64,000 nt of DNA, from the NCBI GenBank assembly GCA_030390025.1, contig CM059432.1:46998001-47062000 (forward strand), given 5' to 3'. Made by a program: the position numbers and the translations under genes. The first letter of the stretch is position 1. The number at the start of each line of letters is the position of its first letter. This DNA comes from Squalus acanthias. Lineage: Eukaryota. Under the pieces are notes generated by a model that did not search any database, was not told the DNA's origin, and was given only the letters and a program-made list of their open reading frames with translations. This document shows positions 1-64,000 of this stretch, in pieces.

Positions 1-23
1 AAAAGAATTAAATTTGGCCCATT

Positions 24-757
24 GGCCCCGATATTGAAAGGGGCGTGTTGCGTAAGTGGGGGGAAGGAATTTTGGTCGGAAACCCAGAAGTCCCCGCATT
101 CTGTGGAGGTTTAACTCCACAGTGTGTGTCTTATTTCTTTCAACAGGTTCCCCGCCCAGAAGCCAGCCTGATTGGCAGGATTGGCTCCCTGTTGGGCGGG
201 GAACACTCTGGTAGAGGCCACAGCTGCAGAAGCAGGTACGGAACCTGCTGCTACGTTAGTGGGAGCTTGGTGGGGAGGGTCCTAATCTTGGGGGGGCGGT
301 CGGACCCCGGGAGGTGGGGGGGGAGTCGGATCCCCAATCCCGGGGGTGGTCTTTGGATGGAGGGTTGGGTTGGGGGGGGCCCATAGCAGGGAAGAGGTAT
401 TTTGGTGGGCTGGGAGGAAGTACTCCTGCTCCGCCTGGCCCACAAACAGAGCTGTATAGGCACTTACCTCTTCCCCCGAAGCTGTCCTCACCTCCCTTGA
501 GCTGCCGGGTTTCCCCAGGCCTGGGAAACCCGGCCAGCCAAGGTTAAACCTGTAAGGCAGGTTAAATTTGAGGCTCCCAGTCTCATTATAATATTTAAAT
601 GGCCAACCCGCCTCCTGGTAGCGGGTTGGTTGTCCGCCCCCTGTCCCACCTCCATTAAACCCAGAAGTGGATGGATTGGGGTCGGGGTTGAGATTTAAAC
701 ATTTTTATATCTCCCCTACCCCAACCCACCCATTTTTGGGGGTTAAAATTACCCCCC
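24..757. mobile_element. Harbinger-type MITE
   Basis: ATT TSD (21-23, 758-760), imperfect GG..AT(A/T)T termini, GC-rich non-coding body. Confidence 0.55.
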
Positions 758-1649
758 ATTATTTCCCACTTTTCATTTGATCTTCCACTTTAAATCTGAC
801 TTATTATTGGTATTTGTTTCTTGAAGTATGACTACTTGTCTGTCAAGGACCCGAGGACTTTCTGCTTGAGCAGGAACGACATTTGGCTTGCTTAAAGTAA
901 GAGCTTAATTTAAAAGTTGGCTTGCAATCAGCAGAAATGAGTTTGCCGATAACAGATGGCACGTATTCATTCAACACCTTGGGGTACGTATTTTAAAATG
1001 ATCACAATCCAATTTACATGCCCTGATATTTAAAATCCTTTACAATGTTTTTGGAAACTTAGTTAAACCCATGCATGTCCTCATATTGTTGCGCTACGAG
1101 TATTAAATTGGGAAGGTTCTGAATTTCAGCAGTTGTTTTTTCATTGGTTTTTAACCACTTGAAAAATAAACCATCTTTTATTCATTAAAACAATTGCAGT
1201 ACATTTGTGGTGTTGTTGGAAAGTATAATAAAGGCGCTTTGTTAACTGCAGTAAGGCAACATTACATGAATGAAATATCGGCTTGTTATGGGATAAGGCT
1301 GGCTTTTTCCACGTCTAAAGTAGGCAAATGTCACTGAGTGTTCTATCTAACATAAAGCAATGAAGTGACCATCCATCACTGGATGGTGATGGCAGTACGT
1401 GTTGTGTCCTTTGAGCACTCTCAGTACAAAGACAATTAAAAGATTTATGGTATGTCACTTTTAAGGTATTAAAAGAATTGCTAGAGGCTGCTACAAGGAA
1501 AAGTAAACAGACTTGGAAATGCAGAACAACAGTGCACTAATGCTTTACATATCAGGCCACAGCTATTGTAACATCTCACAGTGAATTGCAGACTTCAACA
1601 AGGCAATTAGGAAAAGTGTTGAGTGAGCATGCAGCCCCTCTCCTGCAAG

Positions 1650-2532
1650 GGTATGTAGCCTCGGACATAGAGGCTAACTTTTTCCTCCTGCATGAACTGT
1701 GGCGGAGGTGCGGAGATTGAAGGGGAAGAATATGTGAACTCTGGCTATTGTTACATTGTTGGATATTTACTCCAGATATATTTCTCAGGTGCAGTGTCTT
1801 GGACCTCTCCTGTCCTCATTCCCACAAAGCAGACTGTGCCTTTACCTTCCCAATATTCACAGATTGTACAGAGAACCCTCATTACTGTATTTCAATGTAC
1901 TGGTTATATTGCATGCCCTCACCCGATCCTCTTCGAGTTCAGAATTCAGCCAATTTGATTCACTCCACGTAATATCAAGAAACAGCTGAGTGTACTGGAT
2001 ACAGCAAAGGCTACGGGTCTTGACAACATTTTGGCTGTAGTGCTGAAGACCCGTGCTCTAGAATTAGCCACACTTTTAGCCAAACTGGTCCAGTACAGCT
2101 ACAACACTGGCATTGATCCGGCAATATGGAAAATTGCCGAGTTATGTCCTGTCCACAAAAAGGACCAATCCAACCCGGCCAGTTACCATCATATTAGCCT
2201 ACTCTCAATCATCAGGAAATGATGGAAGGAGTCATCAACAGTGTTCTCCAGTGGCACATACTTACCAATAACCTGTTCAGCGATGCCTAGTTTGGGTTCC
2301 ACCAGGGTCACTCAGCTCCAGACCTCATTACAGCCTTGGTCCAAACATGGACATGAGCATAATTCCAGAGATGAAGTGAAACTAACTGCCTTTGACATCA
2401 AGGCAGTATTTGACTGAGTGTCGCACCAAGGATCCCTAGTAAAACTGATGTCAATGAGGATCAGGGGGGAAATCTCCAGTGGCTGGAGTCATACCTGCAC
2501 AAAAGAAGATGGTTGTGGTCATTGGAGACCAA
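1650..2532 (+). mobile_element. Degenerate LINE RT fragment
   Basis: WKIAELCPVHKK..NPASYHHISLLS motifs with stops. Confidence 0.6.
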
Positions 2533-3376
2533 GGGCTGGATTTTGCCAGCCGCAAGGAGGCGGGTATGGAGGCGGGACTGCCGGTAAAGTTGCAGAATTT
2601 GGAGGCGGGTGGCAAGCCTGCCCCCAGCCCGCCTCCGTGCTCTCTTGCCAGGAGGCGGGAAGCCGTTCTGCCCCGGGTCCCGTCTCCTCGAGGCGGGAAA
2701 GGGATTAAATCCTATTAACTGCCTGTTAACAGGTAGTTAACAGGCAGAAAATAGGATTAGCCCCATTTTTCCATCTGAAGTGCAGGCTTCCCGACCTTGG
2801 GGAACCCCGCCGGGGTGGAAGAGTCGAGTAGGAGGTCTGCGGGGGTTGAAGGGGTCTGAAAGTGCAATGTAGAGGTGAGTGATGGGTGCAAGTGTGGAGT
2901 GGTAAGTATGTAAGGTGAGTGTAAAGTATTAGAAAATGCTCACTTACCTTTGTTTCTGCCTGCAGCCTTCAGCCGCTGTGAAGCCGGAGTCCCGACATCT
3001 CCATTGTAGATTTCACAGACTGGCTGTTGGATCCTCCGAACCAACAGCCAGGTGATTTCTGCAAAGTTGAAAGGTTTGATGACTCCTGAACACAATGACT
3101 CATCAAACTACACAGAATGTCAGTGTTTGACAGCTTCACAGAGCTGGCAAACACTGACATTTCTTCTTTCAAAAAATCTTGAAAATGGTACGTCATACGT
3201 TGACGTGCTCTGTCACTGACCTCCCCATAATTGGCCTGCTGAGCCCACTGGGCGGGCTTAACAAGGTCAATCAGGGGAAAATCTCGCTGGTTGGCCAGAA
3301 GCTGATGGAGGTGGGATTGAAAGCCAACAAGCAGCAGTCCCGCCTCCAAAAGCTTCCCATTGACAAAATCCAGCCC
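2533..3376 (+). mobile_element. MITE family A copy, inserted in a LINE fragment
   Basis: TIR GGGCTGGATTTTG..CAAAATCCAGCCC, TSD CAA; homologous to 28151-28937. Confidence 0.8.
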
Positions 3377-4379
3377 CAATAATCTCAGTCCTCAGGTCTC
3401 AATCACCTATTTAAAAGCTATTTATATTGTCATCAGAACACAATTAGTGGACTTGGTTATTTTAGAAACCATTTTAAAATATAATTCTCAAAATCTTAAT
3501 TTTCTAAGCCATTACACAGCAGAAGTCAATAAGTACATATGAAATATTAGCAAGTCTGAATGAGATATAAGTTAGTCTGTGTAAAAATAACAGTATGTTG
3601 CAATGAAGTATCACTCTGAAAGGAGAACCAGGAATTCTATGTAACAGAGGGCCAAAGTGGAAGTCAATTCTTACAGCAAATACTAACAATCACTGAAACT
3701 GCCTTAATTGACAAAATAATCAACAGAATGAGATACAACTCAATGGGGTAGTGGCAAATTTTGAAATGTGTATATTATACATCATGCAAGAAATGTTTGT
3801 CAGGGAGGGGAGTTGGGGACATATAAACCCTTTCCTCCCAAATCATTTTGATTGCTGACCGTTAATTTGCTGTATTTTGTAACATTTTGGTGTAAACATT
3901 TTAGATATAAATCAATATTATATGACATCTACGTTACAAGATTATCTTTGCTACTTTAATGCAGGTGCTAACGCGCTTATATTAAATGGGTAAACATCTC
4001 AGTTAAAATATTGAATAAAGGAACAGTAATTCCCAGGCTTTGTTTCAGTAAGATAATATATTATAGTGCAAAATATAGTTGTTCATTAAAATACCTGCCA
4101 CAGAGCCTTAAAATCTTTGGCAGATCAATGGCTGCCACCATGTGCTTTTGGAACCAGAATCATAGCCTTTGAAAAATAAAAGTGGGTGTGCTCTGTATAC
4201 CTTCCACTACATCCCTGGTACAACCATAAGAACTTAGTCACCAAACTAATAATAAAATTAATGAATAACCTGATTAATGAGTTTTCCAAATACTTTGATG
4301 CATTAGTTTATAATTTAGTTCAATGTTTTTTGTGTTGATTTTGATTTTTGCATTTCTTAGCTACATTTATATTTTGCAG

Positions 4380-4546
4380 CAATTCATTCTCAAGTCAATC
4401 TGAGCTGCAACAACATGAACTTACCAGCGATTTTGCTGATGCACAGCTCCAGAGCTTGGTGATACGTATGCGGGAAAGGACATCTCTGTATAAAGAAAAG
4501 TTGCTTGATCAGGATGGCTTTTCATCAGATGAAACTCCACCAGCCA
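4380..4546 (+). CDS. CNGB3: CNG channel beta-3 coding exon (N-terminal cytoplasmic region, ..FADAQLQSLVIRMRERTSLYKEKLL..)
   Basis: ttttgcag acceptor and gtaagt donor. Peptide resembles CNGB3 [24 protein letters not shown]. Phase-1 end joins the next exon in frame. An alternative acceptor at 4360 is possible. Confidence 0.75.
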
Positions 4547-5857
4547 GTAAGTTTAGAGGCAAAGAGCCAGTTTCGAATGGATTACGCAGCACGCATTAAT
4601 TAATCTACTATGGCATTTAATCATGGAAATTTATTAGCAATGTGTCCAGAGATAATGTAATTATTAATATGTACTAGTGTTCAGAGACTATAGTCTTGTG
4701 GAATCTTATTATGCGTTTATTTTCATCACACTAATTTTGATTTTTTAACATGATGTAGAAACAAAAGTAGCTGAGAATATTTCACAATGTTGGATTTTCA
4801 ATATTGGGAATGAAGTTTGAAGGACTAAATAGCCTTCCCTTACTTTATCAACCTCTTTTAGGGAATTGAATGAGTATGATCGAGTCCATAATAGAGTAGA
4901 TTATATATGGGTTTCAGAAGGAACAGACTTAATGAGCTAAATGGCCTTTTCTTATTCCGTGGCCTCACCTTTCCTCAGAAAGTGACTGGAGGATATGCAG
5001 TTTTGCACCGACACACAGAAAAATATAATTTTTATTCAGAAATGTGATGGTTTCAGTCAGCTGTTTGCTGAAGTTATTGGTATCTACTAAGAAAACACAT
5101 TATAAATAAGAAGTCACACAACACCTAGTTATTATAAATAGGAGCATTCACCCAAATAACAGTACGGCCAGTGTTTGATTTTCAGAAATGACAGGTAAAT
5201 TCTTGAGTCTTCCTGTTCCTCACTCTCACTTCCTGTTGTCATGCTTTAGTCATGCTTTGGTGACATTAATAATGCCTCTATGACATTTAATAATGCTTTA
5301 AGGGTAACAATAACACCTGTTTTTATTACTTTTAATAGCTAACACTGTAACACCTGTTATTAAATCCTCCCATTGAATCACTCAGCTCCACCTGCCAATT
5401 TATTTTTCTTCCATGATAAACACAATAAACACAATTCAAAGTGATTAACTGTGAGCAACATCATTGGAGATTCACTGGCAGCATTAAAATATTTTATATT
5501 TACATTTGACAAGAAGTATTTGCATCAAATTCCAAGACTGAATCACATTTGATCATAACACAAGTGTGACCCCGCTTCCCCTACCCCAAATAACCCCTCT
5601 CCGAGTCTGACTAAGCCTCTCAGTTCACCCCACCCCCACCCTATATGACTTCCCTTTACAAAGTTTGAATTCCATTGTCTGTGAAACTGTGTGAAGTCAG
5701 TCGGCCTCATGCAATGACAGGTAATCTGTGAGAGGCTATGGTACTTGCAATTGATGTTTGCGAACAAAGCAGCGGGACATCTCTATTATGTAATGTGAAT
5801 TTCTGGGTGGGAGGCTGGGTGGTGAGCATCTGGGACAGAGTCGGGAGGACTTGGGAC

Positions 5858-7462
5858 TGTAAGGGATACTCTCCTGACCCTGCGTGTCTCGTGGCCTGTG
5901 AGGTTCACGCGGCTCTGTGCAGCCTGTATGTCAGTGCGGGTCTAGGCCTGGTCTCCAGCCAGTCTGGGAACACTAGACACCCCTGTGAGTGGTTCGAATC
6001 ACTCTCCCTTACGGTTCTAGACACTGGACTTAGATGCGAGAGCAGTAATGGAGATAAAACTCATGTAGACTTGGTTTGAACGGTACGAAATGGAAAATCT
6101 TTATTGCATGATACTTAAAATTATGAAATACATGTCATATGCACAGATTAATGACAGTACAATCTTACAAACAGTTATAATCACTCTTAGGGAAACGAGG
6201 AACGACCAGCACAACGTAAATAGGGCACACATTACAAATATCCTTAAACTTTAAACCCTCCCCTATCAATAACTATCCTAAAACTAGCTTCGTAGGATCC
6301 CGAGACTCATGCTCACCACTCGTAATAACTCGGAGAAAATCCCGAATAGCTGATCGGATGTTTTTCACCGCAGCACCCACGTGTTGGTCAGGAGATCTCC
6401 TGGTCCCACTTGTTTACTGCTTCTGCTGCTCGGTCAGTCGGCTGGACCGTCCGCTGTAGTGAAGACCTCTGTTGGTTGGATACAGGGTATGGTGGAGCAC
6501 CGTTGTCAATATCGCTGATACGATGTGTTTGCACAGTCCAGTTATCATCGATGCAATATGTCTTGTTAAAGAAGAAAACTTCCTGTCGAGAAGACTTGGC
6601 TGATCGACCTACAGGCGCGGTCGGGATTTACTGACCGTGGCGATGGATAAGGTCTTCTTCTCTTCTCCTCTCATCTCATCTCATCTCATCTCATCTCATC
6701 CCGGGCCTTCGGTTCCGCTGCCAGCTACCAACATAGGTCTTTGCAACAGTCTTTTACCCAGGAGCAGCCACGATGATAACAGCAGCAAGCGGCAAGAGTC
6801 AAGAGCAAAAGAGCAAGAGTCACGAACACGAGGCAAGAGAGCGAATGGACGGTTTGGGCCTGCAATTATAGTGCACAGTTCTTCCGTTTCCCGCCCAACT
6901 ACAATGTCCATTCTTTTGTTTAAGGTTTGGCGCCCAAAAATGTCCTGTATGGGTGATCTCTGTCCTTAATGGGTTTCGGGGCTACTCCTGAATGTTTGAG
7001 TACCTGTTAATATTTCTCCCATTGTCAAATCGGTCGGTGTTCCCCCTGGAGGGGTTTGGGGCTTCCAAGTGTCCTGTATAACTACCTGCTAACGGCTCTC
7101 TCATCGTAGAGCCGTTGGGAGTTTACATATTAATGTCCTTTGGATGGGCCCTTGATGGCTTTCCTTTGTACCTGGGAGACCGATTCCAGTATCGATGTTT
7201 ATACTGTAAACCCATAATGTCCTGTGTATTGTCTTCACTGTGCTGAATCGTTATCGATCCTGCAAAAATGTTTATTGGAACGCCATCTTGTCTGCCTGCC
7301 GAAAAGTCTCGAATGTTCTGTCACGCGGTGCGGCGGCCATTTTACAGGCTGCTTGTGTCCAATTTAAACCTGACAGCATTCCGTTGAAATAAAAGCTGTT
7401 TTGAACGAAACTTGTGTTTTCTCCTTATTAAAAATGAAATCGCGATAATTGCGAATTCTACA
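5858..7462 (-). repeat. 3' LTR (1605 bp)
   Basis: Direct repeat of 16839-18443, preceded on the - strand by a polypurine tract. Confidence 0.95.
6100..6105 (-). terminator. Candidate proviral polyadenylation signal AATAAA (3' LTR; copy at 17081-17086)
   Basis: tttatt on the + strand, ~240 bp from the U5 end of the LTR. Confidence 0.55.
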
Positions 7463-7474
7463 GTCCCTCCTGTT
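7463..7474 (-). promoter_or_regulatory. Polypurine tract
   Basis: - strand AACAGGAGGGAC immediately before the TG of the 3' LTR. Confidence 0.7.
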
Positions 7475-7884
7475 GATGCGAATAACTCCGCTTATCGTAT
7501 CAAAAACTCAGTGGTGAGCAATCTTATCTCGATTTCACTCCGAATCCAGTAAATTAATCCCATAAAATTTTAACTTCACTAGGGTCTCTGTGTCGTCCTT
7601 ATTTCCCAAGAAAATCACACTTTATATCACCATAGGCATCATTTGCCCTTAAACTTACACCACTTGTTTTCCTTCCCGGCGTAACCAGGCCGATACCTCA
7701 CGCATCACCTGTATATTTATCTTTTATTCAGGGAAAGGAAAAACAAAACCAAAAACCCAACAATCAACACCATCACCAAAATAAACAAATCCCAACTCTT
7801 AAACATGTCGAGTTTCCAACGTATTTACACTGAGTACAAACTTCCGCGGCGCACGTGGCGAGCGGGAGTGACGCCATTTTCCCA

Positions 7885-10236
7885 TTACACTGCGCTCTCA
7901 TCGTGCACGCGCACGTAACGTTCTCGCCACTCTCCCGTGTTCTCATGCTTGGTGAGGCGCTTGTCTCTTTTACAATGTATGAACAAAAGGTATACTACAA
8001 TAAACACTTGACAGACGACTAAAATGTGGGAGGCTATTCTGACCCATGAGGGCACTTCAATATTCGTGAACAGATTCCACCACGGTGGAACCACTATGTC
8101 CAAAATGTCTGTACCTATCTCGACAGTTTTCTGCTCTAAGGTATAAAAATGCTTTTGTGACACCGCGACGGCTTTCAGAAGTTTGGTTAAATGCTCGGGG
8201 AGAGGGGGAATGAGGTACCCAAAATGTGCGACAAATCGCTGCAAGTCGGTACAATTCTCTTTTACTGTGAGATGAACAGTGGATGGTTCAGGGATTGGGA
8301 TAATTCGCTGTTGTGCTACTTGAACTTCAGCCCTGGGTTTAAAACAGAAACTGCTGTCACTCACCGGACACCGGCTACGGTTTCCATGCTGGTAGTGTTG
8401 CGCTGCAGTGGTAACACAATATGTTCCACCCCCGATGTATGCTACCTGCGGAGGCACATGATCTTGGGCCATTGCCTCCATGGTGCAATTCATGGACTTG
8501 GCGCCAGCCGTTCTGAACCCGCACTGTGGTGTTAAAAAGGCATTCAAGTGCTGGGGGCACAGTATTATGTGTGCTCCCCTGCCACGACAACCAGAGAGAT
8601 CTGTACCTGTCATCGTTTGCTCCCAGCGGATGACGTAAGGTGGAACCGCTGCATAACGAATGTGGGCTCCCCCCTGAATGACACCAATGTTCTCTACCCG
8701 ATACACCGGGGCGGGCTTTGCTGTGTTGCCCAAAACCGGCATGCGTAATACTATTCCCATAATAGTATGGTTTGAACGTCCGCAGTCCACGGGGACTGGG
8801 TAAGCTTCTGAAGCTAGCCTGAGCTGGCACGGACTTAATGCATTCTGAAAAGGGTGGAGCGCCCGCAGGTGTTTGTTACTTATCCAGGACGGGACCAAAC
8901 CTTGTTTTAAATCCTCCAAATTACTGCGGCCCTCGCCCAGTAACCACGCCCCGTAAAGCACGCACACCTCGTTCTGCGCAGCTTGATCGGATGCATTCCG
9001 ATCTTCCCTAATCAGGGCATTTACCGTACGCGCATGTTTCTCCAGCTCTGCTATAATCTCTTTTAAGTGTAGTGTCATGGCTTGGTCCTCGTGCAGACCC
9101 GACCCTACCACTTTATTCTCATCTGTAAGAATATCCTTTAACTGTGTTTTTAAACCATTAATCTGGGTCTGCAGCTCCACACTGTCTAGAGCGTTGACCA
9201 CAGATGTCCCTGTGTTAAAAGCAGTGAACGCATCGTTCACCAAACCCCTTCTTTGCCTCCCTACTTGGTCCAAAACTTCCTGCGGTGCGGTGTATAAACT
9301 TGTCTTATCGATTTCTGCAAAATCAAACTCGTAAAATTGCCTGAACATCTTGGTCAACAGGACCTGGTACAACTGTTCCGTCTTTTTGGGGCACCACTCT
9401 GGTAACCGTACCTCAGTGAGATTTAAAATCACCGAGGCCACCGCGTAATGTACCCCCTGAAATAGTATCTGGTCTGTGGGGACCAGTACCAAACCGTTCC
9501 CGGGTCCCTTACTAGTTTTAGGGCACCCTTCCTCTTCAGTTAGAACCACCGGAATCGTGGGCGGGGCTTTGCGTGGGCGCGTAATGAGCTCAGTGGCATT
9601 TACTGGGATCGGAGAGTATGGGGCTCCGCACCCCCTGGTGCTCGCATCCCACCTCATCCCCTGTCCGTTATCCTGCCACTGGTTAATAAAGAATATGGAG
9701 ATGCCTTTGGGGCAAACGTACTTTGACCCCCACATACAAACATAAATCCCCTCATCTGGTTCCCACCATTTGTCCCAACAGACTTTCACTTGTCCATCTG
9801 TCCCCGTAATTGTCCGATGGGTATTATTACCCAGTCGCTCCCACTCAACCGAAGAGTTCCTCATAGTTTTGCTCAGCTTTCGCAGCCACCACCATCGGCT
9901 CAATGGGACATTCCCACTGCAGGTCAAACAAATCCGTTTGCCGACGGTGACGCTGATCCTGGGTGCGATGATCCGTACTTTGGGGCACATTAAAGAAGTC
10001 TCTTTGTAGGCGAACCCCGATGTGCTGGAATACTCCGTTGAGTTCGTTCCCAGCCATCCTGGCCACCTTCCCTTGTGGAAATAGGTGCTGGTCCCTTCTG
10101 CCTTCCGTCTTCCGGTTCCATCCACCGCGATGGGGGCCGTGTCCCCGGAACATCCAAACACCACGACATCCTTGGTGAGGCCCCGATAGGCCAATCCACA
10201 TCCGATTGCCACGAGCAAAACTAGAAGTCGTTCCAT
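7885..10236 (-). CDS. env: Envelope glycoprotein (783 aa): signal peptide, Ig-like domain, RQRR furin site, class I F-like fusion subunit, TM anchor
   Basis: Hydrophobic N-terminus, RQRR|GLVNDAF, heptad repeats, Cys-rich region, C-terminal TM; splice acceptor (tctgatcacag) 13 nt upstream of the ATG. Confidence 0.85.
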   Translation of the reverse strand: MERLLVLLVAIGCGLAYRGLTKDVVVFGCSGDTAPIAVDGTGRRKAEGTSTYFHKGRWPGWLGTNSTEYSSTSGFAYKETSLMCPKVRIIAPRISVTVGKRICLTCSGNVPLSRWWWLRKLSKTMRNSSVEWERLGNNTHRTITGTDGQVKVCWDKWWEPDEGIYVCMWGSKYVCPKGISIFFINQWQDNGQGMRWDASTRGCGAPYSPIPVNATELITRPRKAPPTIPVVLTEEEGCPKTSKGPGNGLVLVPTDQILFQGVHYAVASVILNLTEVRLPEWCPKKTEQLYQVLLTKMFRQFYEFDFAEIDKTSLYTAPQEVLDQVGRQRRGLVNDAFTAFNTGTSVVNALDSVELQTQINGLKTQLKDILTDENKVVGSGLHEDQAMTLHLKEIIAELEKHARTVNALIREDRNASDQAAQNEVCVLYGAWLLGEGRSNLEDLKQGLVPSWISNKHLRALHPFQNALSPCQLRLASEAYPVPVDCGRSNHTIMGIVLRMPVLGNTAKPAPVYRVENIGVIQGGAHIRYAAVPPYVIRWEQTMTGTDLSGCRGRGAHIILCPQHLNAFLTPQCGFRTAGAKSMNCTMEAMAQDHVPPQVAYIGGGTYCVTTAAQHYQHGNRSRCPVSDSSFCFKPRAEVQVAQQRIIPIPEPSTVHLTVKENCTDLQRFVAHFGYLIPPLPEHLTKLLKAVAVSQKHFYTLEQKTVEIGTDILDIVVPPWWNLFTNIEVPSWVRIASHILVVCQVFIVVYLLFIHCKRDKRLTKHENTGEWRERYVRVHDESAV

Positions 10237-10519
10237 CCTTCCTTGGTTCCTGTGATCAGATAGAATGAGGTAGCCAGCCTCGCAAAAAGTCTCTGGCTTT
10301 TGTGAAGGGTGAGCGGGTCCCCTGACCTCGCCTCACGTAAACTTCAACGTTTGCTAAATAGACTTCCTCTAAACCTAGCCTTAAAACTCCCATCATTTTA
10401 TCGTTATCTGTTAAAACACTACAAACTTAAACTTATTAAAACTACTTAAAACTTTAAACTAAAACCTAAAACCTTAAACTAATAACTTTACAATGCCGCC
10501 CGTTCTCAGGGCGGCCCCT

Positions 10520-13500
10520 TTAAATCCTGAGAAGGCTGCTGCGAGCTCTTCCCGACGGTGGGAGGGCACTGACCCTTCCCTCTGATCTGCCGCAGCCTGT
10601 TGCTGCGCTGACCCTTTCCTCTGATCTGCCGCAGCCTGTTACTGCCTCGATGTGGCCTGTCTCTACCCGGGTTATCTTAACCTGAAACTTACGCCCTGGG
10701 GCAGCCTGTGGACCTGACCACGTCTTCCTGGGCTGGGGTACTCTGCTTGACCTACGGGGAATTGCTATGGGCGGGGGCTCCGTGACGGACGGACCGGGTC
10801 CCGAGACCTTCAACGGGATGACCTGGGGTTCCATCACAGGCGCCAGCCCCGCCTCCGCTGACTCCGCCTCCCTAACCTCGGGGCTGGCAGTTCGGGGCCC
10901 CGCCCTGCTCGGCCCAGCAGGCGGCCCTTCACTCGCGAACTCTGCCTCCCCTGAGGACTGGACGTTCAAAGCGGGCGGCCACACCTCTGGGAACCACATA
11001 GCGGCTGGCCCGGCCTCCTCTAGCTCCTTCCTCCTGCTGTCGGGACCTGCAGCTTGTGTGTCCACCCCGTATGGATCTCTACCTAGCGGCCCCAATCCTT
11101 CCAGACCGTTCCTCTGAAACCACCCGTCATCATCACTATGCTCATCTGCACTATCCTCATCTGACCAGGGTACCCTGGGGTCCTCGTCATCTAACCCCCA
11201 ACTCCAGAAAAACGCTGCATGATCGTCCGGGATGTCCCTTCCCCTGATGCAAGCTGCTACGCCTGCCTGTGTGCCTTGTGGTCCTACCTGGGGCTGTGTT
11301 TTCCCATTGGCGGGATTTACCCCTGTAGTTTTCCCTTGCGCACCCGGCTGGTACAGTTTACATTGGTTTATGTGGAACCACTTAGTGCGCCGAGGTACTT
11401 TTACGGCGTAAACCATGGGACTCGCCTTGTCTACAATGTTGTAGGGTCCCATATACAGTGGTTCCAGACTCCCTACTCTGGCGTAGTTTCTGACCATGAC
11501 CTGGTCTCCTACTTCCCACTCCCGCGTTTTGCGGGGTTCCAGCAACAAGCGATTGCCCTGGTGCTGCCTTCCCATGTTCCCAGCCGCCTGCTCATAAACT
11601 TGCTTCAGGCGCTCCAAGAGAGTTTGGGCGAACTTGTCCCTGCTGATCTCTTGAAGCTGACCCTCAGTGAGCACCGGGGCTAGCACATGGGTGGGGGTTC
11701 GCATGAGCCTGCCGGTCATTACCTCGTGCGGGGAGTACCCCGTACTTTTTGACTGACTGGCCCGGACCCCCATGAGGACTAAAGGCAGAACTTCCGCCCA
11801 TTTTTGGGGCGAGTTCCTAGTCTCTTTCCTCAATTTCTCCTTCAGGGTCCGGTTCATACGTTCAACAATCCCGGATGACTGGGGATTGTGTGCTACGTGC
11901 CACTTCCCTTCAATGCCCAAAAGCATGAGGGTGTTCTGCATCACCTGGCCGGTGAAATGACTCCCTTGGTCTGACTCCACGAAACGGGGGAGTCCCCACC
12001 GCGAGAACACTTCCCGGACCAAGATTTTTGCTGTACCCAGTGCCGTAGCTGTTCGACAAGGGAAGGCTTCCACCCACTTGGAAAACACATCCACCAGGAC
12101 GAGGCAGTACTTATAACCTCCCTGGGTGGTGGGCAGGGGTCCTATATAGTCGATCTGTATCGACTGCCATGGTCCCTCTACCCTTCTTACGTGTCCCATG
12201 GGCACCTTCCTTTTCTGGGGGTCTGGGTTGTTTGCAGCGCACACAAGACAGTTTGCACAGAACTCGCGGACTTGTTCCCTGAGCCCTGGCCACCATCCCG
12301 CTTGCTCTACCCGTTGCCAGGTAACCTCGGGCCCGGGGTGCCCTGCCCCTGGTCCCTCGTGAGCCAACTGGAGGAATTCCCTCCTGTGCTGCTGCGGCAC
12401 AACCCACTGCTCCTCGCGGAACAGCATGCCTTCCTTTACTGAGAGGGTTGCCGTACTGTACGGACCTTCTACCTGCCTCCCCTCAGCAATCGTTTTTAGG
12501 ACTGCTTTTAGGGCGGGATCCTGGGCTTGGACGGTCTTGAGGTCTAGGGGCAATGCTACCCTGGTGTTCCCGGTATTCCCGTCCCCACCTCGGACCGCTG
12601 CTATGGGTCCGGTTCTATAGGGGTTCCAGAAAGTACCGTCGCGGGCACCCTCCCTGGCTAGCGCATCCGCCTGCCGGTTGCCCTCCCCACGGGGCTCTGT
12701 GGAGGAGTGAGCTTTCACCTTATGGATGAAAATCTCCCCTTCCTCCCCTACTGCTGCTGCTAAGATCTTCTCCAGCAAGGGCTTTACCGTTAAAGGTCGC
12801 CCGTCCGCGGAGGTGTATCCACGGCGGGACCAAATGGCCAGGTATTCCGTACACGAATTGCAGGTGAACATACTGTCCGAGCAAATCGTGTATGGGGTTG
12901 GGAAAATGTCTGGGTGGGTTACCACGTACACCACGGCAGACAGCTCAGCCTGCTGCGCGCTCATGGTGCTAGGGAGCTTGATCGCCAGGGCAAGGTCTGC
13001 CGCAGGGTCATAAACTCCACACCCTGTGAGTCGCTCGCCAGCAGATACTGTGCTAGACCCATCAACATAAATCTCGCGCCCAGTGGGATGTATCCCGGCC
13101 CGTAAACCTATGTTGACTTCCCACACCCCCTCCACCGAACACCGGTGGGCTGTACCGGGGTATACCAAATTGGCCGCAAGCCTGGGCTCGCAAAGACCTT
13201 TTACTCTGATGTCCAACTGGGAGAGAAGAAGGGTCCAACGCGCAATGCGTGCGCTGCTTACGGTCCCGTCTTTAATCCTCCCATCCAGAAGCATCTTAGT
13301 TGGTGTGTGATGTGTGAGGAGAGTGATGGGAGAGAGCCCTGTGAAGATCGCTGATCTTTTCACAGCCCAATGCGTGGCTAAAAGGTGCCTTTCGCAATTG
13401 GAAAAACTTCTCTCCACATCCGTTAATACCCTGGATGAATAGACAACCGGCCTTAGCTTGCCGTGACGCTCTTGGAGCAGCACGGCGCTTAAGCTGTCTC

Positions 13501-15022
13501 CGCTGGCAGCTACCTCCAGGAAAAACTCCTTCCCCCCATCTATGGCCCCTAAGGCTGGCGCGGTCTGCAGATCTCTTTTTAACTTCTCGAAGGCTGCTTG
13601 GCAGCCCTCGTCCCAAAGCCACTCTACTCCCTTATGGAGGAGTCGGAGGAGCGGCGCCGCTGTGGCCGCATAATCCTCGATAAAATCCCTGCAGTAACCG
13701 GTCAGTCCCAAGAAGGACCTCACACCCCTTACGTTGTTGGGAATCGGTAATTCTTGTACCGACTCCCTCCTTGCTTTGTCTATGGCTCTTTCCCCAGCGC
13801 GTAGGGTCAGTCCCAGGAATTTTACTTCCTGCTGACCGATACGTGCTTTCTTTGGGTTTACTTTAAAACCCTTTCTCGCTAACAGCTCCAATAACTCGTC
13901 CAGCAGTGGTCCGTGCTCCTCCCTTGAGTCCGTAAATAGGAGCAAATCATCCACATACTGTACTATCTGATTGGGCTGACTAAACTCCTTTAAACTTCCT
14001 GCCATACACTGGTGAAAAATACTGGGGCTATTGTGGAAACCTTGTGGCAAGCAGTTCCACGTGTACTGTTGCCCTTTAAACGTAAAGGCAAACTTGTACT
14101 GGTCCTCTCGCCGCAGCGGGATGGACCAAAAACCGTTCGAGATATCCAGCACCGTGAACGTGGTCGCGGACGCTGGGATGCTCCCTATTAGGTCAGCAAC
14201 TGCTGCTACTGTGGGCGCGCAGGCGGGGATGTTACTGTTAAGGACTCTGTAGTCCACCGTGGCTCTCCACGAATTATCCGGCTTCCTAACCGGCCATAAT
14301 GGGGAGTTCACGTGTGTGGCTATCGGCCTCAACACGCCCTGCTGCACCAAGGAAGACATTGCTGCCTCCATATCGGGTTCTGCTTCTTTGGGGAAGTTAT
14401 ACTGCTTTTGGGGTCGGGTCATGGGGTCCCCATCTACGCTGACCTCAAACCCGACCACCCTCCCACAATCGTGCTTGTGGGTTGCAAACGCGTGCATATT
14501 ATCTGTCACGTACGTTTGCATGTCCGTTGGGACATCTGCGACCATAAGCCTGAGGTCGTAGCCTCCGGATGGCTGTACGGTACACAGGACCCCTGTTTCT
14601 TCCTCCCCTTGAATTACCATTACCTCGCCTTTTTCCCCTTTAGCCCCCCAGAGACAGTGATTTCTGAGGTCCACGAGGATCCCGTGTCCCGCTAGCAGAT
14701 CGGACCCGAGAATACCTCTTCCACCCCCCTTTTGCCATGCCATTAGTATACACTTCCACTTAAGGCGAAGTGTCCCTAAACGAATGGATAGCGGGAGGGA
14801 AAATGTGCCAGCCTGTTCTTTCCCTGTGAACCCTGCTAGCGTGAATGGGACCTTGGTAGATAGCGGCGAGTCAAAAGGGTCATCTGTATGGATTATGGTG
14901 CAAGAAGCTCCCGTGTCCAACAAATAACTGCCCTTTTGTTTCTCTACCTCCATCTCCACCACAGGTCGCCTCCACGCATCATAGCTGAGCGGACACAGGT
15001 AGACGGGCTGTGCTGGTTCTAG
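10520..15022 (-). CDS. pol: Pol (PR-RT-tether-RNase H-IN plus C-terminal extension), in frame with gag after a single TGA
   Basis: LLDTGAS protease; LPQGF and YVDD RT; YVDGSS/AQQAEL/SDS/GNRQAD RNase H; HHCC, QIDY/SDQG/VER DDE integrase; GPY motif. Confidence 0.95.
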   Translation of the reverse strand, partial: LEPAQPVYLCPLSYDAWRRPVVEMEVEKQKGSYLLDTGASCTIIHTDDPFDSPLSTKVPFTLAGFTGKEQAGTFSLPLSIRLGTLRLKWKCILMAWQKGGGRGILGSDLLAGHGILVDLRNHCLWGAKGEKGEVMVIQGEEETGVLCTVQPSGGYDLRLMVADVPTDMQTYVTDNMHAFATHKHDCGRVVGFEVSVDGDPMTRPQKQYNFPKEAEPDMEAAMSSLVQQGVLRPIATHVNSPLWPVRKPDNSWRATVDYRVLNSNIPACAPTVAAVADLIGSIPASATTFTVLDISNGFWSIPLRREDQYKFAFTFKGQQYTWNCLPQGFHNSPSIFHQCMAGSLKEFSQPNQIVQYVDDLLLFTDSREEHGPLLDELLELLARKGFKVNPKKARIGQQEVKFLGLTLRAGERAIDKARRESVQELPIPNNVRGVRSFLGLTGYCRDFIEDYAATAAPLLRLLHKGVEWLWDEGCQAAFEKLKRDLQTAPALGAIDGGKEFFLEVAASGDSLSAVLLQERHGKLRPVVYSSRVLTDVERSFSNCERHLLATHWAVKRSAIFTGLSPITLLTHHTPTKMLLDGRIKDGTVSSARIARWTLLLSQLDIRVKGLCEPRLAANLVYPGTAHRCSVEGVWEVNIGLRAGIHPTGREIYVDGSSTVSAGERLTGCGVYDPAADLALAIKLPSTMSAQQAELSAVVYVVTHPDIFPTPYTICSDSMFTCNSCTEYLAIWSRRGYTSADGRPLTVKPLLEKILAAAVGEEGEIFIHKVKAHSSTEPRGEGNRQADALAREGARDGTFWNPYRTGPIAAVRGGDGNTGNTRVALPLDLKTVQAQDPALKAVLKTIAEGRQVEGPYSTATLSVKEGMLFREEQWVVPQQHRREFLQLAHEGPGAGHPGPEVTWQRVEQAGWWPGLREQVREFCANCLVCAANNPDPQKRKVPMGHVRRVEGPWQSIQIDYIGPLPTTQGGYKYCLVLVDVFSKWVEAFPCRTATALGTAKILVREVFSRWGLPRFVESDQGSHFTGQVMQNTLMLLGIEGKWHVAHNPQSSGIVERMNRTLKEKLRKETRNSPQKWAEVLPLVLMGVRASQSKSTGYSPHEVMTGRLMRTPTHVLAPVLTEGQLQEISRDKFAQTLLERLKQVYEQAAGNMGRQHQGNRLLLEPRKTREWEVGDQVMVRNYARVGSLEPLYMGPYNIVDKASPMVYAVKVPRRTKWFHINQCKLYQPGAQGKTTGVNPANGKTQPQVGPQGTQAGVAACIRGRDIPDDHAAFFWSWGLDDEDPRVPWSDEDSADEHSDDDGWFQRNGLEGLGPLGRDPYGVDTQAAGPDSRRKELEEAGPAAMWFPEVWPPALNVQSSGEAEFASEGPPAGPSRAGPRTASPEVREAESAEAGLAPVMEPQVIPLKVSGPGPSVTEPPPIAIPRRSSRVPQPRKTWSGPQAAPGRKFQVKITRVETGHIEAVTGCGRSEERVSAATGCGRSEGRVSALPPSGRARSSLLRI

Positions 15023-16834
15023 TCATGGGGCACTATTAGACGGTCCTGCGGCACCTACGGGGCCGGTTGCGACCGCCACCTGTCCACGCGCATTCAAAAC
15101 CATCTTGCGCATGACTCCTAACACTGCCTCGAGGTCTTCGGGAGAGGTGGGTGCCTTTGCTTCCTTAGCCGGGACAGGCGCCTGGGCTCGGACCGCGGGA
15201 TTTTTATCCTTGGAATCCTTCCAAGGGTTCCTGCAGTGCTTGCGCCAGTGCCCTGTCTTCCCACACCCGTAACAGGCATTACTTGCCTGTGGGGCGCGAT
15301 TACCCTCCTGATGCCACTCTCTTTGAGCCGGGGCTGCGGGTCGTACCTCATGTACTCTTCCCTTAAAGGGACGTGTTGCCATACCCCTTATGTTACGGTA
15401 ACCTAACGTGAGTCGATTCAAGACCGACTCTTCCGTAAGGTTGAGGTCATTGGGATCGAACCAGGCTTTTGCCTGCTCTCTAACGGCTGGTAAACTGTTG
15501 GCTATTATGCACCTAAGCCAATGAATTAAAGCGGCGCCTTCCACATCTTCGCGCTCGGGCGCACCTAGACAGCTGCGCTCATATACTGGCCACAGCCTGT
15601 CGGCAAAAACCTTCGGGGGTTCTCCCTCCATCTGCACTGTCTGTCCCACTCTAGCAAACGGACCTCCGTCGTTCGCTCCCACTACTTCTAGGACCTCATT
15701 TTTCAATTCCTCATAACTTTTATTACCCCTCTTGCTATCGCCTGAGAGACACTGAAGGACCGAGCTATCTAATGAGAACAGCAGCATTTTTGCTGTCTCC
15801 CCATCATCGCAGCCGTTGATGGCTGCGGCTTGCTCAACTTCCCTAAAATGTACGGAAGGGTCGTCTATCTCGGTCAGCTTCCTTACGTGGTTTATCATAG
15901 CCCTCAGCTGATGTGAACTGTGAGGCAACACCAGCTGTCCGAGGAGATCCCCCGGTTCTTCCCCACCGTTCCTGCTTGGGCCCCTTTTAATCCCCGTTAC
16001 TGGATACAACGATCCCTTTTCTACTTCCTTTTCAACGGGCTCTTTTGTTTCTTCCGTTGCTTCCTCCCTAACCCAGGTTTCTGAATAGCTGGGTGGCGCG
16101 GAGGGCGCAGTGGCTACTACTTCTTCCGCTTTACATGGTGGGGAATTTCTAAATCTCTCATTTACTAGCGGCTGGCGTGCCGACGGATTAATAAGGCACA
16201 CCATGCCGTTCGCATTATTCACGGCCTTTTTGAGGCTCTCTATCTCTTTTTCGCAGGCGCTATGGTCGGCTCCCTGAAACTTATCCTCAAGGGCCAACTT
16301 ATACGCCGACCTAACCCCCATTAAGCTCTCTTCTTGAGTTCTTATCTGGGCAGCTTGACGGTTACATCTTTCCTTCATCCTACTCTCGTTTAATTTTGCT
16401 TCAGTGATCTGGCACTCGAGATACTCTACCCTTGTTTTAAGGTAGCTGGAGACTTCCTGGCTTTCCTGGCGTAACTCATTTAAACTCTTAATGAGCGCCT
16501 CCCCTCCAGAAACCTTCTCCTCCATTTCCTCCTCTAACTGCTTGATTCGAGCGGTTAGCGCTGTATTGGTCTGGTTTGAAATCTGAACCTGCCTTTTGTA
16601 GCACATAAGCCAGACTGCTTTCTCAACTGCCTTTTTATGCTCCTTACTATCCGTCCACCTTTCAGCTGCCTCTAATGGGCTCTTATCCGCTAACAGTTCG
16701 CTTATCCACTTTTTCGTTAGATTAACCTTTCCAAATACGTAATCCGCTATCTTTTCCTGCATCACATTTCGTACAGTCATTCCAAAATCTAACACACTAC
16801 CCTCTCGCTGCCAGTGTCCTGCCGCGGTCGCCAT
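15023..16834 (-). CDS. gag: Gag (603 aa): N-terminal coiled coil, PSAP/PPSY late domains, capsid-like region, CCHC zinc knuckle
   Basis: CYGCGKTGHWRKHC (15233-15274), APSAPPSY, position between PBS and pol. Confidence 0.9.
   Translation of the reverse strand: MATAAGHWQREGSVLDFGMTVRNVMQEKIADYVFGKVNLTKKWISELLADKSPLEAAERWTDSKEHKKAVEKAVWLMCYKRQVQISNQTNTALTARIKQLEEEMEEKVSGGEALIKSLNELRQESQEVSSYLKTRVEYLECQITEAKLNESRMKERCNRQAAQIRTQEESLMGVRSAYKLALEDKFQGADHSACEKEIESLKKAVNNANGMVCLINPSARQPLVNERFRNSPPCKAEEVVATAPSAPPSYSETWVREEATEETKEPVEKEVEKGSLYPVTGIKRGPSRNGGEEPGDLLGQLVLPHSSHQLRAMINHVRKLTEIDDPSVHFREVEQAAAINGCDDGETAKMLLFSLDSSVLQCLSGDSKRGNKSYEELKNEVLEVVGANDGGPFARVGQTVQMEGEPPKVFADRLWPVYERSCLGAPEREDVEGAALIHWLRCIIANSLPAVREQAKAWFDPNDLNLTEESVLNRLTLGYRNIRGMATRPFKGRVHEVRPAAPAQREWHQEGNRAPQASNACYGCGKTGHWRKHCRNPWKDSKDKNPAVRAQAPVPAKEAKAPTSPEDLEAVLGVMRKMVLNARGQVAVATGPVGAAGPSNSAP
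16816..16833 (-). promoter_or_regulatory. Primer-binding site, complementary to the tRNA-Arg(TCG) 3' end
   Basis: - strand TGGCGACCGCGGCAGGAC, 5 nt after the 5' LTR; complement of the vertebrate tRNA-Arg(TCG) end GTCCTGCCGCGGTCG-CCA (tRNA sequence recalled). Confidence 0.8.
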
Positions 16835-16838
16835 TTTC

Positions 16839-18443
16839 TGTAAGGGATACTCTCCTGACCCTGCGTGTCTCGTGGCCTGTGAGGTTCACGCGGCTCTGTG
16901 CAGCCTGTATGTCAGTGCGGGTCTAGGCCTGGTCTCCAGCCAGTCTGGGAACACTAGACACCCCTGTGAGTGGTTCGAATCACTCTCCCTTACGGTTCTA
17001 GACACTGGACTTAGATGCGAGAGCAGTAATGGAGATAAAACTCATGTAGACTTGGTTTGAACGGTACGAAATGGAAAATCTTTATTGCATGATACTTAAA
17101 ATTATGAAATACATGTCATATGCACAGATTAATGACAGTACAATCTTACAAACAGTTATAATCACTCTTAGGGAAACGAGGAACGACCAGCACAACGTAA
17201 ATAGGGCACACATTACAAATATCCTTAAACTTTAAACCCTCCCCTATCAATAACTATCCTAAAACTAGCTTCGTAGGATCCCGAGACTCATGCTCACCAC
17301 TCGTAATAACTCGGAGAAAATCCCGAATAGCTGATCGGATGTTTTTCACCGCAGCACCCACGTGTTGGTCAGGAGATCTCCTGGTCCCACTTGTTTACTG
17401 CTTCTGCTGCTCGGTCAGTCGGCTGGACCGTCCGCTGTAGTGAAGACCTCTGTTGGTTGGATACAGGGTATGGTGGAGCACCGTTGTCAATATCGCTGAT
17501 ACGATGTGTTTGCACAGTCCAGTTATCATCGATGCAATATGTCTTGTTAAAGAAGAAAACTTCCTGTCGAGAAGACTTGGCTGATCGACCTACAGGCGCG
17601 GTCGGGATTTACTGACCGTGGCGATGGATAAGGTCTTCTTCTCTTCTCCTCTCATCTCATCTCATCTCATCTCATCTCATCCCGGGCCTTCGGTTCCGCT
17701 GCCAGCTACCAACATAGGTCTTTGCAACAGTCTTTTACCCAGGAGCAGCCACGATGATAACAGCAGCAAGCGGCAAGAGTCAAGAGCAAAAGAGCAAGAG
17801 TCACGAACACGAGGCAAGAGAGCGAATGGACGGTTTGGGCCTGCAATTATAGTGCACAGTTCTTCCGTTTCCCGCCCAACTACAATGTCCATTCTTTTGT
17901 TTAAGGTTTGGCGCCCAAAAATGTCCTGTATGGGTGATCTCTGTCCTTAATGGGTTTCGGGGCTACTCCTGAATGTTTGAGTACCTGTTAATATTTCTCC
18001 CATTGTCAAATCGGTCGGTGTTCCCCCTGGAGGGGTTTGGGGCTTCCAAGTGTCCTGTATAACTACCTGCTAACGGCTCTCTCATCGTAGAGCCGTTGGG
18101 AGTTTACATATTAATGTCCTTTGGATGGGCCCTTGATGGCTTTCCTTTGTACCTGGGAGACCGATTCCAGTATCGATGTTTATACTGTAAACCCATAATG
18201 TCCTGTGTATTGTCTTCACTGTGCTGAATCGTTATCGATCCTGCAAAAATGTTTATTGGAACGCCATCTTGTCTGCCTGCCGAAAAGTCTCGAATGTTCT
18301 GTCACGCGGTGCGGCGGCCATTTTACAGGCTGCTTGTGTCCAATTTAAACCTGACAGCATTCCGTTGAAATAAAAGCTGTTTTGAACGAAACTTGTGTTT
18401 TCTCCTTATTAAAAATGAAATCGCGATAATTGCGAATTCTACA
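16839..18443 (-). repeat. 5' LTR (1605 bp)
   Basis: Direct repeat of 5858-7462 at offset 10981, TG..CA ends, followed by the PBS. Confidence 0.95.
17846..17852 (-). promoter_or_regulatory. Candidate LTR TATA box (TATAATT); YY1-like motifs further upstream in U3
   Basis: - strand cacTATAATTgcag; CGCCATCTTG and GCGGCCATTTT motifs near 18262-18325. Confidence 0.4.
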
Positions 18444-18510
18444 GGACAGAGGCCTAGAAATTGCAGTACGCTGGAAACCTCCCGGTAACCATGCAGGCCA
18501 AGGCTAATGG

Positions 18511-19432
18511 TTATATAAAACTTATAGTAAAGGATCCTCTAGGAAAGAGTGATCATAATATGATAGAATTTCACATTGAGTTTGAAAGTGACATTCTAGA
18601 GTCCGACACTAGAGTTTTAAACTTAAACAAAGCCAATTACATAGGATTGAGGGGCGAGTTAGCTAAGGTAGATTGGGAAATTAGATTAAACAGTATGACA
18701 GTAGATAAACAGTGGCAATCATTTAAAGAAATATTCCAAAATTCTCAACAAATACACATTCCATTGAGAAATAAAAACTCCACGGGAAAAGTGATCCATC
18801 CGTGGATAACTAAAGAAGTTAAGGATAGTATTAGATTAAAAGAAGAGGCTGATAATGTTGCAAAGAATAGTAGTAAGCCTAAGAATTGAGAGAGCTTTAG
18901 AAACCAGGAAAGGATATGTACAGTTTTGGTCTCCTTATTTAAATAAGGATATACTTGCCTTAGAGGCGGTGCAACGAAGGTTCACTAGATTGATCCCTGG
19001 GATGAGAGGGTTGTCCTATGAGGAGAGATTGAGTAGATTGGGCCTATACTCTCTGGAGTTTAGAAGAATGAGAGGTGGGATTGACAGGGTAGATGCTGAG
19101 AGATTGTTTCCCCTGGCTGGAGAGTCTAGAACTAGGGGGCATAGTCTCAGGATAAGGGGCTGGCCTTTTAGGACTGAGATGAGGAGGAATTTCTTCACTC
19201 AGGGTTGTGAATCTTTGGAATTCTCTGCCCCAAAGTGCTGTGGCTGCTCAGTTGTTGAGTATATTCAAGCTGAGATAGATATATTTTTGGACTCCAGAGG
19301 AATTAAGGAATATGGGGATAGGGCAGGAAAGTGGAGTTGAGGTCGATGATCAGCCATGATCTTATTGAATGGTGGAGCAGGCTCGAGGGGTCGTATGGCC
19401 TACTCCTGCTCCTAATTTTTATGTTCTTATGT
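18511..19432 (+). mobile_element. Internally deleted CR1 fragment
   Basis: PLGKSDHNMIEF then jump to VQFWSPY..QRRFTRLIPG; ttatgttcttatg tail. Confidence 0.75.
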
Positions 19433-20504
19433 ACTTCAGATCTCAGAGATCAAAACACTTAACATCCATTGGTGATTCCTAATCCAAACCTCAAGCTTAC
19501 TCTTCAAGTCACTCAGAAGTAATCACTTGCAATATTCTGCATCATCCCATTTGTTACATTCAGTATTTCAATCTCGGGCAGGACAGTTTCAAATAAGCAA
19601 ACCACCAAAAAATAAATTAAGCTGTACCTACAAATCTCAAGGGTTACCTCTCAAGACCTAGGCTTGTGAATAATATAAACACTACTACATGGAGAGTCCT
19701 GGCTGTCATACATTTGTTAGTTGAAGCGTCCTCATGGCTGTTAACACGGAGGGCGGTAAGAGAAGCGGTTTTATCCAAAATGAATGAGTGGGCGTCAACT
19801 CAGCGTTGCACGCTGATTGACGTCACGCTTCGACTAATTTCAATACTTTCAGCGAGCACAGGCAACGGCAGCGCTGCCGACCTGCCAAAAATGGCGGCCG
19901 CCGCAGGAGCCACTGGCAGTGGGTTCAAGTGCGGCGGCCGCCATTTTTTTCCTGAAGCTAGCCTTAATGGCCAGCGGTAAGACCTCAAATTTCTAGGCTA
20001 TTGTGAGGAGTATGAAGCTCTCCAGGAGGCCAGCATGCATAGGTGGCAGAGCCAGAATTCTCGAGGCAGCTTTCCCTGGGCAGGGAGAGCATGAAGCTGG
20101 AGCCTAAAGTCACATTGGAAGGGAGGGATCAAGTGAGAGGCTGGGCTGAAATTGAGCAAGGCAGGCAGCTGGGAGCACATTAGAGATTGTAGGTGAACTG
20201 AGTTCCCACATTTGATTCCACAGGTCTGCAAGACAAATGGGAAGACTGCTAAGTATCGAAAAGATTACCATGGCAATCTTGTGTAGTACAGAAAATGTTT
20301 CTCGCACTTGCTCCCAGTTTTAGGCTATGGATAAGGCAGTAATCATGCACTCTTGTCATTTCCACCCATGCTGCACTAGAGCTGGCCTTGATTGAAGGCT
20401 GGCCCTCTTCTCCAAAAAGAGACACTCTTGTCTGCAGGACCTCTAGAACTCGATCACTAAAAGGAACAAAAATAAATACAAGCTGCTTTTTTTGGGAGTA
20501 GATG

Positions 20505-20655
20505 GAACCTATAAAGTTTCTAGTTCTGATGAAAGGTCATCAACCTGAAGCGTTAACTCTGTTTCTATCTCCATGGAAGCTGCCTGAACTGCTGAGTGTT
20601 TCCAGCAGTTTCTGTTTTTATTTCAGATTTCCAGCATCCGCAGTATTTTGCTTTT
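20505..20655 (+). repeat. Penelope-derived fragment with degenerate hammerhead core (CTGATGA..GAAG); related fragment at ~42270-42400
   Basis: agtt CTGATGA aaggtcatcaacct GAAG cgtt aact. Confidence 0.5.
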
Positions 20656-20819
20656 GTGCTAACAGGGACAACTCTCCCTCTTGTCTGAAGCAGCCATTTC
20701 CCCCCCTCAATTACAGGACAGTTTTAAGGATAACCAGCGGCCTTTTAAGAGCAGCTGGCATGAGATAATCCACCCTTTGATGCTTTAGCCCTACTGGCAC
20801 TTAATGCACTGTACACGAA

Positions 20820-22486
20820 GGCCGGAATTTTCCGGGGGGGTCAGCAGGTGTGATCAGGTGGAAAAGTGGGTTTTTTTGACAGCGGGTCGGGAACCCGCCA
20901 CCACGCGCCTTCCCAATATCGGGTCTGTCAACACTGAGCAGACCTGACTGGTGGCAGCAGGGGACCTAATTAAAATGATTAGCACCTAGTTGCCAGATGC
21001 TTAACAGCCTTTTTCCACTTACCTTTTGTCTTTAACTTCATGATCATGGGATCCCCGCTCTGCGCAGATCACGGCTGTTAAGCTGAGGCAGGAGCTCAGT
21101 GGCCATTGCTCCAGCTGATTGTTTGACAGCTTCAAATGTACAGTAAAAGCTCTCACCTGACTGATATTCACTTTCCTCAGGCAGAAGCTTTTTCTCACTC
21201 CATTTCCAGCACACATTCTGTAGGCATTCCACTTTCCACTCTCCAACCACTCTCACCTCATTGGAAGAACACTCTCACCATTGACAGAATGCTTCTGTCA
21301 TCTCTACTTCACCTGCCATCTATTCCATCAGCACGGGTGCCCTTTATACTGTCTCACCTTGGTCCTCAGAATCCGACCACGATCAGCCCCATGACCAGCA
21401 GGCACAACACCAACCTTCTCTGCAATCAACTGATGCTGCACAGGACACAGGGCATCAGCACCCGACCACATTGCTGCCCAGGAGACCAGGAATGGCCTCA
21501 CCATAACCAGATTTACTTCACTTGACGCTGTACACCCTGGCTGCCACATGACGCACCAGGTTGGCACTACCCCACATCAACACCATAAAGCATCCCTACA
21601 ATGCCCAAGCCATTCCTTTCACACTCATGACCATTGTGGGGGTTACCGTTATGTCTCACCATTCACTGCAACTCATTAAACCACTTCCAAAGGTGCACAC
21701 AAATCTGTCCAAGAACACAGAGTGTTGAAAATAAAGATTTCAATGTTTGACACTACATTAACAGAAACTTTACATGAACATTGCATAAAACACCCAAGTG
21801 CCTACCCTTGTGTGTTGTTAGTTGGTATGATTGCACTAGGATGAGGGTGAGTGTGAGGGGTGACTAGTGAGATGGGGTGTGATAATATAGAGAGGGATGG
21901 GTGGAAGTCCAAGGTAAGTTGGTGTGAGTAAGGATGTGCAAGTGTAGGGTAGGGAAGGCAGAGTGATGGGGATGGGATGAGAGGCACAGCAGGATGAGGT
22001 TGAGTGTGGCTTTGTACTAACATTTCGTGATCTACTGATATCATCAAAATGTTTGCGGCACTGCACCCAGGTCCTCCTGACCACATCCCTGCTTGTGTCC
22101 TCCTCTGCAATGTGCAACTAGGCTGTGTTGATCTCTTGGTGAGGTCTTTTCCGCCCATGGGAAGGGAAGAGGACCTCCCTGTGTGCTGTGACTCCCTCCA
22201 TAAGCACATGGAGGGAGTCATGGGAGAGCCTGGGTGCAGCCCTGTGCACAAATATCAAGACAAATGTGGCCATGGTCCTTTTTAAGGAAACTGGCTGATG
22301 GCGCATCATGAAATGACATCACCAGACCGCTTCCTATTAATTGGGCCGTGTAACGTGCTGGCCAAGCGTAACAAGACCAATCAACGGAAAATAATTTTAC
22401 ACAGCGGGATGGAGCCAGCAGCAGGGTTGGGACCCGCCACCGACATCGCCCGCCACGGACCCGCTAAGGTAAGTAAAATTGCGGCC
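20820..22486 (-). mobile_element. Decayed Harbinger derivative with Myb remnant (RAAPRLSHDSL..RTWVQCRKHFDD)
   Basis: GGCCGGAATTTT..AAAATTGCGGCC termini; Myb frame interrupted by a stop. Confidence 0.65.
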
Positions 22487-22802
22487 TCAGAGTGCTGAAC
22501 GTTTATTTATAATTAGCTTATTTCTTGCACAAGGTCATCAGGGAGCAGCCCCATGATTAATTTATGAATTGAATTTCTTTAAAATGTTATCTGTGATCTA
22601 CTGGAGATCCACTAGTAGCTGATTATTTCTAATTATTCTGATTAATATTGTAATATTATATTTCACATTTTTGTCTATTAGTTGGAGATCAATCAGTGAA
22701 TTAATCGTTTTGAAGTTAGCTTCGAGCCCAAAACATCTCTGTAGTTTGGCAAGACAAAGGAAATACTCTTTAATATTGATATATATTTCTATTTTTGCTT
22801 AG

Positions 22803-22991
22803 CTCCAGTCAAAAAGCCTCCTCCACCAAAGGAAGACAAAAAGGAAGAAGTGAAACAAGAAGAGAAAAAAGATGAGACCAAACCTGAAGAGGAACATTAC
22901 TGTGACATGATTTGCTGTAAATTCAAGAGGCCTCCAATCAAAAAGTTCATACAGAAGTTAAGACTCCCTGAAAGCATTGATATGTTCACAG
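22803..22991 (+). CDS. CNGB3: CNGB3 coding exon (PVKKPPPP..EEEHYCDMICCKFK..LPESIDMFT)
   Basis: tttttgcttag / gtaatt splice sites, phase 1-1, CNG-beta motif EHYCD..CKFK..P.SID. Confidence 0.85.
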
Positions 22992-24189
22992 GTAATTTGT
23001 TGTTAAATCAAGACATTGTCATTGTAGATTGAACGATGAACCAAATTTAGAATTAGGTGCACCATTTTGTTTGATTCATGAAGAAGTGATATTACTAAAA
23101 TTTACATTTCCGCCTAGTGGAGGCATTTGATTGCTGCAGTCTGGAGGGGGCATTGATCACTGGTAATCTAGTGAAGGGCATGGCTCTCTTTTGTCTATAG
23201 TTTGATGTAGGAAAAGGGAAAATCATATCCCAGGTGGTCTAATAGTGCAGCATATATTTGTTTTGTCTGGTTGAATTGGTGGACACATCAGTCTCAATAG
23301 TGGAGTGCCTACCTCTACTCTTCAGCAATATTTGTGATTTTTGCTCGGTTTTCTTATAGTTGAGGAATAAATCAAGATTTTCTGGCATTCTATGAAAGAC
23401 TCACCCTTGGAAATGGGATTAGGACTGTATCATTAGTCTTAGAAATAACCAAATTTACAGAATTCAAAACTGAAAATGAAGCTTATTTACTTCCTGACTC
23501 CCAAAAACATCATTTTCCTGTTATGTAGGTCAGATTGTAAAACTGTTTAGGCCAGAAATGTCCAAATAATGGCCTGTGGACCACATGTGACCCTCAAGCA
23601 CTGGCAATCTGGCTCACAAAGCCCAGGGAACTCTTGTATTTGCACTTAGATATCTTTTTTGGTAGTTTGAAGATTACAGGGTGCTGTGTGGAGTGTATGT
23701 ATTGAGATGCATTAGACATCACAGCTGTATCAGACAGGCTGGATGAGCCAATCGGTCTTTTCCTGTCTGTCATTTTTCATATATTTTGTAAATGCACCTA
23801 ACTGACAACAAGGACAAAAAGCTTAGGCGTTCCTAGTTTAAACAAAATATGGGTGATTGTACTTTTAGCTTGTAATCCGAAAAATGGTTTTATGATATGT
23901 ACTACAATATAATGAAGTATTAATGCTGTATAATTGAATCATTTACAAAGCTTATTCATTATTACCCAGATATTAGTTGTCCTAGTTATGAAACATTTTC
24001 AAACACTTAAGTCAATGCATTAATTTATGGACGTGGTTGTTACTCAGGATGTTCAAAAACTAGAGAATTAGGCAGATACAGTATAATGAATAGTACATTG
24101 CAATAAACATTCATTGTCAATAATAGCTTTTGCTATATTTGTATGAATGGTGGTATTGTTGATTCTTCTTTTGGGGGTGAGTGACCATT

Positions 24190-24790
24190 TTAACAAATGA
24201 GGAACAGTTGGCTTAGGGTTAAATATCTGGGAAGTAAAACGACCAAAGATGGCAGATGTGTCAAGGAGGTGAGAGTTAGGATTACAATGGGAATAGTTGC
24301 ATTTAATAGAAGGAAGAGGATATTCACTGGACAACTGAATAGAGAAGTGAAGGAAAGATTAGTGAAGAGTTTAATATGGGGTGCATTGCTGTATGGTGCT
24401 GAAACATAGACGCTGAGGAAAGAGGAGGTCAAGCTTCGTGAGAGCTTTGAGATGTGGATTTGGAGACACATGGAGAAAGTAAAGTAGAGGAATGTAATGA
24501 GAAGTTGTTGGAAATGATACAAGAAGCATATAGATTGATTAGTGTTATCTAACGAAAGATAAATTAATTGGATTGGACATGTGTTGAGAGGGGAATGGTA
24601 TGTTGAGAGAGGTGTTAGAAGGGTGGATGAAAGGAAAAAGACCAAGAGGGAGGAAAAGAAGGATGCTTCCAGTCACCTGAAGAATGGAAGATCTGAGGGA
24701 GAATGAAGAGAAAAGCACAGACAGAGTGGTTTGGAGATGGGAGAATTGAGCCAGAGCCTGCCTTAGGCAGATTACTGATGATGATGATGA
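24190..24790 (+). mobile_element. Old RTE-like LINE 3' fragment
   Basis: VKYLGS, LLYGAET motifs; (TGA)n tail. Confidence 0.55.
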
Positions 24791-25330
24791 AATCTAGAGG
24801 TAAAACCATTCTGCTTTAACACATGAATACTAATACTTTCACAAATCAGAATGCAACTTAACAGGCATGTAAATATTCAGCTGAAAGTCTTGTTTTTACT
24901 AGCATTATCTTTTCAGATCTTGACCTGCCCGTAGAGAGCTTTACCCTGGGCTGCTATTTAATTCCACTTAGCAATACAGTTTTGTCAAAGGATGAAGGTG
25001 AGTCACCTAGAGCTACTCTTTTTGAATATGCCAGCATCAGGTGAAATAACAGTATTGGTAGCAGCCTGATCACGTTGGTTTCAGAAATATTTGCATGGAG
25101 ATTGATGTGTAGTACAGGGAGATATAACATGATTGCATTGGGTAAATGCCCTATGTTCTGTGTTACTAAACCATACAGCCCAGAAAGGTCGAAGTTTCAA
25201 TCTATGGTCTATGTTGATTCAGTTGATCTCAGCCAGGGTGATAGTTAGGGGTGTCACCTGGTTACAGAGAGCAAAGATTGGCTAGGGTTCCTGCTACTGA
25301 TCACTAATCAGTAACCTCAACAGACTCTTA

Positions 25331-26052
25331 GGGCTGGATTTTGATACTGGGGCGGGTTGGGGTCGTGTCATCCACTTTTCGTGTTATCCACCCGACTGCA
25401 ATTGGATGTGGGAGATTGATGCGATTTTCACCTAATTGGGCAATTGAGTTCCAGCATGTGGGAACCCATGAACCAATTAGTGTTTTGAGTCTGAAAGTCG
25501 CCTCTGAAGATGTCATCATTGCTGCTGCATTGAAGGTCTTCAGAGACTGCCTGGCCTTTGCTGTGAGAGGACCTGGATGCAAAATGAGCAGCAGCAGCCC
25601 TAAGTCTGCTCCCAGATATTTTTACACCAGAGAGAGAGAGAGAGAGATTTTGTTTTGCACCACCACTCCCAGATATGTCTCCTCCACCACCACTCCAGAT
25701 GCCAGCCAGCCACTCACTCGCTAATAGTGAGCCATCCAGCCACTGATAGTCAGCTATCCAAATGTGCTCCTGCCAGGTTTCACATTCGTGGTTCAGATCA
25801 GGCGTGCTTCATGGAGAACAAGGGTTAAAATCACAAAGGCCTTTCAAAACGGCATTATAGAGCCAATTTAGTGCTTGTTAAGGGCCTTAACAGCCTATCC
25901 CGTCTCTTAAAGGCGGGACGCAGTCGGGACCAGCAGACATGATTTCATCAAAATTGCATGGAGGCGGACTTGTGCCTGCCTGCCAGTTTTTGCAATTTTA
26001 ACCCCCCACACGCCTCCAAACCCGCCTCCATGGGTCAATGAAAATCCAGCCC
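25331..26052 (+). mobile_element. MITE family C copy
   Basis: TIR GGGCTGGATTTT..AAAATCCAGCCC. Confidence 0.8.
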
Positions 26053-26131
26053 CTAAAGTACTTCATTGGCTGTGAAGTGCTTTGGAACATTTTGAGGACA
26101 TAAAAGGTGCTATATAGATAGCAGAACTTCT

Positions 26132-26799
26132 GGGCTGGATTTTCATTGACCCGTGGAGGTGGGTTTGGAGGCATGTGGGGGGTTAAAATTGCGAAAACTA
26201 GCGGGCGGGCACAAGCCTGCCCCATCCCGCCTCCAAGCAATTTTCATTAAATCGTGTCTGCTGGTCCCGACTCTGTCCCGCCTCTAAGAGGCGGGATAGG
26301 CTGTTAAGGCCCTTAACAAGCACTAAATTGCCTCTATAATGCCATTTTGAAAGGCCTTTGTGATTGTAACCCTTTTTCTACGTGAAGCACGCCTGTTCTG
26401 AACCACGAATGTGAAATCTGGCGGGAGCACATTTGGATAGCTGACTCTGGCTGGCTGGCTACATATCTGGGAGTGGTGAAGGAGACATATCTGGGAGTGG
26501 TGGTGCAAAAATATCTGGGAGCAGACTTAGGGCTGCTGCTGCTCATTTTGCATCCAGGTCCTCTCACAGCAAAGGCCAGGCAGTCTTTGCAGACCTTCAA
26601 TGCAGCAGTAATGATGACATCATCAGAGACGACTTTCAGACTGAAAACACTAATTGGTTCATGGGTTCCTACATGCTGGAACTCAATTGCCCAATTAGGT
26701 GAAAATCGCATCAATCTCCCACATCCAATTGCAGTCGGGTGGATAACACGAAAAGTGGATGACACGACCCCAACCTGCCCCAGTATCAAAATCCAGCCC
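26132..26799 (-). mobile_element. MITE family C copy, inverted relative to 25331-26052
   Basis: Near-identical reverse complement (mirrored ORF translations) with the same TIRs. Confidence 0.8.
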
Positions 26800-27284
26800 A
26801 ATGTGTCCCTTGGTCCGCCAGGTGGGTAGAGTTAAAATCCTCATGCTTTTTCTTTCTCTTTATACATGTCTCATGTATAATCAACACCGGGAAGTTCACA
26901 GCATACAAGAGCCAAATGCACAAACAAACATCTATGGTACTACCACTGCATAATTAAACAAAATTAATTAATTTTTACCATGTCTTGCAGTATATGATTC
27001 TTTTATTGTACAGAAAAGAAAATGTCATATATCAAAACTCCTGACATGACCCCTGTGGGTGGCTGGGAGTTCCCATGGCATTAAAATTGGACCAGATGGC
27101 ATATCTCAGCCAGAGCTTCCCTACTGAGCTGAGCCTTCATTCACTGCTCCTCTTTTTTGGTAGACCTGCTACCTAGGATATTATTCACGGTGAGTCTTGA
27201 GCTTCCTATACCTTCTGAACTTCTAGGCAACCCTCCTGCTGCCCCATCTCCAATGGCCTCTACTTTCTGACAAAAAATCTCCTA

Positions 27285-30200
27285 CATAAGAACATAAGAA
27301 ATAGGAGCAGGAGTAGGCCATTTGGCCCCTCGAACCTGCTCCGCCATTCAATAAGATCATGGCTGATCCGATCTTGACCTCAACTCCACTTTCCCGCCTG
27401 CTCCCCATAACCCTTGACTCCCCTGTAGCTCAAATATCTGTCTATCGCCACCTTGAATATATTCAATGACTCCGCCTCCACAGCTCTCTGGGGTAGAGAA
27501 TTCCAAAGATTCACGACCCTCTGAGAGAAGAAATTCCTCCTCATCTCCGTTTTAAATGGGTGACCCCCTATTCTGAAATATGCCTCCTAGTTCTAGATTC
27601 CCCCACGAGGGGAAACATCCTCCCTGCATCTACGCTGTCAAGCCCCCTCAGAATCTTATATGTTTCAATAAGTTCACCTCGATTCTTCTAAACTCCAATG
27701 AGTATAGGCCCAACCTTTCTTCATAAGACAACCCCTTCATCTCAGGAATCAAACTAGTGAACCTTCTCTGAACTGCCTCCAATGCAAGTATATCCCTCCC
27801 TAAATAAGGAGACCAAAACTGGACACAGTACTCCAGATGTGGTCTCACCAGTGCCCTGTACAGTTGTAGCAAGACTTCCCTACTTTTATACTCCATCCCC
27901 CTTATAGGGGCCAACATTCCATTTGCCTTCCTAGTTACTTGCTGTACCTGCATGCTAACTTTTTGTGTTCCATGTACGAGGACCCCTAGATCCCTCTGTA
28001 CCACAGCATTTTGTAGTCTCCATTTAAATAATAATTTGCTTTTTTATTCTTCCTACCAAAGTGGATAACTTCACATTTTCCCACATTATACTCCATCTGC
28101 CAAATTTTTGCCCACTCACTTAATCTATCTATATCCCTTTGCAGACTCCTGGGGCGGGATCTTGCCAGCCTTGGGGAGGCGGGTATGGAGGCGGGACTGC
28201 CATCTTGCCAGGAGGCGGGTAGCCGTCCCACGCCGGGTCCTGTCTCCTTGGAGGCGGGATGGGATTACAGCCACTTAACTGCCTGTTAACAGGTAGTTAA
28301 CAGGCAGAAAATAGGCTTATCACCATTTTGCCCACACAAGTGCGGGCTTCCCGAAGGCTCCAAACCCCGCCATGGTCACCGAGGCGAGTAGTGGGTCTGC
28401 GGGGGTCGGAGGGGTGCAAAAGTGTGCTGTAGAGGTAAGTGATGGGTGCAAGTGTGGAGAGGTGAGTATCTGAGATAAGTGCAAAGTGTTAGAAAAAGTG
28501 TACTTACCTTTGTTTCTTCTTGTAGGTTTCAGTCGGTTTGTATGCGGAGAGTCTTACACCTCCGCGGTAGAGATGACAGATGGCCGTTGCATTCTCCAAT
28601 GCAACAACCATCTAATTTCTGCAAAAGAAAGAGGTTTGATGAGGTGTTGAATTCAAGACCTCATCAAACTACAGAGAATGTCAGTGTTTGACAGCTTCAC
28701 AGAGCTGTCAAACTATGACAATTCATCTGTCAAAAGTTTTTGACAGATGAAACATCATACGTTGACGTTCTCTGCAATCGGCTTTCCCTTAATTGGCCTG
28801 CTAAGCCCGCTGGGCGGGCTTAACAAGGTCAATCAAGGGAAAATAGCGTGAGTTGGCCAGAAGTTGATGGAGGCGGGACTGAAACCCGACAAGTGGGAGT
28901 CCCGCCTCCAAAAGCTCCCCATTGGCAAAATCACCCACTTGTGTCTTCTTCACAGCTTGCTTTCCCATCTATCTTTGTATCAACAGCAAATTTGGCTACA
29001 GTACACTCGGTCCCTTCATCCAAGTCATTAATATAGATTGTAAATAGTTGAGGCCCTAGCACTGATCCCTGTGGCACCCCACTAGTTACAGTTTGCCAAC
29101 CTGAAAATGACCCATTTATCCCGACTCTATGTTTTCTGTTAGTTGGCCAATACACTATCCATGCTAATATATTAACCCCAACCCCGTGAACTCTTATCTT
29201 GTGCAGTAACCTTTTATATGGCACCTTATCGAATGCCTTCTGGAAATCCAAATACACTACATCTACTGGTTCCCCTTTATCCACCCTGCTCGTTACATCC
29301 TCAAAGAACTCTAGTAAATTTGTCAAACACAATTTCCCTTTCATAAAACCATGTTGACTCTGTTTGATTGTATTATGATTTTCTAAATGTCCTGCTATTA
29401 CTTCCTTAATAATGGATTCCAGCATTTTCCCAATGACAGATGTTAGGCTAACTGGCCTATAGTTTCCTGCTTTCTGTCTCCCTTCTTTCTTGAATAGGGG
29501 CGTTACATTTGCGGTTTTCCAATCCGCTGGGACCTCTCCAGAATCCAAGGAATTTTGGTAGATTACAACCAACGCATCCACTATCTCTGCAGCCACTTCT
29601 TTTAAGACTCTAGGATGCATGCCATCAGGTCCAGGGGACTTGTTGTCCTTTAGTCCCATAAGTTTGCCTCGTACTTTTTCTCTAATGATAGTGATTGTTT
29701 TAAGTTCCTCCCTCCCTATAGCCCCTTGATTATCAATTATTATTGGAATGTTTTTAGTGTCTTCTACCGTGAAGACCGATACAAAATATTTGTGTAAAGT
29801 CTCTGCCATTTCCCTGTTTCCCATTATTAATTCCCCAGTCTCATCCTCTAAGGGACCAACGTTTACTTTAGCTACTCTCTTCCTTTTTATATATCTTTAG
29901 AAGCTCTGTCTGTTTTTATATTTTTTGTTAGTTTACTCTCATAATCTATCTTCTCCCTCTTTATTATTTTTTTAGTCATCCTTTGCTGCTTTCTCAAAAT
30001 TTCCCAATCCTCTGGCCTACCACTAATCTTCGCAACATTGTATGCCTTTTCTTTCAATTTGATACCATCCTTAATTTCCTTAGGTTAGCCACGGATGGTT
30101 CATCCTTCTCGTAGTCTTTCTTTCTCACTGGAATAAACCTTTGCTGAGAGTTATGAAATATCTCCTTAAATGTCTGCCACTGCTTATCTACCGTCTTACC

Positions 30201-31450
30201 CTTTAATCTATTTTCCCAGTCCACTTTAGCCAACTCCGTCTTCATACCTTTGTAATTGCCTTTATTTAAGTTTAGGACACTAGTTTCAGACCCCAGTTTC
30301 TCACTCTCAAACTGAATTTTAAATTCTATCATGCTATGATCACTCTTCCCTAGAGGATCCTTTACTATGAGATCATTAATGAATCCTGTCTCATTACACA
30401 TTCCCAGATCTAAAAGAGCCTGCTCCTTGGTTGGTTCCACAATGTATTGTTTTAAGAAACCATCCCGAATACACTCTATGAACTCATCCTCAAGTCTACC
30501 CTTGCCAATTTGATTTGTCCAATCTATGTGAAGATTAAAATCACCCATGAGTATTGCAGTACCTTTCTTACAAGCCCCCATTATTTCTTGATTTATACTC
30601 TGTCCTACACTGTAGCTACTGTTAGGGGGCCTATAGACTACTCTCACCAGTGACTTATTTCCCTTACTATTTCTTATCTCCACCCAAACTGATTCTACAT
30701 CTTCTACTTCTGAGCCAATATTATTTCTCACCACTGCACTGATCTCATCCCTTATTAACAGAGCTACACCACCGCCTTTTCCTTTCTGCCTATCCTTCCA
30801 AAATGGCAAATACCCCTGAATATTCAGTTCCCAGCCTTGGTCATCTTGCAACCACGTCTCTGTAATGGCTATCACATCATACCCATTTATTTCTATTTAT
30901 GCCGTCAACTCATCTATCTTGTTACGAATGTTGCATGCATTCAGGTAAAGAGCCTTTAATTTTGTCTTTTTACAATTTTTCCCTACTCTGACTCTATTTG
31001 CTGGTACACTGTTATGTTTGCACGCTCTGTCTCTTTCTGTCACACTCTGGTTCTCATTACCCCTATCGTTACCCTGCACTGTTGCCTTCTCCTTTCTCTT
31101 TGACTTTTTAAATTTCCCCTCACCTGAACCCCCCCCCCCCGACTATTTAGTTTAAAGCCCTATCTACAGCCCTAGTTATTTGATTCGCCAGGACACTGGT
31201 CCCAGCATGATTCAAGTGAAGCCCGTCCCAACGGAACAGCTCTCTCTTTCCCCAGTATTGGAGCCAGTGCCCCATGAATCAAAACTCATTTCTCCCACAG
31301 CAATCTTTGAGCCACGCATTCAACTCTCTGATCTTATTAACCCAATGCCAATTTGCTCGTGGCTCAGGTAGTAATCCAGAGATTATTACCTTTGTGGTTC
31401 TGCTTTTTAAATTGGATTTTAGCTCCTCAAACTCCCTCAGCAGAACCTCC
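27285..31450 (-). mobile_element. Long degenerate CR1 LINE (ORF1 remnant, APE, RT, 3' UTR with TTCTTATG tail)
   Basis: IAITETW, VYRPP, MGDFN APE motifs; [12 protein letters not shown] motif; frameshifts. Confidence 0.85.
28151..28937 (+). mobile_element. MITE family A copy, nested in CR1
   Basis: Collinear similarity to 2533-3376; splits the CR1 RT frame. Confidence 0.75.
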
Positions 31451-32029
31451 TGATTACTACTGTGATGATACTTCAAAATTTCCCCATTCATTCAGTTCAT
31501 TAACTTCAGGTGTGACCTTTTCAGTTTGCCTGTGCTGCTGTGGTACACTGCATGAGTTCATCATCAATGACCTTAACAAGGCCTTAACAAGCAAAAATCA
31601 AGCTTTTTACTTATTTTTGCTAATGTTTGTTAATCTATCTTTGGAGGGATAAGAATTCATAGATCCACCATAAACATAGATGATTAGTCATTAATGGCTT
31701 CTACTGCCACTCTGATATTTTTTTAAATTCGATTTTGGGATGTGAGCATCACTGGCAAGGCCAGCATTTATTGCCCATCCCTAATTGCCCTTGAGAAGGT
31801 GGTGGTGAAACGCCTTCTTGAACCGCTGCAGTCCTTGTCGTGAAGATATTCCACAGTGCTGTTAGGGAGGGAGTTCCAGGATTTTGACCCAGCGACGATG
31901 AAGGAACGGCGATATAAGTCAGGACGGTGTGTGATTTTTTTTGATAAAGTTATCAGACAGAGGAAGCTATTTTTCTTCAGCATAGCATATGTATTACTTC
32001 GATGAGTGAGTATGGAGTTGCTCAACTAA

Positions 32030-33175
32030 CGTTTATCATAATATCATAGAAATTTATGGCACAGAAAGAGGTCATTCAGCCCATCGTGTCTGTGCCGGCC
32101 AAAAAAGAGCTATCCAACCTAATCCCACTTTCCAGCTCTTGGTCTGTAGCCTTGTAAGTTACGGCACTTCAAGTGCATATCCAAGTACTTTTAAAATGTG
32201 ACTAGGGTTTCTGCCTCTACCACCCTTTCAGGCAGTGAGTTCCAGACCCCACCACCCTCTGGGTGAAAAAAGTTCTCCTCAACTCCCTTCTAATCCTTCT
32301 ACCAATTACTTTAAATCTACGCCTCCTGGTTATTGACCTCTCTGCGAGGGGAAATAGGTCCTTCCTATCCACTCTTCTAGGCCCCTCATCATTTTATACA
32401 CCTCAATTAAGTCTCCCCTCAGCCTCCTCTGTTTCAAAGAAAACAACCCCAGCCTATCCAATCTTTTTTCATAGCTAAAATTTTCCAGTCCTGGAAACAT
32501 CCTCGTAAATCTCCTCTATACCCTCTCTAGTGCAATCACATCTTTCCTGTAATATGGTGACCAGAACTGTACACTACTCTAGCTGTGGCCTAACTAGTGT
32601 TTTATACAATTCAAGCATAACCTCCCAGCTCTTGTATTCTATGCCTCGGCTAATAAAGGAAAGTATCCCGTATGCCTTCTTAACCACCTTATCTACATGT
32701 CCTGCTACCTTCAGGGATCTATGTACATGCACTCCAAGTTCCCTTTGTTCCTCTACACTACTCAGTGTCCTACCATTTATAGTGTATTCTCTTGCCTTGT
32801 TAGCCCTCCCCAAATGCATTACCTCACTTCTCTGGATTGAATTCCATTTACCACTTTTCTGCCCTGCCTAACCAGTCCATTGATATCTTTCTGCAGTCTA
32901 CAGCTTTCTTCCTCACTCTCAGCCATACGGCCAATTTTTGTATCATCTGCAAACTTCTTAATCATGCCTCTTACATTGAAATCTAAATCATTGATCTATA
33001 CCAAAAAAAGCAAGGGACCTAGTACTGAGCCTCAGCTAATATTTCACACTCCTGCTCCTTAACTACAATGTCTGTATCATCCCTCTCTTTTGTGAAGACA
33101 GATTTGCCCACCACCAAGACTGACTGGCCTGTAATTACTCAGTCTATCCCTTTCTACCTTTTTAAACAACGGTTC
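32030..33175 (-). mobile_element. CR1 3' fragment, continuing at ~35055-35220
   Basis: LYKTLVRPQLE and related RT C-terminal motifs. Confidence 0.7.
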
Positions 33176-35054
33176 TGAAGGGATTTTTACCAATCCTAGC
33201 CCCTTTAGGGCTACCCTGGATCAGGCGTATTTCTCAAGACGTTCACTTTCAACTAAAGTTTGAGGTAGCCGAATTCTAAAGACGCTTAATTGGGTCTAAA
33301 GGTCCGGACTATCTCTTCCTAAAGGAAAGGAACAACCCGAGAATGTTACCGTCCTCCAGATAGCGCTTTTAATAAGTTTAGCTAGACTGTAACGTTCCGG
33401 ATATTATGAGGGTCCGGAAAACTCCCCCCGAATTCTGTAACTCTCCACCAAAGAGTGTACAGAGATTGAGTTCGCAAATTTTTGATACAGAAGTCTTATG
33501 TGAGACAATTCGAAAAATATATAGGGCCGAAAATTGATCCCGGGACGCGAGAGTACGCACTGCGTACTCTCGCGTATTCCCACTCCAATTGCCGGTTTTC
33601 TGCATGCCCTGCGCATGCGCTGAAAACCGGCAATTGCTCTTCTGAAAAGGGGGCGGGGCCTGAATGCATCGCGTGCGCGCTACAGGCTGCGCGCACGCTG
33701 TGCACTTCATGCTTTGGACGCGCAGGTAAGTAGGGAAGATTTTGGAAATGTAAAAAGGAGGAGTAAGACCCGCTTTTAAGAAGGTAAGTAGTGAATTAAG
33801 TATTTTTTTGAATTTTTTTTTACAGGTATATCTTTTTTAGAGACTTTAAAGACAGGTAAGTTTATTTTTATAACTTTTTAAAAGATTTTAAATTTTTTCA
33901 AAAATTTAATTTTTTATTTAAAATGGTTAATTTAATTAACTATACTTATTTTATTAATGTGATGGGTTTTTTTTTTAATTTAATTGAGGTTTAGCTGTTA
34001 TTTTGGGGGGGGTGTAAGATTCATAGATTTCACAACCATGCTGTGAGACTTATGAATGGAAGATGGTGTGCTGCCATTGGCTCTAACTGAGTCACGTGAT
34101 CCCACAGCTCGCACGAATTCACTACGCCGCTGGGATACGCAAGCCCAGCACAGCTGATGTCTGGAACATCAAGTTTGTGCGAGCTGGATCTGAAAAAGCA
34201 TAAGCGAGGTGAGACATCACGGGGAAGGCTTACCCCCGCGGGAACAGAGCGAGATCAATTTCTGGGCCATTGATTTATTAAAGAACCGACATGCAATTTA
34301 CAGTTGGTGAGTCAATCGCAACATTAACAGTTCCAAAAAGAGAAAACTTACGATCCTATTATCAGAGAATCTTACTTTTAAATCTTAACTTCACTACAGT
34401 ATTACAGTTCTTAAAGTTCTTATGCAGGCAGGATATCCACCAATATCAAATACCTTTGATCCCCGAGGTACAAAGAGTGGTAGACTACAGAGCCGTCTCT
34501 GAAGCCGAGAATCGCTTTGCCCAATTAAAGCGAGTCTGTTATCCCGTTCAATATTTGTACCTTTTTCCAGTGGTATTTCCTTTAAGGTTTTCTGCTGATG
34601 CAAGCTAATTATCTCTAGTCATTTTTCTGCCGACCTCTGCAACTGTTACTGCCACCTCAGCCAGACTCATGTCTCATCTCTAGGTGTTCTAAGGTTACCA
34701 TTTCAAAACGGTGTGACGGCAGGTGTTCCTTACTTTATGTCATCTTTACGAGGGCAGATGTTCCTTATCTTATGTGCTTCTTTACGAAGTGTAAATTAGA
34801 ACACCTTATCCAGGGTGAACCATTGTTTTTTTCCCAAAAGGTCAGCTTGTCGGAGCCCTTCACCTTCTGTTTCAATAAGGTTATTTATTCAGGGTCAACA
34901 ACTGTCTTATCTCAATAGCCAGAATTCTTTCATAGCTATTTCATAGTTAGGTTTCTAAATTTCCAAACCCAGTTTGACATGTTTTAATAAGGCCAGAATT
35001 CTTTCATAAGATAGTGTATTTTTCTGAATAGGTTATATGGCTTATTCCTTCACA
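33176..35054. mobile_element. Probable solo LTR (~1.13 kb once the nested MITE is removed)
   Basis: TG..CA ends, 4-bp TSD GTTC (33172-33175, 35055-35058), interrupts a CR1, internal short direct repeats. Confidence 0.5.
33524..34268 (+). mobile_element. MITE family B copy
   Basis: TIR GGGCCGAAAATTGATC..GATCAATTTCTGGGCC; near-identical to the reverse complement of 56001-56745. Confidence 0.8.
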
Positions 35055-36350
35055 GTTCAACGTTAGCAGTCCTCCGGCACCACACCTGTAGCCAGAGAGG
35101 ATTGGAAAGTATTCATTAAGAACCATACCCACATCTTCGCCTCCACACACAAGCTTCCTTTTTGGTCTCTAATAGGCCCTACTCTTTCTTTAGTTATCCT
35201 CTTGCTCTTTATGTATTTATGTAATTATGCTCCTCTAAGTGAAAGGATGAGAGGTTGCGAACCACTGCTGTTCTTGAGACTCTATGATCCCTCTGACAGG
35301 AATCTCAACTACTATTAATGTCCCTTAATCAGTGCTACGATGCTCCTGTGTGTGAGTGGTGCTTCTTTCAGAGATGGCCCTAGAAGCCACTTCTGCAGAG
35401 TCTGCCGCGGGCACACAGCTCATGCTGATAACTCAGTCAATTGCCCCTTTGCAAAGACCACTGTTGGAGGATATCTCCTCACTACAGGAGAGTTTTCTGT
35501 GCTTTTTGGGAGCTCTCAATTTTCACTGCAATCATGAATAGTGCTGCTGTCTCACTGCTGGCAGAATCCATACAGGACATCCGTGCATCCTTCCTTCCCA
35601 GTACCTAAGGAAGAGAATCAAGGGCCTTCTCCACATTGTCCATATGTTCAATCAGCCTTTCTTGAAACGGAAGAAGCCTAAGCATTCTACCTCGAGGAGA
35701 CTGAGGAGGCTGCTCTGCTCCTGCCATCCTCTGACCGGTGGCTATCTCTACTATCCCTTCCTCACTTTCTACGTCTTCTTTACCACTGTGCTGGACAAGT
35801 ATTCAGTGCTTGCTTCTGCCTTTCCACAGCTGCAAATTCCAAGATGCTAGTATATGTGTTGACGCTAAGTGCAAATGCAAGTAGTGATATTAGATGCTCT
35901 GGTATATGGTGCTGCTCTGGTTCAGGCTATGCCACACTACTTCCTGTGCCATCATCTGTAAACAGAACAGCTGGTACATTTACTAGTGCATTAATACACA
36001 TTACCAATTTATTATTACCTTTGGAAGTAATGATATGGAAAATCGATGTGCTCGGTGAAAAGATTAAGCCATTCATGTTAACTGATCCACAAATCAAGAG
36101 AAAGTAACGTGAATTTACAACATACCAGAGTACAAGCATCTCTCCCTCAGTTCCTCAACAGCCTTCAATGATGTCCATATCACCTTTGTTCAAAAATTGT
36201 TGGGGGTTTCATTATGTTGCAGCCCTATCTGGTGTCACTGAGCATGCTGTTGTTTTTCTACATAAATGGAAAGACAGTATTGACTCATGTAATGTTGAAT
36301 TTGTTTTCCTGCATTATAGTGGCAGCACAATGCAAATAAAAAAAAATATT

Positions 36351-36497
36351 GGGGGTAAATTTCGCTGGGGTTCTCCCGATCGTCTGCCATAACTTCAGCA
36401 GAAGAGTTGCAGAAACCCTGGAAAATCAACGTAAACACCGACTCTTTTGCCAAAGGTACAGTGGACATGTGGGTGAACCCTCATGGAAATTCACCCT
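36351..36497. mobile_element. Short hairpin-like MITE
   Basis: GGGGTAAATTTC..GAAATTCACCC imperfect TIRs. Confidence 0.5.
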
Positions 36498-37342
36498 TTA
36501 CCTTAATTATGGCAGTGTAATGCTAAGTATGGCTTCTGATGGCAATGTTTTCATTACGTTATGGTGCCAGGTTAAAAAATGTGAATACAGTAACTAATAC
36601 AGGGTGCAATATTTGCACATCCATTTCCGCATTACCTGGGTGGCTATTTTCAAATCATGGTATTTATTTCTCATACCCTTCCAGGGCCTTTGGGCTTCTG
36701 AGCAGGTGTTGATATGTTCAGTAAAGCAAGTCCAAAGAGTTTAGATACTTCTTTAGTAGGCCACCTTATGGTCCCAAAAAGACCATCTTGTTTGTCATGG
36801 ATTCTATCAGGGTGAATAATGAGATCATGATCTAAAAAAATGTGTCTTTGAATGTTGCAAGCAGCCATTGCCCGTGCCTTCCAATTTCCTCACTGCATAG
36901 CTCTATTTACTCAGAAACTGCTCTACTCAGAAATACGGGTAATTAAATAGCTCATTGACTGTTTGACATTTATGAAAATAAGCATCTACTAGGTGACATT
37001 ACCAAATTCACGATCTAGCAATCTAACCAAAGGAAACCAGATCCTCTTGCCAGTTTGATATACAGGTGCTACTCACAAACTGAAATAGTTGAACTTTAAT
37101 ATTTTTATCCAAAATATGGCTATATGTATTGCCATTCACCCTGTGTCAAAAGCACCACCTGCAGGCTGGGTCAGGGAATGGCATTGAAACTGAAAATCGA
37201 TTCACTGAGACAATATAATTGCATGAGCAACTTCACCATCATAGTTTTAAGATAAATGGTAAACAAAGTTTGAAGATATTTGTACTGTGTTGAAATGTTT
37301 ATTCCTGCTATTTTGTTATAATTATTAAATACTGTATTTCAG

Positions 37343-37551
37343 ATCGGCTTTACGTGGTGTGGCTGTTTTTTGTGGTACTAGCCTGGAACTGGAACTGCTG
37401 GTTTATTCCTATGCGCTGGGCTTTCAACTATCAGACACCACAGACTCTTCCCTTCTGGTTAACCATGGATTATATCTGTGACTTCATCTATCTGCTTGAT
37501 ATGTCAGTATTCCAGGTCCGAATGCAGTTTGTGAAACAAGGAGACATAATA
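37343..37551 (+). CDS. CNGB3: CNGB3 coding exon, S1-S2 ([27 protein letters not shown])
   Basis: tttcag / gtaagt, 209 bp, WNWNCW.IP motif of CNG beta subunits; size matches my recollection of the orthologous human exon. Confidence 0.9.
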
Positions 37552-37894
37552 GTAAGTTCCTCTTTCATCAGACAATTTCAAATAATCATGTAATGTTTTT
37601 GTTGAACTAGGCATGTTTTGATGAAGAATGAGTAGTGGCTCTAAATGCACCACTGATGTACAGAATCGAGCCATATCGAAATGGAAGATCCCATGTTTTT
37701 TCACCAGTATCTGGTGAATTAGTTGGTCTCCATTAAAGCAGTAGTGGGGGTACTACAATTGGCTTCACTGTCCCTGGGTAGGAAAGGGAAAATTAAGCCA
37801 GAATTTCTGGTCCTGATTGCCATCCGATGATAAGTACTGGAAAGTGCACAGAGCAGACTTTCCTCTTTTGCACTTGGCCATTAAATGACTGCAG

Positions 37895-39003
37895 CGGTTC
37901 AAGAATTATTTGAAGAGGTAACAGAGAGAATAGACAAGGGTAATGTAGTAGATGTAATTTATCTAGAATTTCAAAAGGTCTTCGATAAGGTACCACATAA
38001 TAGACTAATGAATAAGGTCAGAGAATGCAGAGTCAGGGGACAAGTAGCAGAAACAGAGCGTAGGGGTAAAGGGTAGCTATTCACAGTGGTAGAAGGTGGG
38101 AAGTGGTGTTCCACAAGGATTTGTGCTGGGACCACTGTTGTTCACAATTTATATTAATAATTTAAACATTGGAATCAAAAACACAATTTCTAAATTTGCG
38201 GATGACACCAAACTGGGGGTGATAGTTAATACTGAGGAGGACTGCAACAAATTATAGGAAGACATTAATAAACTTGCAGAATGTGCATATAATTGGCAAA
38301 TGAAATTCAACACAGATAAATGTGAGATATTACATTTTGGTAGGAAGAATAGGGAGGTCACTTATTAATTGGAGGGTGCGGGTCTAAGTGGGGTAGAGGA
38401 ACAAAGGGATCTCGGAGTACAAATACACAAATCACTAAAAGTTGCGACACTGGTTAACAAGGCCATAAAAAAAAACAGGTACTAGGGTTTATTTCTAGAG
38501 GGATAGAATTGAAAAGTAGTGAAGTTATGCTAAACTTGTATCGAACCTTGGTTAGACCACGCTTGAAGTACTGTGTACAATTCTGGTCGCCATATTATAA
38601 AAAGGATATAGAGGCACTGGAGAGGGTGCAGAGAAGATTTACAAGGATGATACCAGAAATGCAAGGGTATACCTATGAGGAAAGGATGAAGAGCATAACT
38701 AGAGGCCATCAATAAAATATAGTCACCAAGAAATCAAATAGGGAATTCAGAAGAAACTTCTTTACCCAGAGAGTGGTGAGAATGTAGAACTCGCTACCAC
38801 AGGGAGTAGTTGAGGTAAATAGTATAGATGCATTTAAGGGGAGGCTAGATAAGCATATGAGGGAAAAGGGAATAGAGGGTTATGCTGATAGAGTTAAATG
38901 AGGAAAGACGGGAGGAGGCTCGAATGGAGCATAAATGCCAGCATGGACTGGTTGGGCCAAATGGCCTGTTTCTGTGCTGTATATCCTATGTAATCCTATG
39001 TAA
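37895..39003 (+). mobile_element. CR1 3' fragment
   Basis: DVIYLEFQKVFDKVPH, LVRPRLKYCVQFWSP; (atcctatgta) tail. Confidence 0.75.
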
Positions 39004-42000
39004 GAAGGAGGCTTGCCACCACCTTCTCAAGGGCTGCACAATCAATGCCGTCTTTGCGAGCGATGCCGATATCCCGAGAATGAATTTTAAAAATCATCTG
39101 GACAAATTAAGTGCCTGTAATAGATCCCGGCCGATTTTCCATCCAATTAAGGATAAGATCAGGCTCAGCTATGATGCCCTGCACAGTTGAAGAATCTTGC
39201 CAACATTCATTGTCAAAGCTCACACATAAAGATTGAGTGAGCTACTGAAGGATTTCCAGGGCCCATGGAGCCATACCTCAGCTTTAGTAAGTACCTTTAA
39301 AGGAGGTGGGCAAAAAAGGGAGGAAATGAGAAAACTGGATAGTAGAGAATGGCCTTGGCATCCCTCATTGGCAGGATTCTTGCTGAATGTGGGAAAGGCT
39401 GCTGGGTCGACTCTGCTGTGACCCCCTCCTGTTTTGCTGGTCCTGGGTTAATTATGTATTCAGAGAGGGCTCCCAGCAAAATGTAAGGCTTGAAGCGTTC
39501 CACTGTGTGGGAGGGATATCCACTTAATAAAGCTGCTTAACAGGATCAGCTGAAAATAAAACAAAATTAGTTTGATGACAGAATATTTTGAGAAGATGTG
39601 TGTTCCCCTTTGACTGAGGAAAATTTTTGAGCGGGAGGTTGAAAAAATAACTGACTCACATTTTCAACAGCCAGAGTTCCTGCTCCTGAATGCCATCCAG
39701 TGACTGCAAAGTTGACTGAGATATGGAAATAGCAATAGATTTGTAACCTGTAGCATTAATTTGTAAGTTACCCTGCTTCAAATAATACTTATGAGGAGAT
39801 GTGGAGGCAGCTGAAGAGCACCAGAAAGTGGAAGGAAGTCCTTATAATCATACTCACCACCTGGCTCCTGCTGCCATTCATGCAGGTGTTGTTCTCCAGA
39901 GACAGAACTGGGGCAGTGACTAAGGAAAATGAGCCGCCAGACAAAGCCCCACCTTCCTGCTGTCGCTAACATATGGTGGGATGGGTAAACAGCAACCAGG
40001 TCACTCCACTCCAAAAGACTGGAGGTAAATTTGTGCAGTCATTTTTAGGGGTAAAGATTCGGCAGTCTCTCTGCTCCATTTTCCACCTCTGTACCAGTTG
40101 AAAACAGTCAGTATTCAGGAAGAAAATCCAGCCCATGCCTTAGTATTTCCAAATTTAAAGTAGATAATTTTTTGAATATGTTAAATTTATTGCATTATAA
40201 GAGAATACTTATTTGTAGGAATACAAGTTGAACTGAACTCAAAGCCGAAATTGTTCTAATACTCAATTCTGCTTTGCTGTTGGTCTGATCATTTCTGCCT
40301 TTATTATCCCACTTAAGATAGTGACAGCTAAGTATTCACCTTCAGCCAGGACATCAGAACCATCTCAGCCATTGGCTTATCTATGATCCCTGTCAGTGGT
40401 GCTCAGGGTCAGCTGAAGGCAGATGAATGAACAAGCTCTCCCTCTTGCCATAACCTCATAGAGGGGCTCTGAATTTAGTGGTCTGGTGAAAAACTGACAA
40501 AATTCAATTCCAGCAGTGGATTAAAGCCCTGGAGACAACATCTCACCTGGAGGCAAGTGATGGCATATGGGCCAACAGGTGGTTCACAATGGGCATTTTT
40601 AAAATCAAAGTAATTTTTGCTGGTCTTTTCCCAACTATGTGCAAAATGTGACAAGTGTATGAAATATGCAAATAAGAGAGCATTATACATGTTCGATCCC
40701 CTTAAGGAAATAGGAACATTTTGGTTGTAGTAAACTGCAGCAAAGTACTTTATCTGTTAATCCATGGACCCTTTCCGTACCTTACACTTTCATGAAGTGT
40801 TTAACTGGTGGCTAGTTGACACAGATGGTTTATCATCTCTTTCCCAACTAGATGGTTGTGAGCTGAAGTCCCCGGAATGCATGTCACTCAAGTCTACCTG
40901 TCACTGATAAGAGACAAATTTAGTTTTTTCTGGACCATCTCACAAGATCGAAAGCTTTGCTATGGTGGAATACTTTGTCAAGGGAAGGGTAAAGCTGAAA
41001 CCACTTGCTCAGCTACAATTGTATCTGGTCTCAATGAATCATAGAGTGGCAATGACAGCTGTGGGACAAAAACTAAAAATCCGTAAAGAGAAGTACACAT
41101 CAATCAGTTCTAGCTCAGTAAAGACTCTCACTATGGAACCGGCAAGTTAAATAACTCATTCACTACACATCGCCATTAAGCTGTTCTGACAACCCATGGC
41201 CATTGCATGCAGTTGCAATACTGCCATCATTTGGTGGACTCTCCGTTCCATGACCTGTATTGGGATTGATGCTAAACTGCAGCTTCAGTAGAGCAATTAG
41301 TGAAAAGAAACTTCAAATACAACTTCACAATAAATAGAATCTTGAAGCACAACTAAAAATCTAAAGAATGAGCTATTGAAAGTGTTAATTGTGTTTGTGT
41401 CACTAAAATCCATGGGGGTGTTAACACAGCAATTTGCACCTACCACTGAACGCTGCCACTAAACCCACCAAAAGTTTGCCAGTCAGGATGTCAGATCTCC
41501 GGGAGCAAGCCGTTCAGTGTTAGGGCACATCTACAGTGATTCCCTACCTCACCAATGATCCTGGAAATGCATGTGGAAGCTGGCTGAACTGGGGGGGAGG
41601 GTTGGCAGGCCATCCTCTGACTCCATTAAGTGGTGGATTGTGACCCCCTATGTAAGGGTGGACACTTAAAAAAAATTTAAAAATTAAAAACCCTCTATTT
41701 TTGGGTGTCCAATTCTCCAGTCAAGTTCACTTCAGAAGGCTGGTATGTCTCATCTCACTCGAAGTACCAGCCTTCAAATATACACCTGATCCCTTTAAGG
41801 CCAAGGAACCAGGAACTCCCACCAATAGAGAGTCCCTGCCTGCTCCATATCAGTGGCCTTGTTTGAAATGGGATGAGGATCCAAACCCAAGCAAGGCAAT
41901 TGAAAATTCCTACGTATGGCCAGGACCCGGCATTTCAGGGTCCTGGTGAAGTTTGCAGTCATTCCAACGGACTCCTGCCAGAAGCTGGAGTCCACTGGAG

Positions 42001-42873
42001 TCCACTTGAACTCCTGAGCTATTTTGGTGCCGGAGTCTTCAAAGTGCTGTCCGCGGGCAAAGCCTCTTTTACTGAATTTACTGGTATGTTCCACTGTTTT
42101 TCTCAGACTTGTTAATAGCTTACACATTCACCTCTGCACATTCAACAAAGCTAAAAAGCGTTATCATCCAAAATGCTAGCCTATCTGCGACTCTACAGTG
42201 GGGCATTTTATTGCGAGGTACATTGTACAGAAGACTAAAGTTAAAGGCCAAAACATTCAGTATTTATTAAAACAAAAGCAAAATACTGCGGATACTGGAA
42301 ATCTGAAATAAAAACAGAAAATGCTGGAAACACTCAGCAGGTCAGGCAGCACCCGTGGAGAGAGAAACAGATGTTTTGATGAAAGGTCATCGACCTAAAA
42401 CTTTATTTTAGTATTATTTATCCTGTTTCTTGAGCTAATAGAGCATACCATACATTCTCTGTGAACAGTTACAGCAACATGAATTTAAACTATTTTTAAA
42501 CTTAGCCTGTACGATTCGTAGAAGGATTACATGAATGGCACTGATTTTCTTTCATTATTTCCCATTTACATGGTAACACTTCTGCAACAATCTTTCTCAT
42601 TTCGTTTTCCTTTGTTACAGTACATTAGTCTTTTTTTTCATTGTCTTTAGCCTTTTGTAAAATTTATATGAAAATATGAAACAAAATTCCCCTCTAGGGA
42701 GTTACAAATAGGAAATGAAGGTACCTAACTATTCACTATGCTCTTGCAGAAGGAGTTGTGCTACTGTTGCTATGACAGCTTGTTTGTTGATGACTCCTGC
42801 TTATTCAGAGCATCCAATTTGTCCACAGATGCAGGGCCTCCCTGGTTTGTTTTGTCATCTTAAAGCATGTAAA

Positions 42874-43512
42874 AGAAAAAGACTTGCATTTATATAGCAC
42901 CTTTCACAACCTCAGGACGTCCCAAAGTGCTTCGCAGCCAATGAAGTACTTTTTGTTTAAGTGCAGTCACTGTTATAATGTAGGAAACGCAGCAATCAAC
43001 TTGCACGTAGCAAGGTCCAACTAACAGCAATGTGATAATGATTAGTTTTTAGCTATGGTTGAGGGATAAATATTGGCCAGCACACTGGGAGAACTCCTCT
43101 GCTCTTCTTTAAATGCTGCCATGGGATCTTTTACGTCCACCTGAGAGGAATGACAGAGCCTTGGTTTAACGCCTCATCCAGAAGGTGGGACCTCCGACAG
43201 TGCAGCACTCGCTCAGTGTCTGAAGTGTCAGCCTAGATTTGTTTGCTCAAGTCTCTGGAGTGGGGCTTCAACCCACAACAAGTGGTGAGACAATGTGGAA
43301 CTCACTACCACGGGGAGTGGTTGAAGCAAATAGTATCGATGCATTTAAGGGGAGGCTAGACAAGCATATGAGGGAAAAGGGAATAGAGGGTTATGCTGAT
43401 AGATTTAGATGAGGAAAGACGGGAGGAGGCTCGTGTGGAGCATAAACGCTGGCATGGACTGGTTGGGCCAAATGGCCTGTTATATGCCGTATATCCTATG
43501 TAATCCTATGTA

Positions 43513-43543
<31 letters not shown>

Positions 43544-43563
43544 ACTGAGCCACTGCTGACACC
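42874..43563 (-). mobile_element. tRNA-headed Deu-type SINE (SacSINE1-like) with nested CR1 3' end (~43280-43512)
   Basis: - strand head ggtgtcagcagtggctcagtggtagcac; L2-like tail gtgctatataaatgcaagtc. Confidence 0.6.
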
Positions 43564-43770
43564 AATAGCTCAGTAATGGAATGGTAAACAAAAATCACAC
43601 ACATTATAGCAATGATTCTGTTCTAAACATTTCAGTAATAGAGTTTTCACTTGTAGCACTCAGTAAACATGATAGAGCAGCTCTGATCACAGGAGAGAGC
43701 AAAATCATGTATTGTCTTTAATGGAAGTTTCATGCTGATATAAATACACAACATCCTCCTGCCATTTAAT

Positions 43771-44511
43771 GGCCCAAAAATTAGTGCCGCTACGCGAGAG
43801 TACGCACTGCGTACTCTCGCGTATTCTGTCTCCAATTGCCGGTTTTCTGCATGCACTGCGCATGTGCTGAAAACCGGCACTTGGTGAATGGAAAAGGGGG
43901 CAGTTCCTAGCTGAACCGCGTGCGCGCTACAGGCTGCGCGTATGCAGTGCACTTAGTGGTTTCAACGCGCAGGTAAGTACGGAAGATTTTACACATAAAA
44001 AAAGGAGGAGTAAGACCCACTTTTAACAAGGTAAGTAGTGAATTAAGTATTATTTTGAATTTTTTTTAACAGGTATATCTTTTTTAGAGACTTTAAAGAC
44101 AGGTAAGTTTATTTTTATAACTTTTTAAAAGATTTTAAATTTTTTCAAAAATTTAATTTTTTATTTAAAATGGTTAATTTATTTAACTATACTTATTTTA
44201 TTAATGTGATGGTTTTTTTAAAAATGTAATTGAGGTTTAGCTGTTCTTTTGGGGGGTATAGATTCATAGCTTTCACAGCACTTATGTGAAAGTTATGAAT
44301 GGAAGATGGTGTGCTGCCATTGGCTCTAACTGAGTCACGTGATCCCACAGCTCGCACGAATTAACTACGCCTGTGGGATACGCAAGCCCAGCACAGCAGC
44401 TGTCCAGAACATCAAGTTCGTGCGAGCTGGAACTGAAAAAGCCAACGCGCAGTGAGAGATCGCGGGGCAGCCTTACCCTCGCACGAAGGCTTCCTCACGA
44501 ATTTTTGGGCC
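43771..44511 (+). mobile_element. MITE family B copy (diverged subfamily)
   Basis: GGCCCAAAAATT..AATTTTTGGGCC, TSD AAT. Confidence 0.8.
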
Positions 44512-46764
44512 AATGTAGTAACTAAAAAGTGTACCTAATTATGGCCGGTAATTTAATTTTGCCTGGCACACAACTGAATTGGGCACAGCAAGTTAAATTG
44601 GAATTCATAAAGTCTGAGTTTGGCAACTCAACCTGAACCAGCTCACAGTACTAAAAAAATTTCACACTCATTGTGGAACATAGACATTTTGCATTGACAA
44701 TGCACCGTCAGTGGAAGCAGCACAGTACCTCCATCACCCATGACATACTAGGATATAAAGAAAGAAAGTATTTTCACTCATATAGCACCATAAGGACATC
44801 CCAAAGTGCTTTACATCCACTTAGTTGCTTTTGAAGTGCAATTATTGTTGTTATGCAGGCAAATGCACAAGACAATTTCTGCTCAACGTCCCACAAACAA
44901 TTAGTGATATGTTGATATGTTAATATGACTTGTATTTTGTGCTGTTGGTTCAGGGAAGAATGATAGCCAAGATACCAGGAAAACTTACTGCTTTTCTTCA
45001 AATACAACTATCTTTTATGCCCCCATTGAACAGAGTCTCATCTTAAATAGAGCACCTCTGACAATGCAGCACCCCCTCAATACCGCTCTTATGTGCCAGC
45101 TGAACTTAGCCTAGCTGAAGTCCTGGAGTGCACCCACAAGTCCAGCAGGGTGGAACTTCTGCACACCAAGGTCCCAGCATTGACCTCATCCCAAATCTCA
45201 CGGACAGGGTCATTAACATAAAGGAGTGGGATGCCTGCACCATTAACAGTGCTTCCTGGGCATCCTTTCTGCTTGCACTTTATGCCTCCTTTTATAAAAC
45301 AAAGAATCTCATATGCATTTGTTTACAGTTTTATCAACTTGAACTCACTTTTCAAGAATTGTGTATCTGAACCCCAAAACCTCTCTGCGTCTCCTTTTAA
45401 AATTTTACATTTGATGTATATTTTCTCTACTTAGTCTTTTCCCAAAATGTATCATCTCACATTTAAACATTAAATTTAATCTGACGTCTAGCTGACAAAT
45501 CTACTGGTATAAGTGGTGCTGGCCCTGGCACGCCCAGTTGAACCAGGATTGGTTTTCTGGCTTGATAGTGATGGAGGAGTGAGAGGATGTGCCAGGTCTT
45601 GAGATTACAGATTATGGTGCAATGCACTGAAGTAATTACTCAAGTACTTCATGGATGCATAGTTTTGGGCTGTGAGATATGTCTTTAGAACAGATGCAGT
45701 GCCACACTACACGATGGAGGGTGTCTTCACTGTGGAAACAAGACTTCACACAGACTGTGTGGTAGTCACTCCGGCCAATGCTATCATGAACAGACATGTC
45801 TGCAACAGGTAGGTTGGCGAGAATGAGGTCAAGTAAATTGCACCCTTGTGTTGGTTCGCTCATAACTTGATGCGGGTCCAGGCTGGGAGTATCGTCTTTC
45901 AGGACTCGGCCAGATCAGTCATTGATGGTACTACTCAGCCACTCTTGGTGGTCCTCCATCCAGAGTACACTCTGAAACCTTGCTTCTTCCAACTGTTATT
46001 GAATACAAAAGAATAGTGATTCATCAATTGGGAGTGGGGGAGCTGCGGCAGCTGATTAACAGGAGGTTTCCTTGGCCTTGTTTGACCTGAAACCCTGAAA
46101 TTCCATTCCATCCAGAGTCAGTATTAAGACTCCCATTTGGCTGTCTACCACTTTGCCTCACCTCTGGTGGGTTTATCCTGCCAGTGCATACCCAGTGATG
46201 GTAATGAAGGAGTATGAGATGTTGGCTAATCAATATGATTTCACCAATACATCAGGTTGTTGGACAGTTCTCTCAATTTGGACACCAGTCCTCTGATATT
46301 AGTGAGGAGAACTTTGCAAGATCAACTGTGAGGTGATTGCTTGAGTCTTGTCCTGATCTGTTTCCAATAGTTCCATTTGATATTTTTCCTTTTTATTGTG
46401 CTTTGTATTCATTGTTTTATAACTGAGGGTTTTAATAGTTCACTATAGAGGGCCTTAAGAGACATCCACATAGTGTGGGACGGGTGTCATGAGTAAGCCA
46501 GACTGGGTAGGGGTGGCATGTTCCCTTCCCGGAAGAATATCATTGAGCAATTGGGTTTTACTGCAATGTGGCAGTTTTTATGGTAATTTTTTTCTGATAT
46601 CTGTCTACAAGTTACAAGATTAATTGAATTCACTTTCACAGTTCACTATGATAAGATTAGAACTAACTTGTTGGCCCAGACTGCATGCAACACCTAAACT
46701 CCCCCGTAGTTTCCCCAGGTTGCACTTCATCAGTAGTGTTCTGTAACAGCAACAACAGCATCAA

Positions 46765-47459
46765 CTATAACTTGCATTTATATAGCACCTTTAACATAGT
46801 ACAATATCCCAAGGCGCTTCACAGGAAAGTTATCAAACAAAGTTTGACACCGAGCCACATAAGGAGATATTAGGACAGGTAACCAAAAGCTTAGTCAAAG
46901 AGGTAGGTTTTAAGGAGCATCTTCAAGGAGGAGAGAGTTGTAGAGAGGCGGAGAGGTTTAGCAAGGGAATTCCAGAGCTTAGGACCCAGGCAGCTGAAGC
47001 CATGGCCACCAACAGTGGAGAGATTAAAATCGGTGATGTGCAAGAGGCCAGAATTGGAGGAGCGCAGGTATCTCAGAGGGTTGTAGCGCTGGAGCAGGTT
47101 ACAGAGATAGGGAGGGGCGAGGCCATGGAGGAATTTGCAAACAAAGATGAAAATTTTAAAATCAAGGCATTGCCGGATCGGGAGCCAATGTAGGTCAGTG
47201 AGCACAAGGGTGATGGGTGAACGAGACTTGGTGCGAGTCAGGATACAGGCAGCAGAGTTTTGGATGAGCTCAAGGTTATGTAGGGTGGAAGATAGGAGGC
47301 CGGCTAGGAGAGCATTGGAGTAGTCAAGTCTAGAGGTAACAAAAACATGGTTGAGGGTTTCAGCAGAAGATGAGCTGAAGCAGCGGCAGAGATGGGCAAT
47401 GCTACAGAGGTGAAAGCAGGTGATCTTGGAGATGGAGTGGATATGGGGTCGGCAGCTCA
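46765..47459 (-). mobile_element. L2 LINE 3' fragment
   Basis: VTSRLDYSNALL, LELIQNSAA, LHWLPI motifs. Confidence 0.7.
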
Positions 47460-48590
47460 TAAGAACATAAGAACATAAGAAATAGGAGCAGGCCATTCGG
47501 CCCCTCGAGCCTGCTCCGCCATTTAATGAGATCATGGCTGATCCGATTTTGGCCTCAACTCCACTTTCCTGCCTGCTCCCCATAACTCTTGACACCCCTG
47601 TTGCTCAAAAATCTGTCTATCTCAGCCTTGAATATATTGAATGACTCAGCTTCCACAGCTCTCTGGGGTGAAGAATTCCAAAGATTCATAGAAACATAGA
47701 ATCTAGGAGCAGGAGTAGGCCATTCGGCCCGTCGAGCCTGCTCCACCATTCAATACGATTATGGCTGATCATCCAAATCCAGTACCCTGTCCCTGCTTTA
47801 ATCCCCACAGTACACATATCCCACCCTACCCCCATAACCCCACGTATTTAATTACCCCTAACATATCCCATCCTATCCCCATAACCCCACATATTTAATC
47901 CCCCCCTAACACTAAGGGTCAATTTATCATAGCCAAATCAACCTAACCCGCACATTTTTGGACTGTGGGAGGAAACCGGAGCACCCGGAGGAAACCCACG
48001 CAGACACGGGGAGAATGTGCAAACTCCACACAGACAGTCACCCGAGGTCAGATTGGAACCCGGGTCCCTGGCGCTGTGAGGCACCAGTGCTAACCACTGA
48101 GAGAAGAAATTCCTCTTCATCTCTGTCTTAAATGGGCGACCCCTTATTCTGAGACTATGCCCCCTCGTTCTAGATTCCCCCACGAGGGGAAACATCCTCC
48201 CTGCATCTACCCTGTCGAGCCCCCTCAGAATCTTATATGTTTCAATAAGATCACCTCTCATTCTTCTATACTCCAATGAGTATAGGCCCAACCTGCTCAA
48301 CCTTTCTTCATAAGACAACCCTTCCATCCCAGGAATCAACCTAGTGAACCTTCTCTGAACTGCCTCCAATGCAAGTATATCCCTCCTTAAATAAGGGGAC
48401 CAAAACTGGACGCAGTACTCTAGGTGTGGTCTCACCAGCGCCCTGTACAGCTGTAGCAAGACTTCCCTACTTTTATACTCTATTCCCCCTTGAGATAAAG
48501 CCCAACATTCCATTTGCCTTCCTAATTACTTGCTGCACCTGCATATTAACTTTTTGTGTTTCATATACGAGGACACCCAAATCCCTCTGT
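47460..48590 (-). mobile_element. CR1 3' fragments with nested SINE
   Basis: LYRALVRPHLEYCVQFWSP; multiple CR1 tails. Confidence 0.7.
47860..48097 (-). mobile_element. HE1/V-SINE-type tRNA-derived SINE
   Basis: - strand gtggttagcactggtgcctcacagcgccagggacccgggttc..gtggagtttgcacattctccccgtgtctgcgtggg. Confidence 0.7.
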
Positions 48591-48846
48591 AACGTTCCTA
48601 GCGCCCTGTTAGCGCCCCCCGGAGGCGTTAACGGGAGGCACTAACTAACCGAATTTTTCCCCCTATGTATCTGGGTCTGTGGTGTCTTCAGCGCTATGTC
48701 AGTCCCCCTGTTGTTTCAGGAGCCACCTAATGCACTGGTTAACTCCTCTACCTTTTGTTTAAACTCTTATTTAAACCGTCCTGCTCTTCTTTCTTGACTT
48801 TACATTTTTCCACTACGTCTGGATTGTAGAGGATATTGCTGCTGGT

Positions 48847-50615
48847 CTTCTTCTTAGGCAGTCCCTCGGAACCGAGAATGACTTGCTTCCACATTAAAAA
48901 TGAGTTCTCAGGTGACTGATGAGTCCAATGCGGGACCTACAGTCTCTGTCACAGGTGGGGCAGACGGTGGTTGAAGGGGAGGGTGGGTGGGGTGCTTGGG
49001 TTGACGTGCGCTCCTTGCACTGTTTGCGCTTGGCTTCCGCTTGCTCCTAGCAAAGAGACTCGAAGTGTTCGGCGCCTTCCTGGATGCTTCTCCTCCACTT
49101 TGTGCAGCCTTGGGCCAGGGATTCGATGGGGATGTTGCACTTTTTCAAGGAGGCTTTGAGGGTGTCCTTGAAGCGTTTCCTCTGCCCACATGGGGCTCTC
49201 TTGCCGTGTCGGAGCTCCGAGTAGAGCGCTTGTTTTGGGAGTCTCGTATTGGGCATGCGGACGATGTGACCCATCCATCGGAGCTGATCAAGCGTGGTCA
49301 AAGCTTCGATGCTGGGGATGTTGGCCTGAGCGAGAACACTGATGTTGGTGCACCTATCCTGCCAATAGATTTGCAGGATCTTGCGGAGACAGCATTGGTG
49401 GTACCTCTCCAGTGCTTTTAGGTGCCTGCTGTAAATGGTCCATGTCTCTGAGGCATACAGGAGGGCGGGTTTCACTACTGCTCTGTAGACCATGAGCTTG
49501 GTGCCGGGTTTGAGGTCCTGGTCTTCAAACACTCTCTTCCTCAGGCGACCAAAGGCTGCACTGGCACACTGAAGGCAGTGTTGGACTTCGTCATCGATGT
49601 CTGCCCTTGTTGACAGTAGGCTCCCAAGGTATGGAAAGTGGTCCACGTTGTCCAAGGCCTTCTTGTGGATTTTGAAAATCGGGGGGCAGTACTGTGTGGC
49701 GGGGGCAGGTTGGTAGAGGACCTTTGTCTTACGGATGTTTAGTGTAAGGCCCATGCTCTCGTACGCTTCGGTGAAGGTGTTGACGATGGTTTGGAGTTCG
49801 ACCTCAGAGTGTGCGCAGACGCAAGCATCGTCTGCATACTGTAATTCGACAACAGAGGATGGGACGACCTTGGATCTGGACTGGAGGCGGTGGAGGTTGA
49901 ACAGTTTCCCGTTTGTTCTGTAAATTAGCTCCACTCCAGCGGGGAGCTTATTGAGGGTGAGATGGAGCATTGCAGCAAGGAAGATCGAGAAGAGCATTGG
50001 TGCGATGACACAGCCTTGCTTGACCCCGGTCCGTACGTGAATTGGGTCTGTGGTGGAACCATTGGTCAGGATCACGGCTTGCATGTTGTCATGAAGCAGG
50101 CGAAGGATGGTGACAAACTTTTGAGGGCAGCCAAATTTGAGGAGGACACTCCATAATCCCTCACGGTTGACAGTGTCGAAGGCCTTTGTGAGGTCAAAGA
50201 AGGCTATCTATAACGGTTGGTGCTGTTCCCTGCATTTCTCTTGTAATTGACGCATGATGAAGATCGTGTCCATTGTGCCCCTTAGTGGGCGGAATCCACA
50301 TTGCAACTCTGGGAGGAGCTCCTCAGCCACCGGGAGAAGGCGATTGAGGAGGATTCTTGCAATGACTTTCCCTGTGGCAGACATCAGGGAAACTCCTCTG
50401 TAATTACCGCAATCGGACTTGTCACCTTTCTTGAAGATGGTCACAATTATGGCATCTCTGAGATCCCCCGGCATGCTCTCCTCCTTCCAGATAAGAGAAA
50501 TTAGTTCATGAATTTGCTCCAGTAGTGCTTCTCCGCCATGCTTTAGTGCCTCGGCAGGGATTCCATCTGTTCCTGAGGCCTTGTTGTTCTTCAGTTGCTG
50601 GATGGCCTTTTCAAC
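48847..50615 (-). mobile_element. 5'-truncated RTE-clade LINE (RT domain)
   Basis: GVKQGCVIAP, LQYADD, FPYLGS; (AAG)n tail; ~60-bp flanking duplication. Confidence 0.85.
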
Positions 50616-50729
50616 CTCTTCTTTCTTGACTTTACATTTTTCCACGTCTGGATTGTAGAGGATATCCCTGCTGGTGCACTTGTCATGGCTATGCTCTCAA
50701 TCCTGAGAGGCAACTACCTCTCCAATTTA

Positions 50730-51880
50730 GGATTGGTGGAATACAATTCTGCTGCCGTTGATGGCCCACAATGCCTCATGGATGCCCAGTTTCGAGCTTC
50801 TAGATCTGTTCTGAATCTATCCCATTTAGTACGGTGGCAGTGCCACACAACACGATGGAGGGTGTCCTCAGTGTGAAGACAGGACTTTGTCTCCACAAGA
50901 ACTGTGTGGTGGTCGTTGCTACCAATGCTGTCATGGACAGATGCATCTGCGACAGGTGAGGACGAGGTCAAGTAGGTTTTTCCCTTATGTTGGTTCTCTC
51001 ACCACCTGCCACAGGCCCAGTCTGGCAGCTATCTCCTTCAGGACTTGGCCAGCTCGATCAGTAGTGGTGCTGCCGAGCTGCTCTTGGTGATGGACATTGA
51101 AGTCCCCCACCCAGATACATTCTGTGCCCTTGCTACCCTCAGTGCTTCTTCCAAGTGGTGTTCAACATGGAGGAGTACTGATTCATCAGCTGAGAGAGGG
51201 CAATAGGTTGTAATCAGCAGGAGGTTTCCTTGCCCATGCTTGACCTGAAGCCATGAGACTTCATGGGGTCCGGAGTCAATGTTGAGGACTCCCAGGGCCA
51301 CACCCTCCTGGCTGCCACCTCTGGTGGTTAGTCCTACCGGTGGGACAGGACATACCCAGGGATGGTGATGGAGGAGTCTGGGACTTTGGCTGAAAGGTAT
51401 GATTCTGTGATTATGACTATGTCAGGCTGTTGCTTGACTAGTCTGTGGGACAGGTCTCCCAATTTTGGCACAAGTCCCCAGATGTTCGTGAGCAGGAATT
51501 TGCAGGGTCGATTGGGCTGAGTGTGCCATTGACGTGTCCGAAGTCGGTGCCTAGGTCGATGCCGGGTGGTCCGCCCGGTTTTATTCTTATTATTGTTTCT
51601 CATAGCGGTTTGTTACAACTGAGTGACTTGCTAGGCCATTTCAGAGGGCAGTTAAGAGTCAACCACATTGCTGTGGGCCTGGAGTCACATATAGGCCACA
51701 CCAGGTAAGGACGGCAGATTTCCTTCCCTGAAGGACATTAGTGAACCAGATGGGTTTTTACGACAATCCGATAGTTTCATGGTCACCATTACTGATACTA
51801 GCTTTTTATTCCAGATTTATTTAATTAACTGAATTTAAATTCCCCAGCTGCCGTGGTGGGATTTGAACTCCCATCTCTGA
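50730..51880 (-). mobile_element. LINE 5' portion (APE endonuclease remnant); related copy at ~45520-46660
   Basis: QQPDIVIITESYL..IPGY and DSIGSNDHHTV motifs. Confidence 0.6.
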
Positions 51881-52966
51881 ATCATAGAATCATAGAATCA
51901 AAGAATTGGTACAGCACAGAAGGAGGCCATTCAGCCCGTCGAGCCTGTGCTGGCTCTCTGCAAGAACACTTCAGCTAGTCCCAATCCCCCGCCCTTTCCC
52001 CATAGCCCTGCAATTTTTTTCCTTCAGGTACTTATCCAATTCCCTTTTGTAAGCCACGATTGAGTCTGCCACCACCACTCTTTCAGGCAGTGCATTCCAG
52101 ATCGCTGCATAAAAAAGTTTTTCCTCATGTCGCCTTTGGTTCTTCTGCCAATCACCTTAAATCTGTGTCCTCTGGTTCTCGACCCTTCCGCCAACGGGAA
52201 CAATTTCTCTATCTATTCTGTGTTGACCCCTCATGATTTTGAACACCTCTATCAAATCTCCTCTCAACCTTCTCTGCTCTAAGGAGAACAACCCCAGCTT
52301 CTCTAGTCTATCCACGTAACTGAAGTCCCTCATCCTTGGAACCATTCTCATAAATCTTTTCTGCACCCTCTCTGAGGCCTTCACATCCTTTCTAAAGTGC
52401 AGTGCCCAGAATTGGACACAATACTCCAGTTGAGGCCGAACCAGTGTTTTATAAAGGTTCATCATAACTTCCTTGCTTTTGTACGCTATGCCTCTATTTA
52501 TGAAGCCCAAGATCCTGTATGATTTTTTAACTGCTTTCTCAAACTGCCCTGCCACCTTCAACGATTTGTGCACATATACCCCCAGGTGTCTCTGTTCATG
52601 CACCCCCTTTAGGATTGTACCCTTTAGTTTATATTGCATCTCCTCATTCTTCCTACCAAAATGTATCACATCGCACTTTTCTATGTTAAATTTCATCTGC
52701 CACATGTCTGCCCATTTCACCAGCCTATCTATGTCTTCTTGAAGTCTATCCCTATCCTTCTCACTGTTCACTATAGTTCCAAGTTTTGTGTCATCTGCAA
52801 ATTTTGAAATTGTGCCCTGTACACCCAAGTCCAAGTCATTAATATATATCAAGAAAAGCAGTGGACCTAGTACCAACCCCTGGGGAACACCACTGTATAC
52901 CTTCCTCCAGTCCAAAAAACAACTGTTCACCACTACTCTCTGTTTCCTGTCACTTAACCAAGTCAA
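51881..52966 (-). mobile_element. CR1 3' fragment
   Basis: SGVPQGLVLGP, KFADDTKL; (ttctatga) tail. Confidence 0.8.
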
Positions 52967-53029
52967 TTAGAATCATTAGTCCAGGCCTCTGGATTACTTG
53001 TCCAGTAACATAACCACTATGCTACCGTT

Positions 53030-53650
53030 CCCGGCACTCTTTGTTTTCTGTCCGTTAACCAATCCTCAATCCATGCTAACTATGATTATTCCCAATCTGA
53101 TGAGCCCTAATCTTGTGTAATAGCCTCTTGTGTGGCATGTTATTGAATGCCTTTTGAAAATCCAAATATACTACATCCACTGGTTCCCCCTTATCTACCC
53201 TGCTACTTACACCCTCAAAAAACTCTAATAGATTTGTCAAACATGATTTCCCTTTCATAAAACCATGTTGACTCTGCCTGATCATATTATGATTTTATAA
53301 TTTCCCTGTTATCCCATCCCCAATGATAGATGCTCACATTTTCCCTACTATTGATATCAGACTAACTGGCCTGTAGTTCCCTGTTTTCTCTCTTCCCTCC
53401 TTTCTTGAATAGCGGGGTTATATTTGCTACCTTCCAATCCACGGGGATCATTCTAGAATCTAGGGAATTCTGGAAGATCAATGCTTCCACTAATTCTGCA
53501 GCCACCTCTTTTAAAACTCTAGGATTTAGGCTGTCAGGTGCAGAGGATTTGTCGGCTTTTAGTCCCATTAATTTCTCCAGTACTTTTACAATATTAATTA
53601 TTTTAAGTTCCTCACTCTCATTAGACGCTTGGTTCACGACTATTCTGGTA
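53030..53650 (-). mobile_element. CR1 RT fragment
   Basis: [22 protein letters not shown]. Confidence 0.7.
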
Positions 53651-56000
53651 TGTTTTTCGGATGATGTCGCCGAGGGGCAGCATGTAGATAAGAATTAGGA
53701 GATGCATCACTATATAGCTATGGAGAGGTGTTGAATAGTGATGTTGAATGTGACTAATGTTGGATTTGAGATCCCTTTCTCTTATACTTCTGCTTCTTCC
53801 CCACATGTTTCGTTAGCTTATCAAGACAGCAGATGGCACACTATGAGTAATGAAACATGTTAATATTTCTGTGGCAGCGCATGCTGGTTTAAAGAATTTA
53901 CCTACTGCCTATAGGCAATGGTAATCAGCAGAGAACTACAGTAAGAAAATAATTTCACTGCATCCAGGTTTCTATGCAAAGTTGTTGCACTTAACAGCAA
54001 ATCACACTAAAAATATTGAGCGTAGAAATACAATATTTGGCGCATGTTACTGCATTACAATAAATCATCGCGTGCCACACTATTAGGGATACATATATTA
54101 GGCTGTGTTTGGTTGTCCCCGCCTAGAGGTCATTACTCTTGGTGGTATTATGGGATTGATGCAATTAACTAGGCATAACTACTATGGCAGCAGCACCGTC
54201 TGCAATGCCAACTTTCATTTGGTTGATGAATGCAACTTTTTCCGACAGCAAGCAAAATGTGCCATTTAAAGAAACTGTGCCTTGGTAAAGATATACCCAC
54301 ATTTATAGTACTTTTCTGTTTGTGCATGATTGTTAGATCATTCTTTTAGCCACATTTAAATATGTGGCAATTATCCCTCATTGTGCAATATAATTCAGTA
54401 TGGCAATCTATTCAATGAGCACTGTACAAATGAAGGACCTGTGTAACTGTGTCATAAAAGCCACATACATGAAGTCAATCTGTTTGTCTACTGCGTTATC
54501 TGTCTCTAACAGTTTCTATTTAAAAAGAAACATATAAAACCATAGTTTACATTTGTCTCCACATTTTGAGGAGCAGCAGCATTGTTTGCACATGTACACA
54601 TTTGTTTAATCAGTCAAAACCATCTTTGAAAATTGTACTGATGGAAATAGAATGCTTACTGCAGAAGCTTGTTGACATGCATGACTTTATTCAACTGGCA
54701 CAAATCCTTACTGTATTTCCATAGGCTTATCTTTTGTACATCTTTTTCAGATCATTAAACTTCTTGCTGACCTCTTTTCATGCCTCGGGGGCTGTAAACA
54801 CTCTTTGCATGCTTCCTGCCTGAGGCCTTTGTGGTTGTGATTGCTGGTCCGTCAACTAGAGCTGTCCTTCTTTCCACAGTTGCATCCATTAGCTCCTCTA
54901 TGGCATCCGCTCTGAAATACAATTCATGAGAAAGCTGCTAAGCCATTCCTCCTCTTTATTTCCACAAAGCATACCTATATGAAAGCTCCCATGACATTAT
55001 TTAGACTATTGTGCGATTGTTAAGGCACTGGAAATGTACAAAATAAGCATTAGCTCTGCTGATTCCTGACTGACCACATTTCTGATACTGACAATGGAGT
55101 GAAAATTCTGATGTGCATATCACAAAATTGTGCATTCCCAGCCCAACAATTAAAGTTAATGGATTTGAAATTCCACAGGACCATCTGTTCCAACAGTGCA
55201 CTGCAAGGATGGGATTTCCACCCACCCATCCATTCCAGCACTGACCGTGCCATAGAATGTGGCGCAAGCTGAATTTGCATACCTACTGGTGTTAATTGAG
55301 CAGAACTCCTTGTAACACGGGAGTACTGTGCTAGGCGTGAGGAGGGGTGGAAATTTCAAGTGCAGCCTTTAAATAGTCAGGAATGCCTGCAGATTTCAGC
55401 AGCAGACTGTGGGAGGGGTGGGGGGCAGATGATGTGTAGCGAACCTTTTGCAAGATTGAGGTGATTGGTAGGAAACTGTCATAGATGGCTCATGTGAAGT
55501 TTTGTGGTACTTTTGAAGAACGTCTTCAAACGGAGGAGAAGGCAGAGGCACCTAAGGAAAGGAGCAGGTCATTGGAATGAGGTAGAGAAGAATCACCCAA
55601 AATTTAAAAAGGCCGACCTACAAAGTTGAAGCCCATAGGATTAAAGGGGCAGTGGCAGCGTGGATATGAAACTGGCTAAGGAACAGAAAACAGAGATTAG
55701 CAGTGAATGGTTGTGTTTCAAACTGGATGGAAATATACAGTGGTGCCCCCCACTGGTCGATATTAGGACCACTGCTTTTTTTGATTAATATTAATGACCT
55801 GGACTTGGGTATACAGGGCATAATTTCAAAGTTTGCAGATGAGACAAAACTTGTAAAAGTAGTAAACAGTGAGGAGGGTCGTAGCAGACTTCAGGAGGAC
55901 ATAGATAGACTGGTGAAATGAGCAGACGCATGGCAGATTAAATTTAATGCAGAGAAGTGTGCAGTGATGCATTTTGGAAGGAAGCATGAGGAGAGGCAAT

Positions 56001-56745
56001 GGCCCAGAAATTGATCTCGCTCTGTTCCCGCGGGGGTAAGCCTTTCCCGCGATGTCTCACCTCGCTTATGCTTTTTCTGATCCAGCTCGCACGAAATTGA
56101 TGTTCCAGACATCAGCTGTGCTGGGCTTGCGTATCCCAGCGGCGTAGTTAATTCGTGCGAGCTGTGGGATCACGTGACTCAGTTAGAGCCAATGGCAGCA
56201 CACCATCTTCCATTCATAAGTCTCACAGCATGGCTGAGAGACTTATGAATCTTACACCCCCCCAAAATAACAGCTAAACCTCAATTAAATTAAAAAAAAA
56301 ACCCATCACATTAATAAAATAAGTATAGTTAATTAAATTAACCATTTTAAATAAAAAATTAAATTTTTGAAAAAATTTAAAATCTTTTAAAAAGTTATAA
56401 AAATAAACTTACCTGTCTTTAAAGTCTATAAAAAAGATATACCTGTAAAAAAAAAATTCAAAAAAATACTTAATTCACTACTTACCTTCTTAAAAGCGGG
56501 TCTTACTCCTCCTTTTTACATTTCCAAAATCTTCAGTACTTACCTGCGCGTCCAAAGCATGAAGTGCACAGCGTGCGCGCAGCCTGTAGCGCGCACGCGA
56601 TGCACTCCGGCCCCGCCCCCTTTTCGGAAGAGCAATTGCCGGTTTTCAGCGCATGCGCAGGGCATGCAGAAAACCGGCAATTGGAGTGGGAATACGCGAG
56701 AGTATGCAGTGCGTACTCTCGCGTCCCGGGATCAATTTTCGGCCC
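56001..56745 (-). mobile_element. MITE family B copy, nested in CR1
   Basis: TSD AAT; removing it restores the CR1 sequence gagaggcaatataaac. Confidence 0.85.
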
Positions 56746-56890
56746 AATATAAACTAAATGGTATAATTGTAAAGGGGGTGCAGGAACAGAGAGACTTGGG
56801 GGTTTACGTAAAGAAATATTTGAAGCTGACAAGACAAGTTGAGAAGGGTATTAAAAAGGCATACAGGATCCTTGGCTTTATAAATAGAGG

Positions 56891-57537
56891 TCATGATGCG
56901 GAGATGCCGGTGTTGGACTGGGGTGGACAAAATTGAGAGGTCGCACAACACCAGGTTATAGTCCAACAGTTTTATTTTAAATCACAAGCTTTCGGAGTTA
57001 CAACTCCTTCGTCGGGTGAAGTGAGGAGATACAGAATCGTCAAAGCATATATAGATAGAGAACAATGCATGTGTAACTTACAATTGCAGACAACTAAATT
57101 CAATCATCCTGACTGTTTATCTGCCGAGGTGTGATAAAGTTAATCAGGTCAGCCAGGAAGGTACCACATCAAAGACATAGCAAGATACAACTGAGACAAT
57201 GAGGTGGAGTCGCATGGGGGGTCTAACGCTTTTGACACGTTAGACCCCCCATGCGACTCCACCTCATTGTCTCAGTTGTATCTTGCTATGTCTTTGATGT
57301 GGTACCTTCCTGGCTGACCTGATTAACTTTATCACACCTCGGCAGATAAACAGTCAGGATGATTGAATTTAGTTGTCTGCAATTGTAAGTTACACATGCA
57401 TTGTTCTCTATCTATATATGCTTTGACGATTCTGTATCTCCTCACTTCACCCGACGAAGGAGTTGTAACTCCGAAAGCTTGTGATTTAAAATAAAACTGT
57501 TGGACTATAACCTGGTGTTGTGCGACCTCTCAATTTT
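56891..57537. mobile_element. Penelope-like element remnant forming a 300-bp-arm inverted repeat, with hammerhead-like motifs
   Basis: Arms 56929-57228 and 57238-57537, 38-bp tail on one side, TSD ATAAATAGAGG, nested in CR1. Confidence 0.75.
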
Positions 57538-58140
57538 ATAAATAGAGGCATAGAGTACAAAAACAAAGAAGTTGCTAAACCTTTATAAATCACTGGTTAG
57601 GCCTCAGCTATAGAGTATTGTGTCTAATTCTGGGCACCACACTTTAGCAAAGATGTCAAGGTCTTGGAGAGGGTGCAGAGGAGATTTATTAGAATGGTAC
57701 CAGGGATGAGGGACTTCAGTTACGTGAAGAGACTAGAGAAGCTGGGATTATTCTCCTTAGAGCAGAGAAGGTTAAGGGAAGATTTGATATGGGTATTCAA
57801 AATCATGAAGGATTTTGATAGAATAAATAAGGAGAAACTGTTTCCACTGGCAGAAGGGTCAGTAACCAGAGGACACAGATTGAAGGTAATTGTCAAAAAA
57901 GCCAGAGGTGAGATGAGATTTTTTTTTACGCAGTGAGTGTTATGATCTGGAATGCACTGCCTGAAAGGGTGGTTGAAGTAGATTCAATAGTAACTTTCAA
58001 AAGGGAATTGGATAAATAATTAAAGGGGAGAAAATTGCAGGGCTATGGGGAAAGGGCTGGGGAATGGGACTAATTGGATAGCTCTTTCAAAGAGCTGGTA
58101 CAGGCATGATGGGCTGAATGGCCTCCTTCAGTGCTGTAGA

Positions 58141-59671
58141 GGGCTAGAAATTCATTATAGCAAAGAAATGGGCAGTGTTTAGACTAAAAATTGTTAAGTA
58201 GCGCCAGTTGAAAATCGTCTAGGCTGCATGCAAAAATTCGCCCTCACTCCTCATTAAAATGATTGCAGTCATGATTCTCGTCTAAAAATCCAAGCTCATT
58301 GGAGCTGCACTGAAAAGATGGACCAATATCGGGGGCAGTCTAAACGCAAGTAATGATTGCCACAGACTTTTTTCACTGCTTAAAAGGAAGGTTCATTGAT
58401 GCTGCAGCACCTCATTCTCAGCATTGTTGGGTGTGCTGCTGCCTCAACAACCATAAGAAGGACAAGGAGAAGGAGCAATTATTTACAAATCCTGATGGCA
58501 GATCGCCACCCCCGGGAGAGAGCCTGGAGGTTTTCTGATGAAGCTTTGGAGGCATTGGTTTTAGTGGTGGAGAGAAGGCGGGCGGTCCTGTATCCGGCGA
58601 GTGGCAGGAGGCCCTCACCACAAGTCTACCGGACTATGTGGAGGGAGGTGACACACCACATCACGAGCAGCACTGTGGTCCCCTGGACCCACACACAGTG
58701 CAGGAAGAAGTTTAACCAGCTCACACGGGTGGTCAGGGTGAGTGAAGGCTTGAACAAATGCTACATACCACCATCTGTATCAGAAGCATCACACACTGCT
58801 CAATGTACCACACCCCAGCACTCACCCACCAATAATCTCTACCTAGCAACACTCACATCTCACACCTTGCACACAATGACAGCTATTCAACTATGGCAGG
58901 CACAAGGGTTATTAGTTATTAGAATTCATGTGATATGTTTATAGATAAATTCATTAATTGTGTTTGAAATATTTTGTGGCCTCTCTCATTTTACCTTTGC
59001 GCCCAGGAGGACGCTGTGATATGGCGTGAGACAGAGATTGTATGCTGGGGATGTAGTGAGCTACGGGGATCTGGGGTTTCATTCATACAAATCGGAGTCT
59101 GATGAGCTGGTCATGAAGGCCGATTGTCTCACTGCCTCCACTCCCTCCATCGTGGAGGGCGAGATCCACTGCCAATACAGCCCCCATGACTTTTAGCAAG
59201 TGTTGTAGGTTGGAGCTTTTCAGAAATAATTATGGAGTTTTGTACTTGCCACAACACTCCCTGATACCAAAGAACCTTGAAATGAATAAAGAAAACTCTT
59301 CCAGTAGCAGGAAGTAGCACACAGTCACTCAAACTTCAAAAACCTGTCAGGTCCGAGTGATTCGTGATGATCCCTTTAAATAGTGTCGCTGGAGCCGGCT
59401 TCCTGCTGTTGCATGCCACCTGAAGCTGTCGTTGTTTTCTCCAGCCGGTAAGTTCATGGGCTGTAACGAAGTTGGGAAATCGGGCGTCAAGTGAGCGTTG
59501 CACACTCGCTAAAGTCACAATCTCCTTGATGGCCAAGTCCCTGGTGATCGCATTCAGCAGCATCGCTATTAGCAACACCGATATGCCGTGCGGCACTAGA
59601 ACCAGAATTAGGTGGCGTTAAAGCTCTTGACGGCATTTTAGCGCCATGGCAAACCACACAAATTTTTCCCC
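58141..59671 (+). mobile_element. Non-autonomous Harbinger derivative with Myb/SANT exon (RERAWRFSDEALEALV..W..QCRKKFNQL, ~58495-58737)
   Basis: GGGCTAGAAATT..AATTTTTCCCC termini; Myb-like peptide followed by a gtgagt donor. Confidence 0.7.
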
Positions 59672-60299
59672 CGATGATTATATGATACAGACACTCTGGA
59701 AAAAAAATGTAGCAAAAGAGAAAAACGACTGCTGACGCATTGGGGTGCACATCACCAGAAACCCTGGCAGAAACAGATCCTGCCCCAAAGTGCACCCCAA
59801 AAACTGTCGGTATACTATTCTTACACCTAAACTCGCTGCAAACATGAGTATTGGAGCCTGTGGATGGAAAGTCATGGGCTGGAAGCATAACAAGCATTTA
59901 TGGCACACCAGGACTTGGCACATCAGATTTTTTACTCCAATAACGCCAGCCTGCTGTAATATTGCACACAGTGGGAAGCACTAGATCTCAGTGCTATTTT
60001 TCATTCACATTAAATACTCCAGAAAGTAGGAGACTCCAACACACATTTTAACAAAGAATGGAAAGCACAGATTGTTCGGATAAAGTAGAGGAAATTTTAC
60101 TCTGCATCTGTTGGAGCTACACTTGAGCTGGTTAATGCTCGATACTGAAACTGGGTGACAAAAGTGAAAAAATGTTCCGTTCCCCAGCATTAGCATTCCT
60201 TTCAGTGATGAGCACAAAAAAATTGCAAAAAGGTAAACTAAAATATACTTTAACTGCACAATACTGATTTTCTAATTTATGCATTTTCTTGCCCTTTAG

Positions 60300-60350
60300 G
60301 TCGATAAAAAAGAAATGAGAAAGAATTATACACATTCATTAAGATTCAAG
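60300..60350 (+). CDS. CNGB3: CNGB3 coding exon (VDKKEMRKNYTHSLRFK)
   Basis: ccctttag / gtaagt, 51 bp, phase 0-0, in frame with neighbouring exons. Confidence 0.85.
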
Positions 60351-60446
60351 GTAAGTTATAAATACCCAACCAATTAACAAATACTTTTTTTTAGCCAAAT
60401 TACCTTTTAAAGACTATGCATTCTGATTAAAATTCTGTTTCCACAG

Positions 60447-60533
60447 CTTGATCTGGCATCAATAATCCCCTTTGATTTATTATACTTGCTGTTTACCTGT
60501 AATCCCCTGTTTCGACTGAATCGTTTACTTAAG
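60447..60533 (+). CDS. CNGB3: CNGB3 coding exon, S3-S4 ([29 protein letters not shown])
   Basis: tttccacag / gtaaat, 87 bp; LD.ASIIPFD is CNGB3-like. Confidence 0.9.
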
Positions 60534-61278
60534 GTAAATACACTTTGATTATTGGTTTAATATCGGAACTAAATTTTTATGGACTGTTTGTGTTAAATTT
60601 AACTCAAGTTGTAGGTGTAAATCTCATCCATTTTTTCTTTTATGGGTCTTTAGAATGTGTCTGGATTGCCAAAACTTGGTAAGATCTGTAAACCATAATT
60701 CAACATGTATAAAGTTTGACTGTCTTGAATAAAATGGAATACATGGTGCTACATCATTAGACTGTTAGGGGTAAAAATTCAGTTGGTTGCGCCTCCCGTT
60801 AGCGCCTTAAGAGGGCGCTAATGGGGCGCAAAGCCGCTAACGCCCGGGCGCAGCGATGTTTGCGCCGCTCGGGAACTTAACTAGAGATTGTGCGGCAGCG
60901 CTAAACTTTACCGCTGCGACCACCTGCGCGCGCAGATTGTGACGTCATTCCATGGTACAACGCCCTTGTGGCGCCCCGGAGCGGAAATTGAGTGGCGCCC
61001 CCTGCCTTACCGCCTGGCGCATCCAACGACCGGAAGACTGGAACGCTATCAATCGCTGTGGGGCTGGGGTGGGCGCTATTTAAAGGGGGCCTCTTCCTGT
61101 CTTTTTCTGTGGTTGACATTTTTGCACCACTCGTTCTGAGAGAGAGAGAGAGATTCGGAGAGAGAGAAAGAGAGACTTCTGCATTGACTCAACGCTTTGT
61201 GAGGTAGTTTTGCCTACTGATCCTAACTTCGCTAGTACTTTAGTTGCTGTCCTTCATTACTTTGCTTGCAAAGAGACT

Positions 61279-62439
61279 ATGGGGGCTGCACTGATTGGGG
61301 GCGTCGTCCTGCTCCAGCTGAATCGGAGGACACAGAGACGCAGAGAGAGAGTGGCAATGATGGCCAGACGGAGGAGGGCCAACAGGCGTATGTACAGGAG
61401 AGCTTACCCTCCCAGGGTATATCGTGAACAGCTCTCCTACATTCATATGTCTGAGGAGCTGTGTTTGCGAAGGCTGCGATTCAGCAAGGAGGTGGTCACT
61501 GAGCTCTGCCACCTGCTGCAGCCAGATCTGCAGCCTCAACTGAGGTCCAGGACGTCTCTGTCGGTGGCAGTGAAGGTCACAGTGGCTCTCAACTTCTACG
61601 CTACTGGCTCATTTCAAGCTGCTGCTGGGGACCTCGCCAATATCTCCCAGTTCGCGGTGCATTGCTGCATCCGGCAGGTCACAAATGCCCTCTTTAAAAG
61701 GAGACGAGAGTTCATCTCTTTCCCCATGACCCCAGACAAGCAGCGTGACCGCGCTCTGGGCTTTGCGAGGATAGCGGGCTTCCCCATGGTGCAGGGCGCC
61801 ATTGACTGCACGCATGTGGCTTTGCGTGCTCCGCATGAGAATGCCGAGGAATTCCGGAACAGAAAGGGGTTCTATTCCTTGAATGTTCAGTTGGTCTGTG
61901 ACCACAGACAGCTGATACTCGCTGTCAATGCCCACTATCCTGGCAGCTGCCACGATGCTTTTATCCTGCGCCAGACTACTGTGGCAGAACTTTTCGAGGC
62001 ACCGCATCAGCCAGTTGGTTGGCTTCTCGGGGACAAGGGGTATGCATTGAGCACCTGGCTGATGACACCGCTCCGTACGCCGAACACCCCTGCTGAGCTG
62101 CGGTACAATGAGAGCCATCAAGCTACCAGGAACATAATTGAGCGCACAATCGGCGTGCTGAAGCAACGGTTCCGCTGTCTCGACCATTCTGGAGGAGCCC
62201 TGCAGTACTCGCCTGAGCGAGTATCCAACTTCGTAGTTGTGTGCTGCATGTTGCATAACATGGCAATCGTCAGGACCCAGCCAATGCCACCAGGCCTTGG
62301 AGCACCACCAGAGGAGGAGGAGGAAGAGGAGGAAGAGGACGAGGAGGATGATCATCAGCAGCACCAAGGCGGGAGGGCGGCCCACAATGGTGAAACTGCA
62401 AGGGCCGTCCGTCAACGGCTAATAGCAAGCCGCTTCTAG
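61279..62439 (+). CDS. Harbinger transposase (HARBI1-like DDE nuclease)
   Basis: GAIDCTHV, FRNRKGFYSLNVQLVCD, PGSCHDAFIL, LLGDKGY, RNIIERTIGVLKQRFRCL; intact ORF; TATTTAAA at 61077. Confidence 0.92.
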   Translation: MGAALIGGVVLLQLNRRTQRRRERVAMMARRRRANRRMYRRAYPPRVYREQLSYIHMSEELCLRRLRFSKEVVTELCHLLQPDLQPQLRSRTSLSVAVKVTVALNFYATGSFQAAAGDLANISQFAVHCCIRQVTNALFKRRREFISFPMTPDKQRDRALGFARIAGFPMVQGAIDCTHVALRAPHENAEEFRNRKGFYSLNVQLVCDHRQLILAVNAHYPGSCHDAFILRQTTVAELFEAPHQPVGWLLGDKGYALSTWLMTPLRTPNTPAELRYNESHQATRNIIERTIGVLKQRFRCLDHSGGALQYSPERVSNFVVVCCMLHNMAIVRTQPMPPGLGAPPEEEEEEEEEDEEDDHQQHQGGRAAHNGETARAVRQRLIASRF

Positions 62440-62751
62440 GGCCCCTGCTGTGGAAATGGCTTCTGCCATTGCTAACAACATCAATGAACCCAGCACGCAA
62501 CCCCTAAGCCGGCCAAGGCACCAATAATTCCAAACAACAACCATGTATATTTTGAATACAGAAACTTATTTATTTTACAAACTCTGTGTGTGTCAATTTC
62601 TCATGACAAACTCATAGAAATAAACACAAAAAAACAGTCAATAACATAACTGGTTCTCACAACCTGGAGATAATGTCCAAAACACTAAACAAAAGTTGGA
62701 CCATGAACCTCGACCTTTAATAAAAAAATGACCAGCATTTTGTCACACCTC

Positions 62752-63728
62752 CTACTTTTTGCCCTTCGAGGGTGATCTCCTTCCCTTGCGCACTTCCCTC
62801 CTTCTAACCCTACTGCTCCTCCGTAATGGGACCTCAGTGGCTGCAGCAAGGCTGGTGGAAGGCTGCTGCTCGTCAGACCCTGACACTGCAGATGCCCCTG
62901 AAGGACGGCCTCGACCAGTTCTGGGCCTGGAGGGCCCGGCTGCAGACTGCACCAACTCTGCATGGGCGGCAGCAGTCTGTCCTACAGGCGGTGGCAAGTG
63001 CAGTGGAGAAGTGACAGTGTTGGCAGCAGGAATGCTGTCATCGTGAGAGAGGACAGCAACTCCCTGCTCGCCCGACACACTGGCACTCCCACGGGGCATC
63101 ACTTCAGCATCCGGAGCAATCTGCTGGAGAACAGATTGCTGGCCTGCTGCGGCGCGGTGAGAGCCCTGGGGACATGTGAACGAACCATCGAGGTTGGCAG
63201 CAGTCTGTGCTCGCGTGGCCTCAATCTGAGTCTGCATGAGAGCAGTCAGAGATGGGATCACGGCAGCCAGTGACTGAATTGCAGCACTAAGCGTTAGTGT
63301 GGCATCCGCCTGTGCTACAGCGAAGTGCTCCACACTCCTTGCCAGTGACTCAATGCATTCGGGCACCCTTCCCACTGCACCCATGAGCTCAGTGTGCATG
63401 CCCACCGCCTGGGTGTTCATTTCTGCGATCAGCCGCTCCTCCTCTGCGTCCATTGCAGTAGGAGTCTCTGGCCTACTCTCCCTCTGGGGAGAAGGCCCCC
63501 GTTCTTCCCTACCCCCATGGCGTTGCTGCAGCCCGCTGGGTCCTGGAGCTTCACCCTCATCAGACCCTTCCCCCCTGCTCCCCTCCAGGGAAGGCGTGTT
63601 CCCAGTGTGGGCATGGGCTTCCTCGGGAGAGGGTGGCACTGATGCTCCGGCTTCCTCTTCCTCCTCGGCTGCAGCTTCACTCCCAGTGGCAGCTTCAGGG
63701 CCCGTCTCCTCAGCTGGTGAATCACCAT
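62752..63728 (-). CDS. Last exon of the Harbinger second gene (Myb/SANT-type partner)
   Basis: ctgctttcag acceptor; open frame to TAG at 62752; basic NLS-like C-terminus. Confidence 0.65.
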
Positions 63729-63887
63729 CTGAAAGCAGGGAGGTACAAGAGTGGCTTTAGCGTGAGGACAGGGTGGCAGTAAGGGAGGAATAAGTGCAGC
63801 GAGTTAGCAAGTTGGATTGAAAGTGTCAAAGGCTGGTGTTGTGAGGGACAAGTGGAAGGACAGAGGACAAAAAGGTGATGACCTTAC

Positions 63888-64000
63888 CATTGCTGTCCAG
63901 AACGGGGTCGGCGTCTCCAGTGGCGACGGGACCGATCACCCGGCTTGCCACAATCCTGTGGACGCGCTCCTCAAGATCGCTGAGGGGTTGCAGCTGAGGC
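63888..64000 (-). CDS. Upstream exon of the Harbinger Myb-partner gene (PQLQPLSDLEERVHRIV..)
   Basis: gtaagg donor at 63887 splices in frame to 63728; L(S/T)..EE motif typical just after Harbinger Myb domains. Confidence 0.6.

Follow-up and report, generated by a model that had tools for sequence, protein, structure and literature searches.

A young provirus with a predicted F-type envelope in a cartilaginous fish probably belongs to an abundant SnRV-like or epsilon-like endogenous retrovirus family

Introduction

The primer binding site of the snakehead retrovirus (SnRV) corresponds to tRNA-Arg. In the excerpts of the literature available, SnRV (NC_001724) is described as 'intermediate between epsilon and spumalike', and a single zinc finger and readthrough are given among its traits. 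Its clade is unclassified within the Orthoretrovirinae. Excerpted sources also state that endogenous retroviruses (ERVs) of the coelacanth are mostly SnRV-like and that one ERV lineage of the elephant shark clusters with SnRV. The SnRV-like ERVs reported in these excerpts from cartilaginous fish are so far relics of 54-75 million years. Epsilonretroviruses (WDSV, WEHV) are fish retroviruses with gag-pol readthrough. The 'ERVi' survey covers retroviruses found in the course of genome invasion (Wang and Han 2023); in its available part, no cartilaginous-fish order appears among the 37 host orders listed.

Lokiretroviruses share the LTR-gag-pol-env layout and a tether followed by RNase H. Their envelope has the fold of mononegavirus F proteins, with a basic cleavage site, a fusion peptide and an anchor, and the sequence link reported for it is similarity to PF00523 (Wang and Han 2020). 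Here we describe a provirus that had been assigned to the lokiretroviruses when it was read from its letters (the original prediction), and compare it with these systems.

Results

Organization of the provirus

The provirus comprises 12,586 nt on the minus strand of the window (the whole stretch of DNA analysed, 64,000 nucleotides), at positions 5858-18443. Its genes, protein motifs and signals given below are all located on this strand. The 1,607 nt at 5857-7463 recur unchanged at 16838-18444, and hence the LTR pair is without a mismatch. The LTRs themselves, recognized by their identity, extend over 1,605 nt from TG to CA; in the sense of the element, 5858-7462 is the 3' LTR and 16839-18443 the 5' LTR. 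The same four nucleotides, GGAC, border both LTRs as a target-site duplication (5854-5857 and 18444-18447). A complete LTR-PBS-gag-pol-env-PPT-LTR element with a clean duplication, open frames and no LTR mismatch detectable by eye had been predicted, together with the advice to align the LTRs. Every part has now been located and the identity of the LTRs was computed over their full length. With identical LTRs and with gag (603 aa), pol (1,500 codons) and env (783 aa) all open, the description as an intact, very young provirus is confirmed.

Within the 3' LTR, a candidate TATAA (6866-6870) and a candidate AATAAA (6100-6105) were recognized as motifs, and a (TCTCA)n microsatellite occupies 6646-6715. 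Putative U3/R/U5 borders were placed from motifs alone. A purine-rich stretch that reads as the polypurine tract (7463-7474) adjoins this LTR, and the junction lacks GGGTG. The 18-nt primer binding site (16816-16833) is complementary to host tRNA-Arg(TCG), matching the 3' end of the gene plus CCA at 18 of 18 nucleotides; the T-arm/acceptor pattern of the tRNA occurs 426 times in the genome. Separated from the LTR by 5 nt, this site overlaps with the first six codons of gag, with the gag ATG inside it, an arrangement that is kept in two relatives.

A non-coding spacer (10237-10519) extends from the pol stop to the env ATG. Near 10250 it contains a pyrimidine-rich run ending in CAG, a candidate splice acceptor for env. 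A search for accessory genes revealed no further sense ORF of at least 100 aa with an ATG start outside the gag, pol and env spans; the sole other sense-strand ORF of this size lies within env in a different frame. No family reached its gathering score in an Rfam scan of 5500-18800.

A search of the assembly for an empty haplotype returned the right flank itself as the sole match at 100%; apart from this, the flank is made up of two common repeats. One contig of sequencing run X1 follows the left flank exactly to 5857 and then continues with 32 letters that depart from the LTR, which might fit an empty allele. An RNA run with a different organism label (X21) had 0 reads on the element and has no bearing on expression, and run X6, considered RNA by guess only, showed no joint on the element.

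Gag and Pol

The gag gene encodes 603 aa by ORF translation (15026-16834; from 15023 with the stop included). Gag contains a long helix at aa 64-183 (16286-16645), the late-domain motifs PSAP and PPSY (16085-16105), a capsid-like helical part at about aa 300-486 and a single CCHC knuckle at aa 521-534 (15233-15274). Its sequence gave no Pfam match above chance, and Foldseek matched nothing to its model at E 0.001 or below; the weaker rows (E 0.009-0.05) are retroviral capsids nearly throughout.

The pro-pol frame, identified by eye and by translation, is open for 1,500 codons from the gag stop (10520-15022). Pfam places protease, RVT_1, RT_RNaseH_2, RNase_H, Integrase_H2C2 and rve in this order. 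The protease carries DTGA (14906-14917), and the reverse transcriptase (RT; RVT_1, 13802-14290) carries YVDD (13946-13957). An RNase H-like tether (RT_RNaseH_2, aa 470-558, 13217-13615) and a second RNase H (RNase_H, aa 650-793, 12644-13075) follow, then the zinc and core domains of the integrase (Integrase_H2C2 and rve, 11882-12400), a GPY motif (11438-11449) and a low-complexity tail of about 275 aa (10523-11350). The predicted tether and second RNase H were thus both found by Pfam. To our knowledge, all retroviruses have both, and therefore the pair does not discriminate lokiretroviruses.

Gag ends with TGA (15023-15025) in the context UGA-CUA-G, a type II readthrough motif, and pol continues in the same frame. 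A structure supporting readthrough was not apparent, since shuffled sequences fold as stably as the 106 nt that begin at the stop (z -0.06). Against the PDB, RT-RNase H scored 241 bits with MLV/XMRV RT, 204-218 bits with foamy PR-RT, 146 bits with Ty3 and about 60 bits with HIV; the integrase scored 123 bits with PFV and 109 bits with Ty3. Both enzymes are thus between the gamma and foamy types, as in SnRV-like viruses, which agrees with the excerpted description of SnRV quoted above.

Predicted fold of the envelope

The env gene encodes 783 aa by ORF translation (7885-10236). Env begins with a signal peptide (aa 1-16) and contains an RQRR furin-type site (9247-9258), directly behind it a hydrophobic fusion peptide (9187-9246), a membrane anchor at aa 731-755 (7972-8046), a 28-aa tail and 10 N-glycosylation sequons. 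The model adds a long helix (aa 331-444), a beta-rich core (aa 477-645) and a membrane-proximal helix (aa 679-715). Hence, in the predicted model, all traits of an F-type ('class Ib') protein are present: basic cleavage site, fusion peptide, long helix, beta core, membrane-proximal helix and anchor. The mean pLDDT of this model is 55, with 80-93 in the core and values under 50 at aa 7-235, and the N-terminal part of 330 residues is outside the confident model.

The top Foldseek match of the model was 1ztm (E 4e-11). VIA-align superposed it on postfusion F with Z 13.2 (rmsd 17.5, 332 aligned) and Z 12.2 (rmsd 5.9, 328 aligned). The Env core (aa 243-654) superposes on F proteins at Z 10-13, with an identity of merely 6-16%. 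Thus, the core is predicted to fold like paramyxovirus F, and the F-type envelope of the original prediction is borne out at the level of the predicted fold. Foamy gp130 and paramyxo-/pneumovirus F are grouped as 'class Ib' fusion proteins (Fernandez et al. 2024). By sequence, foamy gp130 (8rm1) was matched by an Env family profile at E 2e-4; outside env, the genome does not resemble foamy viruses. The Env model matched predicted epsilonretrovirus Envs (WEHV-1, E 2.4e-12; WDSV, E 3.6e-9). Because foamy Env and, by prediction, epsilonretrovirus Envs fold likewise, the F-like fold is no marker of lokiretroviruses.

At the sequence level, Env gave no Pfam match above chance, and hmmscan with a cutoff of E 0.1 assigned neither Env nor 17 relatives to the fusion glycoprotein F0 family PF00523. 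When the full library was searched with Env by HMMER, 49 proteins were retrieved, of which the 12 with a named source come from elasmobranchs and frogs, with no teleost among them. A search of the ESM Atlas returned just one unnamed chordate cluster (0.84).

Placement among retroviruses

RT identities were counted by hand over 138 residues, covering part of RT, in the alignment printed in the available part of the supplement of Wang and Han 2020. SnRV shares 70/138 residues with the window (51%), HERV-L 53/138, MuLV 51/138 (37%) and Loki-Lch 49/138 (36%), making SnRV the closest RT among the references compared there. The motif NGFWSI belongs to SnRV alone in that supplement (3/3 occurrences). 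Over a sub-stretch of 56 residues, SnRV matches at 37 and the row printed directly before Xen-1 at 32. This row is taken to be WDSV, the name being assigned by inference with the name line outside the available passage; epsilonretrovirus RT would accordingly be nearly as close as that of SnRV.

In a tree of 35 rows, built without SnRV, epsilon, foamy-like and lokiretrovirus references, the window forms a clade with a Logan protein, four frog rows and Latimeria (SH-aLRT 95). This clade is nested in a larger retroviral clade of 12 rows (99), to which the gypsy-like rows do not belong; the tree does not resolve how the clade of the window, the gamma-like rows and one beta-like row branch relative to each other. 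The nearest relatives of Env, Gag and Pol have skate and sharks as hosts. Judged by these hosts, the element resides in a cartilaginous fish, as had been supposed.

The likeness to SnRV and SnRV-like ERVs (elephant-shark CmiERV lineage I, coelacanth, amphibians) comprises RT motifs, the top hand-counted RT identity and, as far as the excerpts describe SnRV, the single Gag zinc knuckle and a pol gene in frame behind a gag stop, which here too is presumably read through. The host range given there for the SnRV clade also matches that of the nearest relatives: frogs, coelacanth and elasmobranchs. The same excerpts indicate differences. SnRV has an Env tail of 136 residues versus 28 here, accessory ORFs that are not evident here, the stop context UAG-GGC versus UGA-CUA-G, and a non-coding leader between PBS and gag, which is missing in our element with its gag ATG inside the PBS. 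Epsilonretroviruses match in the presumed readthrough and in predicted Env structure, but possess cyclin-like and other accessory genes lacking here, and their Env has about 1,200-1,300 aa versus 783 aa.

Copy number, age and selection

In the 3.7-Gb genome, family-specific 30-mers with up to 2 mismatches were counted for the LTR-PBS junction (2,997), the env cleavage site (1,911) and RT YVDD (1,850), while reversed 30-mer controls gave 0. By such a count, which had been proposed earlier, the family of this provirus comprises thousands of copies. For the 'ERVi' elements, the available part of the survey gives few per taxon, and the copy number here is far higher. The elephant-shark SnRV-like copies are dated to 54-75 million years in the excerpts; in contrast, the present family is enormous and very young.

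Seventeen other copies were compared, chosen as the best LTR matches to the window copy, which biases the age sample towards young copies. In this sample, 15/17 LTR pairs are without substitution and all three frames are open in 11/17; flanks and target duplications are individual to each of the 17 insertions. The copies differ from one another mostly at silent sites. Compared in pairs, they give a pN/pS of 0.06 in env and 0.08 in pol (15 copies each) and of 0.14 in gag (16 copies), the env value being calculated without 3 broken-env copies and all values from pairs that are not independent. A pol-less derivative, which retains env, accounts for 25/93 exact junction matches on contig C1. Independent sequencing runs contain the element at very high depth relative to its flank.

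Discussion

We consider it probable that this provirus is no lokiretrovirus but a member of the Retroviridae proper, on their SnRV-like or epsilon-like side, and that it is a recent copy of a very abundant elasmobranch ERV family which spread mainly by germ-line reinfection. Such a virus would use host tRNA-Arg(TCG) as the primer of reverse transcription, and Gag-Pro-Pol would presumably result from readthrough of the gag UGA. Gag would bud at membranes with help of ESCRT, and Env may be cut by a furin-type protease and then act as a class I fusion machine. The thousands of copies would have arisen mainly through repeated reinfection of the germ line by enveloped particles, until very recently, while the shorter pol-less form was possibly copied in trans.

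The original prediction of a lokiretrovirus, which would place a representative of the sister lineage of all retroviruses in a cartilaginous fish, now appears improbable. In its favour are the predicted F-like fold of Env, the tether and RNase H, and a tether block that resembles by eye a printed fish lokiretrovirus Pol. In addition, NCBI labels the frog and coelacanth relatives 'NYNRIN-like', a gene that we assume to be identical with CGIN1. The integrase of lokiretroviruses has been reported to be close to CGIN1. Against this reading, the RT blocks are unlike those of Loki-Lch and Loki-Rca, and the hand count over part of RT separates Loki-Lch from SnRV by the values given above. Three 12-residue peptides (from the window Pol, Latimeria and bullfrog) and a 7-residue core shared by them have 0 matches in the supplement that prints both lokiretroviruses. 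The frog and coelacanth relatives were considered as lokiretroviral themselves, but their peptides lead to the opposite conclusion, that they are not. Neither Env nor its 17 relatives match PF00523, and this Env represents a separate sequence family, its named sources (12/49) being restricted to elasmobranchs and frogs, whereas lokiretroviruses were reported in 120 ray-finned fish species. In the list of Wang and Han, 0/3 Orectolobiformes are positive, and Callorhinchus and Rhincodon are unstarred. The coiled-coil Gag that had been taken as a lokiretrovirus trait is not described as such by Wang and Han 2020, who report instead an extra smc gene in some lokiretroviruses, which is lacking here. 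A known epsilon or spuma type lineage had been named beforehand as the finding that would contradict the assignment, and we judge that this is what the element probably represents: the F-like fold is common to foamy and predicted epsilonretrovirus Envs, and RT is nearest to SnRV in the hand count over part of its length. An even lower probability is assigned to a foamy-like (class III) ERV. Its Env profile matches foamy gp130, PFV integrase is the closest among solved structures, and most cartilaginous-fish ERV RTs belong to clade III in the DIGS survey. Yet the traits given in the available part of Ruboyianes and Worobey differ: a tRNA-Lys PBS is Arg here, YIDD is YVDD, GGGTG is absent, and a Gag expected without zinc finger has one CCHC. 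Moreover, pol is in frame with gag and not made separately, and the MLV-type RT outscores the foamy RT, in a comparison that covered no foamy-like fish RTs (CmiFLERV and XtrFLERV appear in supplement tree figures only).

Thousands of copies and a gag start within the primer site are more typical of retrotransposons. The same element could therefore have spread inside germ cells as an LTR retrotransposon with env as a passenger, which we regard as unlikely, though less so than the two other assignments. About 1,900 to 3,000 copies, the leaderless gag start inside the PBS and the pol-less derivative (25/93 junctions on contig C1) fit such a mode. However, pN/pS is lowest for env among the three genes (0.06), the env 30-mer (1,911) occurs as often as that of RT (1,850), even the pol-less form keeps env, and Gag carries the PSAP/PPSY budding motifs. 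Together with the mostly silent differences between copies, the env value indicates spread by reinfection. The very high identity between copies might also suggest segmental duplications or an assembly artefact, but 17/17 insertions have flanks and target duplications of their own and independent runs carry the element at very high depth compared with the flank, so that this explanation has a negligible probability. SnRV-like or epsilon-like affinity combined with reinfection hence remains our preferred reading.

As a rule, high-copy ERV families have lost env. Tentatively, and with considerable doubt, the present family may reflect an SnRV-like retrovirus with an F-type fusion protein that is still circulating in elasmobranchs, where repeated Env-mediated re-entry into the germ line would have produced thousands of env-bearing copies; the identity of about 99% across differently labelled host organisms could then mean recent spread between species. 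An F-like envelope alone does not identify a lokiretrovirus, as the fold spans fish-associated retroviruses, solved for foamy viruses and predicted for epsilonretroviruses and this lineage. With the gag start codon placed within the primer binding site, the genome is compacted in an unusual way. With about two to three thousand copies and an env under purifying selection, the family is a test case for enveloped retroelements reaching the vertebrate germ line, and its LTRs without mismatch, open frames and an env under selection would be evidence that retroviruses recently were, or still are, active in cartilaginous fishes.

Structure of the provirus

Self-comparison of the window revealed two identical stretches of 1,607 nt (5857-7463 and 16838-18444). 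After trimming of one common flanking base per side they leave LTRs of the form TG...CA with 1,605 nt each (5858-7462 and 16839-18443, minus strand), and a GGAC target duplication is found on both outer sides of the provirus (5854-5857 and 18444-18447). On the minus strand, the primer binding site (PBS) TGGCGACCGCGGCAGGAC (16833..16816) is located 5 nt downstream of the 5' LTR. The gag frame runs from an ATG at 16834 to a TGA at 15025-15023 (603 aa), pol stays open in the frame of gag for 1,500 codons after this TGA, up to 10520, env extends from 10236 to 7885 (783 aa) and a purine-rich tract (7474..7463) adjoins the 3' LTR. On the readthrough product, Pfam detected an aspartic protease, RVT_1 (E 1e-35), RT_RNaseH_2 (the RNase H-like tether), RNase_H, Integrase_H2C2 and rve in this order; no Pfam family was found for Gag or Env. 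The complete provirus structure claimed by the original prediction is confirmed in every point by the LTR alignment (both LTRs identical over 1,605 nt), the reading frames and the Pfam domains.

A 57-codon sense ORF at 7773-7946 (minus strand) overlaps the last 20 env codons and may be due to chance. In the excerpted description of snakehead retrovirus (SnRV), a 3'ORF occupies the matching place.

Other mobile elements are present in the window. Directly right of the provirus, 18509-18915 and 18917-19435 belong to two interspersed repeat families that are present in many copies of 84-94% identity (16,748 first-look candidates). Endonuclease and reverse-transcriptase domains of the non-LTR retrotransposon type are encoded by ORFs at 28931-30896 and 49047-52966 (both minus strand). 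A Myb/SANT-like ORF (58384-58944, plus strand) and a DDE_Tnp_4 transposase ORF of 440 aa (61117-62439, plus strand) form a pair typical of PIF/Harbinger transposons.

Primer site, gag start and proposed readthrough

A generic pattern of T-loop and primer-site complement had 426 matches in the host genome and none with the reversed control. ARAGORN identified the matched host genes as tRNA-Arg(TCG), and the primer site is complementary to the 3' end of this gene plus CCA at 18/18 nt. The host tRNA-Arg(TCG) genes form long tandem arrays, whose unit of ~1,620 nt also contains a tRNA-Ser(GCT) (contig C26, 38.99-42.2 Mb; stretches L050 and L051). There is no leader between PBS and gag: the gag ATG overlaps the primer site, which makes up Gag codons 1-6, and the protein starts with MATAAG. 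A skate relative (MATTKG) and one further relative (MATAAG; proteins P0100 and P0101) share this start inside the PBS.

In enveloped retroviruses, PSAP and PPxY serve as the classical motifs of late budding. Gag contains overlapping PSAP and PPSY motifs at residues 244-250 and one CCHC motif at residues 521-534. Its predicted structure comprises one long helix (residues 64-183, pLDDT 74-87); residues 300-486 are likewise helical. No Foldseek match reached E 0.001 or better, and the weak matches (E 0.009-0.05) are nearly all HIV-1 and MLV capsids. The gag stop lies in the context UGA-CUA-G, which the covered part of a review (PMC13517186) describes as the type II readthrough motif, known from alphaviruses and some human genes. 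In SnRV the corresponding context is given as UAG-GGC.

The envelope protein

HMMER, run in full against 1.84 billion representatives, yielded 49 Env relatives. The 12 with a named source come from five sharks, a skate and three frogs; teleosts are absent among these 12. One of the shark proteins bears the name 'Ig-like domain-containing protein', and V-set is weakly matched by a frog-type relative. Conserved in the family alignment are a basic cleavage site followed by a hydrophobic peptide, as well as cysteines and an anchor at the C-terminus. The frog Pol model P0005 continues into a stretch that by eye resembles the start of the Env relative P0068, a likeness which suggests that pol and env of the provirus type travel together.

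The original prediction of an F-type envelope is borne out by the predicted fold. The AlphaFold model has a mean pLDDT of 55, and its core (residues 240-300 and 420-650) reaches 80-93. The N-terminal 235 residues (window 9532-10236) are modelled with low confidence. Foldseek placed paramyxo- and pneumovirus F proteins on top (1ztm, E 4e-11; 227 matches at E 0.001 or better). VIA-align superposed the model on hPIV3 F with Z 13.2 and rmsd 17.5 for 332 aligned residues, and on Langya F with Z 12.2 and rmsd 5.9 for 328. Matches in the viral library comprise glycoproteins of arli-, lispi- and chuviruses, baculovirus F and paramyxovirus F0. Retroviral Envs are among them too: that of feline foamy virus (E 4.5e-5) and the predicted ones of two epsilonretroviruses, WEHV-1 (E 2.4e-12) and WDSV (E 3.6e-9; BFVD entries Q9WHI8 and A4GTG3).

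At the sequence level, PF00523 gave no Pfam match for Env and 17 relatives, and one relative has a sub-threshold Baculo_F match (E 0.0011). The Env family profile matches foamy virus gp130 (8rm1, E 2e-4). Since an F-type fold has also been shown for foamy viruses (Fernandez et al. 2024, as excerpted), this fold is not peculiar to lokiretroviruses.

Placement among retroviruses

Among the Pol relatives that carry a name, 'NYNRIN-like' proteins of frogs and Latimeria come closest, with 44-45% identity over RT-RNase H. Because bullfrog and coelacanth are listed among the lokiretrovirus hosts (Wang and Han 2020, PMC7947760), these relatives were expected to be published lokiretroviruses. This identification was rejected: neither 12-residue peptides of the window Pol and its relatives nor their shared 7-residue core occur in the supplement of that study, which prints the bullfrog and coelacanth lokiretroviruses Loki-Rca and Loki-Lch. 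The conserved RT blocks of the provirus (FWSIPL...QYKFAFTF, LPQGF and QYVDDLLL) differ from those of the printed lokiretrovirus RTs (FWT.KV...QYKLAFSF, PFGY and IYVDDIL). NGFWSI belongs to SnRV in all three of its occurrences in the supplement.

A manual count of identities on the printed alignment covered 138 residues, a part of the RT that begins at QY and ends past LPQGF. Within this part SnRV shares 70/138 residues with the provirus (51%), HERV-L 53, MuLV 51 and Loki-Lch 49 (36%). In a sub-stretch of 56 residues, also counted by hand, SnRV has 37 identities and the row just above Xen-1 has 32; this row is taken to be WDSV, its name line standing outside the printed passage. The lokiretrovirus assignment of the original prediction is not supported by the differing RT motifs and these partial counts (Loki-Lch 49/138 versus SnRV 70/138); judged by its RT sequence, the provirus is very probably not a lokiretrovirus. 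The covered parts of the lokiretrovirus literature contain no placement of such viruses in cartilaginous fishes.

Against solved structures, RT-RNase H scored 241 bits with MLV/XMRV RT, 204-218 with foamy PR-RT, 146 with Ty3 and ~60 with HIV, and the integrase 123 bits with PFV and 109 with Ty3. In a quick IQ-TREE analysis of 35 RT-tether rows, drawn from outside SnRV, epsilon-, foamy and lokiretroviruses, the window forms a clade with four frog rows, Latimeria and a Logan protein (SH-aLRT 95). This clade is nested in a retroviral clade of 12 rows (99), which includes one beta-like ERV besides gamma-like ones and is separate from the gypsy-like rows; the branching order within the 12 rows is without support. 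Of the foamy-like traits listed in the excerpt of Ruboyianes and Worobey 2016 (tRNA-Lys PBS, YIDD, GGGTG at the PPT-LTR junction and no Gag zinc finger) the provirus shows none of the four, and a foamy-like assignment is very unlikely.

The best-supported placement is in the SnRV-like or epsilon-like part of Retroviridae. According to Jern et al. 2005 (in part), SnRV takes a middle position between epsilon- and spuma-like viruses, has a single zinc finger and reads through from gag to pol, exactly the traits of the provirus, where the in-frame stop points to readthrough. In the passages available, SnRV-like elements are the main coelacanth ERVs and also occur in amphibians and zebrafish (Naville and Volff 2016), and an elephant-shark ERV lineage clusters with SnRV (Han 2015); cartilaginous-fish ERVs have been known in this part of the family since 2015. 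The provirus differs from SnRV by its simple genome, short Env tail, other stop context and lack of a leader. Its sequence and predicted structures suggest the workings of an orthoretrovirus that uses an F-type fusion protein.

Family copies and selection

In the host assembly of 3.71 Gb, 30-mers were counted with up to 2 mismatches and with reversed 30-mers as controls. The LTR-PBS junction had 2,997 matches, the env cleavage site 1,911 and the RT YVDD word 1,850, each with 0 in the control. A search with the LTR alone retrieved 3,309 first-look candidates, of which 42 scored highly. For 50 of the 93 exact junction matches on contig C1, env follows at the full-length spacing of ~7.6 kb. In another 25 the distance to env is ~4.2 kb and an exact RT word is missing, which is a pol-less form, and 18 show other arrangements. 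The pol-less copy C4 is without ~3.7 kb from protease to integrase and keeps gag, the pol tail and env.

Seventeen further copies, the best LTR matches to the window copy, were each read as two unjoined halves. Fifteen of their 17 LTR pairs show no substitution (11 also no indel), one has 1 and one has 6. With the window included and a tandem array counted once, there are 17 insertion events, all with different flanks; 16 have a 4-nt target duplication and one a 5-nt match. By tblastn continuity, with the split-point codon between the halves left out, gag, pol and env are uninterrupted in 11/17 copies. The other six have env cut short (1), env frameshifted (2), a pol stop (1), a pol frameshift (1) or most of pol deleted (1).

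The tandem array (LTR-internal-LTR-internal-LTR; C21:9873242-9896098, stretches L015-L018) has one outer target duplication, CAGA; its first unit carries a truncated env and its second a frameshifted one. Copies L035/L036 and L027/L028 (the latter being C4) are inserted into older members of the family, with flanks that are pol-like at 84-87% and gag-like at ~75% amino acid identity.

Pairwise Nei-Gojobori comparison between the LTR-selected copies, the pairs of which share history, gave pN/pS values of 0.14 for gag (16 copies; 911 silent and 468 replacement differences), 0.08 for the first 879 codons of pol (15 copies; 668 and 166) and 0.06 for env (15 copies, three broken-env copies left out; 1,444 and 270). 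Because changes after integration should be neutral, this excess of silent differences indicates that the parental lineages replicated under selection for working proteins, env included. The same argument was reportedly used by Belshaw et al. in 2004 for reinfection in human ERVs.

Age and possible polymorphism

At 2.2e-10 per site per year, the elephant-shark rate assumed by Han 2015 (in the part available), 0 differences in 1,605 nt correspond to a 95% upper bound of ~4 million years for the window copy; at a mammalian rate the bound is ~0.4 million years. Pooling the window with 16 LTR pairs (the 6-substitution copy left out) gives one substitution in ~27,000 nt. With the slow rate this corresponds to a mean age of some 80,000 years as an order of magnitude, a rough value from a sample biased to young copies.

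Half or more of the words sampled from a 10-kb stretch were found in 20 public runs from 10 studies. In the DNA run X1, summed word depth is ~20 in the left flank and 9e4 to 4e5 in the element, values that do not translate into copy numbers. One X1 contig covers 4507-5857 by 1,349 of 1,381 letters, and its last 32 letters are off the LTR. This end at 5857 is a hint of a pre-integration allele in a sample carrying both alleles. Runs X10-X20, labelled as six other organisms, contain 53-58% of the sampled words. Pieces of X10 are ~99.3% identical to the element, and its eight longest (302-532 letters) show 21 differences in 2,915 letters.

A literature search including SnRV together with shark, with Repbase, Dfam and bioRxiv supplements outside its scope, found no published description of this provirus family. 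What seems to be new is that Gag starts within the primer site, that a family in cartilaginous-fish hosts is so young and so large, that env is apparently kept and selected in thousands of copies, and that an SnRV-like or epsilon-like lineage carries a predicted F-like, foamy-like Env.

What the first reader, a model, noticed from the sequence alone, without database searches (positions are those of the whole stretch)
7885..9500. Env fusion module looks like a class I F protein rather than retroviral SU/TM
Seen: RQRR|GLVNDAFTAFNTGTSVVNALD (9247-9258) followed by a long heptad repeat. About 450 residues follow the cleavage site, including a Cys-rich region (PPYVI..TDLSGC..ILCP..C..C..YC), a second heptad and the TM. 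There is no CX6CC or immunosuppressive motif. Knowledge: this long post-cleavage subunit is the layout of paramyxo/pneumovirus and baculovirus/errantivirus F proteins. Inference: envelope exchange between retroelements and RNA or DNA viruses.
Basis: partly seen in the sequence, partly recalled or inferred. Interest (0 to 1): 0.7.

Follow-up and report, generated by a model that had tools for sequence, protein, structure and literature searches.

The report
F-type envelope in intact shark retrovirus
A very young, intact retrovirus integrated in what is likely a shark or ray genome has an envelope protein predicted to fold like the fusion protein of measles- and RSV-type viruses, with a probable antibody-like domain in front; this envelope is likely an old family trait shared with snakehead-fish retrovirus rather than a recent theft, which bears on where retroviral envelopes came from.

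Summary
Observation confirmed. The region is the 3' two-thirds of an intact 783-aa env (10236-7885, minus strand) in a provirus with identical 1,605-nt LTRs and open gag and pol. RQRR lies at 9258-9247, 453 residues follow, and there is no CX6CC or ISD motif. The predicted core matches paramyxo-/pneumovirus F and foamy-virus Env (Foldseek E 4e-11; top 13 VIA rows), although Pfam and sequence searches miss it.

The 'exchange' inference is not shown. F-like Env is already published for lokiretroviruses and foamy viruses. Here it travels with one Pol lineage through sharks, rays, frogs and coelacanth. Pol lacks the loki signatures; its closest named virus is snakehead retrovirus (SnRV), though the tree does not resolve this. 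SnRV's own Env aligns to this Env family's profile (hhalign E 2e-5; 12.0 bits vs at most 1.8 in 300 shuffles), and walleye epsilonretrovirus Envs are structural hits. A probable Ig-like domain precedes the core.

Best reading: a furin-activated class Ib fusogen with its own attachment head, native to an old SnRV-like lineage. The scan noted this family many times elsewhere in this genome. New variant of a known kind; interest 0.5.

The parts
16839..18443 (-). 5' LTR, 1,605 nt, TG...CA, identical to the 3' LTR
5858..7462 (-). 3' LTR, 1,605 nt; 4-bp target-site duplication GGAC at 5854-5857 and 18444-18447
16816..16833 (-). Primer-binding-site candidate starting TGG five bases inside the 5' LTR; tRNA-Arg identity is recalled, not tested
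   Evidence: recall
15023..16885 (-). gag ORF (first ATG 16834): N-terminal coiled coil, capsid region, one CCHC knuckle; ends in TGA followed by CTAG, in frame with pol
10520..15022 (-). pol ORF, 1,500 aa: protease, RT (YVDD), tether, RNase H, integrase, long C-terminal tail
10186..10236 (-). Env signal peptide candidate (residues 1-17, mean hydropathy 1.75)
9688..9975 (-). Probable Ig-like domain in the pre-cleavage subunit (about Env 88-183; Cys...Trp...DxGxYxC)
9259..9525 (-). F2-like pre-cleavage part of the F core (Env 238-326), two conserved cysteines
9247..9258 (-). Furin-type site RQRR (Env 327-330)
9187..9246 (-). Fusion-peptide candidate (Env 331-350; moderately hydrophobic, mean 0.68)
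8887..9189 (-). Heptad repeat A / long helices
8191..8886 (-). Cys-rich beta domains of the F core
8086..8190 (-). Heptad repeat B
7885..8037 (-). Transmembrane helix (8037-7975), 29-aa tail, stop
7463..7471 (-). Short purine-rich tract next to the 3' LTR (PPT candidate)

Best explanation
This is the intact env gene of a very recently integrated endogenous retrovirus, likely of a cartilaginous fish and likely of the snakehead-retrovirus-like group, and its product is predicted to be a paramyxovirus-F-type (class Ib) fusion protein that likely carries its own Ig-like attachment head. Shown in sequence: signal peptide, RQRR site, 453-residue post-cleavage subunit with two heptad regions, Cys-rich middle, TM and short tail. 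Predicted: an F fold built from both subunits. Inferred by analogy with F and foamy Env: trimer, furin cleavage that frees the fusion peptide, a disulfide holding the subunits together, HRA extension and HRA/HRB six-helix-bundle collapse that fuses the membranes. Because the provirus has no separate attachment gene, the roughly 220-residue N-terminal extension with the Ig-like domain is the likeliest receptor-binding part (inferred, untested). The Env type is old in this lineage, not a recent capture.
For: Provirus: identical 1,605-nt LTRs, 4-bp TSD, three open frames. Fold: model pLDDT 73; Foldseek PDB best hPIV3 F E 4.3e-11, 35 of 35 listed rows F proteins; VIA top 13 of 50 rows are F (11) or foamy Env (2), Z 10.9-7.4, first unrelated row 6.4; BFVD rows include lispivirus glycoproteins, baculovirus F, paramyxovirus F, WEHV-1 Env (2.9e-9), WDSV Env (3.9e-6), feline foamy Env (1.2e-4); Atlas best cluster PF00523 88%, score 0.93. 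Lineage: same RT-RH query scores 341.9 bits on L001 Pol (L001 matches the SnRV RT row and the 10,688-nt length) vs 242 on MLV-type, 221 on foamy, 147 on Ty3 chains; L001 shares gag-stop-pol in one frame, a coiled-coil Gag with one CCHC, and a Pol tail. SnRV Env homology: hhalign E 2.3e-5 over 281 columns with CP..GP..G start, cleavage site and cysteines in register; HMM 12.0 bits vs max 1.8 in 300 shuffles; Atlas gives F/Baculo_F clusters for L001 Env too. Env relatives named from sharks and rays of several orders, 3 frogs and coelacanth; a frog Pol of the same clade runs into an Ig-bearing Env start, 48% identical to P0097. Ig: canonical motif, Pfam Ig_3 E 0.017, a source names a shark relative 'Ig-like domain-containing', the 50 listed VIA rows are Ig-type chains.
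Against: No sequence-level hit to F: Pfam none, PDB sequences none. Global TM-scores are only 0.37-0.43 and rmsd is high; pLDDT is under 50 at the fusion peptide and before HRB. The Ig model is poor (pLDDT 41; Z 5.0-6.0, a range that can be a common arrangement), Pfam Ig scores are below cut-off, and the N-terminal profile beats all 100 shuffles in only 2 of 8 relatives tested, not in L001 Env. The Pol tree does not resolve the SnRV link: window plus frog/coelacanth Pols 86/96, SnRV unresolved; a grouping with gamma/epsilon-like rows is not rejected, p-AU 0.21; no loki, foamy or ERV-L sequence was in the tree. Direct BLASTP of the two Envs is not significant, and hhalign probability is 76%. 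No fusion, cleavage or expression was tested.
Confidence: 0.8

Rival explanations
1. The lineage took its env from a negative-strand RNA virus or a baculovirus-type DNA virus, in an exchange specific to this lineage.
For: Best BFVD rows are lispivirus-type glycoproteins (E 1.8e-14), a fish filovirus GP and baculovirus F, all above any retroviral Env; best PDB rows are paramyxovirus F. Such swaps are documented for other glycoproteins (PMC11521997, passages).
Against: No sequence similarity to any such protein among 49 hits in 1.84 billion; all named hits are vertebrate genome proteins. Structural rank among predicted models at 9-14% identity does not give descent; foamy Env is tied with most F rows in VIA (Z 8.5 vs 8.8-9.2). 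SnRV Env is homologous, so a capture would predate the split of these lineages.
Confidence: 0.2
2. The element is a lokiretrovirus, the first found in cartilaginous fish, and its F-like Env is simply the known loki Env.
For: Loki have F-like Env with an RXKR site, dual RNase H and CGIN1/NYNRIN-like integrase (PMC7947760); nearest Pol relatives are labelled 'NYNRIN-like'; loki Envs show the same GP..G start of the core by eye.
Against: Published loki RT rows share a PFGY motif and other signatures absent here; this RT has LPQGF and LDISNGFWS like the SnRV row (by eye). Loki Pol has a long insert between protease and RT, absent here. The loki Envs seen start the core right after the signal peptide, without the 220-residue extension (4 of 23 rows seen). 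Loki were found in 0 of the four chondrichthyan orders screened.
Confidence: 0.07
3. A recombinant: a canonical (SnRV-like or epsilon-like) gag-pol that long ago picked up a loki-type env and then an Ig domain.
For: Env/Pol incongruence is frequent in anamniote retroviruses (10.1101/2021.11.23.469661); the Env core resembles loki Env by eye while Pol does not.
Against: Foamy Env and walleye-virus Env have the same fold, so each would need its own swap; Pol and Env of this clade co-occur from sharks to frogs.
Confidence: 0.25

Closest known systems
Snakehead retrovirus (SnRV) and SnRV-like ERVs, including CmiERV lineage I of elephant shark (PMC4422223; PMC4977317)
   Same: Highest-scoring named Pol; gag-stop-pol in one frame, coiled-coil Gag with one CCHC; Env core homologous with the cleavage site in register.
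   Different: Pol only about 35% identical; SnRV Env is 1,134 aa with a 500-residue N-terminal part and a long tail, this one 783 aa with a 29-aa tail; no 3' accessory ORF of 60 aa or more on the sense strand between env and the LTR; sister relation unresolved.
Lokiretrovirus Env (PMC7947760)
   Same: Retroelement Env with signal peptide, basic site, fusion peptide, coiled coils, TM, related to F.
   Different: Loki Env is a minimal F without the N-terminal extension in the rows seen; RT signatures and Pol layout differ.
Foamy virus Env, class Ib fusogen (PMC11468914; PDB 8rm0, 8rm1)
   Same: Retroviral Env with the F core (VIA Z 8.5, 273 aligned, rmsd 6.2).
   Different: Foamy Env inserts its receptor-binding domain between the subunits and has an N-terminal membrane anchor; here the extra domain is N-terminal to the core and Ig-like; Gag has a CCHC knuckle.
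Paramyxovirus / pneumovirus F (PF00523) and baculovirus/errantivirus F (PF12259)
   Same: Predicted fold, order of parts, long post-cleavage subunit.
   Different: No significant profile match; 7-16% identity in structural alignments; paramyxovirus F relies on a separate attachment protein (established knowledge).

Membership tests
Class Ib (F-like) fusion protein | F core fold with both subunits contributing | tested here: met
   Predicted model only; aligned range spans pre- and post-cleavage parts (model 14-423) against RSV, hMPV, NDV F and foamy Env
Class Ib (F-like) fusion protein | Basic cleavage site followed by fusion peptide, HRA, HRB, TM | tested here: met
Class Ib (F-like) fusion protein | Trimer that fuses membranes | not testable with these tools
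   no assay; no trimer model run
Pfam PF00523 / PF12259 | Profile score above the curated cut-off | tested here: not met
Gamma-type Env | CX6CC and ISD in a short TM subunit | tested here: not met
   TM subunit is 453 aa
Lokiretrovirus | F-like Env with basic site | tested here: met
Lokiretrovirus | Tether plus second RNase H | tested here: met
   shared by all retroviruses
Lokiretrovirus | RT carries the signatures of the loki clade | tested here: not met
   by-eye comparison with published rows; no tree with loki sequences could be built
SnRV-like retroviruses | RT/Pol clusters with SnRV | tested here: inconclusive
   best named score and shared motifs, but trees unresolved
SnRV-like retroviruses | gag-stop-pol in one frame; Env homologous to SnRV Env | tested here: met
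SnRV-like retroviruses | tRNA-Arg primer site | not tested
   recalled match only
Spumaretrovirinae / foamy-like ERV | Gag without CCHC, Pol made separately from Gag (recalled features) | tested here: not met
   one CCHC knuckle and in-frame gag-pol
Immunoglobulin superfamily domain | Cys-Trp-Cys core with DxGxYxC and beta-sandwich fold | tested here: inconclusive
   motif present; Pfam E 0.017, under cut-off; low-confidence model hits Ig chains at Z 5-6

The most novel reading that the evidence does not exclude
The F-like class Ib envelope is the ancestral envelope of vertebrate retroviruses, kept in lokiretroviruses, foamy viruses, SnRV-like viruses and walleye epsilonretroviruses, with gamma- and beta-type Envs as later replacements; this shark/frog/coelacanth lineage turned the minimal F into a self-sufficient entry protein by capturing a host immunoglobulin domain as its receptor-binding head, and is still invading a cartilaginous-fish germ line.
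Probability: 0.35. Interest if true: 0.75.

Novelty: new variant of a known kind. Interest (0 to 1): 0.5.

Why it matters
Wang and Han (PMC9040795, passages) prefer separate origins for loki and canonical retroviral Env because the two seemed unrelated, and a review (PMC9967133, passages) treats the walleye-virus Env as a late oddity. A canonical-type Pol lineage with an F-like Env, plus evidence that the Env of the exogenous SnRV and walleye viruses belongs to the same fold, adds branches on which the F-like type must be either inherited or regained. That makes the origin of retroviral Env testable with a structure-based tree and with one structure of a natural Env. An Ig-like head on an F core would be a third way, beside coronavirus S1 and the foamy insert, of adding attachment to the F scaffold. 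The core idea, a retroviral Env related to F, is already in print, so the surprise is moderate.

Tried and rejected
Lokiretrovirus was my first guess; dropped after reading the published Pol rows. Pfam and PDB sequence searches for F gave nothing (best profile row gp41 TM region, E 0.15). No whole genome is held, so copy number could not be counted. A single-protein scan of viral contigs found no relative; the alignment scan found one, L001. The third homolog search was wasted on proteins over 2,591 aa and returned gypsy-type rows only. RT-only tree: retroviral rows one clade 100/100, unresolved inside. Env tree: deep branches weak, long-branch warning for L001. Expression: no RNA holder listed; 14 runs from 7 studies and 6 organism labels hold half or more of the env words; 4 of them laid as contigs cover 29-30 of 30 bins with many variant letters and show no env splice joint; this says nothing on transcription. 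SnRV Env is not among the named rows of the 50 listed BFVD matches (3 rows unnamed), and no gamma-type TM is among the 50 listed VIA rows; neither absence is a test. No GT-AG donor/acceptor pair for env was found by a simple pattern. No trimer job was sent. Literature: searches found no paper calling SnRV or SnRV-like Env F-like or describing an Ig domain in such an Env; subscription papers (Calcraft 2024 in Cell; PMC9972966) and bioRxiv supplements were not seen and may bear on this.

Full report
Context. The finding lies in an 815-codon minus-strand frame, 10332-7885, whose first ATG at 10236 gives a 783-aa protein. Upstream lie a 1,500-aa pol frame and a 620-aa gag frame separated by one in-frame TGA. 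Two 1,605-nt LTRs (5858-7462, 16839-18443) are identical, begin TG, end CA and are flanked by a GGAC duplication. Pol has protease, RT, tether, a second RNase H and integrase. So this is an intact, very recently integrated endogenous retrovirus. The host is inferred to be a cartilaginous fish: the three nearest Env relatives are 63-79% identical and come from a skate and a sawshark.

Observation. RQRR is at 9258-9247 and 453 residues follow; no CX6CC, no ISD-type motif; TM at Env 734-754. In an alignment of 37 sequences (36 relatives, chimeric gene models left out), 11 of 13 core cysteines are kept in at least 78% of rows with a residue, and 14 of 23 rows keep a strict basic site. One of 48 relatives has a CX6CC, at the end of its TM.

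Fold. Sequence methods fail: no F family in Pfam for the protein; 0 of 46 relatives hit PF00523 and 1 of 46 hits Baculo_F at E 0.0011, under cut-off; nothing significant in PDB sequences. The model of Env 230-728 has pLDDT 73, pTM 0.56. Foldseek gives 245 PDB matches at E 0.001 or better; all 35 listed are paramyxo-/pneumovirus F, best hPIV3 F at 4.3e-11, TM-scores 0.24-0.43. VIA-align over 48,161 chains ranks 11 F chains and 2 foamy Env chains first (NDV F Z 10.9, 360 aligned, rmsd 15.4; RSV F Z 9.0, 284, 5.5; foamy Env Z 8.5, 273, 6.2); the first unrelated row has Z 6.4. In BFVD the best rows are lispivirus-type glycoproteins, a fish filovirus GP, baculovirus F and paramyxovirus F, then WEHV-1, WDSV and feline foamy Env. 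The Atlas agrees (PF00523 cluster, 0.93).

N-terminal part. About 220 residues precede the core. They hold Cys106, a Trp cluster and DEGIYVC. Pfam Ig_3 scores E 0.017, under cut-off. The model is poor (pLDDT 41), but the 50 listed VIA rows are Ig-type chains at Z 5.0-6.0. A shark relative is named 'Ig-like domain-containing' by its source; another relative has a weak V-set hit. A profile of this region beat all 100 shuffles in 2 of 8 distant relatives. I rate the Ig call probable, not shown.

Lineage. Nearest Pols are 41-45% identical and come from frogs and coelacanth. Lokiretroviruses (PMC7947760; parts 1-3 of 4, supplement part 8 and passages read) have F-like Env and were absent from the four chondrichthyan orders screened. 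Their published RT rows differ from this one at signature motifs, whereas the SnRV row shares LDISNGFWS and LPQGFH (by eye); the 4 of 23 loki Env rows seen lack the N-terminal extension. A scan of viral contigs returned one locus, L001, whose RT matches that SnRV row and whose length equals the published SnRV genome. With one query, L001 Pol scores 341.9 bits against 242, 221 and 147 for MLV-type, foamy and Ty3 chains. Trees put the element among retroviruses (100/100) and with the frog/coelacanth Pols (86/96) but do not fix SnRV's place; the alternative grouping is not rejected (p-AU 0.21). SnRV-like ERVs are known from elephant shark (PMC4422223, part 1 of 2 read) and coelacanth (PMC4977317, passages).

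Origin of the Env. The Env profile aligns to L001 Env over 281 columns, from the CP..GP..G start through the cleavage site to the first cysteines of the beta region (E 2.3e-5, probability 76%), and scores 12.0 bits against at most 1.8 in 300 shuffles; plain BLASTP is not significant. Of 49 relatives in 1.84 billion proteins, I looked up 24 beyond the three already named: 22 carry names of sharks, rays, frogs or coelacanth, 2 are unnamed. A frog Pol model of the same clade runs on into an Ig-bearing Env start 48% identical to relative P0097. So Env and Pol have travelled together for a long time. Foamy Env has the F core by cryo-EM (PMC11468914, passages), and Viro3D maps RSV-F-like proteins across realms (PMC12583693, section 9 and passages). 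A recent capture is therefore unlikely; an ancient one cannot be told from inheritance with these data. PMC9040795 (passages) prefers independent origins for loki and canonical Env; this lineage weakens the premise of that choice.

Mechanism. Shown: order of parts. Predicted: F fold. Inferred from F and foamy Env: trimer, furin cleavage after Arg330, disulfide link (likely Cys282 to Cys425, both kept in 92% of rows; the model's geometry was not inspected), fusion-peptide insertion and six-helix-bundle collapse. Inferred from the lack of a second glycoprotein gene: the N-terminal Ig-containing module binds the cell. The trigger is unknown; expression was not shown.

Novelty. F-like retroviral Env is in print for loki and foamy viruses. 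Searches found no paper that says so for SnRV-like viruses or reports an Ig domain there; the anamniote Env survey covers gamma-type only (10.1101/2021.11.23.469661, parts 1-2 of 6); passages of PMC9967133, PMC11521997, PMC12690878, PMC10435555, PMC13709493, PMC12193657 and 10.1101/2023.10.26.564294 add nothing on it. Subscription papers and preprint supplements were not seen. This scan reached similar readings on other copies in the same genome (consulted after my tests; unchecked notes, not independent support). Verdict: real, new variant of a known kind, interest 0.5.

Noticed in passing
window 15019-15025 (minus): gag ends in TGA followed by CTAG, in frame with pol; recalled as a stop-readthrough context. 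L001 has TAG followed by GGC in the same arrangement.
   Followed up: partly
BFVD rows Q9WHI8, A4GTG3: Envs of walleye epidermal hyperplasia virus 1 and walleye dermal sarcoma virus match the F-like model (E 2.9e-9, 3.9e-6).
   Followed up: no
BFVD row A0A2P1GML9: A fish filovirus glycoprotein is the third-best match (E 2.3e-12), i.e. F-like rather than gamma-type.
   Followed up: no
L001 6131-6460: The start of this virus's Env has a V-x-L-x-C...W...Y-x-C pattern and a weak V-set hit (E 0.14); a possible Ig-like domain, not supported by my N-terminal profile.
   Followed up: partly
window 10520-11330 (minus): About 270 residues of low-complexity tail after integrase in Pol; L001 Pol has a shorter tail with a similar basic RRS-PR motif.
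   Followed up: no
window 5858-7462 and 16839-18443: Unusually long LTR (1,605 nt) with a (TCTCA)n run at 6646-6715 and two AATAAA sites.
   Followed up: no
P0005, P0006, P0071, P0101: Public shark gene models join pieces of this env family to Niban-, cadherin-, zinc-finger- and F-box-type genes; annotation artefacts or exonisation.
   Followed up: no
window 28931-30896, 49047-50696, 52157-52966 (minus): Broken LINE-type endonuclease/RT pieces.
   Followed up: partly
window 58384-58944 and 61117-62439 (plus): Myb/SANT ORF and DDE_Tnp_4 transposase ORF, a PIF/Harbinger-type pair.
   Followed up: partly
window 25318-26812; 2533-3370 vs 28152-28932: Nested inverted repeat with arms of 312 nt (96%) and a dispersed repeat pair at 78-88% identity.
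   Followed up: no

Follow-up and report, generated by a model that had tools for sequence, protein, structure and literature searches.

Stop-codon readthrough at UGA is a textbook class of recoding, and experiments have shown UGACUAG to be a leaky signal of this kind (PMC13517186, PMC9841425); both sources bear out the statement in an earlier note on this DNA that alphaviruses and several vertebrate genes use this context. Among retroviral elements, in-frame UGA junctions between gag and pol have been published for SSSV (UGAAGA), ZFERV (UGACGA) and RMEV (UGAAGU) (PMC13517186), and for the class III element XtERV-S, whose authors propose readthrough (PMC8278194). According to the 2026 review PMC13517186, the cis-elements for readthrough in fish retroviruses and in unclassified ones are unverified; UGA-CUAG is absent from the retroviral junctions that it lists, and our literature search found the full CUAG motif at no retroviral junction in print. 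Junction anatomy can mislead: in yeast reporters no readthrough was obtained from the gag-UGA-pol junction of Candida Tca2 on its own (PMC2194720).

Here we describe a provirus in the window (the whole 64,000-nucleotide stretch of Squalus acanthias DNA that was analysed) whose gag ends in UGA-CUAG with pol following in the same frame. Readthrough of the type II (UGA-CUAG) stop is, we judge from the sequence, the best explanation for its Gag-Pol and a likely one. The intact element offers a short, directly testable candidate site, and the recurrence of its junction in other retroviral sequences bears on how early retroviruses recoded.

The provirus and its gag-pol junction

The provirus is intact and very young, with three open frames, identical LTRs and a target-site duplication (Table 1); the LTR identity, with 0 mismatches over a 1607-bp match, is what implies so recent an insertion. 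The PBS-like stretch matches the printed XtERV-S PBS at 13 of 17 letters, counted by eye. Gag has a coiled-coil N-terminal half, a probably capsid-like middle and one CCHC knuckle, and matched no Pfam model above cut-off.

Table 1. Features of the provirus in window coordinates
Feature	Position	Strand	Details
5' LTR	16839..18443	-	1605 bp, TG...CA; 100% identical to 3' LTR
PBS-like stretch	16817..16833	-	overlaps gag start codon, 5 nt past LTR
gag	15023..16834	-	603 aa from ATG 16834; ends in TGA
UGA-CUAG readthrough-type stop context	15019..15025	-	motif as in PMC13517186, PMC9841425
pol frame	10520..15022	-	1500 codons; protease, RT, tether, RNase H, integrase, long low-complexity tail
Predicted hairpin 1	14956..15016	-	+10 to +70 (U of UGA = +1); pair probabilities about 0.7-0.85
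Predicted hairpin 2	14858..14955	-	+71 to +168; spans protease active-site codons
env	7885..10236	-	783 aa; signal-like start, RQRR cleavage-like site, C-terminal hydrophobic segment
3' LTR	5858..7462	-	LTR-LTR match
Target-site duplication	5854-5857 and 18444-18447		4 bp, GGAC on +

The gag end reads CCA TGA CTA GAA, as the earlier note had it, on what proves to be the minus strand, which that note left unstated (TGA at 15025-15023). A single frame is shared, gag (16885-15023) directly abutting pol (15022-10520), and the pol frame is wholly open from the stop onward, so that the predicted in-frame Gag-Pol of about 2104 residues is borne out exactly (603 + 1 + 1500 = 2104), as are the 20 sense codons said to follow the stop, which reach GTG at 14962. 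The hexanucleotide UGACUA is one of the two (with UGACGG) that define a type II site in PMC13517186, and the downstream frame is both open and coding. CTAG makes up 21 of the 9375 4-mers of the internal region (0.22%), and pol would fall in frame with gag by chance one time in three; TAA, in other contexts, ends both pol and env. The gammaretroviral type III arrangement, UAG-G with an H-type pseudoknot at +12, is not what stands here, the stop being UGA-C, and a search from -300 to +60 found no slippery heptamer.

The first ATG after the stop, codon 24 of the pol frame (14953), lies inside the protease, so that Pol needs an upstream start. Pfam protease models begin at codons 17 and 22 (weak matches, E 9.5e-4 and 3.6e-4); at equal distance from the DTG, which is codon 36 here, the coelacanth relative P0008 has a stretch similar to codons 9-23.

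Among close Gag relatives the position of the stop is conserved, as known from proteins rather than codons. In all seven that reach the C-terminus, drawn from three other lineages and 35-51% identical, the protein ends within one codon of the window stop: the window Gag and skate P0124, P0127 and P0128 continue for 12 residues beyond a shared A-T-G/T-T-G motif, P0125, P0129 and P0130 for 13, and P0131 likewise for 13 (identity to the window Gag 51% for P0124, 46% for P0131 and 35% for P0125). Related skate gag loci include XP_078265527.1, XP_078287933.1 and XP_078253243.1. The distant Gags P0140, P0146 and P0150 (25-27%) also stop shortly past the knuckle region, a stretch outside the alignment. 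No fused Gag-Pol turned up when longer proteins were searched, which is weak evidence, and viral contigs yielded no relatives.

In sequencing runs, 54-74% of words were found in 20 of the 24 listed runs (8 organisms plus 2 unlabelled), with no RNA run among the listed word holders. In four of these runs the bin that holds the stop is covered by contigs, at depths of 165, 42, 319 and 24, and none of the 40 differences listed, beside which there are 459 others, falls in 14937-15097; no listed piece bridges the stop.

Readthrough and the alternatives

Readthrough is well supported indirectly, by the conserved stop position, the onset of protease before the first ATG and the known leaky motif. On unspliced RNA, ribosomes would translate gag and mostly terminate at UGA, yielding Gag (603 aa). 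In a minority of cases the CUAG on the 3' side would weaken termination, a near-cognate tRNA would read UGA, and continuation into protease-RT-RH-IN would give the 2104-aa Gag-Pol, the outcome being a high Gag:Pol ratio with Pol packaged. We infer the rate (the literature range for the motif is about 1.5-17%), as we do the inserted residue and any aid from 3' hairpins.

Predicted RNA structure lends mixed support. On folding of the downstream RNA, which the earlier note had proposed, the first 171 nt of pol outfolded all 300 synonymous-codon controls and came second among 49 windows, the one higher-scoring fold being a pol window far from the stop. At hairpin 2, an 80-nt window beginning at 14942 is second of 222 (z -4.05). 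The predicted hairpin adjoining the stop is unremarkable and not significant alone: its z is -1.26, 55 of 500 shuffles equal it, 47 of 1000 synonymous controls are as stable, and it ranks 73 of 222. The z of -3.35 for the 160-nt fold is mainly due to hairpin 2. An Rfam scan returned nothing relevant, and a crude stem scan gave only possible crossing stems, which compete with the predicted hairpins.

The best surviving alternative, though an unlikely one, is that Pol is translated from a separate spliced mRNA of the foamy-virus kind, its start codon supplied by an upstream exon. In grade the element is spuma-related, with foamy and MLV RTs scoring alike, and its leader offers several upstream ATGs and a donor-like site at 17297; the AG at 14985, at codon 12/13 and just ahead of the protease model starts, has 12 of 17 pyrimidines upstream, which equals the score of the likely env acceptor (10250). 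The eight AGs between 15055 and 15008 and at 14970, however, are ordinary (7-9 of 17), and splicing would require neither the gag/pol frame match nor a leaky CUAG. Gag carries one CCHC knuckle, which Spumaretrovirinae Gag is not known to have. Pol lies in the gag frame, from which spumavirus pol departs (PMC8278194). None of the three joints listed in run contigs enters the pol start, although contigs cannot show splicing to be absent.

Less probable still is an independent Pol start right after the stop, by reinitiation, internal entry or a junction promoter, such as the minor one of Tca2 (PMC2194720). GTG codons at 21-22 and the ATG at 24 are on hand, but beginning at codons 21-24 would remove the first protease strand. 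That strand is needed, and free Pol would probably be left without a Gag packaging handle.

That the stop is a private mutation of this copy in a single gag-pol frame, which the earlier note had set against readthrough, is very improbable and largely refuted. A fused gag-pol gene is annotated in 10 of 24 lokiretrovirus (Loki) consensus sequences, showing that the stop is not universal in that neighbourhood, and the coelacanth gene model P0008 runs continuously from capsid to protease, although a gene model may be spliced across a stop. Against this, the seven related Gags stop at the same place to within a codon, the identical LTRs mark a very young insertion, and the stop sits in a leaky context that is already described and has a low background frequency. 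Selenocysteine decoding has least of all to commend it: UGA is the Sec codon, but no SECIS family matched in 5800-18500 up to E 5, the three matches that turned up were unrelated and below gathering score, and the CUAG context already explains the leakiness.

Placement among retroviruses and comparison of junctions

Gamma- and epsilonretroviruses, with which the earlier note compared the element, are not the apt reference; deep-branching class III/SnRV-like viruses fit. By its RT sequence the element is deep-branching, of SnRV/class III grade: the RT shares 44% identity with P0020, a sequence whose motifs are those of the SnRV row in the alignment of the Loki paper, and carries LPQGF as against Loki CPFG(Y). 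A quick RT tree grouped the element with SnRV (SH-aLRT 90), while a careful one of 27 rows, one of them Loki-like, placed both at the base of canonical retroviruses without recovering that grouping; in this 27-row tree the element falls with canonical retroviruses, apart from the Loki-like P0015 (93/95). We dropped lokiretrovirus identity on the RT motif and trees, although the AU test, with only that one Loki-like row, does not reject a joint clade with P0015 (p 0.128). Tether and integrase score higher against P0015 than against P0020; the dual RNase H (tether plus RH) is present here, as in all retroviruses. Relatives of the element are named NYNRIN-like, among them the frog models P0005-P0007, and Loki IN is linked to CGIN1 in PMC7947760, whose Chondrichthyes row holds 0 Loki.

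Env is probably an F-type fusion protein. Its Atlas feature matches, a lead, are Baculo_F (0.92) and Fusion_gly (0.91), with an unnamed whole-Env match at 0.84; an Ig-like domain is weak (Ig_3, E 0.11, below cut-off), Pfam PF00523 gave no match, a PDB sequence search nothing under E 1, and single-sequence fold prediction was unusable (pLDDT 32.6). Lokiretroviruses, like the element, have a well-kept tether, and its probable F-type Env would be a further likeness.

Related junctions can be read in published sequences. TGA CTA GG stands at the gag end, with protease in frame, in Loki-Ofa, -Cne, -Pyo and -Sau (frames counted by eye), and in a defective bullfrog ERV-S the homologous position reads TGA CTA G; 13 of the 17 TGACTAG matches in the Loki supplement and all three in XtERV-S supplement 3 lie away from junctions. 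UGA-C also occurs in frame in XtERV-S (TGA CAG G) and in elephant-shark CmiERV lineage I (TGA CAT G). The suggestion of a different recoding solution in this lineage goes too far: the CUAG junction was not found in print, but UGA junctions have been published and CUAG recurs in Loki and bullfrog ERV-S. This recurrence suggests that their Pol is broken up or cut short in automated annotation; many relatives begin at a Met inside the protease. We raise, tentatively, the possibility that UGA-C(UAG) readthrough is an old or repeatedly re-used route to Pol in the deepest branches of the retroviruses (class III ERV-S, SnRV-like fish ERVs and lokiretroviruses), predating the gammaretroviral UAG-plus-pseudoknot. 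The element would then belong to a lineage not yet described that links lokiretroviruses to the canonical retroviruses, with a canonical-type RT and a Loki-like tether, integrase, F-type Env and junction.

Measured against described systems, the element has the stop context of alphaviruses (SINV, ONNV) and mammalian UGA_CUAG genes (PMC13517186, PMC9841425), and its predicted stem-loop begins at +10, where those listed for alphaviruses begin at +9 to +16; it differs from alphaviruses in that its motif stands at a retroviral gag-pol junction and its predicted structure is a candidate stimulator. With lokiretroviruses (PMC7947760) it shares the UGA-CUAG junction, present in at least four consensus sequences. 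XtERV-S and bullfrog ERV-S resemble it in their in-frame UGA and similar PBS (PMC8278194), the bullfrog copy even in TGACTAG, whereas XtERV-S has a UGA-CAG-G context and a class I env, and the accessible part of PMC8278194 does not mention the CUAG motif. SnRV and CmiERV lineage I likewise keep gag and pol in one frame, but across UAGGGC (PMC13517186) and UGA-CAU-G, respectively. In MoMLV and WDSV, as here, the stop falls after the NC knuckle and before the protease DTG; there it is UAG in type III contexts, followed in MoMLV by an H-type pseudoknot.

A provirus with a UGA-CUAG gag-pol junction

The junction belongs to a minus-strand provirus whose two 1605-bp LTRs are identical to each other, with a 4-bp duplication on either side, and which carries three long open frames, gag, pol and env. 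As the earlier note described, the 3' end of gag reads GCC CCA TGA CTA GAA. The TGA occupies 15025-15023 (-), and the base directly after it opens the pol frame; readthrough from the 603-aa Gag, counted from the ATG at 16834, would yield the proposed 2104-aa Gag-Pol. The earlier note's 20 sense codons leading into pol hold as a stretch running to a GTG, but the first ATG is codon 24. CTAG accounts for 21 of 9375 4-mers in the provirus internal region.

Pol contains protease, RT, tether, RNase H and integrase domains, followed by a tail that is first acidic and then proline/arginine-rich, and that has no Pfam match. The gag start codon lies only 4 nt from the 5' LTR, and the PBS appears to double as coding sequence, with the entire leader inside the LTR; the N-terminus MATAAG is shared with three relatives (P0125, P0137 and P0143). 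Sequence near-identical to 14000-16000 (54-74% of words) occurs in sequencing runs from 8 organisms, on which basis the provirus family is recently active and multi-species.

Features of the provirus and of the surrounding window
Feature	Position	Strand	Observation
Complete provirus	5858-18443	-	Two LTRs and flanking duplication
env	7885-10236	-	Atlas feature match, weak Ig-like domain
Pol C-terminal tail	10520-11300	-	~270 aa past integrase C-terminal domain
gag ATG and PBS-like sequence	16817-16838	-	Overlapping
RT fragments in dispersed repeats	28931-29896, 49047-50207	-	Probably decayed LINEs
Perfect inverted repeat	56929-57537		Arms at least 300 nt, 9 nt spacer; may be assembly artefact or foldback
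DDE_Tnp_4 transposase frame	61117-63756	+	E 1.5e-39, facing a 334-aa frame (-); we take it to be, probably, a Harbinger-type DNA transposon

Routes into pol

We take the feature to be real, and programmed type II readthrough to be its probable explanation, the likeliest by far: ribosomes would read through UGA-CUAG to produce Gag-Pol. The protease Pfam models start at Pol codons 17 and 22 (both matches below cut-offs), ahead of the ATG, and codons 9-23 have a similar counterpart in a coelacanth relative, equally far from the protease active-site motif DTG. Since the protease begins before the first ATG, Pol must have an entry upstream of it, through either readthrough or splicing. Production of Pol from a spliced mRNA is improbable, the AGs near the stop being ordinary in acceptor likeness, but it stays a rival because of the sole exception, at 14985 (12/17 pyrimidines). 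Initiation of Pol independently of Gag, which would leave those upstream protease codons outside the product, is less probable still. A nonsense mutation private to this copy, which the earlier note offered as a possible refutation, is very unlikely, because the LTRs are identical and seven related Gags from three lineages (P0124/27/28, P0125/29/30 and P0131; representatives 35-51% identical to the window Gag) stop within one codon of its end, a count that leaves out P0126, which ends early in unrelated sequence, and fragments short of the C-terminus, as most remaining Gag matches are. Decoding of the UGA as selenocysteine is the least credible reading.

Folding the RNA downstream, as the earlier note suggested, gave a divided picture for programmed readthrough. 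The predicted hairpin nearest the stop (+10 to +70, the U of UGA being +1) is not unusual, being matched by 55 of 500 dinucleotide shuffles and 47 of 1000 synonymous controls, whereas that at +71 to +168 is predicted to be strong, ranking 2nd of 222 windows. Taken as a whole, the initial 171 nt of pol fold better than 300/300 synonymous controls (rank 2 of 49). Pol is predicted to be structured elsewhere too, its most structured window starting at 11692 (-), so that the junction structure is at most a candidate for a role; UGACUA needs structure only conditionally, according to the available part of PMC13517186.

Affinities of the element and its Env

The nearest named relatives of Pol are frog and coelacanth proteins (40-41%), and that of Gag a skate protein (51%), which points to a host among cartilaginous fishes. 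In an RT tree of 27 rows selected from 118, the element groups with the canonical retroviruses, at their unresolved base, separate from P0015 (93/95), the only row there resembling lokiretroviruses (Loki); a forced joint clade of the two was not rejected (p-AU 0.128). Loki-like P0015 outscores SnRV-like P0020 against the element's tether and integrase, whereas P0020 outscores P0015 against its RT, both labels coming from motif matching to the PMC7947760 supplement. We class the element as a deep-branching ERV of class III/SnRV grade rather than as a lokiretrovirus.

Env looks F-type, although the RT is canonical-type, a lead that draws on Atlas similarities of 0.91-0.92 to Baculo_F and Fusion_gly clusters; the Ig-like match is N-terminal, and neither Pfam search nor fold prediction confirmed an F-type Env. 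F-like Env has been described for lokiretroviruses, not canonical retroviruses (PMC9040795), and our literature search found no report of an SnRV with one. Env is possibly the element's more surprising feature.

UGA-CUAG among retroviral junctions

A UGA at a retroviral junction is already known, since those of SSSV, ZFERV and RMEV are published (PMC13517186, in the part available, which also defines type II readthrough, gives the SnRV junction as UAGGGC and calls epsilonretroviral readthrough unverified), as is that of XtERV-S, for which a passage of PMC8278194 proposes TGA readthrough. The earlier note's 'different recoding solution in this lineage' therefore overstates the novelty, UGA-CUAG also occurring in Loki and bullfrog ERV-S. 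Elsewhere, in the excerpts available, SnRV has gag-pol in one single frame (PMC1224870), genes with UGA_CUAG show readthrough of about 1.5-17% (PMC9841425), and the Tca2 UGA junction by itself gave none in yeast (PMC2194720).

The words 'readthrough' and 'stop codon' are absent from the main text of PMC7947760, so far as available, and from that of PMC9040795; the searched passages of PMC7947760 and PMC8278194 do not remark on the Loki and bullfrog junctions, and a search of mainly open-access literature found no statement of a retroviral UGA-CUAG junction. UGA junctions and the UGA-CUAG motif are each already known; the interest lies in an unusual host element and in the recurrence of UGA-CUAG across deep retroviral branches. 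In the available part of the PMC7947760 supplement, TGACTAG ends gag in frame with protease (frames counted by eye) in Loki-Ofa, -Cne, -Pyo and -Sau, which are 4 of the 17 TGACTAG matches listed and at least 4 of the 14 Loki consensus sequences in which pol is a gene of its own, a lower bound that misses line-broken motifs. An in-frame UGA-C also occurs in CmiERV lineage I of the elephant shark (PMC4422223, in part). In bullfrog ERV-S, the position that corresponds by homology to the stop of XtERV-S reads TGACTAG (PMC8278194 supplement 5, in the portion available).
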